A DNA stretch of 46,614 nucleotides from Fibrobacteria bacterium (GTDB lineage: Bacteria; Fibrobacterota; Fibrobacteria; UBA11236). Numbering within the stretch: position 1 is the stretch's first letter; each line of letters opens with the position of its first letter. Location of the stretch: positions 1 through 46,614 of the forward strand of contig JBGTHM010000007.1 of NCBI GenBank assembly GCA_041746255.1, given 5' to 3'. A program made the translations under genes and the position numbers. The notes beneath the pieces are model-generated. The model was not told the origin of the DNA. It was given only the letters and a program-made list of their open reading frames with translations, and did no database searches. Shown in pieces: positions 1 to 46,614 of this stretch.

Positions 1-79
1 CGTTTTTTCGCTCCTTGGCCAAAGCCACGGCACGTTCCTTGTATTTCCCATCAAATGCTCGTCTTTTTGCGTTTTTCAT
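1..79 (-). CDS. IS3-family transposase OrfA, N-terminal fragment
   Basis: Not in the ORF track. Translates MKNAKRRAFDGKYKERAVALAKERKN..., matching the OrfA HTH start pattern (RRxF/Y...K..AV.L). Confidence 0.85.
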   Translation of the reverse strand, partial: MKNAKRRAFDGKYKERAVALAKERKN

Positions 80-115
80 TGGACACCTTTCTCAGGTAAA
101 TCTACCTGAATGTTG

Positions 116-140
116 TGTCCGGTGTCAGGGGGTCAGTTCA
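116..140. repeat. IS3 terminal inverted repeat (IRL)
   Basis: TGAACTG...CCGGACA arms are shared with 46474-46498. Confidence 0.9.
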
Positions 141-219
141 AGCCGACTGGGAGTCGTAACCGCCCTGGTGCTCGAATTGCATCCGGATAGAAAAGGACCG
201 GACTACACAAATGTTCCGG

Positions 220-2748
220 CTAATTGCGGCTGAGCGAGAGCACTTCGCGCAAAGGCCGTTTGGCTTGACGCTTGGCGGCATAAAGTCCGCACAAAGTTCC
301 CACCAGCGCCGAGGCGGCCAAACTCGCTCCCATAATCCCGAAGCTCATGCCCCAGGGGAAATTCCACACAATGCGGTTGATGAAATACACCGCTACCAGA
401 CTCAGACCATATCCGGTCATGCCGGCCAACATGCAAAAGCCGAGATATTGGGCGAACAGCATGCGGGCCAGTCGCCCCTGGGTAACACCCAGAGTACGTA
501 AGAGCAATACGTTGCGCTGCCCGTCAGCCACCATGCCGTTGATGATGACCCCCAGGATGGCAAGGCCGATGATGAGAGCGAAACTGGAGAGAAAAGTGAT
601 CAGCCATTGGAGTTTACCAAGCACTTCGAGAGTTTTGTTCACAACGTCCTGCACGTTAAGCACAGTCACGTTGGGAAATCGCTCCGCCATGATGGTTTGC
701 AGATTTTCCACTTCCTCCATGGGCATTTTCTCCAAAGTGGCTAAAAAGGTTTTCGGCGCGAGGTCCAGTACCCCGGGTTGAAACAACACGAAAAAATTCG
801 GCTGAAAGCTGGCCCAACGTACGCGCCGCATGCTGGTTATTACTCCGTCCACCGATACGCCCTGCACGTCGAAAGTGAGCTTGTCTCCCATCTTCAGCCC
901 GAACCGTTTGGCGAAATCTATTTCCACGCTGATTTCGCCGGTTGGATCGGGCGCATCCAAATCGGCCGGGTCGGTCCATAACCGCCCTTCCACCAATTGC
1001 TCCGCATCCGAAAGTGAATCCCGGAAGCTTAGATTAAACCCGCGGTTGCGAATGCGGCGGCGTTCCTGTTCTTCCATGCCGGAACCCGCTTCCACGACCT
1101 TGCGGAAATCTTCGTCGTTCAACTTCTCCAGGCGGGCCCTTATCATGGGGGACGGAGTGCGCAAGGCGTAGCCCACGCTGTCCAGAAAATCCTTCAGGGG
1201 ATCGAATTGTTCCTCCTGTATGTCGAACAGGAATAACTGTGGCACCACGGTTCCCTCCGGGGATCCCAATTCCTTTTTAATAATGAATTGAAGCTGCGGA
1301 AGCAGGGCGGATGAGAAAGCCACCAAACCCAAGGCGCCGAAGGCCATCAGCGACTTTTCCTTGTTCCACCGGAAACTCCCCAGAATCACTTTGAGACGGT
1401 AATCCGCGCGGGCACGCCACAGCCCAAGCAACCGATATGCGAAAAAGGCCATCAGCGCGAGGCAACCGAACGCCAAGGCCATGCTTCCGATGAACATGGC
1501 GCTAATCTGCCAGGAGCCGCTGGTGATATAACCCAGGCCCAAAAGGTATCCCGTTTGCAAAGCATAAATGGCTAACCGGGTTGGAAGTCCGTTGCCTTTA
1601 TCTTCCGTAGGTTTGATAAGCAGGGCTGGAGAGAGTTGGGCGATACGCCGGAAACTGGAAATACCGAAAATCAAACCGGTGCTGATAGCCAATAACGTAG
1701 CATAGGAGAAAGAGGTCAAAGCCAGACCCATCGGCACTTCAATCCCGAATAGCCTTTGGATGAGGCCCGGCAGTATGCGGCTTAACCCCAAGGCGATTAT
1801 CCCGCCTACCAGCGCCGAGGATAATGCCAAAACCAGGTTCTGCCCGGCGTAGATTAACACCACTTTTCGGGAAGTCAATCCGAGAGTCGCCAAAACCGCT
1901 TGCGTCTTGCGCTCGCCGACCAAGTGGTGGTGGAAGAAGAACGATGCGCCTATGGCGGCCAGAAGCAGCGCCGTCAAGCTCACCATGCGCATGAACGCCG
2001 ACACCATGGTAAAGCTCCGACCCAGACGTGAGTCGGATTGCGAGTGGATGTCGATCTCGATTTCGGGATCCGTTAATACCGCTTCCAGCCGATTCTTTAG
2101 GGCGACGAGATCGGTACCAGGAGGAAACATGTAAAACCGGTAACGAAATATCCGGCTGCCTTTTTGGTCAAGGCCCGAACGTTCAACGTCGGACAGGGGA
2201 ATGAATACCTTACTGCCGAATTCAATGAAACGCAGGCCGCCACCAGGAACTTGGGTGTATTCGTCCCTGACCAGGAAGCGCAGCCCTCCCATATCGACAC
2301 TGTCACCTACGCGGGTATCCAAGCCGAGGATCAATTCGCGCGGAAAAAAGATTTCCCCCGGACGCAGATCACCCACCGGGGTATTACCCTGCAATTCGAA
2401 ACGCCCAATCAGGGGATATTCCGGAGAAATACCTTTTACTTCCACCAGTCGGCTTTTGTCGCCGGCCTTTAGCATGGAAAGAAACCCCCATACCTGAGCT
2501 TGCTGGGTTCCGGCGGGTAACAGAAGCTGCAACGCCGCGTTTTCGGTATCGGTCAGGTTACGGCGCGATTCAATGCGCAGTTCCCCTTCCAACATCTCTT
2601 TGGACTTAAGGGTTAACTCCGCCTGGAATTGCCGGGACAGCGAATCGACGGTCATGTAAATGGCCAAGCCGAGACCGTAAATGAGGATAAAGGCCGGAAT
2701 CAAGGCCTGTTTTCCACGGAGCAGTTTTAAAAACAGGGGTATGCGCAT
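220..2748 (-). CDS. ybbP: ABC transporter permease, YbbP/FtsX-like with two MacB-type halves
   Basis: 842 aa with duplicated TM/periplasmic architecture. Motifs VEVKGISPEYPLIG, LFLFDIQ, MIRARL and RRVRWASFQPNFFVLF are typical of YbbP. Confidence 0.85.
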   Translation of the reverse strand: MRIPLFLKLLRGKQALIPAFILIYGLGLAIYMTVDSLSRQFQAELTLKSKEMLEGELRIESRRNLTDTENAALQLLLPAGTQQAQVWGFLSMLKAGDKSRLVEVKGISPEYPLIGRFELQGNTPVGDLRPGEIFFPRELILGLDTRVGDSVDMGGLRFLVRDEYTQVPGGGLRFIEFGSKVFIPLSDVERSGLDQKGSRIFRYRFYMFPPGTDLVALKNRLEAVLTDPEIEIDIHSQSDSRLGRSFTMVSAFMRMVSLTALLLAAIGASFFFHHHLVGERKTQAVLATLGLTSRKVVLIYAGQNLVLALSSALVGGIIALGLSRILPGLIQRLFGIEVPMGLALTSFSYATLLAISTGLIFGISSFRRIAQLSPALLIKPTEDKGNGLPTRLAIYALQTGYLLGLGYITSGSWQISAMFIGSMALAFGCLALMAFFAYRLLGLWRARADYRLKVILGSFRWNKEKSLMAFGALGLVAFSSALLPQLQFIIKKELGSPEGTVVPQLFLFDIQEEQFDPLKDFLDSVGYALRTPSPMIRARLEKLNDEDFRKVVEAGSGMEEQERRRIRNRGFNLSFRDSLSDAEQLVEGRLWTDPADLDAPDPTGEISVEIDFAKRFGLKMGDKLTFDVQGVSVDGVITSMRRVRWASFQPNFFVLFQPGVLDLAPKTFLATLEKMPMEEVENLQTIMAERFPNVTVLNVQDVVNKTLEVLGKLQWLITFLSSFALIIGLAILGVIINGMVADGQRNVLLLRTLGVTQGRLARMLFAQYLGFCMLAGMTGYGLSLVAVYFINRIVWNFPWGMSFGIMGASLAASALVGTLCGLYAAKRQAKRPLREVLSLSRN

Positions 2749-2798
2749 GGGAGATTATCGAAGGACAGCCGACTGGACGAAGAGGGCCCCGCTCGGCA

Positions 2799-3446
2799 TC
2801 ACGCCAGTCGACCCAGATGGAGTCGAAGGGTTTGATCGCAACGGGCGGACAATTCCTGATTGTGGGTGATGATAAGCGCGGTAAGACCTCTTTCGCGAAT
2901 AAGGGAGAAAATCAAATCTTCCACGCCCGCGGCGGTTTCCTCGTCCAGGCTGCCGGTGGGTTCATCCGCGAACAAGAGCTTGGGGCTGGCGGCCAGCGCT
3001 CGGGCTATGGCTACGCGCTGCTGTTCCCCTCCCGACAGTTGGTGAGGATAGTGATCTTCGCGATGGGATAGCCCCACTCTTTCCAATAATTCATGCGAGC
3101 GCGTGTGCACATGCTTGTCGTGGGTAATTTCCAGCGGTAAGGCCACGTTTTCCAAAGCGGTAAGGGATGGAACCAGATGGTATTCCTGGAAAATGATCCC
3201 CATATACCTGCCACGAGCGCGGGTCAGTTCGTCCGGCGGGAGTGCATATAAATCCAATTCATGAAAACGGACATTGCCGGTATCGGGAGCCTCCAGGCCC
3301 GCCAAAATACTGAGCAGAGTGGTTTTCCCACTTCCGCTTTGTCCCAATACCGCCAAACTTCGGCCTTCTTCGATACCGATATCGAGACTGGAAAGCACAT
3401 GGGTTTGACCGTAGGATTTTGAGAGGCCGGTGGCATTTAACAACAT
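2799..3446 (-). CDS. ybbA: ABC transporter ATP-binding protein, YbbA/LolD-like
   Basis: Walker A GQSGSGKT, signature [25 protein letters not shown]-loop ITHN. Start re-set to the ATG at 3446 ([10 protein letters not shown]). Confidence 0.88.
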
Positions 3447-3526
3447 GGAGGATAATATAAGAAAGAGGGCGACCCGGTAAACCGGATCGCCCTCGATAAT
3501 CAAGCAAATCGCTCAGCTAAGCGAAT

Positions 3527-5098
3527 TTAAACTTGGGAAGTCGCGTGCATCTTAGCCTCGGCGGCCGAACCTTCGGCTGCGAGGTTGACGGCTTTATATC
3601 CACCTCTGGAGCGGAAATAAAGAATGAGTCCCAAAAAGGAAAAGAGCATGATTACCGGAAACATGGCGACCGTGCTCAAAGCATTTTGCTTTCCTTCTTG
3701 TGAGGCAACAGCGATAGCTTCCGCATGTTCCGGAGGAGCTTCCGCCAATTCCGCCGAACCGAGAGCTTTATAGGCGCCAAAGACGCTCATTTTTTCTTCG
3801 GTTAGGTAGGTTTGTGAAAGCTCAGTGCCTTCGCGGGCATCATAGGCCGACAATCCCTTTTGTACGGACTTATCCTGGATAGCTCCCAGGAATACCGATC
3901 CCACGATACCGACACCAAGCATGCCAACACCGCCGATGGTGTTAAGCGTCAAAGCTCCACCACGGGGAAATTGTTCCGCGGTGACACCCAGAATGGTGGG
4001 CCAGAAAAAGGCCTTGCCGAAAGCATAGATGGTGGCGGCAACCAGAATCATGATGCCTGCGGAAGTGGACAGGAAAAACAAGCCTACGGCCGCAACTGCG
4101 GAACTCATGGCCAGCAGCCCCAACGGCGAAAAGCGATGGAGGATGGGTCCTGCGAAAAAGCGCAGTATCATCATGATGGCTGAGGTGTAGATGATGATCC
4201 AACCGGCATGCAATCCGATTTTTTCCATCGGCTTTTCCATCAGCGGGGTAATCCAGCTGTCGGTTCCCAGTTCGGTGGTGGCCAAGGGGATCATGATGAG
4301 CAGGAGAATGATGAACAGGGGACGTCCCAACGATTTGACGTATGCGCCATAAGCGATGGTCGCAGCGGCGATGATGGCAATGTTAAGGAACGTGGGAAAA
4401 CCGAACACGCGTCCGATTTCCAAAGTAATGAGAGAAACGACCAGCAAGGCTCCGATGGCTCCCGCCTCGCCCAGCATGTCCTTAAAGGGCACGCCCGCCG
4501 CCACCCGCTCATTGACCGGAAAGCGCAGAGGAATCATCATGATACCGTATATCACGGTAGGAATGAAAATCAGCGCGACTTTCATCTGCCAGCTATCAAT
4601 GGTGATGGCCAGCAAACCGCCGATTACCAAGCCCGCAGGCCAGCCGGCATGAAGGATGTTGAGCCACTTGGATTTCTCCTTGTGGAACATGGTAGCGACC
4701 ACGGGATTGATTACGGCCTCAACCGTACCGTTGCCGAGCGCCACAATGAAGGTTCCGATATACAACGACCAGTAACCCGTAGCGAAAATGGTGATGACAC
4801 CCGAAGCGATATGGGAGATCAACGCAAACCACATCGCGTTCTTATAGCCGATCTTATCGATGATCAAGCTGAAAAGAACAATGCTTATCGCGAAGGGCCA
4901 GAGGCCGACTCCGAAGATTTCGCCTTGTTGGGTGGCCGTCAAGCCGAATTCGTTACCCCAGGCCCCGATGGAAAATGCGCGGACAATGAAGCCGAAGGAA
5001 GTGGCTACAAGCGCAATAAAACAGCACCAGAAAAGTTTCTTATCACCTTCCGAGTAGGCCGATTGGCCAGCCGGGGAAGAGTCACGAACAGTTGTCAT
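3527..5098 (-). CDS. MFS transporter (probable sugar permease)
   Basis: About 12 hydrophobic helices, MFS motif-A-like IIDKIGYK, GNGTVEAVINP, GGAGG RBS. Confidence 0.85.
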   Translation of the reverse strand: MTTVRDSSPAGQSAYSEGDKKLFWCCFIALVATSFGFIVRAFSIGAWGNEFGLTATQQGEIFGVGLWPFAISIVLFSLIIDKIGYKNAMWFALISHIASGVITIFATGYWSLYIGTFIVALGNGTVEAVINPVVATMFHKEKSKWLNILHAGWPAGLVIGGLLAITIDSWQMKVALIFIPTVIYGIMMIPLRFPVNERVAAGVPFKDMLGEAGAIGALLVVSLITLEIGRVFGFPTFLNIAIIAAATIAYGAYVKSLGRPLFIILLLIMIPLATTELGTDSWITPLMEKPMEKIGLHAGWIIIYTSAIMMILRFFAGPILHRFSPLGLLAMSSAVAAVGLFFLSTSAGIMILVAATIYAFGKAFFWPTILGVTAEQFPRGGALTLNTIGGVGMLGVGIVGSVFLGAIQDKSVQKGLSAYDAREGTELSQTYLTEEKMSVFGAYKALGSAELAEAPPEHAEAIAVASQEGKQNALSTVAMFPVIMLFSFLGLILYFRSRGGYKAVNLAAEGSAAEAKMHATSQV

Positions 5099-5262
5099 TA
5101 GACCTCCGTTTAGGTTGTTGAGGCCAATAATTTAGCGCAAATAGTGGTTCTTATCTATGATAATTTGTGAAACCGACGATTTTTTTCTGAATCGGGTTAC
5201 ACTAAGGTTCAATTTTTCAGAAAAAGGGCGAATTTGATTCAATTTCGAAGGTGCCGCCTAAA

Positions 5263-5913
5263 TTATAGAGATTGTGGCAACACTCCCTTGAGGAAGCGGG
5301 TCAGGTTGGCGGCTATCCGCTTATGACCCTTTTCGTTGGGGTGGATTCCGTCTACAAGATTCATTTCGGGCTCTCCCGCCACCCCTTCCAGTAGAAATTC
5401 CATCAAGGGAATCTGGTGGACTTTCGCCAATTCCGGGAAAATATTTTCAAATGACCGGGCATATTCCTGTCCGTAATTGGGCGGCACCTTTAAACCGGCA
5501 AGATAAACCCGCATGCCCGCTTGCTTGGCCTGCAGGATGACGTTTTCCAGATTTTTGCGGGTTTCCTCGACTTTGACGCCCCTTAACCCATCGTTGGACC
5601 CCAAAGTCAGAACCACGGCATTCGGCTTAGCCCGCTTATACCATTGCAGACGCCGGGGTCCGCTGGCCGATGTACTGCCGCTGGAACCGCCGTTGATGAT
5701 TTCGATGCGTGGATTCCAGCCTTTCAATTCGGCTTCCACAAGCGCGGGGAAAGCCTCTTCAGTTTCAACCCCATAACCCTCGGTAAGGCTATCACCCAAA
5801 ATCAAGATTCGGAAAGGAGCCTTCTCTTTTTCCCCGCTGAAAAGCAGGCCCGCGAAAGCAAGCAGGAATAATGCAGATAGCGATGTGAAAAGTCTGACCG
5901 AAAAATTTTGCAT
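5263..5913 (-). CDS. tesA: Arylesterase / acyl-CoA thioesterase I (SGNH/GDSL hydrolase)
   Basis: GDSLTEGYG, NGGSSG, LGSNDGLRG and DGIHPN blocks, with an N-terminal signal/anchor. Start is probably ATG 5913 (alternative 5937). Confidence 0.88.
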   Translation of the reverse strand: MQNFSVRLFTSLSALFLLAFAGLLFSGEKEKAPFRILILGDSLTEGYGVETEEAFPALVEAELKGWNPRIEIINGGSSGSTSASGPRRLQWYKRAKPNAVVLTLGSNDGLRGVKVEETRKNLENVILQAKQAGMRVYLAGLKVPPNYGQEYARSFENIFPELAKVHQIPLMEFLLEGVAGEPEMNLVDGIHPNEKGHKRIAANLTRFLKGVLPQSL

Positions 5914-5977
5914 CGCCTCGCCTCCCGCTTTACCCATGGCAAAGCTCCTTAAATACAAAAAGCGATCGACAAGGCAA

Positions 5978-7891
5978 TTACTGTCCGTTGGCGGAATCCC
6001 GCGCCCAGGTCCAGGCCAGGGCCCAATAAAAATATTGGGTTCGCGCATTCGCAGGAATGCGATTGGAAACCGGGTTCACGATGATTTCATAGACGCCTCC
6101 CGGAGTCAATTGCGACGAAGCGACATCGACGATTTCGACATTTCCGTCCCAGCTGTAAGAACCGTCGCTCCCGCCATTATGACGCACCGTCAAATCCAAA
6201 TCGCTAAGGGCGTTGACCGATTGGTTAAGGACCGGGTTGCTATCGAACGTGAGTACCACTCGCAGGTGCCGGCCCGCGGGTAAGGGATTGGGCGCCCGCA
6301 CGAAAAACCGTTTATCCGATGTGAAATCGGAAGCGTAGAAAGAGCCGGCATGCATCCCTTCTTCGATGGGAGTGTTATTTGGGGATACCGAGGCATGATT
6401 CCGAGCGAAAGCCATCGCATCCATCCCCGAAATGACACCCGCTCCGTCCCACCCATCCGCCCGGTGACTCCAATGTCCTCCGTGTACATTCGCCGAGGTG
6501 GCGATGAGAACCGCCCGCACCTTTTCGGGCCAATTGACCAAGCGGCTGTCCGAAGCTATCACGGCGGCGGCCACGCCGCCGGCCACCGGCGCGCTATAGC
6601 TGGTACCGCAACCCAGGGTTCCCGAACCTTCGAAACAGGCATCGGAAAAGTTGGCTCCTGAGGAAGATATTCCGGGAGCGACCAAGTGAGGCATTTGCCG
6701 GTCTCCGGGACAATCGTCTCCTTGGCCGGAGAGGCAACTTCCGTAGGTTTTGCGGGGGTTACGCGCCTGCGTGCAGCCGGCCATCTCGAAGCCGGAAACC
6801 GGGATATGACGCACGTTACCTACGCTCAGGGCGTTATACCCTTGCCAGTTTATTTCATATTGGTATCCGTCGTTGCCCGTTCCGGTTACGAAAACCGGGT
6901 AGGGAAAACGGTAAGCGAAGTCGTCCATGACGCGGAACTCTTCGTAGGTGGCCCGGTAGGGGTTGATGCCTCCCCGGGTTTGGCTGAGACTCAAGACCTG
7001 CACCTGGTTGTCGATAATGTATTGGATATCATCGGCCCCATGAAAGTTGAGGCTTCGCCGGTGAAGGAGATTCGCGCCTGGCGCCGAGCGGGCAAGCGCA
7101 AGGAATACCGATTGCGCGTGGCGCAAGGAAACGGGATTTCCGTCCCACCCATCCCATCTCGCCGGAACCACCCCGATGCAATTCAGATAGGTGGAGGTCA
7201 AGCCGGTTTCGAAAGTCGCCGCTCGTACCCCCAATCCGGCATGGGTGGGAACACCGCCCGGAAAATAAGCCGAGCGAGCCAACTCTGCGACGGGCGCGAA
7301 ACCGGATTGCATCGGCTTTTCGGAACGTTCCTCGGTAATGGACGCTACATCGGGATCGAAAGCGATACGCTGCAATTCCTCTTCCGTCATTTCGAATTGC
7401 GCACGGGTGCGGCTCTTCCGCTCGCTGATATTAATCCCGTGGCGGGAGGTGAAGCTCTCCCAACTTACCAGAGGATCGAGGTTCTGCAAGTTGCGGCTGT
7501 GATCGCGAAGTTCACCCAAGGAGTGGCGCGTTTTATCCGGATGACCCACTTCGGGTGAGCGTAAAGTTATTGCGACCCGTACTTTAGGACCACGCGGAGC
7601 AAGTCGAAGGGTTTTCCCCAATCGCGGATCCAACGCTCCCAGCGGTTTTCGATTCCATTTTTCCCGGTCCGCTTGGATAGCTGCGATTTCCCGGCCATGC
7701 CACCTTCTCTGCTGGGATTCAAGCCGCACGGTTCCGGTTTTTTCGTCCAGCACCTTGTGGATCCGAACGATTTTAGGGTCAGAGACCGACGGGAGAGCAA
7801 GATCCATTTCATTGACCTTCGTGGCAAAGGCGCCACCCGCCGCTATTAGAGAAACGAAAGTCGCTAAATTCCGCCCCGTAAAAATTTCCAC
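5978..7891 (-). CDS. Secreted S8 (subtilisin-like) serine peptidase with propeptide and C-terminal beta-sandwich
   Basis: Signal peptide. GLGVRAATFETG (Asp site holds Glu), HAQSV (His), TGNDG (oxyanion Asn), GTSYSAPVAGG (Ser). C-terminal LRVVLTFD...DLDL...NVEIV. AGGAGG RBS before the GTG. Confidence 0.8.
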   Translation of the reverse strand: MEIFTGRNLATFVSLIAAGGAFATKVNEMDLALPSVSDPKIVRIHKVLDEKTGTVRLESQQRRWHGREIAAIQADREKWNRKPLGALDPRLGKTLRLAPRGPKVRVAITLRSPEVGHPDKTRHSLGELRDHSRNLQNLDPLVSWESFTSRHGINISERKSRTRAQFEMTEEELQRIAFDPDVASITEERSEKPMQSGFAPVAELARSAYFPGGVPTHAGLGVRAATFETGLTSTYLNCIGVVPARWDGWDGNPVSLRHAQSVFLALARSAPGANLLHRRSLNFHGADDIQYIIDNQVQVLSLSQTRGGINPYRATYEEFRVMDDFAYRFPYPVFVTGTGNDGYQYEINWQGYNALSVGNVRHIPVSGFEMAGCTQARNPRKTYGSCLSGQGDDCPGDRQMPHLVAPGISSSGANFSDACFEGSGTLGCGTSYSAPVAGGVAAAVIASDSRLVNWPEKVRAVLIATSANVHGGHWSHRADGWDGAGVISGMDAMAFARNHASVSPNNTPIEEGMHAGSFYASDFTSDKRFFVRAPNPLPAGRHLRVVLTFDSNPVLNQSVNALSDLDLTVRHNGGSDGSYSWDGNVEIVDVASSQLTPGGVYEIIVNPVSNRIPANARTQYFYWALAWTWARDSANGQ

Positions 7892-8040
7892 CGAAAGCCT
7901 CCTCGAATCCCGGCTTCCCCGTAAAGTTTCGCCCCTGGCCCGGTGTGGCCAAGAGACATTAAAGCCGCAACGATAAAGCTAACGTCTTTCCGGCACAAGA
8001 GCCAGTGAATTCAACCCGGGTGGAGAAGTCGGGCCGGGAT

Positions 8041-8865
8041 TCAGGGAGTAACGGTTTCCGCCACGTTCCGGCGCATGTAGGTTGCACTGGTATCCGTATC
8101 CAGAATCCGGTCCAGGGAGAACAGCGGTACCGGCGCCGGAGGATTCGTAATGGGCCTTTCAGAATGCAGTGAAACCATCAGGATTTCGTATCGCCCCCGG
8201 GGAAGGCGGGAGAAAGTGAAGCGACCGGCCGTCGCCTCGGCGCGATGGTTGGTGCCGCGTATGAAAAGAGTGTGGCGCAAATAGTTTACGGAGTCGAGCA
8301 TCAGCTCGGGAGGAAAGGTGAGGTTTCCCGAGTAATCGACATATTCGGAAAGAGGAATCCGAACCTTTCCGGAGAACCCTTTGCCTCCGAAAGCGCCGCC
8401 GTCGGGACCACGCTCCGAAAAAACCCCGGTTTTCACATGGTAGGCGAACCTGAAATCAATGCCGCCCAGGCTTTCGCCGGAAACCGTGAGGGAAACCGGT
8501 TCCCATACGGAATCTGGAAAAACGGAGTCTTTGGCCTTGCTCGACGTTGTCAAGGCCTGCGCCAACAGAGCCGCCTCGAGTTTGAAATCGTAGGCATTGG
8601 ATAGGGGGAATTCGGCCAGGGGGAGGGAATCGAAGCCGCTGATAGGAATATGCCGCCCCGAATAGACGCGCAAATTCCCGGTTACCGCTACCGGCACATC
8701 GTTTTGGGTGAAAGATAAGGTGATTTCCGTGGGATTACCCGTTCCCACCGAGCCGCCGGCAACGGTATCGGGTTCGCAGCCTGCAATAAGCAGTGCGCAG
8801 AGCGTAACACCCACTAGGCCCATCAAAGTAGGGAAAGGAGGGAATGGTCGAATCACGCTTTTCAC
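8041..8865 (-). CDS. Hypothetical lipoprotein with possible carboxypeptidase-regulatory-like/Ig fold
   Basis: Lipobox LIAGC followed by AGGSVGTGNP. C-terminal GRFTFSRLPRGRYEI. Lies 6 bp downstream of the TIGR02147 gene. Confidence 0.7.
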   Translation of the reverse strand: MKSVIRPFPPFPTLMGLVGVTLCALLIAGCEPDTVAGGSVGTGNPTEITLSFTQNDVPVAVTGNLRVYSGRHIPISGFDSLPLAEFPLSNAYDFKLEAALLAQALTTSSKAKDSVFPDSVWEPVSLTVSGESLGGIDFRFAYHVKTGVFSERGPDGGAFGGKGFSGKVRIPLSEYVDYSGNLTFPPELMLDSVNYLRHTLFIRGTNHRAEATAGRFTFSRLPRGRYEILMVSLHSERPITNPPAPVPLFSLDRILDTDTSATYMRRNVAETVTP

Positions 8866-8871
8866 CTTTGC

Positions 8872-9711
8872 CTATTTTTCCGACAATTTCGTGTTGGGAT
8901 AAAGCTGCATGCTTAAAGTATAAATACGGTCTGTAGGCTTGATGCGTCCGATAATTTCCTGCAATTCCTCCTGGAAGGCAATGATGCGTTCCAGGAGGAT
9001 GTCGAAACCCTGGGCGGAGGTCGAAAAGACCAAGGTATTGTATTGCCGATGGCTCGGATCCACCTTATCGAGCATATCGCCCGCCATTTGAATGAACTGG
9101 AGATTGTACTGCTTCGCGATGAGGCCTCGGAATTCTTTTTCCGTAGTCATGTGATTGTCGGTAACCGCATATCCGTTGGCCATCTTCTTGATTAACTTCA
9201 ATTCGAGCAGGAGGCTGATGGCCTCCTGTACCTGTTTCGAGCTGATGGGAGGCGAGATTCTCCGCGCGATTTCCACCGGATTACTGAGCGATTGATCCAT
9301 TTCGAAGAAAGTCCAAACCACCGGAAAATACCAACAGGAAAAAAACTTGTATTGGCTTTCGCTGACTATCCGGGCACGGGAACTTCTAAACTGGGAGAGC
9401 TGCAGAAAATAATGGTTCTTTTCCTCCATATCGCGGCTTTGATTGAATTGCACGAGCAATTCGAAATACTGGGCCTCGCGACCCTTGAGATGCATGGCGC
9501 GCACAAACTTCGGCCGCATGGCGGCGCTCAATTTCCGCTTGCGCTTCAAGATGGCATATAGCAATCCCGAGGTGAGCAATGTCGGCGATATGGTACCCGC
9601 GAAAGCCCGCATGGAAAACGAGCCGTCCACTTGCTTCCGCCACGTACAATAATCCTGGATATAATCCCGGTAATCCAGAAAGTTGAATATTTCAGGCCTT
9701 TGTTCGTTCAT
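8872..9711 (-). CDS. TIGR02147-family protein (Fibrobacter paralogous family, DUF4423-like)
   Basis: IFNFLDYRDY...FSMRAFA...YFELLVQFNQ...QYKFFSCWYFPVV...IYTLSMQLYP pattern. Start re-set to ATG 9711. Confidence 0.85.
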   Translation of the reverse strand: MNEQRPEIFNFLDYRDYIQDYCTWRKQVDGSFSMRAFAGTISPTLLTSGLLYAILKRKRKLSAAMRPKFVRAMHLKGREAQYFELLVQFNQSRDMEEKNHYFLQLSQFRSSRARIVSESQYKFFSCWYFPVVWTFFEMDQSLSNPVEIARRISPPISSKQVQEAISLLLELKLIKKMANGYAVTDNHMTTEKEFRGLIAKQYNLQFIQMAGDMLDKVDPSHRQYNTLVFSTSAQGFDILLERIIAFQEELQEIIGRIKPTDRIYTLSMQLYPNTKLSEK

Positions 9712-9864
9712 AACTGTCAAGTATAGCCCTGCCTCCCCCCCTGAGAGTAAGCGAATGTGCAAAGGTACCGCAGAAATATACGCACAATTTGTAAGCAATT
9801 TTGGCGGTTTTTTTCCGGTGAAACCGGTTCTTGTTTACGTGGAAATATTAAAATAGACCAATAC

Positions 9865-10275
9865 ATGGAATCTGCGACGCGAGGAACCGTATTACTAGTT
9901 GACGACAACCCCACCATCGTGGAGATGGTGAAATTAGTGCTCGAAATGGAAGGTTTCGAAGTGATATCCGCCTCCGATGCCTGCTCGGCCTTGGACCTCG
10001 GGCTATCCTATCCCCAATCCATCTGCCTGCTTTTAACGGATATCATGCTCGGGCCGGGACTGAACGGACGGGAGGTGGCGGAGCAGCTGCGCCGTGTCCG
10101 TCCCCATATGCCGGTGCTGTATATTTCGGGATATTCGGACGATGCAAATGTGGAAGCAGAAATCAGCCGGGCCGACGCGGTTTTCCTCCCCAAACCTTTT
10201 TCTGTGCGTACGCTCGCCGAAAAGGTGAACCAAGCTCTCAACTCCCGGAAGCAGAGCATCAACTCCCGGGCATGA
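9865..10275 (+). CDS. Single-domain response regulator (receiver only)
   Basis: VLLVDD, phosphoacceptor LLTDIML, ISG, KPF. Start re-set to ATG 9865. Confidence 0.9.
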   Translation: MESATRGTVLLVDDNPTIVEMVKLVLEMEGFEVISASDACSALDLGLSYPQSICLLLTDIMLGPGLNGREVAEQLRRVRPHMPVLYISGYSDDANVEAEISRADAVFLPKPFSVRTLAEKVNQALNSRKQSINSRA

Positions 10276-10338
10276 TCCGGTACTTAAGGCCAAGGGTGGC
10301 GCGGATAGCGGCGCTGCAAATCAAAAAAGCGGATGGGT

Positions 10339-11133
10339 TCAAAGAAATAACCACAAAGTGAAAAGCGCAAGTCCAATCCGGTACCATCCAAAACCCACCA
10401 GGGTATGCGTATTCAAGATGCGAAGAAAAAACGTGATGGCCACCCAAGCCGAAACCATGGCGACAAAAAATCCCAGTCCAAAGAGCGGGATGTCGGTCCA
10501 AACGAAAAGGGCCCAACTTTTATAGAGATCATAGGCAGTGGCTGCGACCATGATGGGGACGGCGGCTAAAAAGGAGTATTCCGCGGCGGTTTTCCGCTCC
10601 ACTCCCAGCAACATCGCTCCCACGATGGTAGCGGCCGCCCGCGAAACACCCGGCCATAAAGCCAAACATTGAAACAACCCGATTCCCAAGGCGATGCGCC
10701 ACGTCAGTGCATCCAGCGAAAGCTTCTCCATCTTGGGACGCAAATGCTCCACCACCAGGATGGCGACCCCGCCCACTCCGAATCCCACCGCGACTGTGAT
10801 GGGAGAGAAGAGGTATTGCTTAATGAAGCCATGACCCACCCCTCCAACGGCCAAGGCAGGCAGCGTGGTAATCCCTAATAGAAGGATTCCATTCCATCCA
10901 TTGAAACCAGCGCCGGTTGTAAACGACATCAGGCTCGCAACCCTTTGGCGGTAAAGGGAAAGCACCGCGAAAATGGCACCCAATTGGATGAAGACTTGGA
11001 ACGATTGGGCGCGAGAGTCGTCAAAGCCCAATAAATGACCCACAACAATCATATGACCGGTGGAAGAAATAGGAAGAAACTCGGTCAGCCCCTCTACGAT
11101 GCTGACAATTAGAACTATTCCGATAATACCCAT
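10339..11133 (-). CDS. uppP: Undecaprenyl-diphosphate phosphatase
   Basis: VEGLTEFLPISSTGH and PGVSRAAAT signature motifs. Confidence 0.96.
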   Translation of the reverse strand: MGIIGIVLIVSIVEGLTEFLPISSTGHMIVVGHLLGFDDSRAQSFQVFIQLGAIFAVLSLYRQRVASLMSFTTGAGFNGWNGILLLGITTLPALAVGGVGHGFIKQYLFSPITVAVGFGVGGVAILVVEHLRPKMEKLSLDALTWRIALGIGLFQCLALWPGVSRAAATIVGAMLLGVERKTAAEYSFLAAVPIMVAATAYDLYKSWALFVWTDIPLFGLGFFVAMVSAWVAITFFLRILNTHTLVGFGWYRIGLALFTLWLFL

Positions 11134-11167
11134 ATGCGAAACATAACTAAGAATATCGGAGTACTTT

Positions 11168-13732
11168 TCAAATCCAGGGATGGCGCGGGTAGCGCCTTTT
11201 AAATTCCTTTTTGACTTCGGGGTAAGTGTTCAGCCAAAACCCGGACAGATCAAGGGTTTTCTGGACGGTGCGATAGTTCGGGGCCAAGATATCGAAAACC
11301 ACCTCCACCTGTCCGTCTAACAAGGTGAGTCGGCCTTCCATCCCGAAAAAATCGGCAATACGCGCCGACAGTTCGGGTGGGTGGCCTTCGAAATAGGTGA
11401 ATTTCGCCATGCGCCCCGAGGGTAACTTACGGCGTACGGGCAACTCGGTCTCCAGAAAAGCAGCTTGCATCGGCCCGATATACTCTTTGAGAGCTTTGAC
11501 CAATGAAAGGCCTTCCAATTCGCGCAGGGAGGACTTTCCCCGGCAGACCTCATGGTAAAGCAGGGTCCAGTCTTCCTCGTCCATTTTGGGGAAGCCGTAT
11601 TCGGGATGCGCCTTGCGGGCCAGGGCTAAGCGGAGCAGCCATTGGTTTGCATCATCATCCCATCCGGGGAATTTTTCCTGACCGGAAACCAGCCGGGCAA
11701 CCAACAGCGCCTCGGCACTTTCAGTGGCGGCGGAGGATAACGTGGTCCCGGTCCCGGCCGCGGAACGGCGCGCCAGGATAAGGCCCCGAAAGAGCAGGTG
11801 CTCCTCTTGGACGGCGCGCCCCCGGGTCTCGTCCCAACCGCTCACGTTTTTCCAGAAACATTCCTGGGGAAAGGTCTCTTCTATCCAGCGGCTCGCACAG
11901 GGCAGATAGACGGGAATGGAAATTTGCCGGGCCTGATGGCGGCCTCCGGTTTCACGCAATTGCAACGCCAGCAGAGCCGGAAATTTTTCCCCCTGCGATA
12001 CGAGGGTTGGGTTGGAGAGAGTGGCCTTGCGCCCATCAGCCAATTGATAGCTATTGGAATCGGGTAGACGCACCGCGATTCTGTCCCCGTAGGCTATCAG
12101 CCAAAACCGCGTCATGGTTTCGCGAAAGGCCGGTGTTAAAGCCTCTTCCGGAGTGGGCTTCGCTGTAGGGGAATCGCCCGAGTCCTCTCGTTCAGATGGG
12201 TTGCGATTTAGGGCGGGGCGAAAGGAAAGCAATTGTTCGTATACCGGGCGAATTTCGCGGTCATGGCGACGGGAACCGGGTTCGCTCCAGAAATCGATTC
12301 CAGCGGCAAGCAGGTCGATACTCCCTCCGGAGCGTCTATCGGTTTCGAGGAGCGCTATCATGGCCGCCGCCGGCTCTCCCATTCCGTGGGCGAAGGTTTC
12401 AAGCAGCACGCGCGCGAGCCGGGGGTGGGCGGGAACCCCTGCCATGGCCGACCCCATGGGCGTAAGCGCCCCGGCTGAATCCAGCGCATCCGTGGCTTGC
12501 AACAAGGCTTCGGCCTGTATGACTTTTTCTGCAGGGGGTGGGCTCAGCCAGAAACCGGGCTCGGCCCACATTTTTCCCTGCGTACGCTTCGCTGCCGGGA
12601 GACGCGAACCCAGCGCCGCCAACGACAAGAGAAGTCCCGCAATATCCAGGCGGCTGATTTCCGGCTCCAAGGCTTTGGCCATTTGCCGTTCGGACTCTTC
12701 GCTCCATAACCTGATGCAGCGCCCCGGCGCGGTGCGGCCGGCCCGGCCCGCCCGTTGTATCGCATTATGCACACTGATGCGACCGAGGTAGAGGGTGTTG
12801 ATGTCCCTCTCAGCATCGTAGGACGACTGGCGGGAAAGTCCCGAATCGATAACCGCAGTGATGCCGGGGAGGGTGAGCGAGGTTTCTGCGACATTCGTCG
12901 CCAAAACGACGCAGGTTCCCAGTGCCGGAGCGGCTAGCGCCTGTTGCTGCTGCTCCAGATTGAGACTGCCATGCAATTCCAGCAATTTGAAACCGACTTC
13001 GCGGCAGAAAGGGGCCAAGGTTTCGAGGGCGCGACGGATTTCCCCCTGGCCGGGCAGGAAAACCAAAACCGAGCCTTCGAGACCGCCCGCGACCAATGCC
13101 TTCAAGGCGCGGAGTATTTGCGGCTCGAGGTATTCGTTCAAGCGGGGAGTCTGATATTCGACGGAAACGGGATAGGTGCGGGCAGGGATATCGAGCGCTC
13201 CCGGTACGCCGAGGTGGCGGGCGAGCTGGTTTTCCTCCAAGGTGGCCGACATGACCACGATACGTAAGTCGGGTCTTTGGGTGGCGCGCAAACGGCAGGC
13301 CCAGGCAAACAAGGCGTCGGCTTCCAAGGTGCGCTCATGGAATTCGTCGAAAACCAGGATATCGATTTTCGGTAGCAGCGGTGCAGCCACCGCTTGCTGA
13401 AAAGCCACTCCATAAGTTTGGAAAAAAATACGGGTTCGGGGCGAATGCCTGCTTTCGAACCGGACTTGATAGCCGACCCGTCCACCTTCGGATTCGTTGC
13501 ATTCTTCGGCAACCCGTCGCGCCAGACTGCGGGCGGCTATGCGCCGCGGCTGAAGCACGATAATGCGAGCCTCGGGGTCGTCTTCGTGCAAAAACCGGGG
13601 AACCTGGGTGGATTTCCCCGATCCCGGCGGCGCGGAGAGAATGAGCCTCCCCTCTTCGCGGAGCGAATCGATTATGGCCTGACGAAATGCGCTTACGGGA
13701 AGGTTCACAAACTCCTTCAATTCATACTGCAA
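11168..13732 (-). CDS. hrpB: ATP-dependent DEAH-box RNA helicase HrpB
   Basis: APPGSGKST, QPRRIAA, DEFHER, MSAT, TNVAETSLT, QRAGRAGR and C-terminal YPEVKKE...RYPRHPW. Confidence 0.93.
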   Translation of the reverse strand: MQYELKEFVNLPVSAFRQAIIDSLREEGRLILSAPPGSGKSTQVPRFLHEDDPEARIIVLQPRRIAARSLARRVAEECNESEGGRVGYQVRFESRHSPRTRIFFQTYGVAFQQAVAAPLLPKIDILVFDEFHERTLEADALFAWACRLRATQRPDLRIVVMSATLEENQLARHLGVPGALDIPARTYPVSVEYQTPRLNEYLEPQILRALKALVAGGLEGSVLVFLPGQGEIRRALETLAPFCREVGFKLLELHGSLNLEQQQQALAAPALGTCVVLATNVAETSLTLPGITAVIDSGLSRQSSYDAERDINTLYLGRISVHNAIQRAGRAGRTAPGRCIRLWSEESERQMAKALEPEISRLDIAGLLLSLAALGSRLPAAKRTQGKMWAEPGFWLSPPPAEKVIQAEALLQATDALDSAGALTPMGSAMAGVPAHPRLARVLLETFAHGMGEPAAAMIALLETDRRSGGSIDLLAAGIDFWSEPGSRRHDREIRPVYEQLLSFRPALNRNPSEREDSGDSPTAKPTPEEALTPAFRETMTRFWLIAYGDRIAVRLPDSNSYQLADGRKATLSNPTLVSQGEKFPALLALQLRETGGRHQARQISIPVYLPCASRWIEETFPQECFWKNVSGWDETRGRAVQEEHLLFRGLILARRSAAGTGTTLSSAATESAEALLVARLVSGQEKFPGWDDDANQWLLRLALARKAHPEYGFPKMDEEDWTLLYHEVCRGKSSLRELEGLSLVKALKEYIGPMQAAFLETELPVRRKLPSGRMAKFTYFEGHPPELSARIADFFGMEGRLTLLDGQVEVVFDILAPNYRTVQKTLDLSGFWLNTYPEVKKEFKRRYPRHPWI

Positions 13733-13903
13733 GTTTCACTGCAACTTCGATTCCATTCCGAAGGTATGTATTCGCAACGGCCCTTGAAAGAGTGATTTTC
13801 GCGCTCAAGTAGTGTTGTCAGCGGGGATGAAACGGTGGGATAATAGCTGAACCATCGATTGTACACACCCGTTTTTACGGTGGCGAAAAGGAAGTTTCTA
13901 CCC

Positions 13904-14677
13904 GTGGATATAACCACTCTTCTCGGACCCATTATCGCTCTGGTCGGAATCCTTGGGGGGTTGGTCCTTGAAGGCGGACACCTTGGCTCCCTGGTGCAGA
14001 TTACGGCTTTGCTCATCGTGGGGGGAGGAACCATAGGAGCGACTTTCGCCAGTTTTCCCCTCGAACATATCATGATTGCGTTAAAAGGCATGAAAGTCGC
14101 CTTTGTGCCGCCCAAGGCCGACCATGAGAAGACCATCAGTGAGCTCACCGAGCTATGCCAGTTCGCGCGCAAGAACGGCATCATGGCGCTGGAAGCAAAA
14201 GCCAAATCGCACACCGACGATTTTACCCGCAAAGGATTGTCGCTGGTGGTGGACGGTATCGATCCGGCCATGCTGGTGGCCATCATGGAAACCGAACTGG
14301 AAACTTTCGAGGAGCATGCCAAAATGCCGGTTCCGGTTTTCGAAGCCGGAGGCGCCTATGCACCCACCATCGGAATCATCGGCGCGGTTTTAGGACTCAT
14401 CCATGTGATGGAGAACTTGGACGATCCTTCCATGCTGGGATCCGGTATCGCGGTAGCCTTTGTCGCCACCATTTACGGATTGGCCATAGCTAATCTCATC
14501 TGTCTTCCCATCGCCAATAAATTGAAGATGCGTGCCAAGGAAATGACCCACGAGAAAACCATGATTCTGCAAGGCTTGATTGCGCTGCAGAACGGCGAGA
14601 ACCCCCACTTCCTGGGACAGAGGCTGCGCGCCTTTTTGAGCGGCGATCACAAAGGCGGAGCGGCGGAAGCCCACTAG
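13904..14677 (+). CDS. motA: Flagellar-type stator protein MotA
   Basis: MDITTLLG (GTG start at 13904 after AGGAAG), ALLIVGGGT, RKNGIMALE, APTIGIIGAVLGLI, IAVAFVATIYG. Confidence 0.93.
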   Translation: MDITTLLGPIIALVGILGGLVLEGGHLGSLVQITALLIVGGGTIGATFASFPLEHIMIALKGMKVAFVPPKADHEKTISELTELCQFARKNGIMALEAKAKSHTDDFTRKGLSLVVDGIDPAMLVAIMETELETFEEHAKMPVPVFEAGGAYAPTIGIIGAVLGLIHVMENLDDPSMLGSGIAVAFVATIYGLAIANLICLPIANKLKMRAKEMTHEKTMILQGLIALQNGENPHFLGQRLRAFLSGDHKGGAAEAH

Positions 14678-14689
14678 CGTTAGACCGGC

Positions 14690-15475
14690 ATGTCGAAAAA
14701 ACATAAACATGAGGAACATGTCAACCATGAAAGATGGTTGGTTTCCTATGCGGACTTCATCACTTTGCTTTTCGCCACCTTCGTAGCCTTATACGCCATG
14801 AGCAAGGCCGATACCACGAAATTCGAAGCCGCCGCGGCTTCCTTGCGCATGTCTTTCGGCAGCGGATCGACGAACATGATCCCTCAACAAAGCCTGGAGT
14901 TCATTCAAATTCCTTCGGACCGGCCCACCCTGGTTTCCAGTAAATCCGGTTCGACGGATGGAGAGGATCAGAAGCAGGCCGGTAGTGAGGATTTCCATCG
15001 CATCAAACGTCTGCTGGAAAACTTTCTCATGACCAAAGGCATGCTCAGCCGGGTTAACATTGAGATAGAATCGCGAGGCCTCGTCATCAGCTTGAAGGAG
15101 GCGGGTTTTTTCGAGTCGGGCCGGGCGGAATTGAAGAAGGAAGGACAGGAGGTCTTCGAAGAACTGGCGCTGTATTTCAAGGAATACCGCAACCCCATCC
15201 GAGTCGAAGGCCATAGCGACAACGTTCCCATTAGGTCGGCGCTCTTTCCTTCCAATTGGGAGCTTTCGACCACGCGCGCAACCAATGTGGTGAAACTCCT
15301 GGTGCGCGAGTATGGAATCGACGCCCAGAAAATATCCGCCACCGGTTACGGGGAATTCCGCCCCGTGTCCGATAATGATTCCGAGGGCGGGCGGGCGCGC
15401 AACCGCCGCGTCGACCTGGTCATCCTCTCGGGGTCGGGTGAAATCGGCGAACCGCAATATAGCGACAAACGCTGA
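14690..15475 (+). CDS. motB: Flagellar-type stator protein MotB
   Basis: HERWLVSYADFITLL with the conserved Asp, plus an OmpA-like domain (EGHSDNVPI, SNWELSTTRA, RNRRVD). Confidence 0.94.
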   Translation: MSKKHKHEEHVNHERWLVSYADFITLLFATFVALYAMSKADTTKFEAAAASLRMSFGSGSTNMIPQQSLEFIQIPSDRPTLVSSKSGSTDGEDQKQAGSEDFHRIKRLLENFLMTKGMLSRVNIEIESRGLVISLKEAGFFESGRAELKKEGQEVFEELALYFKEYRNPIRVEGHSDNVPIRSALFPSNWELSTTRATNVVKLLVREYGIDAQKISATGYGEFRPVSDNDSEGGRARNRRVDLVILSGSGEIGEPQYSDKR

Positions 15476-15478
15476 AAG

Positions 15479-15865
15479 TCAAGCGGGTGTGGAACCCAGC
15501 CAATGGGCCAGCTTGAATCCGGCGAAGTAGAGAGCCAAACCCAGGGGCACCTGCATCGTCGCGACAATCAAATAAGCATAATGTCGAGTGGCCAGCAATT
15601 CGAACAGATCTTTGCTGAAAGCGCTGAAAGTCGTAAAGGCTCCGATAAAACCCGCCCCTAAAGGCAGCAACCAAACCTGCATGGACGGGTACCGGGATGA
15701 GGTGAAAACCAGGGCGAAACCCAAAGCGAACGACCCTAAAGCATTGACAAACAGGGTAGCCCAGAAAATCGGCAAGCTATACAGCGCGCAATACCGGTAA
15801 ACCCCTACCCGGCACAAAGCGCCTCCCGCAGCCGCCAGCGCCGTTAGCAAAAGAATTTTTACCAT
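15479..15865 (-). CDS. crcB: Fluoride channel Fluc/CrcB
   Basis: GGALCR, TLFVNALGSF and GFIGAFTTFSAF motifs, 4 TM helices. Confidence 0.9.
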   Translation of the reverse strand: MVKILLLTALAAAGGALCRVGVYRYCALYSLPIFWATLFVNALGSFALGFALVFTSSRYPSMQVWLLPLGAGFIGAFTTFSAFSKDLFELLATRHYAYLIVATMQVPLGLALYFAGFKLAHWLGSTPA

Positions 15866-15880
15866 GGCCTGTGAATTTAG

Positions 15881-15896
15881 TATTTCACGTGGAACC
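15881..15896. promoter_or_regulatory. parS-like palindrome
   Basis: TATTTCACGTGGAACC. Its reverse complement GGTTCCACGTGAAATA matches the parS consensus TGTTNCACGTGAAACA at 14/16. Intergenic. Confidence 0.5.
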
Positions 15897-15986
15897 TAGA
15901 CTTCGGCTTAGGTATTTTTTGTTATTCTATTGCTGCTTTGGCGGGCACGGTCCCCCCAGGCAGCGGGGAAGCCCGTGGGAGGTCAT

Positions 15987-16649
15987 ATGTTGAATAGAAG
16001 TAAATGGTTGGTAGGAATTGTCGGTATAGCGATACTAATGGGCTGCGCGAATCGCGCGGGCACAGGCGGACTGATCGGTGCGGGAGCGGGTGGCGTGCTG
16101 GGCGGATTAATCGGTAAAAAATCCGGTAATACCGCGGCCGGAGCCATCATCGGCGCCGCCATCGGCGGAACAGCGGGAGCCTCCATCGGACATTATATGG
16201 ACAGGCAAGCAGCCGATCTTCAGAAGGATTTGAAGAACGCCAAGGTGGAACGCGTGGGCGAAGGCATTAAAATCACTTTTCAATCCGGTATCCTTTTTGA
16301 TATCAATTCCTTTCAGCTCCGTGGAGAAGCGCAAACAAACCTAACGGATTTAGCCAAGGTGCTGAACAAATACGCGGATACCGAAATCATGGTGCAAGGC
16401 CATACGGATTCCACCGGCACCGAGTCGCATAATCAAAAATTATCGGAAAACCGGGCCAGTGCGGTATCCAATCATATCAAGGGCCAGGGCGTTAAAGGCG
16501 GTCGCATCACCACCTCCGGTTATGGCGAAGGCCAGCCGGTAGCCGATAATGGAACCGCTGCCGGAAGACAAGCCAATAGACGCGTCGAAGTGGCGATTTG
16601 GGCCAATGATAAATTGAAAAAGGCCGCCAAAGAAGGAAAACAGATTTAA
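15987..16649 (+). CDS. OmpA-family lipoprotein with glycine zipper (YiaD-like)
   Basis: GGAGG RBS, lipobox LMGC, glycine zipper, GHTDSTG...LSENRA...NRRVE. Confidence 0.92.
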   Translation: MLNRSKWLVGIVGIAILMGCANRAGTGGLIGAGAGGVLGGLIGKKSGNTAAGAIIGAAIGGTAGASIGHYMDRQAADLQKDLKNAKVERVGEGIKITFQSGILFDINSFQLRGEAQTNLTDLAKVLNKYADTEIMVQGHTDSTGTESHNQKLSENRASAVSNHIKGQGVKGGRITTSGYGEGQPVADNGTAAGRQANRRVEVAIWANDKLKKAAKEGKQI

Positions 16650-16673
16650 ACAAATCCATTCATAGAGGTACAC

Positions 16674-18236
16674 GTGGGTCGACTTCTCGAGGACCTGAAA
16701 CAACCGGGAATGCAACTCGAGGAAACCCATATCTCCCGCGTCCTATTGGGCGCGCGCGAAGTATGGAAATTGAAAAAACCCGTTAACTTCGGGTTTCTGG
16801 ATTTTTCCACCTCCGAAAAACGCCACATCGCTTGCGAAGCCGAAGTGGCGTTGAACCGGCGCTTGGCGCCCGAAGTGTATGTGGGAGTGATTCCCATTAC
16901 GCGGGATGAAGCAGGCCGCCACGCCTTTGCCGGGAAAGGCCGGACTGTCGACTGGGCGGTGCTGATGCAACGCCTGCCCGACTCCCATCGTTTGGACCGC
17001 AGGCTTGCCGACGGCCATCTGACAAAATCCCAGCTCGAATCCCTCGCGCGCAAGTTGGCCGACTTTCATTCGCGGGCGCGTAGCGATGCCCACACGGCAG
17101 CCTTTGGGACGGTGGGCGCGGTCGCGGAAAATGTGCGCGCTAATTTCGACGCGGTACGAGCCAAACTTTCCACGGTATTATCGGAAGAACAAGCCCTCGA
17201 ATTGGAAAACCGGCAAAGCGCGTTTTTACGGGATAACGCCGGACTATTCGCTGAACGGATTCACCAGGGACATGTGAGAGACGGTCATGGCGACTTACGT
17301 CTGGGACAGATCTACCTCGATGAAACCGGAAATGCCTCGATTCTGGATTGTATCGAATTCAATGAGCGCTATCGTTGCGGCGATGTCGCCGCCGATATCG
17401 CTTTCCTATCCATGGACTTGGCCGCCCACGGCCGGGTGGATTTGTCGGAACTTTTTCTGGCGGCTTATGTCGAAGCCTCTCAAGACTTCGATTTATACCG
17501 GGTGGTGGATTTCTATGAAAGTTATCGCGCCTGCGTGCGCGGCAAAGTCGCCTTGCTCACCGCAGCCGACGACGAAATCCAACCTGCGGCACGACTGCGG
17601 GCTGAAGAAGAAGCGCGTCGGTATTTCCTGCTGGCCTTGGCCACCCTTCGCCGCAACCTGACGCCTCCGGTTTTGGTGGCCGTGGGAGGTTTGATGGCAT
17701 CCGGCAAAAGTACGTTGGCCACCCGACTGGGTTTGGAAATGGCCGCACCCGTGCTCAGTTCGGACCGGACTCGTAAACATTTGCTAAGGGCGCATCCGAC
17801 GCAGCGGCTTGCGGACGAAATCGAAAAGGGAAGTTATGCTCCCGAAATGACGAGCCGTGTTTACCGGGAGATTTTTCGCCTCGCACGGACCGTTTTATCT
17901 ACGGGTCGTTCAATATTGGTTGACGCCTCATTCCGCTCACGTAAGCATCGGGAGGCCTTACGCGAAGCCGCGCACAATCAAGGCGCCGGTTTTCTGTTTC
18001 TGGAATGCCGCGCCGATGTCGAAACGCTTAAGCGAAGATTACGCGAGCGGGCGCTCGGCCCCAGCATCAGCGACGGGCGCGAAGAACTTTTAGACGCCTT
18101 CGCGCAAGGCTGGGAGGCGGTGGAGGAATTGAATGAGTCCGAACATCTGGTGCTTGACACGACGCGCCCACTCGAGGAAGGGCTGGCCCGAATCAGGGGG
18201 CGCCTGCCCCAACTGACCGGCCTAATCCGGAAATAG
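16674..18236 (+). CDS. Bifunctional aminoglycoside-phosphotransferase-like / P-loop kinase (Rv2004c-like)
   Basis: ETHIS, KLKKPVNFGFLDFST, HGDLRL, DCIEFN, then GLMASGKST and LSSDRTRK. Confidence 0.88.
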   Translation: MGRLLEDLKQPGMQLEETHISRVLLGAREVWKLKKPVNFGFLDFSTSEKRHIACEAEVALNRRLAPEVYVGVIPITRDEAGRHAFAGKGRTVDWAVLMQRLPDSHRLDRRLADGHLTKSQLESLARKLADFHSRARSDAHTAAFGTVGAVAENVRANFDAVRAKLSTVLSEEQALELENRQSAFLRDNAGLFAERIHQGHVRDGHGDLRLGQIYLDETGNASILDCIEFNERYRCGDVAADIAFLSMDLAAHGRVDLSELFLAAYVEASQDFDLYRVVDFYESYRACVRGKVALLTAADDEIQPAARLRAEEEARRYFLLALATLRRNLTPPVLVAVGGLMASGKSTLATRLGLEMAAPVLSSDRTRKHLLRAHPTQRLADEIEKGSYAPEMTSRVYREIFRLARTVLSTGRSILVDASFRSRKHREALREAAHNQGAGFLFLECRADVETLKRRLRERALGPSISDGREELLDAFAQGWEAVEELNESEHLVLDTTRPLEEGLARIRGRLPQLTGLIRK

Positions 18237-18813
18237 CGGGCCGCAGGGCGCTTTTCGGCGGATGTGGCCGACGCAAGCTCCCCGCATGCATAAATCCCAA
18301 GGGATAAAGCTCGAGCGCTTTTAGCATCTCCCTTTTCTTTGTGGGCGTGATGACTTGCATATTATAGAATTCCTCGCTGAAATCGATCTGCTTTTTGGCA
18401 AGCAATTTTTCCCGGTAATCTTCGGTACTCATGATACGACGGGCCGGATTTCCGGCCCAGATTTCATTGGCGGGGATGTGCCCCGACAAAACCGAAGAGG
18501 CGCCCAGTACGCTGTTCTCTCCCACGGAAGAATCGGGAAGGATTACGGTATTGGCGCCGATAAAACAATTGCGCTTGAGGCGAACCAATCCCACCTTGGT
18601 TTTACCGATGATTTTGAGGGAACTGGCGTCATGGGCGAAGAGCCTTACGCAAGGGCCGAACAGGACATTGTCTTCGATGGAGATCAGAAAACAATGCGCG
18701 GGATCCAAAAAAAAGCCATCGTTCAAATACACGTTTTTTCCCAATTTGAGGCCCCGGCCTACCAGTTTACGCAGATAAATATCCCGGCGAATTTTGCGTA
18801 TGAAATCCAGCAT
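18193..18813 (-). CDS. Hexapeptide-repeat (left-handed beta-helix) acyltransferase
   Basis: LISIEDNVLFG, NCFIGANTVILP, WAGNPAR. Start re-set to ATG 18813. The 3' end overlaps the convergent gene. Confidence 0.85.
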   Translation of the reverse strand: MLDFIRKIRRDIYLRKLVGRGLKLGKNVYLNDGFFLDPAHCFLISIEDNVLFGPCVRLFAHDASSLKIIGKTKVGLVRLKRNCFIGANTVILPDSSVGENSVLGASSVLSGHIPANEIWAGNPARRIMSTEDYREKLLAKKQIDFSEEFYNMQVITPTKKREMLKALELYPLGFMHAGSLRRPHPPKSALRPAISGLGRSVGAGAP

Positions 18814-18877
18814 AAGTGACTTCAAAAAATATCCGGTGGGAGTAAATGTCAAGCTAGAAGGATCATATGCTTAAAAA

Positions 18878-19564
18878 TCAGATGCGGCTGAATTCCGACC
18901 AATGGAGAATCTCTACGCCCGATCCGGGTTTTTCCGCATTTTTTACCATGGCCCGGCCCAGGTCCGCTACTTTTATGCTGCGGAAATTCCGCATCGGACC
19001 CGCCAGCACCTTGTCCAGCCACGGATAGAGCCGAAGCAGCATGGCTTGGGAAAAGCCATAACGATTTTTCGGCGTCATCAACATCGAAGGCCGGAAAAAA
19101 CTGACCCGGGTGAAACCCAGCGCCTTTATCCTTTCCTCGATTTCTCCCTTGAAGCGCAAATAGTAGATGCGTGAGCCCGGGTTGGCTCCAATTGCAGTCA
19201 ACAGCGAAAAATGCTCAACCCCTTGTCGGCGACAAGCCTCAGCGAAAAGTGCAACGGCTTCTACATCCACTCGATACAATTCGTCGCGGGATACTTTGGA
19301 AGGCTGCCCCACCCCTAAGGTACAGAAAGCCGCTTGATGACCGGAGAGAAAATTTTCATAGGCAGCGGGATCGTAGAGGTCCACCTGCTCTTGCCGCAAC
19401 TTTTCGGGTGGGGTGCCCGAAAGTTCCAAGGGGCGCCGACCCAGGGCGGTAACCTTGCCCCAATGGGAGGAACGGGCCAGCTCTATGACCACATGGCGAC
19501 CCACCGCGCCGGTGGCTCCCAAAACGACGGCTGAAAAAGCGGGGTTTGAGGATGGCTCCGGCAT
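18878..19564 (-). CDS. NAD(P)H-binding Rossmann protein, TIP30/YraR-like
   Basis: VLGATGAVG, AFCTLG, YLRFKGEIE, FRPSML. Confidence 0.88.
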   Translation of the reverse strand: MPEPSSNPAFSAVVLGATGAVGRHVVIELARSSHWGKVTALGRRPLELSGTPPEKLRQEQVDLYDPAAYENFLSGHQAAFCTLGVGQPSKVSRDELYRVDVEAVALFAEACRRQGVEHFSLLTAIGANPGSRIYYLRFKGEIEERIKALGFTRVSFFRPSMLMTPKNRYGFSQAMLLRLYPWLDKVLAGPMRNFRSIKVADLGRAMVKNAEKPGSGVEILHWSEFSRI

Positions 19565-19670
19565 TTTTTCCTTTCGGGGTGACTTCCAAACTAATTATTG
19601 TTGCGGCGACTGAATTCACTTTCTTACCTTTGGTTAAGTTATCCAATCCCGCTTTCCGAAACGGCATGAC

Positions 19671-20363
19671 ATGATCAACTCGCTACGTAAATCAGGCATA
19701 CTCACCCCTTGGGCGCTGCTTACCTTCCTGGCGTTGCTGTTCGCAGCTTGCGAAACAACTTGGGAATGGGTGGCTCCCGAAGACACGGTTGCCCCCCCGG
19801 TTACCGATTCCATCCCGCAGGTTCCGGGAGACAGTTTATCCGCGGCCGGTAGGGTCTGCCCCGATTTGCGCGACACTTCCAGATACGATTCTACGGCGGC
19901 CAGAGAAGCCTTGGAGGCTTTGGTGGGCAAGCAGGCGCATGTATTTACCGGTCTGTATTATGCAGGCGATTCCCTTGACTTCTCGACTCCCCCGGGAATA
20001 ACCGCTCTGTACTTCTGGTCTACCTGGTGTCCCATTTCACATGCAGTGCGTCCCATGGTCAATAAGGTCGCGGCGGAATGGCGGGAAATAGCAGGGGGAG
20101 ACTCCCTTATTTTTGTGGGAGTCAGCCATGAAGCGCGTTCGGGTTTGGAAAATTTTCAACGACAATTCTCCCACGCTTTCCCGCTTTATCAGGATGCCTC
20201 CGCCCAGATGCATGAGGCCTATGCCATCCGCTCCTTTCCCACCCTGATTTTTTTGAAAAGGGATACGGTCGTGAGCTATTTGCATAGAAATTTCAGCGAG
20301 GCGCAATTGCGATCGGCCCTCGCCCAAGCCCATACCGCTTCGGCTTCAATGTCGAACGACTAG
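19671..20363 (+). CDS. TlpA/ResA-like thioredoxin-fold lipoprotein with CxxS site
   Basis: Lipobox LFAAC, FWSTWCPIS, YAIRSFPT (cis-Pro). Confidence 0.8.
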   Translation: MINSLRKSGILTPWALLTFLALLFAACETTWEWVAPEDTVAPPVTDSIPQVPGDSLSAAGRVCPDLRDTSRYDSTAAREALEALVGKQAHVFTGLYYAGDSLDFSTPPGITALYFWSTWCPISHAVRPMVNKVAAEWREIAGGDSLIFVGVSHEARSGLENFQRQFSHAFPLYQDASAQMHEAYAIRSFPTLIFLKRDTVVSYLHRNFSEAQLRSALAQAHTASASMSND

Positions 20364-20382
20364 AGGCAAGCAACCCGGAAAA

Positions 20383-20736
20383 TCACCGGGCGTTGATGAA
20401 AAGAAAGGTCATGCCCAGCGGAACGAGAATGGATCCCAGGACCATGGCTACGGTATATACCGCATAACAACATTCCCTCACTTTACGGCCCACCAACAGG
20501 TGCAACAAGAAAAGCAAACCGGAACATCCCACTGCAGCGCGTACCATGAAGGCATTGAGAGCGAACATTTCTTCGGTATTGCCGAAGGCCGCCGGCAGAC
20601 TCATGCCAAAATAGCTGTCCGAATTGACGAAGCTGAGAATCAGGGGAATGGCGCACAAGGCCAACACGGGAAATATCACCGATACGGTGATATACATTAC
20701 CGATTGATTTCTGTTGATGGCATGGTTGTGCGTCAT
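20383..20736 (-). CDS. Small membrane protein, weakly SdpI/YfhL-like
   Basis: Three hydrophobic helices. IPLIL...NSDSYFGMSLP...EEMFALN resembles the SdpI pattern PN.xxG.R.P......W..AN. Confidence 0.5.
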   Translation of the reverse strand: MTHNHAINRNQSVMYITVSVIFPVLALCAIPLILSFVNSDSYFGMSLPAAFGNTEEMFALNAFMVRAAVGCSGLLFLLHLLVGRKVRECCYAVYTVAMVLGSILVPLGMTFLFINAR

Positions 20737-21024
20737 AAAGCCTCTGAACCCCTTGATTCTCCTACCTGGAAACGGCTATAGGCAAGTAATTACGCGATTT
20801 TACCCACAAATATTATTTGGGGTATTAGTGTAATGACCGTTACTTCTCACGTAATTTGGTCCTTTGGGATCGCCAATCAACCACCCAAGATGGTGGTCTC
20901 CGAAAGGGCCGGGACCCGGACCGTCGCCTTCAAACCGGCTCCACTTTTTTCCTGCGAAATTTTCTTTTTGGGGAATGTTGCGATTCTATAGCCCTGGGGC
21001 CGGTTAAGGTTTTATACTGATAGG

Positions 21025-21933
21025 GTGAAAAAGGCTGAATTTCCCCTAAATCCAGGCGCCGGCCTGCGTGAAGCGCTCCATCGTGAAAGGCCTCTCCAGG
21101 TCGTTGGCGTGCCGAACGCCTTCTGCGCCCTCATGGCCAAAGACTCCGGTTTCCAGGCTCTCTACCTTTCCGGGGCGGGTGTGGCCAATATCTCCTACGG
21201 CCTACCCGATCTCGGCATGACCTCTCTGGACAACGTGCTGGAGGATTGTCGGCGCATCAGGGGCGCGGTCGAGCTTCCCCTGTTGGTGGACGCCGATACC
21301 GGTTTCGGAACGGCTTTATCCCTGGCCCGCACGGTGCGGGAGCTGGAGCGGGCGGGTGCGGCGGGAATGCATATCGAAGACCAGGTCCAGGCGAAGCGCT
21401 GCGGACACCGCCCCGGCAAACAACTCGTCTCCGCCGGTGAAATGGTCGACCGCATCAAGGCCGCGGTCGACGCCCGGTCAAAGAGCGATTTCGTGATAAT
21501 GGCCCGCACCGACGCCCTCGCCGGAGAGGGGATGGACCGGGCGCTGGAGCGGGCCCGATCGTATGCCGCAGCCGGCGCCGACATGCTCTTCCCGGAAGCT
21601 GTAGCAACCCTGGATCAGTACCGGGACTTCGCGGCCTTGGGCCTTCCGGTATTGGCCAACATCACCGAATTCGGGCAAACCCCGCTTTTCACCCGCGAAG
21701 AATTGGAAGGGGCCGGCATAGACCTCATCCTCCATCCCCTCACCGCCGCCCGCGCCATGCACCAGGCGGCATCCGAGATTTATCGTCTTCTGCGTCAAAA
21801 GGGTACGCAAAAAGACGCCCTGAAAAAGTTGCAAACCCGCGAAGAGTTGTACCGACTCCTGGATTATTCCGCCTATGAAAGCAAACTGGATGCGTTGTTT
21901 AGAAATGATGCTTCCGGGGATGGGAAAAAGTAG
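21025..21933 (+). CDS. prpB: 2-methylisocitrate lyase
   Basis: [45 protein letters not shown]. Confidence 0.96.
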
Positions 21934-21970
21934 GTTAAGGAAAAGCAGGCGAAAGCATAGGGAGGTCGGT

Positions 21971-23110
21971 ATGAAGGAAACGAAAACGGCGAAAAAACCG
22001 AAGACCGGCGGACTGGCGGGCATTGTAGCCGGCGACTCCGCGATTTGCACCGTCGGCTTGGAAGGCCAAGGCCTTACCTATCGCGGATATTCCATCCACG
22101 ACTTGGCCGAGCGCAGTAATTTCGAAGAGGTGGCTTGGCTGCTGACCCGGGGCGAATTGCCCACCCCCGGCGAGTTTAAAATCTATCGCGCGCGCCTTGC
22201 GACTTTGCGGGATTTACCCGGTTCTCTCAAAGAAATTTTGATTCGTCTTCCGATGGACGCCCATCCCATGGATGTGATTCGAACCGGCTGCTCCATGCTG
22301 GGATGCCTGGAACCCGAAAGCGAAACCAATCCCGGTTGGCAAGTAGCCGATAGGCTCATCGCCTGTGTTCCGAGCATGATTCTCTATTGGTGGCAGCACC
22401 ACCACGGAGGCCTGATGCCCGCCTTGGAAGAAAGGGTGGGTTCTACCGCGCACTTTTTCCTGAAGGGATTGAGCGGCAAAGCGCCCTCGGAAAGCGCCAC
22501 CCGTTGCCTGGACGTTTCGCTCATGCTCTATGCCGAACATGAATTCAACGCCTCCACTTTTACAGCGCGGACCATAGCGAGCACTCTCTCCGATTTTTAT
22601 TCCGCCGTTACCGGCGCCATCGGCGCTTTGCGGGGACCATTGCATGGCGGCGCCAATGAAGCCGCCATGGACCTCATAGAAAAATTCCGTGACCCGGAAG
22701 CTGCCGAAGCGGGATTGCGAGCGAGTTTAAAGAAAAAAGAGAAGATTATGGGGTTTGGGCATCGCGTCTATACGGTTTCGGATCCCCGGTCCGACATCAT
22801 CAAGCAATGGGCGGCGCGTCTGGCCCAGGAAACCGGCGACAAGGTCCTATTCCCCGTCTCGGAGCGTATCGAAAAGGTGATGTGGGATGAGAAGGAGCTT
22901 TTTCCCAACCTTGATTTCTACAGTGCCGCGGCCTATCACTTCTGCGGAATACCCACCTCCCTATTCACTCCGCTATTCGCGATAGCGCGCTTGGCCGGAT
23001 GGTCCGCGCATATTCTGGAGCAAAGGAGCGACAACAAGCTGATACGCCCCGTGAGTAACTATGTGGGACCCACCCAAAGGGAGTACACTTTCATTTCAGA
23101 AAGACGATGA
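21971..23110 (+). CDS. prpC: 2-methylcitrate synthase
   Basis: YAEHEFNASTF, GPLHGGANE, GFGHRVY, FPNLDFY. GGAGG RBS before ATG 21971. Lies between prpB and prpD. Confidence 0.94.
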   Translation: MKETKTAKKPKTGGLAGIVAGDSAICTVGLEGQGLTYRGYSIHDLAERSNFEEVAWLLTRGELPTPGEFKIYRARLATLRDLPGSLKEILIRLPMDAHPMDVIRTGCSMLGCLEPESETNPGWQVADRLIACVPSMILYWWQHHHGGLMPALEERVGSTAHFFLKGLSGKAPSESATRCLDVSLMLYAEHEFNASTFTARTIASTLSDFYSAVTGAIGALRGPLHGGANEAAMDLIEKFRDPEAAEAGLRASLKKKEKIMGFGHRVYTVSDPRSDIIKQWAARLAQETGDKVLFPVSERIEKVMWDEKELFPNLDFYSAAAYHFCGIPTSLFTPLFAIARLAGWSAHILEQRSDNKLIRPVSNYVGPTQREYTFISERR

Positions 23111-23117
23111 CGCGCGC

Positions 23118-24569
23118 ATGAATCCGTCCCATGACGATTCCCCGCTCCCACGCCGCGACGATATACTCTTAAGACTTGCCGATTATGTCGCCGACTATCA
23201 GGAACCTTCGCAGGAAGCCTGGAAAACGGCGAGACTTTGTCTGTCGGATAGTCTGGGGTGCGCGATGCTCGCTCTGAATCACCCCGAATGCATGCGTATG
23301 CTCGGACCCATCGTACCCGAGTCCCATACTTTGGAGGGAACGCCGATTCCGGGAACTGGGTTCAGGCTCGACCCCGTCGCCGCCGCCTTCAATATCGGCA
23401 CGCTTATCCGCTGGCTCGACTTCAACGATACCTTTCTTGCGTCCGAGTGGGGCCACCCTTCCGACAATCTGGGAGCGCTGCTGGCCATAGCCGATAATCG
23501 CAGTCGACGTGAAACCGCCGCAGGCCGCGAACCTTTCCGCGTGCGCGACTTATTACTCTCCCTCATCAAAGCCTATGAAATCCAAGGTGTTTTATCCCTG
23601 CAGAACAGCCTGAACCGGGAAGGTTTCGATCACGTCCTGTTCGTAAAGGCGGCTTCGGCGGCGGTGGCAACGCAAATACTGGGAGGTACCCGGGACAACA
23701 TCGCAGACGCCCTCTCCCAAGCCTTTATCGACGGAGGCAGCCTACGCGCCTATCGGCACGCGCCCAACACCGGCTCGCGTAAATCCTGGGCCGCCGGCGA
23801 TGCCTCTGCGCGCGGCCTGTGGCTGGCATTGATAACCCTGCGCGGGGAAATGGGGTATCCAGCCGCCTTAAGCGCACCCCACTGGGGCTTTAACGATGTT
23901 GTCCTTTCGGGCAAACCTCTGGCTCTCGATCAGAACCCCGGATGCTACGTCATGGAAAACATTCTTTTCAAAATAGCCTTCCCCGCGGAATTTCATGCGC
24001 AAACGGCAGTAGAATGTGCTTTCGCTCTGCACCCCCGGGTTCATCAGCGTCTTGAGGAAATCGACCGAATCGAAATCCATACCCAGGAATCGGCGAAACG
24101 TATCATTGACAAGACGGGACCCTTGCATAATCCCGCCGACCGCGATCATTGTCTCCAATATATGGTGGCCATCGGCCTGCTTTTCGGAAAGCTCACCGCC
24201 GACCATTACAGCGGGGAAACAGCGAAGGATCCCCGAATCGATGCGCTCCGCGATAAGATGCGGGTCGAGGAGGATCCCCGCTATTCCCGCGATTACCTGA
24301 ATCCAAAAAAACGCTCCATTGCCAACGCTGTTCAGGTATTTTTTCGCGATGGTTCAAGCACCGAAAAGGTGGAGATTGAATATCCCCTGGGGCATCGGAG
24401 GCGTCGGCAAGAGGCCCTGGATCCCTTGCAGCTGAAATTGGAAAACAACATCTCCTCCCGTTTTCACCCCGAAAAAACCCATCAAATCATTAACCTTTTC
24501 CATGATGCCGCGCGACTCGAGGATAAGCCCGTTTGTGAATTACTGGACTTATTCCAGCACGACGCGTAG
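23118..24569 (+). CDS. prpD: 2-methylcitrate dehydratase (MmgE/PrpD)
   Basis: RWLDFNDTFLASEWGHPSDN, YRHAPNTGSRKSWAAGDA, PAEFHAQTA, DRDHCLQY. Confidence 0.96.
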   Translation: MNPSHDDSPLPRRDDILLRLADYVADYQEPSQEAWKTARLCLSDSLGCAMLALNHPECMRMLGPIVPESHTLEGTPIPGTGFRLDPVAAAFNIGTLIRWLDFNDTFLASEWGHPSDNLGALLAIADNRSRRETAAGREPFRVRDLLLSLIKAYEIQGVLSLQNSLNREGFDHVLFVKAASAAVATQILGGTRDNIADALSQAFIDGGSLRAYRHAPNTGSRKSWAAGDASARGLWLALITLRGEMGYPAALSAPHWGFNDVVLSGKPLALDQNPGCYVMENILFKIAFPAEFHAQTAVECAFALHPRVHQRLEEIDRIEIHTQESAKRIIDKTGPLHNPADRDHCLQYMVAIGLLFGKLTADHYSGETAKDPRIDALRDKMRVEEDPRYSRDYLNPKKRSIANAVQVFFRDGSSTEKVEIEYPLGHRRRRQEALDPLQLKLENNISSRFHPEKTHQIINLFHDAARLEDKPVCELLDLFQHDA

Positions 24570-24590
24570 CGAAAGCCCAAGCAAGTATCT

Positions 24591-24617
24591 TGGACACCTC
24601 TGTCCACCCCCTTGACG
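24591..24617. promoter_or_regulatory. Putative upstream activating sequence for a sigma54 activator
   Basis: TGTCCA-CCCCC-TTGACG at 24601-24617, preceded by a half-site TGGACA at 24591-24596. Same motif as at 29494-29528. Confidence 0.6.
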
Positions 24618-24711
24618 GCATGGCTTGGCCAACCCGTTCCTTTCGGGAGTTTTCCGGGATAATCGGGGTGAGACCACCCCGCTACCGTCCGTGCTTTTCT
24701 TGATTCGGGGT

Positions 24712-24727
24712 TGGCCCGACTTTTGAT
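24712..24727 (+). promoter_or_regulatory. Putative sigma54 (-24/-12) promoter, non-canonical -12
   Basis: TGGCCCGACTTTTGAT versus consensus TGGCACG-N4-TTGCW. About 100 bp downstream of the palindrome. Confidence 0.5.
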
Positions 24728-24804
24728 TAGCTCTCCTTACAACCTTTGGCGTGAACCTTTTCCTTGGGTTCCGGCGGGGGGAAATTCCAAAACCAGGAGG
24801 ATTT

Positions 24805-25359
24805 ATGTTCACATCTTTATTCAAACGATCCCGCGTCGGCTGGCTGGGTACGGCCTTTTTGCTTCCCTTGGCCGCCCAGGCCGGCGATTACGGACATGCC
24901 CAAATCACGGTGGGCTTTCCGAACGGCCACATATCCGTGGGAAATACCTGGGGACATCCCCAACCCGTAGTGGCGGAAAATCATTACCACAACGACCATT
25001 GCAACAGGGTGGAGGAAAGGGTTACGGTGATCCACCATGCTCCTCCCGTCAGACATGTGGTGGTGCATCAACCCGCTCCGGTTAGACACGTCGTTGTGCA
25101 CCGGGCTCCGCCTGTGAAACACGTTGTCGTGCATCGTAATCCGCCGGCGCGCAAGGTGGTGGTAGTGGAAAAACACCATCACCATCGAGAAAAGGTGGTG
25201 ATACATCACAAATCGGACCACAAACGTAAGCACCACGGTGAGCGCGACGGGGGCTATAATAAGCACGACTCAAAGCACCATGATTCCCGACATCATGGCA
25301 AACAGGAACGCGGCCAAAAACACCAGCGCCAGTCGCATTTTGCCAGTGCGCATCGCTGA
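24805..25359 (+). CDS. Secreted His-rich repeat protein
   Basis: AGGAGG RBS and ATG 24805. Signal peptide ending in AAQA. 11-aa repeats and a His/Lys-rich tail. Confidence 0.8.
   Translation: MFTSLFKRSRVGWLGTAFLLPLAAQAGDYGHAQITVGFPNGHISVGNTWGHPQPVVAENHYHNDHCNRVEERVTVIHHAPPVRHVVVHQPAPVRHVVVHRAPPVKHVVVHRNPPARKVVVVEKHHHHREKVVIHHKSDHKRKHHGERDGGYNKHDSKHHDSRHHGKQERGQKHQRQSHFASAHR
25015..25170 (+). repeat. 33-bp in-frame tandem repeats
   Basis: ERVTVIHHAPP / VRHVVVHQPAP / VRHVVVHRAPP / VKHVVVHRNPP / ARKVVVVE. Confidence 0.85.
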
Positions 25360-25375
25360 ACGAAGCATTATTCCG

Positions 25376-25406
25376 TGCCGGGCCGGATCCTACTCCGGAC
25401 CCGGTA
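25376..25406 (+). terminator. GC-rich hairpin between the His-rich gene and the kinase (possible leaky terminator)
   Basis: TGCCGGG-CCGGA-(TCCTAC)-TCCGG-A-CCCGGTA followed by TTCCATTTTG. Confidence 0.5.
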
Positions 25407-25435
25407 TTCCATTTTGCTAGTTTAAAGACCATCTT

Positions 25436-27979
25436 ATGCCCGGAGCACTTCATTCCATTTTGAAATTCTTCCCGTTGATTCCGCGCTTAAGCGTTACAGC
25501 CTTTGCGGCTATCCTTTTTTCCCACGCCCCTGCTCGGACCGGCACTGCCCACGCCGACATCCCAGATATTCGCGACGCTTATGGCGTAGCGATAGCCGAT
25601 TTCAACCAGAACGGGCTGCCCGATATTTACCTGGTCGGATTCCGCACTTTAAATCGCCTACTCATCAACGAGGGTGAAGGTGTCTTTCGGGATCGGTCCA
25701 TTTCGGCGGGAGTGGGAGGCAATCTCATGCCACAGGGCATACGCAACCTGGAATTGGGAGCCAGTGCCGTTGATTTCGACAATGACGGTAAAGTGGATTT
25801 GCTCATCTGCGGATGGGGCGAATCGCTGGATCTCCTACACAATCAAGGTGATGGCACCTTCCGCTCCGTCACCAAAAAAATGGGCCTCCGACACAACCTC
25901 GACGCCAACATGGGAATCTGGGGCGATCTCGATGGCGACGGCTTCCCTGATCTGCTGCTGACCAATGAAACCGGCCCCATGCGCCTTTACCGCAACGACA
26001 AAGGCGTGCGCTTGATTTCCATTTCTCTCGATTCTGCGGGGTTGGCATCCGATTCCGGTTCTCAAGGCGCGCTGTTTGCCGACTTCAACTTGAATGGACG
26101 CCTCGACCTCGCTATTTCCGGATGGAAACATCCTCTCCGGCTATACGAGCAGGTTGCGCCCTTTCGATTCCGTCCCATCCCCGTCGATTTACCCGATAGC
26201 ATCGATGTACGCACCAATGCCATCCTTCCGGGTGACATCGACAATGACGGCGATGTGGATTTCCTGGTTACCGTGCGCCATGGACGGGATTGGCTTTTCG
26301 TCAATCAATTGAACCCATCCAAACAAGCCGCTTCGCCTTCCGCCTGGAATCTTCCTCCCAAATCCGCCTTCTTCTTTGAAAGGGGGTTGGAGTGGGGGTT
26401 GAGCGATTCGTTGGATAGCTACGGCGGCGCATTCGCCGACTTCAAGGGCGATGGTCGGCTTGACTTGGTGGTTACCAGCCGCGGTCCCATCGTCTTTTTC
26501 AAGAACTCGGGAAATGGATTCCACCGGCGTCCTTTGGAAGAAGTGGGGATTTCCAATCCCAGCTCCAGCTACAATACCGGCTTCATGTTCGCCGATTTGC
26601 TGCCCGCTCCCGGCTATGAAATGGTATTCGCCTCGCGCGACAGTTCCAGTTCGGTGCAACCCGGACCCATGCCGCGAAAACGCATGATCGAAGTGAAGTT
26701 AAAGGGCGTGCGATCCAATTCGCACGCCGTAGGAGCGCATCTCAGCCTTTGGGAGAGACACCTCGGGGCAACCAAAGAGTTGCCCTGGGATCTCAAGCAA
26801 AGCCTGCAAGTTCACGGGAACCATGGATATCTCAGCTCCTATCTCGGCAGCTATTTTTTTGCTGCCGACGGAGACACCAGCCGCGATCTCCGGGTGCGCG
26901 TACAATTTCCTTCCGGCAAGGTAGTGGTGCGCAGGGTCCCTCCGGATTCCACCAAAAGTGTGGTTGTCGAGGTCCATGAAAGCGGAGTGGTAGCGGCGCT
27001 ATGGGCCCGGGGCCTGCGCGTTGCCTACCAAAGCGCGCGCGATCCCCAGCGTCGGCGATTTATTTTCCTGGCCCTGATTGGAGTCATCCTTACGGGAATC
27101 GTATTACGGGCTTCGGCTCGCGCCATGGCGCGCAGCATGGCCCGCAAACATTACACGCAGGAGCTGGAAACCAAAAACGCCGAGTTACGGCAATTATTGG
27201 AAGAATTGAGCCACACGCAGCGGCAATTGATCCATAGCGAAAAAATGGCCGGCCTTGGTCAATTGGTGGCCGGTATCGCCCATGAACTCAACAATCCCAT
27301 CGGCTTCATTTACGCCAACTTGCACCAAATCCAGAAATATCTGGATCGGCTGCAATTTCGTGAAGGTCAATCCGGCAAAGTCTCGGACAACAGTTCCGAA
27401 GACAATTTGAACAAGGCGCAACTCGCCCTGAAGGAAAGCCAGGAAGGCGCTGTACGCATCCGCGACATCGTACAGAACCTTTGGGGGATATCGCGCCGCG
27501 GCAGCGGCGACCCCGCCCGTCCCTTGCAGAAAAAATCTTCGGACCTTAACCGCCTGCTCGAAAAAAGCCTGCTTTTGGCTCGCACCAATTTCAGTAAAAA
27601 CATCGTTGTGGAGAAAAATCTCGGCCGCCTCCCTTCGGTCCTGGTGGATGAAACGCAAATCCAACAGGTTTTCTTGAATATCCTGGTGAACGCAGGCCAG
27701 GCATTGGGCGAGAAGGGGCGCATCACGATCATTACCGGCATTGAGGAAGACGACGTCACTGTATCCCTACGCGATAACGGTCCCGGAATCGATGCGGAAA
27801 ACCGGGATCGTATTTTCGAGCCTTTCTTCACCACCAAACCCGTGGGCCAGGGAATCGGCCTGGGCCTGCATATTTGCTATGAAATCATGAAAGCCCACGG
27901 CGGATCCATTACCGCGCAACCGGCTCCTGGCGGTGGCGCGGAATTTTTGATAAAGTTACCGAGGGAGAAAAAAGGATGA
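25436..27979 (+). CDS. Sensor histidine kinase with CRTAC1-like ectodomain (FG-GAP/VCBS repeats + ASPIC/UnbV)
   Basis: Six clear DxxxxGxxD blades and one degenerate seventh, UnbV-like [14 protein letters not shown]...GYLSS...VQFPSG, one TM helix, coiled coil, H-box [11 protein letters not shown]1/F/G2 boxes. Confidence 0.88.
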
Positions 27980-29454
27980 ACGCGAAACCCGTGGTACTTA
28001 TCGTCGACGACGAGCCCGCCATCATCAGCAGCATAACGCGGGCTCTCGAAGAGGATTACCAATGCGTGGGAGCCCTGAATGCGGAAGAGGGACGCAAAGC
28101 CTTCGACGGCCGGCCTATCACTTGCGTACTAAGCGATCAGCGCATGCCGGGCGAATCGGGATCCGATTTTCTCGCCTGGGTACGGGAAAAGCACCCCGAT
28201 ACCATCCGCATTCTCATCACGGGCTATTCCGAATTCGACTCGCTGGTATCGGCCGTGAATAAAGGCCAGATTTTCCATTTCCTCCATAAGCCCTGGGAGC
28301 CCTTCGAGCTGGAGCTTATCGTCAAGCAAGCCGCGCGCGTGCATGGATTGGCTCAAGAGAATAAGCGATTGGAAGAGGCCCTGCGGGAACGCAATCGCGC
28401 GCTGGAACGCGAAAACCTGGAGCTCAAAGTCGACACCATCAAAGAACATGAAACCTTCCAGAAACTGGTAGGCTTAAGCGAATCGATGTTGCTGCTCAAA
28501 AAGAAAGTGCAAACCCTGCTTCCCTCGCAATCCACGGTTTTGATAACGGGAGAATCGGGTACCGGCAAGGAATTGGTGGCGCGCGCCCTGCACTTCGCGG
28601 GCTCCCGGCAGGACAAACCCTTCGTGGCCCAGAACTGCGCGGCCCTGCCCGACTCCATTCTGGAAAGCGAACTTTTCGGACATGTGAAAGGCGCCTTCAC
28701 GCATGCCGTGGACAATCGTCTGGGCATCATCGAAAGCGCCCAAGGCGGCACGCTTTTTCTCGACGAGGTGGGCGACATGTCGCTTTCCATGCAGGCGAAG
28801 TTGTTGCGTTTTCTCCAGGAAGGCACGCTCACCCAGGTCGGCGGACGCGTAGAGCGGAAAGTGGATGTGCGCGTCATCGCCGCGACGCATCGGAACCTCG
28901 AAGCCATGGTGGAAGACAAAACCTTTCGTGAGGATCTTTTCTACCGGCTCAACGTCATACCTCTGCACACACCGCCTTTGAGGGAGCGACCCGAAGACAT
29001 TCCCCTTTTGTGCGAGCACTTTCTCCACAAGCATGGCGCCAAATTGAAACGCGCCACTTCCCGATTGAGCCCGACCGCGCTAGACGCTTTGCGCGCCTAC
29101 CCCTTTCCCGGCAATGTGCGCGAATTGGAAAACGCGGTGGAATACGCGCTCAACATTTCGGGGGATAAGGTCGAGATTCAGCTTGAAGATTTACCCGAGA
29201 AGCTGCTACGGGGAAACGGCACACCGGTCGGATTGACTTCCAACCCACGCACCCTCCCCAAGGGAGAATTGCCGAATATCACCCTGGAACAGGCGATATC
29301 CGCGCTGGAAACGGATTGGATCGAAAAGGCGTTGGAATCGACCGCCGGCAATATTTCCCAAGCCGCGAAAATGTTGGGCCTCAGCCGCCAGGGTTTACAT
29401 AACAAACTCGCCAAATACGGCATACGGGATTCGGATCCCAAAATACCGGAATAG
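27976..29454 (+). CDS. Sigma54-dependent response regulator (NtrC/AtoC/ZraR family)
   Basis: Receiver (VDDE, SDQRMPG, KPW), AAA+ domain (GESGTGKE, ESELFGH, GAFTHA, FLDEVG, FREDLFYRL, PGNVRELEN), Fis-type HTH. ATGA overlap with the kinase stop. Confidence 0.95.
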   Translation: MNAKPVVLIVDDEPAIISSITRALEEDYQCVGALNAEEGRKAFDGRPITCVLSDQRMPGESGSDFLAWVREKHPDTIRILITGYSEFDSLVSAVNKGQIFHFLHKPWEPFELELIVKQAARVHGLAQENKRLEEALRERNRALERENLELKVDTIKEHETFQKLVGLSESMLLLKKKVQTLLPSQSTVLITGESGTGKELVARALHFAGSRQDKPFVAQNCAALPDSILESELFGHVKGAFTHAVDNRLGIIESAQGGTLFLDEVGDMSLSMQAKLLRFLQEGTLTQVGGRVERKVDVRVIAATHRNLEAMVEDKTFREDLFYRLNVIPLHTPPLRERPEDIPLLCEHFLHKHGAKLKRATSRLSPTALDALRAYPFPGNVRELENAVEYALNISGDKVEIQLEDLPEKLLRGNGTPVGLTSNPRTLPKGELPNITLEQAISALETDWIEKALESTAGNISQAAKMLGLSRQGLHNKLAKYGIRDSDPKIPE

Positions 29455-29493
29455 CCGGAGGCCGCCCTTGCGTCCAGCTTCTAGGCCTTTTCC

Positions 29494-29528
29494 CGTCCAT
29501 AAATTGGACACCGCCCATTTAGTGGACA
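29494..29528. promoter_or_regulatory. Tandem palindromic upstream activating sequences
   Basis: CGTCCA-TAAAT-TGGACA (29494-29510) and CGCCCA-TTTAG-TGGACA (29512-29528). An additional half-site CGTCCA lies at 29471. Confidence 0.7.
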
Positions 29529-29600
29529 CTGATCAGCGCATTCCCCCTTGAAATAGGGCCATTTTCGCGCACCTGCGGGTTCCCAGGCTAACCAGGCATC

Positions 29601-29616
29601 CGGCACGCCTCTTGCA
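29601..29616 (+). promoter_or_regulatory. Sigma54 (-24/-12) promoter
   Basis: CGGCACGCCTCTTGCA is a near-perfect GGCACG-N4-TTGCA, ending 25 bp before the ATG at 29641. Confidence 0.85.
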
Positions 29617-29640
29617 TGTAATTTATTTAAACACTATGCA

Positions 29641-30318
29641 ATGAGGTGGATTGTGAAAACCTGTTTACCGACACCCCGGTCCCGACAAGCCGCCCTGCTG
29701 GGGCTGGCGGCCTTAGCCTTCAGCGGATGTTATACCAAACTGCATACGCGGTCCGAAATCGTACGCCATCACTACGGCTATATCCAGCCTCCCGCGGATC
29801 CGATGCTATACGAAGACAGCCTTTACAGCGACTCTTTGGCTGCAGCCGAAGAGGATAGCGTGGTGGTGCAAAACAAGCGTACCGTCGTGGTGCACGACTA
29901 TTACCATGTAGAACGCCCCAGAACCTATTGGGATTTTTCCTTGGGATTCTATTCCCCTCACTACCGAGACTATTACGGAGGGTACTACTGGTACGATCAT
30001 CCCCATTATTATTACCCGCGCCACGGGCGCTATTACCACGGTGGGCGTTATTACTACCCGCCTCGCGGCGGAAAGGGCGGCTCAGGAGGTACGGTAAGAC
30101 CGCCTTCCGATCCCAATTATAAATCGGACAAACGCCTTTTCAACAGTCCTCCTCCGCAGAACCAGCCGGGCAAGGGGAAACGCAGGCAGCCGCAAAGTTC
30201 TTCGCAAAATGAGCCGGCTCCGAAGTCTTCCTCTTCGTCCGCTCCTGCGGCGAGTGATTCGGAATCGGAAAATTCAAACGAAGGCAAGTCCGTACCAGCG
30301 CGGGGAAAAAGACGATGA
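29641..30318 (+). CDS. Tyr/His-rich lipoprotein with disordered C-terminus
   Basis: Lipobox FSGC-YT, YYGGYYWYDHPHYYYPRHGRYYHGGRYYY block, Ser/Pro/Lys-rich tail. Confidence 0.8.
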   Translation: MRWIVKTCLPTPRSRQAALLGLAALAFSGCYTKLHTRSEIVRHHYGYIQPPADPMLYEDSLYSDSLAAAEEDSVVVQNKRTVVVHDYYHVERPRTYWDFSLGFYSPHYRDYYGGYYWYDHPHYYYPRHGRYYHGGRYYYPPRGGKGGSGGTVRPPSDPNYKSDKRLFNSPPPQNQPGKGKRRQPQSSSQNEPAPKSSSSSAPAASDSESENSNEGKSVPARGKRR

Positions 30319-31487
30319 AAAGGATAACCATACAAAGTGGTATTAATCGGGCAGCCTGGATATTTTCGGCGGTAGCCTTGCTAACGGCGAATTCATGGGC
30401 CGAATCCGCGCCTTTCAATCTGGGGCGAGACCAGGATGTGGGAGCCCGCGCGCTGGGACTTGGCGGCGCATATACTGCGGTGGCGAACGACTTCACGGCG
30501 CTGTATTATAACCCGGCGGGATTGACGTCGGTGAAGCAACATGAATTGCATTTCAGCCTGCAACAGGACCGGCTCTCCGGGACCGGCCGCAGCGGGGGAT
30601 TTGCTCCGCATTCTTTGGAACAGCAGAATTTGAAAATCCAATCCCTGGGATATCTCGTTCCGGTACCGACCGTAAGAGGGGGCCTCAGCTTCGCATTCGG
30701 CATGTACAAACCCCGTACCTTCGACGAAGTGATTTCCTTCCGCGACGCGCAATCGGCAACGGTCGGACCTTATGAATACCGCGCCGCCGGGGATATGACT
30801 CATTACCGCGCCGGCATGGCCGTGGATATCGCGGAAGGCGTGGTACTGGGAGTGGCGGCCGGATATGTGCATGGCCGAGAGGAAGTACGCGTGGAAGACA
30901 ACGGTCGCTATGGATACCTCCGCACCTATGGAGGCTACAATTTGGAACCGGCGTTGCTGCTACGGCTCAACGACAACCTGCGCTTCGGCGCCTCGCTGGT
31001 AATCAAGGAGGCATTCGGTCTGGAAGAAGTATTCGAAGATGAAACCAGCAATTCGGAAGGCAATTACGTGGTCAAGCATCCCATGACCCTGAAAATGGGC
31101 CTGGCCCATTTCGGAAAATCCCACCTGCTCAGCCTTTCCTACAAAACGCATAATTGGGAAAATTATCGGTATGGAAGAAACGACGTCGAGTTCACCGATT
31201 TGGTTTCGTACCGTAACGAGCATGAATTGGCGGTAGGAGCGGAACAGTACATTCCGCTTATCGGAGGCGTGGTCCGGGGAGGGTATACCTATAACTTACT
31301 GCCGGATAAGGATTTCAATCCCGCCTATAATCGCCATCGGGTGGCGGGCGGGGTCGGTTTCATCATGGGCGGATCGCTGAGCTTGGATTTGGGATATTCA
31401 TTCAGTTTCTGGGAGTTGCAGGATGCCGATCTCTATCAAGAAAACCGTGAGCATCGGGCCATGATGTCGTTCGCGTATCGGTATTGA
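30315..31487 (+). CDS. Outer-membrane beta-barrel, OmpP1/FadL/TodX (PorV-like) family
   Basis: Signal peptide, GARALGLGGAYTAVANDFTALYYNPAGL signature, C-terminal aromatic FAYRY. ATGA coupling to the lipoprotein gene. Confidence 0.88.
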   Translation: MKRITIQSGINRAAWIFSAVALLTANSWAESAPFNLGRDQDVGARALGLGGAYTAVANDFTALYYNPAGLTSVKQHELHFSLQQDRLSGTGRSGGFAPHSLEQQNLKIQSLGYLVPVPTVRGGLSFAFGMYKPRTFDEVISFRDAQSATVGPYEYRAAGDMTHYRAGMAVDIAEGVVLGVAAGYVHGREEVRVEDNGRYGYLRTYGGYNLEPALLLRLNDNLRFGASLVIKEAFGLEEVFEDETSNSEGNYVVKHPMTLKMGLAHFGKSHLLSLSYKTHNWENYRYGRNDVEFTDLVSYRNEHELAVGAEQYIPLIGGVVRGGYTYNLLPDKDFNPAYNRHRVAGGVGFIMGGSLSLDLGYSFSFWELQDADLYQENREHRAMMSFAYRY

Positions 31488-31504
31488 TAGGTGGGGCACG
31501 GGTT

Positions 31505-31966
31505 TTAAAGCAGCCAGGATCCCCGGTGGCTTTGGCGTAAGCCCTTGTGGGTAAAAATCCACTCATATTCAACAAGCTTAGGCTGTATCCCGGAATTCCA
31601 GAGTATCAGGGCTCCGTGCTCATCCACCTCAATGCAGTTGAAGGTCAGGGTCTCTAAACCGGGAAAACGTTTACGAAGAGCGGTGACGACTTCCCATTCT
31701 TCCTTTTTATTCCACACGACCAGATGATCGCTTTTACAGGAAACGATTTCATGCTTTAATTGCCCTCGAACGGTTTCTTGTAAAAGGTACTGGCGTTGCA
31801 AGAACTCACTTTCGCGCATTCGGAAATAAAATTGATTTTGATTCCATCCGAAAATTTGAGCGCCAATTAAGATAGCCATGGAGGAGATTGTGAGCGCGGC
31901 CAGCAATTCCAGGAGTGTCAATCCTTTTTGGCCATCCGCATAGTCAATTTTAGCGCCTGAACTCAT
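31505..31966 (-). CDS. Prepilin-type minor (pseudo)pilin, GspJ/PilW-like
   Basis: Class III signal QKG|LTLLELL followed by a hydrophobic helix. Confidence 0.8.
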   Translation of the reverse strand: MSSGAKIDYADGQKGLTLLELLAALTISSMAILIGAQIFGWNQNQFYFRMRESEFLQRQYLLQETVRGQLKHEIVSCKSDHLVVWNKKEEWEVVTALRKRFPGLETLTFNCIEVDEHGALILWNSGIQPKLVEYEWIFTHKGLRQSHRGSWLL

Positions 31967-32361
31967 AAGCTACTTTTCCAAGTGGACGTCTTAGGCACTA
32001 GCGGACTCTTTCTCCCGAAATAGCTAATCGTCATACGTCCTAATGGCGGTCCAGACAAGCCCAATACTTTCCCTGACAGTTTTACCTCATCCCCGATAAG
32101 TTCGGGTTCGATTTCCACCCGGCAGCGACAAGGCACTTCGTACTCTTTGAAAATCGTTTTTTCTTCTCGTTGCAAAAAGGCGCGATGCAACTCGGTTTCA
32201 AGCAACGATAAAGCGCAAAACCGATTCAAAGCGCGCTGGTTGACGTGATTTTTATATAGCCAGGTACTCAATGGAACCAAAAAGGCGGTAGCCAACACCA
32301 TTGCGATTAAGGTTTCCACCAACGTGAAGCCTATTTGTTCAGAACGGATTTTCACTTCCAT
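31963..32361 (-). CDS. Prepilin-type minor (pseudo)pilin, GspI/PilV-like
   Basis: Class III signal QIG|FTLVETLIA. Confidence 0.82.
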   Translation of the reverse strand: MEVKIRSEQIGFTLVETLIAMVLATAFLVPLSTWLYKNHVNQRALNRFCALSLLETELHRAFLQREEKTIFKEYEVPCRCRVEIEPELIGDEVKLSGKVLGLSGPPLGRMTISYFGRKSPLVPKTSTWKSSL

Positions 32362-32457
32362 TTTTTGGAAAAAACCTTGATCATCGCGGTGCCCCTCTGT
32401 CCCGGCGATTTTGTAAGGATTGCTCCCGGTTCGTTTCCATGCTGAATCCCGGCTACC

Positions 32458-32907
32458 TCAATACCCGAGGATGAATTTGCGGCCTTCTTTCAACACAGTC
32501 ACCTGATGCCGTTCGATTTTCACCACTTTGAATTCCCAGGCTTCGTCCCCGCTTTTTAATAGCTCGCTTTTACCATTTACCTGAAGTATAGCTACCGGCT
32601 GCTCGCCCCATAAAATTCCGGTAAGTACCGCTTCAGGAGGCGCTATCACCTTCGGAACTTTCAGCACCGGCTTGGACATCGCCTTCGGCTTCGGCTTTTC
32701 ACTATAGAGAAAGGACTGAAAGGGATCCCGGATAAGCGAATCGGGGGATAAAAGGGATGCGGAAAGAAACTCTTTTGGTAAAGAGGATTTATCCGTTGTG
32801 GTTACTCGGGAGTCAGGACGACGAACGAGAACATCTACGACTTGCCATGCCACATAACCCCATGCGCCCAAAGCCATCATTAGCAGCGCCAAGAACAGCC
32901 TTTTCAT
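32458..32907 (-). CDS. PilP/GspC-like assembly protein
   Basis: N-terminal TM, RDPF motif, Pro/Lys linker, LTGILWG..PVAILQVNG...GD...VVKI homology region. Confidence 0.7.
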   Translation of the reverse strand: MKRLFLALLMMALGAWGYVAWQVVDVLVRRPDSRVTTTDKSSLPKEFLSASLLSPDSLIRDPFQSFLYSEKPKPKAMSKPVLKVPKVIAPPEAVLTGILWGEQPVAILQVNGKSELLKSGDEAWEFKVVKIERHQVTVLKEGRKFILGY

Positions 32908-33470
32908 GGAGTCACCGAATAGGACGGAAGAAAAACACTCACGCTGAAGCGGGCCGTAATATCATTGCGATGCATGGCTTCCGAATGGATGGAAAAACGT
33001 CTTACCCGCAGGACCATATCCTGGCTTTCCAACGCATGCATGTAGCGCACCAAGCTCGGAAAACCACCTCTAAGCGAGAGTTCGAAAGGATATTCCAGGG
33101 AAGTCGATTGCCGTATTTCGTTCAGACCGGTCACCTCAGTCAATATGATTTCTTCCCGCTTCGCCTGGTCCACCAGTAGATGCATCACATGGGATGCATG
33201 ATTTTCCTCCGGTGAGGATTGGTGAAAAGCTCGCAGCTTTTTCGACCAGTCTGCGTAATGTATCGCCAAACTATCGGATTGTTCCAGGTTTTTTTGAAGG
33301 GAGCGGAATGCCATGAAGTCCGCCACTTCGCCCATGGTCTGGCGGTAGCCATAAAATCCCACGTAAGAAATCCCGGAAACCGTCGCCAATCCAAATATCA
33401 ATAACAGTGAAAAAACCAGCTGTCCCCAATAGCGGAGCATCCAATCCGGCACCTCGAAAAAGGATTTCAA
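32904..33470 (-). CDS. pilO: PilO/GspM-like alignment protein
   Basis: TM helix, coiled coil and EYPFELSLRGGFPSLVRYMHALE. Confidence 0.72.
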   Translation of the reverse strand: MKSFFEVPDWMLRYWGQLVFSLLLIFGLATVSGISYVGFYGYRQTMGEVADFMAFRSLQKNLEQSDSLAIHYADWSKKLRAFHQSSPEENHASHVMHLLVDQAKREEIILTEVTGLNEIRQSTSLEYPFELSLRGGFPSLVRYMHALESQDMVLRVRRFSIHSEAMHRNDITARFSVSVFLPSYSVTP

Positions 33471-34882
33471 GGTTGCACCATGATTTGAAATGCGATCAAA
33501 TTCCGATTATTGTCCGGAATTTTGGTTTCCTTGACGACTTTATCGGCAGGTACCATTTCCGTGGAGCGAAGCTTGACGGACTTGAAACCGCCTTGACTTT
33601 CGAGGGCGGCCAGCAGCAAGGTGACGCTACTTTCTTCCAAACTGTATCCGCTCAGGGTATAGAGTGACGGTCCCGTTGCCTCTCGCTCTAAAGTCCAGCT
33701 TTTTAGCCATAGGCCCTCCGGAATTAGGTTGGCAATGCGTAAAAGGTTTCCTGATTCCAAAGTACGTTTATCAAACGTAGGTTTCAGCCGTTTCCATTCC
33801 GCCTCCGCGCTTTGTTTCTGTACTTGCACCCGTTGCCACTGTTGCAGTTGTCCTGAATGCGATTGAATATTGCCCCGGTTATAAAGATGCAATCCTCCGC
33901 TGAAAAGCCCTAGAGACAAGGCCAAAGCGGTTAGCGACGATATAGTCACGAGTGCAATGCGAAAAAGACGCTGGGAGCGGGCCAGCCAATTGCGGTGGGA
34001 GCGGGCTAAATCCCCATTCAGATTGGAAAGGGACAGAGGGGCAAGCTCCCCTCGTGCATGGCGATGCGCAAGGGCCGCGACGGGACGGAATTCAGAAGCC
34101 ACTAGCGTGAATTCGGGAAGCCAGGGAGGCGATAAGATGGCTAACCCGTCCTCCGAAAGCAAAGACAACGCTGCCTGCATCTCCGCACTAACGCCGTCCC
34201 GTCCAAGGTATATCGCCTGGATGGGGCTTTCCGGTGCTTTGGTTTCCCAAAAATAGATTAGAACATTCCGAAAAGCCCGCGCAAGGTCCGGTCCTCTTTC
34301 CCGGGCATCGTTTAGACCCATGTGAATCTTCGCATGGACGCGCAGGTTTCCGCGATGTAAAAATAAAATATGCGTCTCTTTCGGCTCGGGCCAAACCAAA
34401 ACACTGGTCTCAAGGAGAGCGTTTTTATCAATGGCATCAAGTACAGGTAAGGGGCCCAGCCCTAAATCATAGAGGGTCGAGAGTGAATGCGGCAATTCTT
34501 CCTGAAATTTTGAAAGTGCGGCCTCGCTGCAGATTACCGAAAAGCGCGCATCACTTAAAGGAAAAACCTGTATGGCGAAATCTTCGCTTCGGCTTCCTGG
34601 GAGTTTCAATTGCTCGAGATCGAATTCGTCTTCGTTCTCTCCTTCCAAAAAGGGTCCCATGTAACGTATTCGGTAAGGGATATGCGAAACCATAGAAGCG
34701 AAACCTTGGTAACGGAGGCCATGCTTCCGTGCAAAAATTTCGGCCTCGGCATAAGATCCCCTGAACGAAAGACCCGGCGCCAAAGACTTGTCGCGCGCCG
34801 AAAAGAGACGAACTTCATCGCTTAAAAATTCAGCGCCCCAGTGCCAACGAGGCGTAAACCAATCACTTATCCAGGTTGGCAT
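33467..34882 (-). CDS. PilM-PilN fusion / GspL-like alignment protein
   Basis: Cytoplasmic N-domain, TM helix, coiled coil and PilN-like IPEGLWLKS...LSGYS...LE.QGGF.SV. Operon context supports this. Confidence 0.68.
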   Translation of the reverse strand: MPTWISDWFTPRWHWGAEFLSDEVRLFSARDKSLAPGLSFRGSYAEAEIFARKHGLRYQGFASMVSHIPYRIRYMGPFLEGENEDEFDLEQLKLPGSRSEDFAIQVFPLSDARFSVICSEAALSKFQEELPHSLSTLYDLGLGPLPVLDAIDKNALLETSVLVWPEPKETHILFLHRGNLRVHAKIHMGLNDARERGPDLARAFRNVLIYFWETKAPESPIQAIYLGRDGVSAEMQAALSLLSEDGLAILSPPWLPEFTLVASEFRPVAALAHRHARGELAPLSLSNLNGDLARSHRNWLARSQRLFRIALVTISSLTALALSLGLFSGGLHLYNRGNIQSHSGQLQQWQRVQVQKQSAEAEWKRLKPTFDKRTLESGNLLRIANLIPEGLWLKSWTLEREATGPSLYTLSGYSLEESSVTLLLAALESQGGFKSVKLRSTEMVPADKVVKETKIPDNNRNLIAFQIMVQP

Positions 34883-37085
34883 TTTTCTTTATATAAGTGC
34901 CGGGTTCAACATGGGCATCGGCCCCGTAATACACGTGCGGAGTCACGAAAATAAGCATCTGACTGCGCGAATTGACGATATCGTTATTTTTAAAAAGCCA
35001 ACCCAGGAATGGAATCGACCCGAGAAAAGGCACTTGCCGCGAAACCCGGTTGCGACTCTCCTTGACGAATCCTCCTAAAACTATGGTCTCGCCGTCGCGG
35101 AGCCTCACTTTCGATTTAAGCATCCGGTGATTCAGCGTGGGAGGCACATTCGGATCGAACGACCCTTCCGGCTCGGAAAAGTCGGGCACGATTTCGCAAG
35201 TGATTTCGCCTTTCCCCGTTACAAACGGCGTAACGGTAAGAGTGACATTCGCCTCTATTTTTTCGAAGCGTTGGGTAGTACGGGTGGTAACTCCATCTAT
35301 TTTTCCGACATCCGTTTCGGATTTCAGCAGAAAATATTGTGTTTGCCCGATGCGCAATACCGCTTCGCTGCCGTTTAATGTGGCGATCTGCGGTTTGGAT
35401 CTGACTCGGAGCACCTTTTCCTGTTCCAAGGCTTCAATTTTGGCCACAAAATTACTGGGTAGTGAGATGACATTGCGCAAACCGGGTATTTGATCCAAAA
35501 TATCCTGGCTTCGTTCCCGGTTAAGAACCTGTTCAAATTCGGGATAGAGCGTTTCCCGGCTCTGCACTTTACGATAATCGCCTAAAAAAAGATCCATGCC
35601 ATAGCGGCGTATCTTGTCCAAATTGACATCGACGACCAGGGCTTCAATCAGAATTTGGGCGACGGGTAAATCCACCTGGTTCACATAGTGATTGAGGCCA
35701 TCGATGGTTTCATAAGTTCCCAATACCATGATTGCGTTTTGGCTTTTTACCAGTTTTAGCTGGGCGTTCTTTATCAAACTTTCGGGTAGTATCTCCATGA
35801 CCTCCTCTGCCTTCAAATGCTTGAGAACAATAAGCCGGGAGTTATCGGCGACTTGCATACTCTGGGGTCCGATAAAATAAATGCCGTTATTCACCCAGAA
35901 TGTGTAATCCGTGCCTCTGAAAAGGAACTGCAGGGCGCTTTCAATGGAAACGTCGTTGACCTTCATCGTGGAAGTGCCTAAAAGTTCTCCGTATACCACC
36001 GTGCTGATTCCCGACTGCGCCGCGATGGAAGCGATAATATCGGCAATGGGGGCCTGGGTTACTTCCAGCGAAACCTTATCCTCCTTTACGAATATGCGCA
36101 TACGGCCACCACCCTGGGCTCCAGATACTTGGGGAGCGGATTGCCACGACTCCTGCACCAAAGTAATGACACCGTCTTTTTCGCGCAGGAGGAAGCCGTT
36201 GTTATGCGCCAATAGGCGTATGGCTTTATCGAATTCAAGGTCTTGGAAAAAAGCCGTCATTTCTCCGCGCGCGCCCCCCTCTATCAAAAGCGTTCGCTTG
36301 GTCTCTTCCACCAATCTCCGCACCACCTGTTGCGCCGGAATATTCTGCAGGTCCACCGACAGCTTCCCTGATTTAAAACTCACTTCGAAGCGGGGCTTGA
36401 TGGGCGGTGGAGGAGCGGGTGCAGGTTTTTTCTCAACTTTGACCGACCCGTGCACGACATTCAGTCGATATCCGTTTTCCTCCGCGATCAGCTTCAACGC
36501 ATCCTTGAGTTTTGTTTTGTGTAAATTGATGCTGATACGGCCGCTCACCTCGGGAGACATGAGAATGTTGACCTTATGCTGTATTCCCAATCCCTGCAAT
36601 ACGTCGCGTATTTCGGTATCACGCACATTAAGTGATTGCACGATCACCGAGTCGTTGATGGGTAATTCCATCGCGAGTTCCTGTTCTACGGACGGTTGAA
36701 CCGTTCCTTGCTCTTCCGGTTCTCCCGATGGTTCCTGATATTGCTTTTGTTCCTGGTAAACCTGAGATTCCTGTGCTGCATGTGTATCATACGCCTCCGT
36801 GTTTTCAGGAATTTTCTCGTTTCCGGATTCATCAGTCTGGACCTCCGCCGTAAAGGGGCTATCGTTGCCGGGGTCCGTCATTTGTTCCGAGGGTGGATTG
36901 GATGCGCGCCGCTGTTGACCCTCAATTGCCTGTAATCTTTCATGCCGCAAGGAGTCCCGGATAAAAGCTCTTCGCTCGGACGGAGAAAGTTGCGGATTCT
37001 CGCCTTGAGTTTGCGCTACGACCTCCGAAACCGAATTACCCAGAAGTAGCAGGAGGACTGTAACCACACCTGTAATCAGTTTCAC
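34863..37085 (-). CDS. gspD: Secretin (GspD/PilQ family) with several STN/N0-like domains
   Basis: QILIEALVVDV, PQIATLNGSEA, LRDGETIVLGG, VPFLGSIPFLGWLFK, LIFVTPHV. Confidence 0.9.
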   Translation of the reverse strand: MKLITGVVTVLLLLLGNSVSEVVAQTQGENPQLSPSERRAFIRDSLRHERLQAIEGQQRRASNPPSEQMTDPGNDSPFTAEVQTDESGNEKIPENTEAYDTHAAQESQVYQEQKQYQEPSGEPEEQGTVQPSVEQELAMELPINDSVIVQSLNVRDTEIRDVLQGLGIQHKVNILMSPEVSGRISINLHKTKLKDALKLIAEENGYRLNVVHGSVKVEKKPAPAPPPPIKPRFEVSFKSGKLSVDLQNIPAQQVVRRLVEETKRTLLIEGGARGEMTAFFQDLEFDKAIRLLAHNNGFLLREKDGVITLVQESWQSAPQVSGAQGGGRMRIFVKEDKVSLEVTQAPIADIIASIAAQSGISTVVYGELLGTSTMKVNDVSIESALQFLFRGTDYTFWVNNGIYFIGPQSMQVADNSRLIVLKHLKAEEVMEILPESLIKNAQLKLVKSQNAIMVLGTYETIDGLNHYVNQVDLPVAQILIEALVVDVNLDKIRRYGMDLFLGDYRKVQSRETLYPEFEQVLNRERSQDILDQIPGLRNVISLPSNFVAKIEALEQEKVLRVRSKPQIATLNGSEAVLRIGQTQYFLLKSETDVGKIDGVTTRTTQRFEKIEANVTLTVTPFVTGKGEITCEIVPDFSEPEGSFDPNVPPTLNHRMLKSKVRLRDGETIVLGGFVKESRNRVSRQVPFLGSIPFLGWLFKNNDIVNSRSQMLIFVTPHVYYGADAHVEPGTYIKKNANLDK

Positions 37086-37165
37086 TTTTTTAGCCCATCT
37101 TTTTCCGTGCGCAGCACTTAATATATTTTCTCAAAGGTAGCATTTCTAAATACCCGACTCGCTTC

Positions 37166-38893
37166 TCAAGCCGTCTCCCGCAATACCTCTTCCATCGAAG
37201 TCAGTCCCGCTCGAATCTTACGTAAGCCGTCTTCGCGTAAGCTCACCATTCCCTCTTTTATAGCCTGTTCTCGAAGGCTCCCTGCCGTATTTTTATCCGA
37301 AATGAGGGATCGGATACTATCGGTAATGGGTAATATTTCGAAAAGCCCAAGCCGCCCCGAATAGCCGGTATGGTGACAAAGCGGACACCCCTTGGTTGGC
37401 CTAAGCATCGGTCCGCTTTCCGGGTATTCTGTTCCAGCAAGTGTTTCCGGTTCCAAGGGGCCCGTCCCGAAATCCTGGCCTGGCTCGACGCAATGAGGGC
37501 AAAGACGTCTCACCAGACGCTGCGCGCCAATCAAGGTCAGAGCCGAGGATAGCAGAAAAGGCTCGATGCCCATATCGAGTAGACGCGTCACCGCGCTCGG
37601 CGCATCGTTGGTATGCAGGGTGGAAAGCACCAAATGCCCGGTCAATGCGGCTCGTACCGCTATTTCAGCGGTTTCGCGGTCCCGGATTTCGCCCACCATG
37701 ATGACATTCGGGTCTTGCCGTAAAATGGTACGCAAAGCGTTGGCGAAGGTATAGTCCACTTCCTTTTTCACCGCCGTCTGCGTCACGCCATCCAACTTAT
37801 ACTCGATGGGGTCTTCGACGGTAACGATATTCAGTTCCGGAGAGCGAATCAGGTTTAAAGCGCTATATAATGTGGTGGTTTTGCCGGCGCCCGTGGGTCC
37901 GGTCATCAGAATCATCCCGAAGGGGGCGCGCAGGCATTTGTGTAGCACTTCCAGGCGGGGCGCATCCAGGCCCAGGTGGGTCAAATCAAGAGGCACCGCG
38001 GCCTTGTCGAGTATGCGCAGAACTACCTTTTCGCCATGCTCGGTGGGCAAAGTGCTGACGCGGATATCTATTCCCTGTCCACCTCCCTGCATGCGGATGC
38101 GGCCATCCTGCGGTCGTCTTTTTTCGGCGATATCGAGGTCGGCCATCACCTTCAGTCGCGAAACCACTTCGGCTTTCGATCGGTTGTTGACGGTACGGTG
38201 CACTCGCAAAATCCCATCCTGACGCAAGCGCACCTTCATGTCTTTTTCATAAGGCTCGAAATGGATATCGGAAGACCCTCCATGAATGGCGTCCGAAATG
38301 ATTTCATACACCAATTTCACGATAGGTGAATCCAATCGTCCCGCCGATTGAATCAACTTAGGCTGCGCCGTTCTATTGCCGGGCGAGGCCTTCTCACTCT
38401 CGCCTCTACCGGCCCGCACTGCGGTGAAATCGATAAAGCCTCCGCCTGATCCGCCCACCTCGCCTGAGAGCGTATCTTGGTTTCCGCTCTTTTCGCGTCC
38501 GCTCCCTTTGTAATAAAAAGCAATCCGTTTTTCTAAGGCGGGTCTATCCACTACCACGGGTTCGATGGCCAACCCGGTCATCACATGGATGTCCATCAAC
38601 AAATCAAGATCAGTGGGGTCAACGACTGCGAGTAACAGAGTGTCCCTCTCCACCGCCAGCGGCAATACCGTGAGCAAACGTGCGGTGTCGGCGGGCAACA
38701 AACGCAACACGTCCGTTCCGGGACGGTAGTCTTCAAGATTTCCTAGGCGCGCGCCCAATTCTTCGACCAGCACTTCCCGTATTTTTCCGGCGGAAAATTT
38801 CCCTTCGGTCACCCGCTCCAGGGACTCTCCTAAACCATCTCCGCTTACGCGCAAGTCGGCCAGCGCGGCCTTGAGGGCATTTTGCCAATTCAT
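37166..38893 (-). CDS. gspE: GspE/PilB assembly ATPase
   Basis: SDIHFEP, DIAEKRRPQDGR, GPTGAGKTTT, EDPIEY, LRQDPNVIMVGEIRD, TLHTND and Zn motif CPHC...CPLC. Confidence 0.95.
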   Translation of the reverse strand: MNWQNALKAALADLRVSGDGLGESLERVTEGKFSAGKIREVLVEELGARLGNLEDYRPGTDVLRLLPADTARLLTVLPLAVERDTLLLAVVDPTDLDLLMDIHVMTGLAIEPVVVDRPALEKRIAFYYKGSGREKSGNQDTLSGEVGGSGGGFIDFTAVRAGRGESEKASPGNRTAQPKLIQSAGRLDSPIVKLVYEIISDAIHGGSSDIHFEPYEKDMKVRLRQDGILRVHRTVNNRSKAEVVSRLKVMADLDIAEKRRPQDGRIRMQGGGQGIDIRVSTLPTEHGEKVVLRILDKAAVPLDLTHLGLDAPRLEVLHKCLRAPFGMILMTGPTGAGKTTTLYSALNLIRSPELNIVTVEDPIEYKLDGVTQTAVKKEVDYTFANALRTILRQDPNVIMVGEIRDRETAEIAVRAALTGHLVLSTLHTNDAPSAVTRLLDMGIEPFLLSSALTLIGAQRLVRRLCPHCVEPGQDFGTGPLEPETLAGTEYPESGPMLRPTKGCPLCHHTGYSGRLGLFEILPITDSIRSLISDKNTAGSLREQAIKEGMVSLREDGLRKIRAGLTSMEEVLRETA

Positions 38894-38898
38894 GGTGG

Positions 38899-41022
38899 CT
38901 ACTGACGCAATTCCACGAAGGATGTGATACGGTTACGTTGCCAAAGCGGCTTACCCAGAGAGAGGGCGCCCGTCAAGTCAACGGAGAAACGGGCGCCATG
39001 TAAGGTTTCACTGGCGGTCGATTTGGTATAAATGATGCGACCTGAATGGGTATTTATCCATTCCCACTCGGTTGATACGGAAGCATTTATACCCGAGGGC
39101 TTGCGATACGTGATACGTTCCCCCATCTTTACCTTATCCAAATAGGCGGTATCGAGGGAGAAAACCGAATGGATTTCTCCGGGTCTCGCCAAAAAGGTGA
39201 CAAGCAGAGTATCCTTACCCGCCTGCGGCCCAATAAACAGGGTATCTTCAAAGCTATAATGCGCCCATAGCGACGGCCCCATGGCGCGAAAAACGGGTGG
39301 AAGTATGGACTCTTTATCGAAAAATATCTGATCTTTATGCTTTGGCAGTACCTGCAACCAAAGGGTATCGCCTCCCGATCGAAGCGGAGGAAACTGGCTC
39401 TTCCCGGCATCCGGAAAGCCTAAAGTGGAATAAATCTCGCTGAAAAAAAGCGACAGCGAATCACCCCTCGCAGCAAATGTCCGCCAGACTGTCCATTGGG
39501 AGTGGTCGCGGGTATCCTTGAACGCCACAACGAGGCTATCCAAAGAATCGGCCCTGGCCGTTTCCGAAGCGGGCCAATCCCATGCGAGTCGGGCCATATT
39601 ACTGGTGGAATCAGCCAAAGGACTGGTATCATCCTGCTCCGGATGAAAGGACTGCAACTTACTGGAACTGAAATAGGCCAGACGAAAATTATGGGGGAAA
39701 ATCACCTGCGTCTGGGGCAAAACCGCTTCCCGGATTTGTACTTGCCCTTCCAGCAACTCCTTTCCGGATCCGGGTACGAAAAAGCGTTCCCCGGTAGCCG
39801 TACGTAGATCAAGAGCATATTCATACCTACGTCCGGGATTGAATTTCTCCCCCTTGAGAAAAACCCGCATGCCCTTCCGATCGGAATCCAAAATGAATTG
39901 GGCCAACAGCCCCCGGGAGGCGTTTATTTCACGCAGGGTAATATTTTTAACGGTATCCACAGGCAAATTAAAACGAAAAACCAGGGAATCCCCGCTGGAT
40001 ACGGTATCTGGAGGACCCGACATGAGCACGGGCGCTCCCGTTTCCCCCGCGGCCTCAAGCACAATATTCTTAAGCGCACGGGCTAATTGAATATCTCGTA
40101 AAGAAACTTCCAGCACCTCGCTAGGCTGGGTTGCTTTGTCATCCCAGTAATACCGAACGTTGCCGGCCAACTCCGGAAGGGAATCGATTCGGAAATACCC
40201 CAACGAATCAACATCGCTATTGGAAACGGTTTCAAATTGCCGGGGATATACCAAACTATCGCCCCCAATTTCATAAACGATGCGAGCTCCACCGAGAGGC
40301 AAAATACCCTGGCCAGGTACGCGACGGAAAACCTGTCCTGACAAGGCGGTTCCAAGTGGCATGAGATTAACCGTTATGGCCGGTAGAGAGGCTGGAGCAG
40401 GAGTACTACTGGCCATAACGGGCGGTGATACTTCGATAAACCGACCTAAATTCCCGGGGTGCTGAACCAGGACGAGTTGTTTACCGGAAGCCATTCCACT
40501 AAGGCCCACTACCCCGGTTTCTTGTTCATCCAACCCGATTCTTTCAATGGAAAGGCTATCGCGGTATTGAACGGTCGCGCGGGTAAGAACTTTGTGCCAC
40601 AAGTCACGAACCAGGATACGTACTTGAATCCGCGCCGGCTCCAGACCGGGCCTGCGGACAAGCTTAACCTCGACCAGGCGCAAAATCGGTAACTCGAAGA
40701 GGGAATCGCGCCTTTCGGAGAGGGTATCGATGAAATCATGGGTGGTAAACCCCACACGGGAAATACTGAATCGATTCCAAAAACTCTCCACTTCATCCAA
40801 TTCGAACCGCCCATCCGGAGCGGAAGAATGGTATTTGCGGGTTTCCTTGAAAACGGTTGTTATCGAGATCTCCACGGAATCGAGGGGTAAACCCGTGGAG
40901 CTGTCGGTTACGATAACGATATATTTGACGCGCGGCTGGGTTTCAGCGGAAGTGAGTTCCTGGTCACATCCAGATACAAATAGGGTTAAGGCCGTTATAA
41001 AAAGAGCAATTAAAGAGGTCAC
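38899..41022 (-). CDS. Large hypothetical lipoprotein with probable Ig-like beta domains
   Basis: Lipobox FVSGC after a likely GTG start at 41022 (frame open to 41145). VTDSSTGLPL carboxypeptidase-regulatory-like start. Ends 5 bp before the ATPase gene. Confidence 0.68.
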   Translation of the reverse strand: MTSLIALFITALTLFVSGCDQELTSAETQPRVKYIVIVTDSSTGLPLDSVEISITTVFKETRKYHSSAPDGRFELDEVESFWNRFSISRVGFTTHDFIDTLSERRDSLFELPILRLVEVKLVRRPGLEPARIQVRILVRDLWHKVLTRATVQYRDSLSIERIGLDEQETGVVGLSGMASGKQLVLVQHPGNLGRFIEVSPPVMASSTPAPASLPAITVNLMPLGTALSGQVFRRVPGQGILPLGGARIVYEIGGDSLVYPRQFETVSNSDVDSLGYFRIDSLPELAGNVRYYWDDKATQPSEVLEVSLRDIQLARALKNIVLEAAGETGAPVLMSGPPDTVSSGDSLVFRFNLPVDTVKNITLREINASRGLLAQFILDSDRKGMRVFLKGEKFNPGRRYEYALDLRTATGERFFVPGSGKELLEGQVQIREAVLPQTQVIFPHNFRLAYFSSSKLQSFHPEQDDTSPLADSTSNMARLAWDWPASETARADSLDSLVVAFKDTRDHSQWTVWRTFAARGDSLSLFFSEIYSTLGFPDAGKSQFPPLRSGGDTLWLQVLPKHKDQIFFDKESILPPVFRAMGPSLWAHYSFEDTLFIGPQAGKDTLLVTFLARPGEIHSVFSLDTAYLDKVKMGERITYRKPSGINASVSTEWEWINTHSGRIIYTKSTASETLHGARFSVDLTGALSLGKPLWQRNRITSFVELRQ

Positions 41023-41180
41023 TGTTTTACCACCTTGACGGGAAGTTAAAGATAGTAACTTGGGCCAGGGGGTAGGTAGGGGGAAGTTCTCCGGGATTGT
41101 TGAGCTTAAAAATTGTGATTTTTCTAAAATTCTGAAATAATTCAAGGCCGCTGCGCCAACCTGTACCTCAGGGAACCCTC

Positions 41181-41372
41181 CAGTTTGCGAGTCTCTACGC
41201 CTACAGCTCGAATCCGATGAATACAGTCGACCCTGACGGTGCTTTTAGCGAACCCGTCTATAGACCATCTCCATTAGTTGCTGTTTCTGCTATTCTGACC
41301 TTTTGGGGTAGCTTATTGTTGGGGACAAGGGTGGAATCATACAGGTCAAGAGATAATCTTAGAAGATATTAA
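41181..41372 (+). pseudogene. Rhs-core C-terminal remnant
   Basis: The unannotated frame reads QFASLYAYSSNPMNTVDPDG (41181-41240), containing YxY..NPxxxxDPxG. It has no upstream start codon and stops at 41370-41372. Confidence 0.6.
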
Positions 41373-41425
41373 ATTTGATACATAGGCACCTAATATTTAA
41401 AGGAATCGTTATACTTTTTTTGAAT

Positions 41426-42811
41426 ATGCTTGAATTACAAGTGGGTGCTTATCCGCACTCTAAGAAACGCCGTGGGGCGGGCGAAAAGGGCGCCGCTTTG
41501 GTATACGTGCTCGGGCTATTATTGGTGACGGGAATTCTTGTCAGCATTACCTGGCGTTTAGTGCGGCAAAACGAAGGTTTGGCCGTGCGTGAAATGCAGC
41601 TGTCTCAAGCACGACTGCTCTCTCATTCCGGTGTTGACCATGCACTTTTCAAAATCAACGAGAGTATCGGGAAGAGCGACTTCAATTATTCGGTTTCCGA
41701 TCTGAATTTTCGAATCGACGGGGATCGCCTAGGTTTTCTTCTTGATGTTATACCACTTGGCCTTTTCCTGCAGGCCTATGCCCAGGGAAAAGTAAAGTAT
41801 GGTACTGAGACTTCTGCATTGATTGCCAAACAATCAGTAAGGATCGAACAACTTCTTGATTTGGGCGATTTTCCGGCGGTTGGATTACTGAATCGGGAAG
41901 GTAATCTTGTATTGGCTGGAACCTCGGAAATCCATGGTTCAGTGATGCTATGGCGTGGAGAAGTCAGGAAGGCCACAAGTGAAAAAATTCGCTGGCAAAA
42001 CGGAGTTGGTCATATCGGACCCGTCTGGGACAGCACTTCCGTGATATGGGATAACATGGAAGCCGATTTTACCCGCGTTCATAGCTGGATGGAAGTCCAG
42101 GATGCGCTGATCCAGGATGATATTTTAGTTTCCGAAAGAAAAGGATTGCCGTTTTGGCGCGCACCACATGGCACAGAGTTAACGGATACTTTACTCGAAA
42201 ACCACACAATTGTCGGTTCTGGCCTTTTGCTTATTGGTTCGGGCGCCCGTTTGCTTAATTGCACCATTCTGGCGAAGGAGGTGGAAATCAAGGGTAATGC
42301 TCAAATCGAAAATGGACTGGTCTATAGTTCCCGGAATATGCGTATCCGAGAAGAAGCATCCCTAAAGGGGCAATTTTTAGCAAGAGATAGTTTGGTGCTC
42401 GATTTGGGGGTTCCTCAAAATGGTTATCCCGTTTTCTACGTCCATGGTAGGCCAAGTGTAGGTGAGGAGACCGATTCGATTTACATCGGAGAATTATATG
42501 CTCGAAACTACCAGGGTGAAGGCATTTTTATGCACGCATCGTGGGAAATCCCTGACTATAACTCGGATGTACGGATTAGGGTGGATTCAGCGGTTTTTTT
42601 ACATGGCCTAATTTTTACTCCGGGTTTTGTTCAGCTCGAAGGAAGTGTAGAGGGTTCCGTAATTTGTCAAAATTTCCGGTTCCAACACAGCGGTACTATT
42701 TGGTTCGGTCATTTGAAGAATGTCAAAATCAAATCGTCTCTATCCAGCATTCCTGTACCGGTTGTTTTCCCCGGTCTCAAAGCCGAAGCGGGGATTCGAA
42801 AGTGGAACTGA
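41426..42811 (+). CDS. PilX/GspK-like minor pilin with beta-helix-like C-terminal region
   Basis: EKG|AALVYVLGLLLV (no Glu at +5) and QARLLSHSGVDHAL. Start uncertain (41375/41426/41441). Confidence 0.72.
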   Translation: MLELQVGAYPHSKKRRGAGEKGAALVYVLGLLLVTGILVSITWRLVRQNEGLAVREMQLSQARLLSHSGVDHALFKINESIGKSDFNYSVSDLNFRIDGDRLGFLLDVIPLGLFLQAYAQGKVKYGTETSALIAKQSVRIEQLLDLGDFPAVGLLNREGNLVLAGTSEIHGSVMLWRGEVRKATSEKIRWQNGVGHIGPVWDSTSVIWDNMEADFTRVHSWMEVQDALIQDDILVSERKGLPFWRAPHGTELTDTLLENHTIVGSGLLLIGSGARLLNCTILAKEVEIKGNAQIENGLVYSSRNMRIREEASLKGQFLARDSLVLDLGVPQNGYPVFYVHGRPSVGEETDSIYIGELYARNYQGEGIFMHASWEIPDYNSDVRIRVDSAVFLHGLIFTPGFVQLEGSVEGSVICQNFRFQHSGTIWFGHLKNVKIKSSLSSIPVPVVFPGLKAEAGIRKWN

Positions 42812-42911
42812 AATAGATCAGCACGGATTAGAATTTTTCGGATCCAACCATGAAAGAAAACCGACTTCATTTTACCTAATTGGTCCTCGATATGATCCTT
42901 GCAACTTAAAG

Positions 42912-42958
42912 CGTAACCGTTACACGGGTATGCAAGATGAGCCCATGGAACGGTTACG
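42912..42958. terminator. Long inverted repeat between convergent genes
   Basis: CGTAACCGTT (42912-42921) pairs perfectly with AACGGTTACG (42949-42958), with imperfect inner pairing. Confidence 0.5.
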
Positions 42959-42983
42959 AATGAATAGCGTAATTACCCCTTAT

Positions 42984-45900
42984 TTAATACCATGGAATTG
43001 GCGCGGATGAGGATTGTGTCGCTGGTGGGGGTGTCACTAATGGGGGGTGGTTCCCTAAGACAGCTCGAAGTTCCGCGCCATAATTAATTTCAATTAACAC
43101 ATCGGCGATAAAAGAACCGGCGGCATTGAAATAGCCATAATTATCCATAGCTCCATAGAAAGTGGATAACGCAAGACCTGGATATCCACCATATGTACCA
43201 ATTGCCACAAAATATCCGTCTATTACTGCATCAAGCATAATAATTGTACCAGCTTCACCACCTACAACCGCCCCATGAACGAATTGTTTTGCTTCTAAAG
43301 CACCCGATAAAGCCCCCATACTCTTGCCTAAATAGGGGATATTTGAGCCAGTGACGCGTTTCGAAAATCCATCCAAAGCACCGAACGCAAGAGCTGCATT
43401 AGAAACTTGTAATTCTAGTTTTTCTTGCTCTTTTTCCTGTTCTTTCCGCCGACGCTCTCCACCTCCATCTCCATTCAACATTTGGGCAAAAGCCGCGGTG
43501 ACAGCTCCATTGGCAAACTTCCCGCCGCTAATCACCGAAGTAGTTCCACCAATCACACCAGCCATTAATGCCCTGATATTCTTATCCGTCTCGCCCGCGA
43601 TTTTCTGTTGCAGCGAACCCATAATGAGCTTAGATAATCCCGCTGAAGAAAATCCATGCCCAAACTTACCGCCCTGTAGTTCAGACACAACTCCCCCTAC
43701 CATTCCATGAGCGAGGATCTGGCCTGCGACTTGATGAGGTTTTAAATTATACTGTCCGAATTTAATTGGATTGGCGTCGTTATGATACTTTGCAAAATGA
43801 TCCCCTATTTTCATAAAGGCTGCTGAACTTACGGCGCTAAGAGCGCCGGATTTCAAAGCCTGTCCAAAATCACCGGTCGCGCCAAAAGTTGTTCCAAATG
43901 CCGCCGCAGAACCGCAGGCCACAGGGTTTGCAGAACCAATACATAATAAACCTGATGCTGCAGTGAGCCATTCATATCCAGTTTGCTGAGCCATGTAACC
44001 GACTCCTGCGCTAAAAACCGAGACCACGACAAAAACCGCCACCGGATGATTACCGGAAGGATCCGTTAAATTCAACGGATTATTTCGAACATAAGAATAG
44101 CGGTTGAAATCTTGCAAATCCGTGGGATTAGGAAGAACCGGGTCCGCCTGAAGAAATCTACCCAACCTGGCGTCATATATACGGGCGTTCATATGTATAA
44201 CACCCATGGGATCCACCATTTCGTGGCCCGTGAAACCCTTGTGAGTATCAACGTTGTCAAAATTTTCTTTTGTTTGCTGGCTGTAGGAACTCCAGAAATA
44301 GGGGGTACGCCTTTCTCCCCAAGGATCAAAGCTGAAATGCTCCTTAACCGAATTTTGGTCTACAATAACATCCGTTGATCCCAAATGGTCGACCAAAATC
44401 CACCTCTGCTTTTTGGGTGCGCTTTCTACGAAAATATCGCTGGTTGTGTAGATTTGCTGTCCTCCCCCGGGAATGGAGCGCCGCCATTCTATTTTTCCGT
44501 CTGGGCGGGTAACCATTTCAATGTTCCCAATATATCGTATGGTCTCAGTCCCCTTGCTTGTATTATCCTTGCGATAATACCGTTTACCCCCTGCGCCGTA
44601 TTTATAAATGGTAGTACTTGAACCATTTTGCATTCGTATGGGTTTGTCAGAGGTGGAATAGGTAAAATTTCGAATACCGTCCGTTAGGAGATTACCATTG
44701 TTATCGTATTGGTAATCGTTGAGAATAACATCCTGGTTCTCAAGCAATGTTGTAACAGCATTTGGCCCGGCATACTTTCCGTTGATCAGCATACCGTTGT
44801 ATCTATAAATACCGACATCTTTTTTGTAAAGAATATTTCCCATATCGTCATAGGTAAAATGGAATCCGCTGGTATTGGTTTCTCGAAGAGCGGGGCAGTT
44901 CGCCGTGGATGACGTATTGGAATTGACCTTTATCAGACGGTTGATATTGTCATAACAATAACTCTCTTCAAGCACTTTATTCAGCGTAATCTCATGGTTC
45001 CAGCTTTTTTTATGGTTAAGGTTTCCTATCTCGTCCCAACTATAGGAGTTATGCTGCAACTTTGTCGTGCCATTTTTGACGATTTGCGCCATCAATTCAC
45101 CTGTCAACTGGCTATAGGAATAAGTTGCATTTAAATTTCCGCCTAATACTGCGGCTTTTAAGTTACCCAGGGCATCATATTCCTTATTTTGGATTATCTC
45201 CTGATTGCCGTCTAAATCGGTGATTTTTTCTAAAAATCCGAAGCTATTGTAATGATTTTGGACGCCAGAGGTGATAAAGCTTGAATTTCTTTTCACTAAA
45301 AAGTTCAACGGATCCGTAATTTTCGAAACCCTGCCAAATTCTCCATATTCAATGTTCGAAAAAAATCGTTTCCCGGATGGCTGTAAGTCAACGGCGTGAT
45401 CGGGAAGAATATATTGTGTGCCCCATGATCTTCCGATATCATCATAGGTATATCTTTCACAGTAACTTTCGTTTTCACATTTTGCCTCCTTACTCCCTTC
45501 GGTATATACGGTTGCTGTTATTTTTCCCAGGGAATTGTTCTTGGGAATTCCAGCGTCATCGCTGTGATCATAATGGTTGTGGGTATAGCCTTCTAATACT
45601 CCAGCAGCACTATAATTCGATTTGGAAACTTCCCTTCCCAACAAATCATAGGTGATTTCGGAGTAATGACCGTTTCCATTCGTCTGTTTAATAACCTCTC
45701 CGAAAGCATTATACTCATACTTCCACAGACCTTTATTGGGATCCCACATCATGGTTTTTCGGCCCAAACGGTCATAGCAGATTACGATTTGGTGACGGGT
45801 GGTAGGTTGTTTACATAGCCCTGGAACAGCATCGCCTAAAAAGGGATGGGTGTTTTCATGAGCCATAGGCGTGATGGATTCCAATTCCCCGTCAAAATGA

Positions 45901-46473
45901 TACGAATACTGAATAGACGAATTGTTATCATCCAGTACTTCTACCAATTCACCAAAACCGTTCGCCCGTTCTTTTTTTACAATTTCCTTGGCATTTTTAG
46001 AAATGGTGGTGAATCCTGCATATTCCTTTTTGTTCGTTTTTCCCGCCGGCGTGAGAATTTTTAGCACTCTACCCATTCGATCATAATAATTTCTGGCCCA
46101 ACTTTTTTCGTTAGACCTGGCCCCTACAAAATGAGGGTTGCTCTTTCTTACCACCCTGCCGAGGCTATCGTATTCCGTATTAACCAAGCTGTAGCGACCG
46201 TCAAAGGTCAAGCTAGCGGCTTGAACTTCCCTGCCAATGACGTCAAAATAAGAAATGGATTTTAAAAGATATCCTGCCTGAACGTCATCTGAACTCGTGG
46301 TAATAGCGGTTACAGCGCTTTGTGGGCAAGACACTCTTTCATTCGAACAAAACACATAACTTGTCTTATTCAAATTAATACTTACCGCATCCGCATGCAG
46401 CGACCTCTTAGCAATTTCCCTCCCCCATTTATCATAATCAATCAGTTCAACCAACCCATTCGCGTAGTCGATG
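42984..46473 (-). pseudogene. Rhs/YD-repeat polymorphic toxin, 3' part, interrupted by IS3
   Basis: Many YD repeats, core GFTGHE...MNARIYDARLGRFLQADP...NRYSYVRNNPLNLTDPSG, C-terminal extension of about 355 aa. The frame stays open (IDYANGLVELIDYDKWGR) right up to the IS end at 46474. Confidence 0.88.
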
Positions 46474-46498
46474 TGAACTGTCTCCCATTTTCCGGACA
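46474..46498. repeat. IS3 terminal inverted repeat (IRR)
   Basis: TGAACTGTCTCCCATTTTCCGGACA, 18/25 identical to the IRL at 140-116. Confidence 0.9.
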
Positions 46499-46500
46499 GA

Positions 46501-46614
46501 TTATGCAGCCCATTTCAATTCGTACTCGGCCGGGCTACTGTAGCCGATAAAAGTATGTCTTCGTCGCAGATTGTACCAGGTTTCTATCCAATCAAATGCT
46601 ACCTGTTCCACCTC
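46501..46614 (-). CDS. IS3-family transposase OrfB, C-terminal fragment
   Basis: Not in the ORF track. Translates EVEQVAFDWIETWYNLRRRHTFIGYSSPAEYELKWAA*, the classic YN..R.H..LGY.SP..E tail. Confidence 0.92.
   Translation of the reverse strand, partial: EVEQVAFDWIETWYNLRRRHTFIGYSSPAEYELKWAA

Follow-up and report, generated by a model that had tools for sequence, protein, structure and literature searches.

Five co-directional genes in an uncultured member of the Fibrobacteria encode, in order, a small His-rich secreted protein, a sensor histidine kinase, an NtrC-family activator, a Tyr-rich lipoprotein and a FadL-like barrel. Do they form a regulon of their own, and if so, what would such a regulon do? 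All five genes, as claimed in an earlier note on this DNA, are present in the list of open-reading frames of the window (the whole 46,614 nt stretch that was analysed, from contig JBGTHM010000007.1), and the kinase and regulator genes overlap by 4 nt, as do the Tyr-lipoprotein and barrel B genes (Table 1). The note had read the locus as a self-contained sigma-54 regulon, a reading which at the level of sequence is supported by phylogenetic footprinting over 22 loci and by the genome-wide rarity of its palindrome–promoter pair (three in 4.59 Mb, two of them here). It is probable that these genes belong to a two-component, sigma-54-dependent regulon, largely found in one uncultured Fibrobacteria family, whose most likely role is in remodelling the cell surface or outer membrane. 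Its demonstrated basis is the set of genes present, the folds, the conservation of the motifs and the specificity of the motif pair across the genome.

Table 1 Features of the locus, with positions in the window.
Feature	Position	Strand	Details
Putative upstream activator site 1	24591..24617	.	TGGACA-N4-TGTCCA overlapping TGTCCA-N5-TTGACG (24601-24617)
Sigma-54-type promoter pS (by context)	24712..24727	+	TGGCCCGACTTTTGAT, GG-N10-GA, non-canonical -12
S-family secreted protein, His-rich	24805..25359	+	Signal peptide, beta-hairpin motif, repeats, tail
Stable hairpin then U-rich stretch	25375..25407	+	In the 76-nt gap from S gene to kinase gene
Sensor histidine kinase	25436..27979	+	FG-GAP propeller, weak UnbV/ASPIC, HisKA, HATPase_c
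NtrC-family sigma-54 activator	27976..29454	+	Receiver, AAA+, Fis-type HTH
Putative upstream activator site 2	29494..29528	.	CGTCCA-N5-TGGACA (29494-29510) and imperfect copy GCCCA-N5-TGGAC (29513-29527)
Canonical sigma-54 promoter pT	29601..29616	+	CGGCACGCCTCTTGCA, GG-N10-GC
Tyr-rich lipoprotein	29641..30318	+	Lipobox FSGC, 11% Tyr
Predicted FadL-family outer-membrane barrel B	30315..31487	+	N-terminal hatch with YYNPAG

A palindrome paired with -24/-12 promoters

The palindrome YGTCCA-N5-TKGACR occurs in the window at 24601-24617 and 29494-29510 and nowhere else (three strand-matches against 0.04 expected, with at least three in 0 of 100 shuffles). The two sites lie upstream of both transcription units, as the earlier note had described, but it had not mentioned the extra half-sites, such as TGGACA at 24591, which forms a second inverted pair with TGTCCA. 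Only six sites are present in the 4.59 Mb genome, and the scan for a palindrome followed by a -24/-12 element that the note had proposed returned three pairs, two flanking the kinase–regulator pair and the third preceding an unlinked DUF2807 lipoprotein gene. DUF2807 lipoprotein genes with palindrome and promoter were also found in five further genomes. The other five perfect GTCCA-N5-TGGAC sites in the genome all lie inside open frames of at least 300 codons, with no promoter fitting the pair-scan pattern up to 260 bp downstream. The palindromes would be the binding sites of the regulator. The genome encodes RpoN (Sigma54_DBD, 207 bits in a profile search, contig C92) and 13 strong sigma-54 activator domains.

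The -24/-12 elements had been placed about 80–105 bp downstream of the palindrome in both units; the spacing holds (the GG lies ~100 bp from the palindrome centre in pT and ~104 bp in pS) and pT is canonical, but pS has TTGAT rather than TTGC. Footprinting across the 22 loci, comprising the window and 21 Fibrobacteria metagenome-assembled genomes, shows that both forms are conserved. The pT type is kept as TGG(T/C)(A/C)(C/T)-N5-TTGC, with GG-N10-GC, in all seven loci with a Tyr-lipoprotein gene, each with a palindrome, single or in tandem, at the corresponding position. The S-type promoter, TGG(C/T)C(C/T)(G/A)-N4-TTG(A/T)T, which precedes the genes of a family of small secreted proteins (the S family), is present in 19 of 19 loci having upstream sequence. 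Across the 27 S-type promoters found in the 22 loci, GC never occurs at -12, TTG(A/T)T being present instead in every case, and 23 have a GTCCA-N5-TGGAC palindrome 40–260 bp upstream; the remaining four have no recognisable palindrome there, and at two loci (L038 and L046) TGTACA repeats are found in its place. The strict motif TGGCCCG-N4-TTGAT occurred 95 times in 31 family genomes, compared to six times for the reversed control.

Because A, not C, occupies -12, the sigma-54 dependence of S-type promoters is assumed from context, and pS is filed as sigma-54-type by context only. Were TGGCCCG-N4-TTGAT not a sigma-54 promoter, or the palindrome read by another protein, the regulator would be linked to these genes by position only; the A at -12 is consistent with this, as is the lack of a palindrome at 21 of the 30 genomic occurrences of the strict motif that were sampled; two of these 21 precede a gene for a sigma-70-family factor. 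We regard this as the least likely of the alternatives weighed here, as none of the 27 promoters departs from the exact GG-N10 spacing or from TTG at -14 to -12, the canonical GG-N10-GC promoters of the same loci share the palindrome, and the motif pair occurs essentially only beside the kinase–regulator pair and one conserved unlinked target. TTGAT promoters would depend on sigma-54 as well.

The genes also co-occur in relatives, on which the earlier note had made its reading depend, but the five-gene order of the window is a reduced form. The full layout consists of S1 and barrel A, then S2–kinase–regulator, then Tyr-lipoprotein and barrel B: most relatives have one more barrel after the first small protein, and one more small-protein gene immediately ahead of the kinase. 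Barrel A is missing from the window, whose genus retains an S gene without its barrel. The Tyr unit adjoins the kinase locus only in the window and L046, and the regulator gene is apart from the kinase gene in L031 and L045, which speaks against the regulon reading.

The sensor kinase and its activator

Between two hydrophobic segments the kinase possesses a putative ~500-aa FG-GAP beta-propeller and a weakly matched UnbV/ASPIC domain, and after these come HisKA and HATPase_c. Its description as an FG-GAP/UnbV kinase is borne out for FG-GAP (FG-GAP_3 E 3e-32; E 3e-34 for the FG-GAP part) and HATPase_c (E 3e-25), but UnbV_ASPIC is weak in the window protein (14.3 bits, under the 23.4 cut-off); it was matched in 13 of 18 kinase orthologues at E <= 1 (best 1.7e-5). 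The sole match of the sensor profile in the PDB was CRTAC1 (9etn, E 1e-17), across residues 145–327 only, and the D-x-D-x-D-G loops are invariant. The sensor resembles CRTAC1/ASPIC-UnbV proteins in its FG-GAP propeller with such loops and, tentatively, in the UnbV-like segment after it, but differs from them in that the module is here the periplasmic input of a histidine kinase. Orthologues were present in 16 of 24 genomes of the same family. Separately, an Atlas cluster of 179 proteins of ~857 aa has the architecture UnbV_ASPIC, FG-GAP_3 and HATPase_c, a candidate likeness.

The regulator has the complete NtrC-class domain set (Response_reg E 8e-17, Sigma54_activat E 1.8e-68, HTH_8 E 1e-13), with a GAFTHA loop in place of the consensus GAFTGA, in which the F and T are kept; this departure counts against the regulon reading. 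GAFTHA or GSFTHA was found in all 17 regulator orthologues seen. Of 11 other activators that this pattern recovered from the genome, seven have GAFTGA exactly, three have G(A/S)(F/Y)(T/S)GA and one has GAFTSA.

The arrangement is similar to NtrBC, AtoSC and ZraSR in its sensor kinase and receiver/AAA+/Fis-type HTH regulator, in its dyad-symmetric sites ~100 bp upstream of -24/-12 promoters, and in its small self-contained regulon with probable autoregulation. It differs in that neither kinase nor regulator reaches an equivalog cut-off, and in its CRTAC1-like FG-GAP propeller, GAFTHA loop, TTGAT promoter class and uncharacterised output families. Identity with AtoSC (AtoS 166 bits against 646, AtoC 412 against 714) was rejected, as was identity with ZraSR/ZraP (ZraS 125 bits against 479, ZraR 294 against 760, the small protein having no Pfam family). 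The circuit is so far undescribed, and its regulatory logic is that of an ordinary NtrC-type circuit. For an uncultured lineage this is an unusually clean computational regulon, made up of one binding site, promoters of two classes and three or four target operons. The activator, its GAFTHA loop and the promoter class with an atypical -12 are therefore open to direct testing in vitro.

Small exported proteins and FadL-like barrels

In the S protein of the window a signal peptide precedes a beta-hairpin motif that is conserved (GHAQITVGFPNGHISVGNTW), after which come PxRHVVVH repeats and a basic tail rich in His. AlphaFold2 was confident only for the hairpin (residues 29–50, pLDDT 87–89), with low values elsewhere, and profile searches returned no Pfam or NCBIfam match. 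In E. coli and Salmonella, ZraSR is a sigma-54 two-component system of envelope or zinc stress which induces an adjacent small exported protein, ZraP. The layout here, with a small exported protein beside such a system, resembles zraP-zraSR, and the window S protein contains 17% His, as would suit a response to Zn, Ni or Cu stress in which it served as a periplasmic metal buffer. However, the His content, 17% and 13% within the window's genus, is 4–10% in 21 family members outside it; this richness is genus-specific, and the ZraP-like metal-binding analogy drawn in the earlier note is therefore weak. The S proteins also have no ZraP-type family match, the ZraS and ZraR scores fall far under their cut-offs, the sensor is a beta-propeller and not a ZraS-type domain, and, unlike in ZraSR/ZraP, there are additional lipoprotein and FadL-like barrel targets. 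A metal stress system is very unlikely.

A less remote alternative, still rather unlikely, is that the S proteins act on the kinase from the periplasm, as feedback modulators or chaperones comparable to CpxP for CpxA or ZraP for ZraS; the hairpin would bind the propeller, and the S proteins would not be cargo of a barrel. For S2 this would be compatible with the regulon reading. An S gene lies directly before the kinase gene, overlapping or abutting it in three loci (L041, L044 and L050), and the hairpin is both conserved and confidently modelled. A C-terminal (N/D/E)L(F/Y)...RP.R.RG motif is present in 11 of 11 S proteins preceding barrel A and in none of 12 others, including the S2-type proteins, where its absence would agree with such a role; the genomes behind this co-variation are related, and as few as two or three evolutionary events may account for it. 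Against a modulator role, the S proteins share no sequence similarity with the CpxP, Spy and ZraP families, and the tight linkage of S1 genes is with barrel A and not with the kinase.

In the Tyr-rich lipoprotein, CYT(Q/K)L is conserved right after the lipid Cys, and is followed by a Tyr/Arg-rich core and a Ser-rich tail ending in KGRRR. The motif KR.F...G.R is invariant across the family (KRLF...G.R in the window). The protein matched no family in Pfam or NCBIfam, and only 31 representative clusters were found among 1.84 billion proteins.

The product of the next gene, barrel B, is modelled with confidence (AlphaFold2, pLDDT 92.6) as a FadL/OMPP1/TodX-type beta-barrel with an N-terminal hatch and NPA motif. 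In Foldseek the model matched FadL (3pgs, TM 0.73), BamG (9hiv_F, TM 0.69, 17% identity) and TodX (TM 0.68). In the hatch motif N66, A68 and G69 do not vary, and P67 hardly does. The barrel has ~35 orthologues at 45–80% identity. The Pfam FadL score is 24.0 against a cut-off of 29.7, and a precomputed table lists PF03349. BamG or PorV family membership was rejected, with scores under the cut-offs (BamG 41.6 bits against 250, PorV_fam 37 against 90, PorV2 34 against 325) and likeness at fold level only. The FadL/PorV-like barrel of the earlier note is in keeping with weak FadL, PorV and BamG sequence matches and a predicted FadL/BamG-like fold.

Could the system instead induce the uptake of hydrophobic substrates, in an AtoSC-like manner, with FadL-type channels for fatty acids or aromatics and the small proteins as substrate-capture lids? 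FadL is the best fold match of barrel B and the YYNPAG hatch is conserved, the best NCBIfam matches of the kinase core include AtoS and those of the regulator AtoC, and prpC and prpD lie just upstream of the locus in the window and in L003. This prp neighbourhood was, however, absent from the other 16 relatives' loci examined, and the AtoS match, which covers the kinase core only, and the AtoC match stay well under their cut-offs. No catabolic gene with a palindrome and promoter pair was found in the window's genome, the sampled genomes or the 22 loci, the S gene is kept without a barrel in the window's genus, and the third target is a DUF2807 lipoprotein. An uptake regulon is accordingly unlikely.

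A proposed circuit at the cell surface

For the surface-remodelling regulon we propose the following sequence of events. An extracytoplasmic cue would be sensed by the kinase in the periplasm, through a CRTAC1-like beta-propeller with Ca loops, leading to phosphorylation of the NtrC-type regulator, dimers of which would bind GTCCA-N5-TGGAC, single or in tandem, ~65–140 bp upstream of -24/-12 and promote open-complex formation by the sigma-54 holoenzyme. The second target, after the S-family gene, would be the Tyr-rich lipoprotein together with the FadL-like barrel coupled to it in translation. The unlinked DUF2807 lipoprotein would be the third in the window's genome, and relatives would have a further target, another S protein with its own paralogous barrel.

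Fibrobacterota is the sister phylum of Bacteroidota, in which barrel–lipoprotein complexes are central. By analogy with the BamG-BamH and PorV-cargo pairs of Bacteroidota, each small low-complexity protein may work with its cognate barrel, either anchored or displayed through it or exported by it. Such pairing is favoured by the 4-nt overlap that couples the Tyr gene to barrel B, by the C-terminal motif of the S proteins that precede barrel A, and by the invariant KR.F...G.R motif of the Tyr family. As in those pairs, a FadL-fold barrel gene stands beside a lipoprotein gene, but the partners here are unrelated low-complexity proteins, a dedicated sensor controls expression, and the association is putative. 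The BamG/BamH study describes the lipoprotein's conserved N-terminus as wedged in the wall of the FadL-like barrel, and an operon of paralogues, BamG2-BamH2 (PMC12578637). In the Tyr lipoprotein, too, conservation is highest in the residues that follow the lipid Cys (CYTQL). It is possible, if doubtful, that S1 with barrel A and the Tyr-lipoprotein with barrel B constitute a new two-partner surface module, in which a FadL-fold barrel exports or displays a disordered protein of beta-strand repeats after recognising a short motif at its C or N terminus. The CRTAC1-like kinase would switch this module on by way of the sigma-54 activator, with its variant GAFTHA loop, and the variant promoter class with A at -12. 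Pairs of a FadL-like barrel and a small disordered protein may serve Fibrobacterota for export or surface display, and, if the surface module is real, the handling of proteins by FadL-like barrels would reach further than the BAM and type IX secretion systems of Bacteroidota. The kinase points to a signalling role for the widespread, functionless bacterial CRTAC1/ASPIC propeller, which would be its first function should the same module hold.

The first target would be the S-family gene itself, from which read-through would reach the kinase–regulator operon and provide positive autoregulation, probable for the S2–kinase–regulator unit. Two observations favour it: the S2 gene overlaps or abuts the kinase gene in L041, L044 and L050, and a search of the + strand between 24400 and 31700 returned no sigma-70-like promoter. 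The strong hairpin between the S and kinase genes could block such read-through: its predicted energy is -31.6 kcal/mol (z -4.47, equalled by 0 of 200 shuffles). A simple terminator scan did not call it, and it is possibly a leaky terminator or a stabiliser.

Conservation of the locus in relatives

The five co-directional genes reported in the earlier note are all present as ORFs in the window (see table), whose contig belongs to a metagenome-assembled genome of 4.59 Mb. Co-occurrence in relatives had been set beforehand as the test of this arrangement. A locus scan limited to a single genome for each species yielded 21 loci, 19 of them titled Fibrobacteria, Fibrobacteres or Fibrobacterota, one "uncultured bacterium" and one Bifidobacteriales, and the genes co-occur in these relatives. 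The last (L030, "uncultured Bifidobacteriales bacterium") belongs to the window's own genus and carries a 74%-identical kinase with the same promoter and palindrome, the label being probably a binning or naming error. The fullest layout comprises three units: S1 with barrel A; S2 with the kinase and regulator; and the Tyr-rich lipoprotein with barrel B, where S1 and S2 are small secreted proteins and the barrels are FadL-like paralogues. Barrel A is 28–34% identical to the window's barrel, against 44–54% for the barrel B orthologues. The window's genus is without barrel A, and its His-rich protein is an S1-type member in the S2 position. The Tyr-lipoprotein/barrel B unit adjoins the regulator in the window and L046, and lies 4–6 kb off in five other loci (L032, L035, L040, L043 and L048).

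Features of the locus and its flanks in the window
Feature	Position	Strand	Remarks
Region with PrpD gene	21875-24569		MmgE/PrpD domains by Pfam; directly upstream of the locus
Palindrome, site 1	24601-24617		YGTCCA-N5-TKGACR
S promoter (pS)	24712		TGGCCCGACTTTTGAT
His-rich (17%) signal-peptide protein, S family	24805-25359	+	ATG start chosen behind AGGAGG
Histidine kinase	25436-27979	+	847 aa
Regulator	27976-29454	+	492 aa; 4 nt overlap with kinase gene
Palindrome, site 2	29494-29510		YGTCCA-N5-TKGACR
Tyr-lipoprotein promoter (pT)	29601		CGGCACGCCTCTTGCA
Tyr-rich lipoprotein	29641-30318	+	225 aa; FSGC lipobox
Barrel B	30315-31487	+	390 aa; 4 nt overlap with Tyr-rich lipoprotein gene
Cluster with two N-methyl (pseudopilin-type) genes	31505-41145	-

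The ORF preceding the PrpD gene is taken to be prpC, and the PrpD neighbourhood is common only to the window and the same-genus contig L003 among the relatives' loci compared. On the other flank, long ORFs (149–748 aa) follow the pseudopilin genes on the same strand, and none of the five ORFs closest to the locus (31505-34882) was found beside the kinase in the relatives' loci. A functional link between the kinase and this cluster was considered and rejected, because the T2SS_HK match (195 bits vs. 450) covers the kinase core only and the pseudopilin genes were not found in the relatives' loci.

A palindrome and promoter pair

The palindrome said to precede both flanking units was found before each, and at no other place in the window, with a chance expectation of 0.04 and a count that 0 of 100 shuffles reached; the whole genome holds six such sites. 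About 100 bp downstream of each window palindrome lies a -24/-12-like element. The claim that both units start from a -24/-12 element stood for pT, which is canonical, and stood less well for pS, which has GA, not GC, at -12. An alternative reading of the first site as TGGAC-N6-GTCCA has five genome sites, and TGGACA-N4-TGTCCA occurs only at the window's site; the GTCCA-N5-TGGAC form was retained as the only one conserved in relatives. A simple scan of sigma-70 promoters and terminators gave hits fewer or no more than in shuffles. A look-up of sequencing data sets containing this DNA listed contig sets of a single DNA study and no RNA set.

Across the 22 loci (the window and its 21 relatives), 27 promoters follow the pattern TGG(C/T)C(C/T)(G/A)-N4-TTG(A/T)T. 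These S-type promoters, putatively sigma-54-type by context only, occur in all 19 loci whose sequence extends upstream of the kinase unit, the remaining three beginning at or within it, and each lies 50–95 nt ahead of an S gene. For 23 of the 27, at least one GTCCA-N5-TGGAC, allowing one mismatch, lies 40–260 bp upstream. The four without it are in L036 (8066), L038, L046 and L050 (4255); in the divergent genomes of L038 (6600-6700) and L046 (8200-8330), TGTACA repeats take its place, and the Tyr promoter of L046 retains the usual palindrome. All seven Tyr-lipoprotein genes are preceded by a GG-N10-GC promoter, with two tandem palindromes 17–18 bp apart upstream in five loci and one in two. 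In five relatives (L032, L035, L043, L046 and L048) the Tyr-lipoprotein start falls 12–13 nt past the 16-nt promoter element, and in the window 24 nt past it (29616-29643); no Shine-Dalgarno sequence precedes the gene in any of these six, unlike the S genes with their strong AGGAGG sites. Given the short promoter-to-start distance, the Tyr-lipoprotein mRNAs would be nearly leaderless.

Applied to the window's whole genome, the palindrome-plus-promoter rule is satisfied at three places, the two in the window and one on another contig (C39:14505, - strand; locus L051 5683-6678), where TGGCCCGGAATTTGAG has a perfect TGTCCAGAATTTGGACA 76 bp upstream of it, measured from start to start. The gene behind this third pair is unlinked and encodes a lipoprotein with a DUF2807/GIN domain (E 5e-26); it recurs with both motifs in five more genomes (L056, L057, L061, L077 and L080). 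The genome's remaining five perfect palindromes lie inside long open frames, with no promoter of the rule's pattern within 260 bp downstream of any. In 31 family genomes, the strict TGGCCCG-N4-TTGAT occurs 95 times vs. 6 for the reversed control. The palindrome accompanied 9 of 30 sampled strict matches, at S genes, the DUF2807 lipoprotein gene and one contig end. In two loci (L054, G015:C5; L060, G011:C65) a sigma-70-family sigma factor gene starts 29 nt downstream of the strict motif, which has no upstream palindrome; these matches are either another activator's target or chance. The unpublished genome G021 is counted in the 31-genome motif tally and in the 24- and 201-genome sensor tallies below, and contributes one locus to the 30 sampled matches; no claim depends on it alone.

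Sensor kinase and regulator

The kinase matches FG-GAP_3, FG-GAP, HisKA and HATPase_c in Pfam, and has no equivalog in NCBIfam. Two hydrophobic segments, one N-terminal and one at around residues 545–568, would place ca. 500 residues outside the cytoplasm. Six D-x-(D/N)-x-(D/N)-G-x-x-D loops in the sensor are invariant among the aligned orthologues; this pattern is the calcium-binding signature of FG-GAP repeats. The sensor profile matched a single PDB entry, cartilage acidic protein 1 (9etn, E 1e-17), and UnbV_ASPIC was weakly matched in 13 of 18 orthologues, the window protein falling below the cut-off. Orthologues of the sensor (E <= 1e-146) were found in 16 of 24 sampled same-family genomes and one neighbouring-family genome; in a survey of the phylum that covered 201 genomes in 21 families, hits with E <= 1e-30 were confined to the window's family, where 14 of 21 genomes had them, as did the genome of the window itself. 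A cluster of 179 Atlas proteins of ca. 857 aa combines UnbV_ASPIC, FG-GAP_3 and HATPase_c, and its commonest known phylum is Calditrichota (seven members with a record), so the kinase architecture may reach beyond this Fibrobacteria family. Within the literature library searched, no paper combined FG-GAP, histidine kinase and sigma-54, the titles listed for CRTAC1/ASPIC/UnbV showed nothing on kinases, and the one paper listed for Fibrobacterota, sigma-54 and two-component is apparently unrelated.

The regulator matches Response_reg, Sigma54_activat, AAA_lid_14 and HTH_8 in Pfam, again with no NCBIfam equivalog. Its sigma-54-contacting loop (residues ~232–262, window 28669-28760) reads GAFTHA, in contrast to the consensus GAFTGA, and GAFTHA or GSFTHA was found in all 17 regulator orthologues seen, including those of L032–L050. 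Sigma-54 is encoded in the window's genome, as are 13 strong activator domains. The same pattern picks out 11 other activators there, of which ten keep the glycine (seven of these having GAFTGA exactly) and one has GAFTSA. The GAFTHA loop may go together with the TTGAT (-12 A) promoter class.

Proposed circuit and its output proteins

The observations on the locus in the earlier note are confirmed and its interpretation is supported. The locus is best read as a standard NtrC-type circuit built from unusual parts. The kinase would sense a cue outside the cytoplasm, the phosphorylated regulator would assemble on the palindromes, and the sigma-54 promoters would then fire. The S promoter probably feeds the kinase-regulator operon too, as the S2 gene runs into the kinase gene in three loci and no promoter besides the S- and Tyr-type elements was recognised on the + strand of 24400-31700. 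A stable hairpin (25375-25407) in the window's 76-nt S–kinase gap (-31.6 kcal/mol, z -4.5) may limit read-through into the kinase gene. The outputs are predicted envelope proteins; this kind of circuit is known, and what is new here is the undescribed sensor and output families.

S1 and S2 form a single family whose members carry a signal peptide, the conserved hairpin (Y)GHAE(I/V)T.G.P.G.VTVG..W, P.R.V(T/V)V(I/V) repeats that vary in number and a Gly/His/Tyr/Arg-rich tail. A profile search retrieved 84 proteins, all unnamed or "hypothetical", none with a Pfam domain, and from Fibrobacteria wherever the source was named. The AF2 model of the His-rich protein (87 aligned sequences) has a mean pLDDT of 53 and is confident only at the hairpin (29–50). 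The suggestion of a ZraP-like metal-binding protein is weakened, because high His content is limited to the window's genus (17% and 13%, vs. 4–10% elsewhere).

Pfam matched neither the His-rich nor the Tyr-rich protein. For the latter, a word-based search with the single sequence found three proteins, and a profile search of 1.84 billion proteins retrieved 31 representative clusters. An Atlas search gave low recognition and only unnamed clusters; the closest entries with a name were DUF6600 (0.80) and YXWGXW-repeat (0.79), set aside as below lead level. Barrel B has a sub-threshold FadL match in Pfam and weak BamG and PorV matches in NCBIfam. Its AF2 model (pLDDT 92.6) resembles E. coli FadL (TM 0.73), Bacteroides BamG (0.69) and TodX (0.68), and the hatch motif YYNPAG is conserved.

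We propose, by analogy, that every small protein has its own barrel as a working partner. BamG–BamH serves as precedent: according to PMC12578637, a surface lipoprotein has its conserved N-terminus wedged into a FadL-like barrel, and a paralogous pair is organised as an operon. PorV, which the paper also mentions, is a second precedent. Complex prediction for barrel B (30–390) with the mature Tyr-lipoprotein (30–225) scored 0.28 and 0.05, where the mark is 0.32. A C-terminal (N/D/E)L(F/Y)...RP.R.RG occurs in 11 of 11 S proteins followed by barrel A and in 0 of 12 that are not; as the genomes are related, these counts hint at a possible barrel-pairing motif but do not amount to a statistical test. 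In the Tyr family, K-R-x-F ... G-x-R is invariant and placed comparably to this motif.
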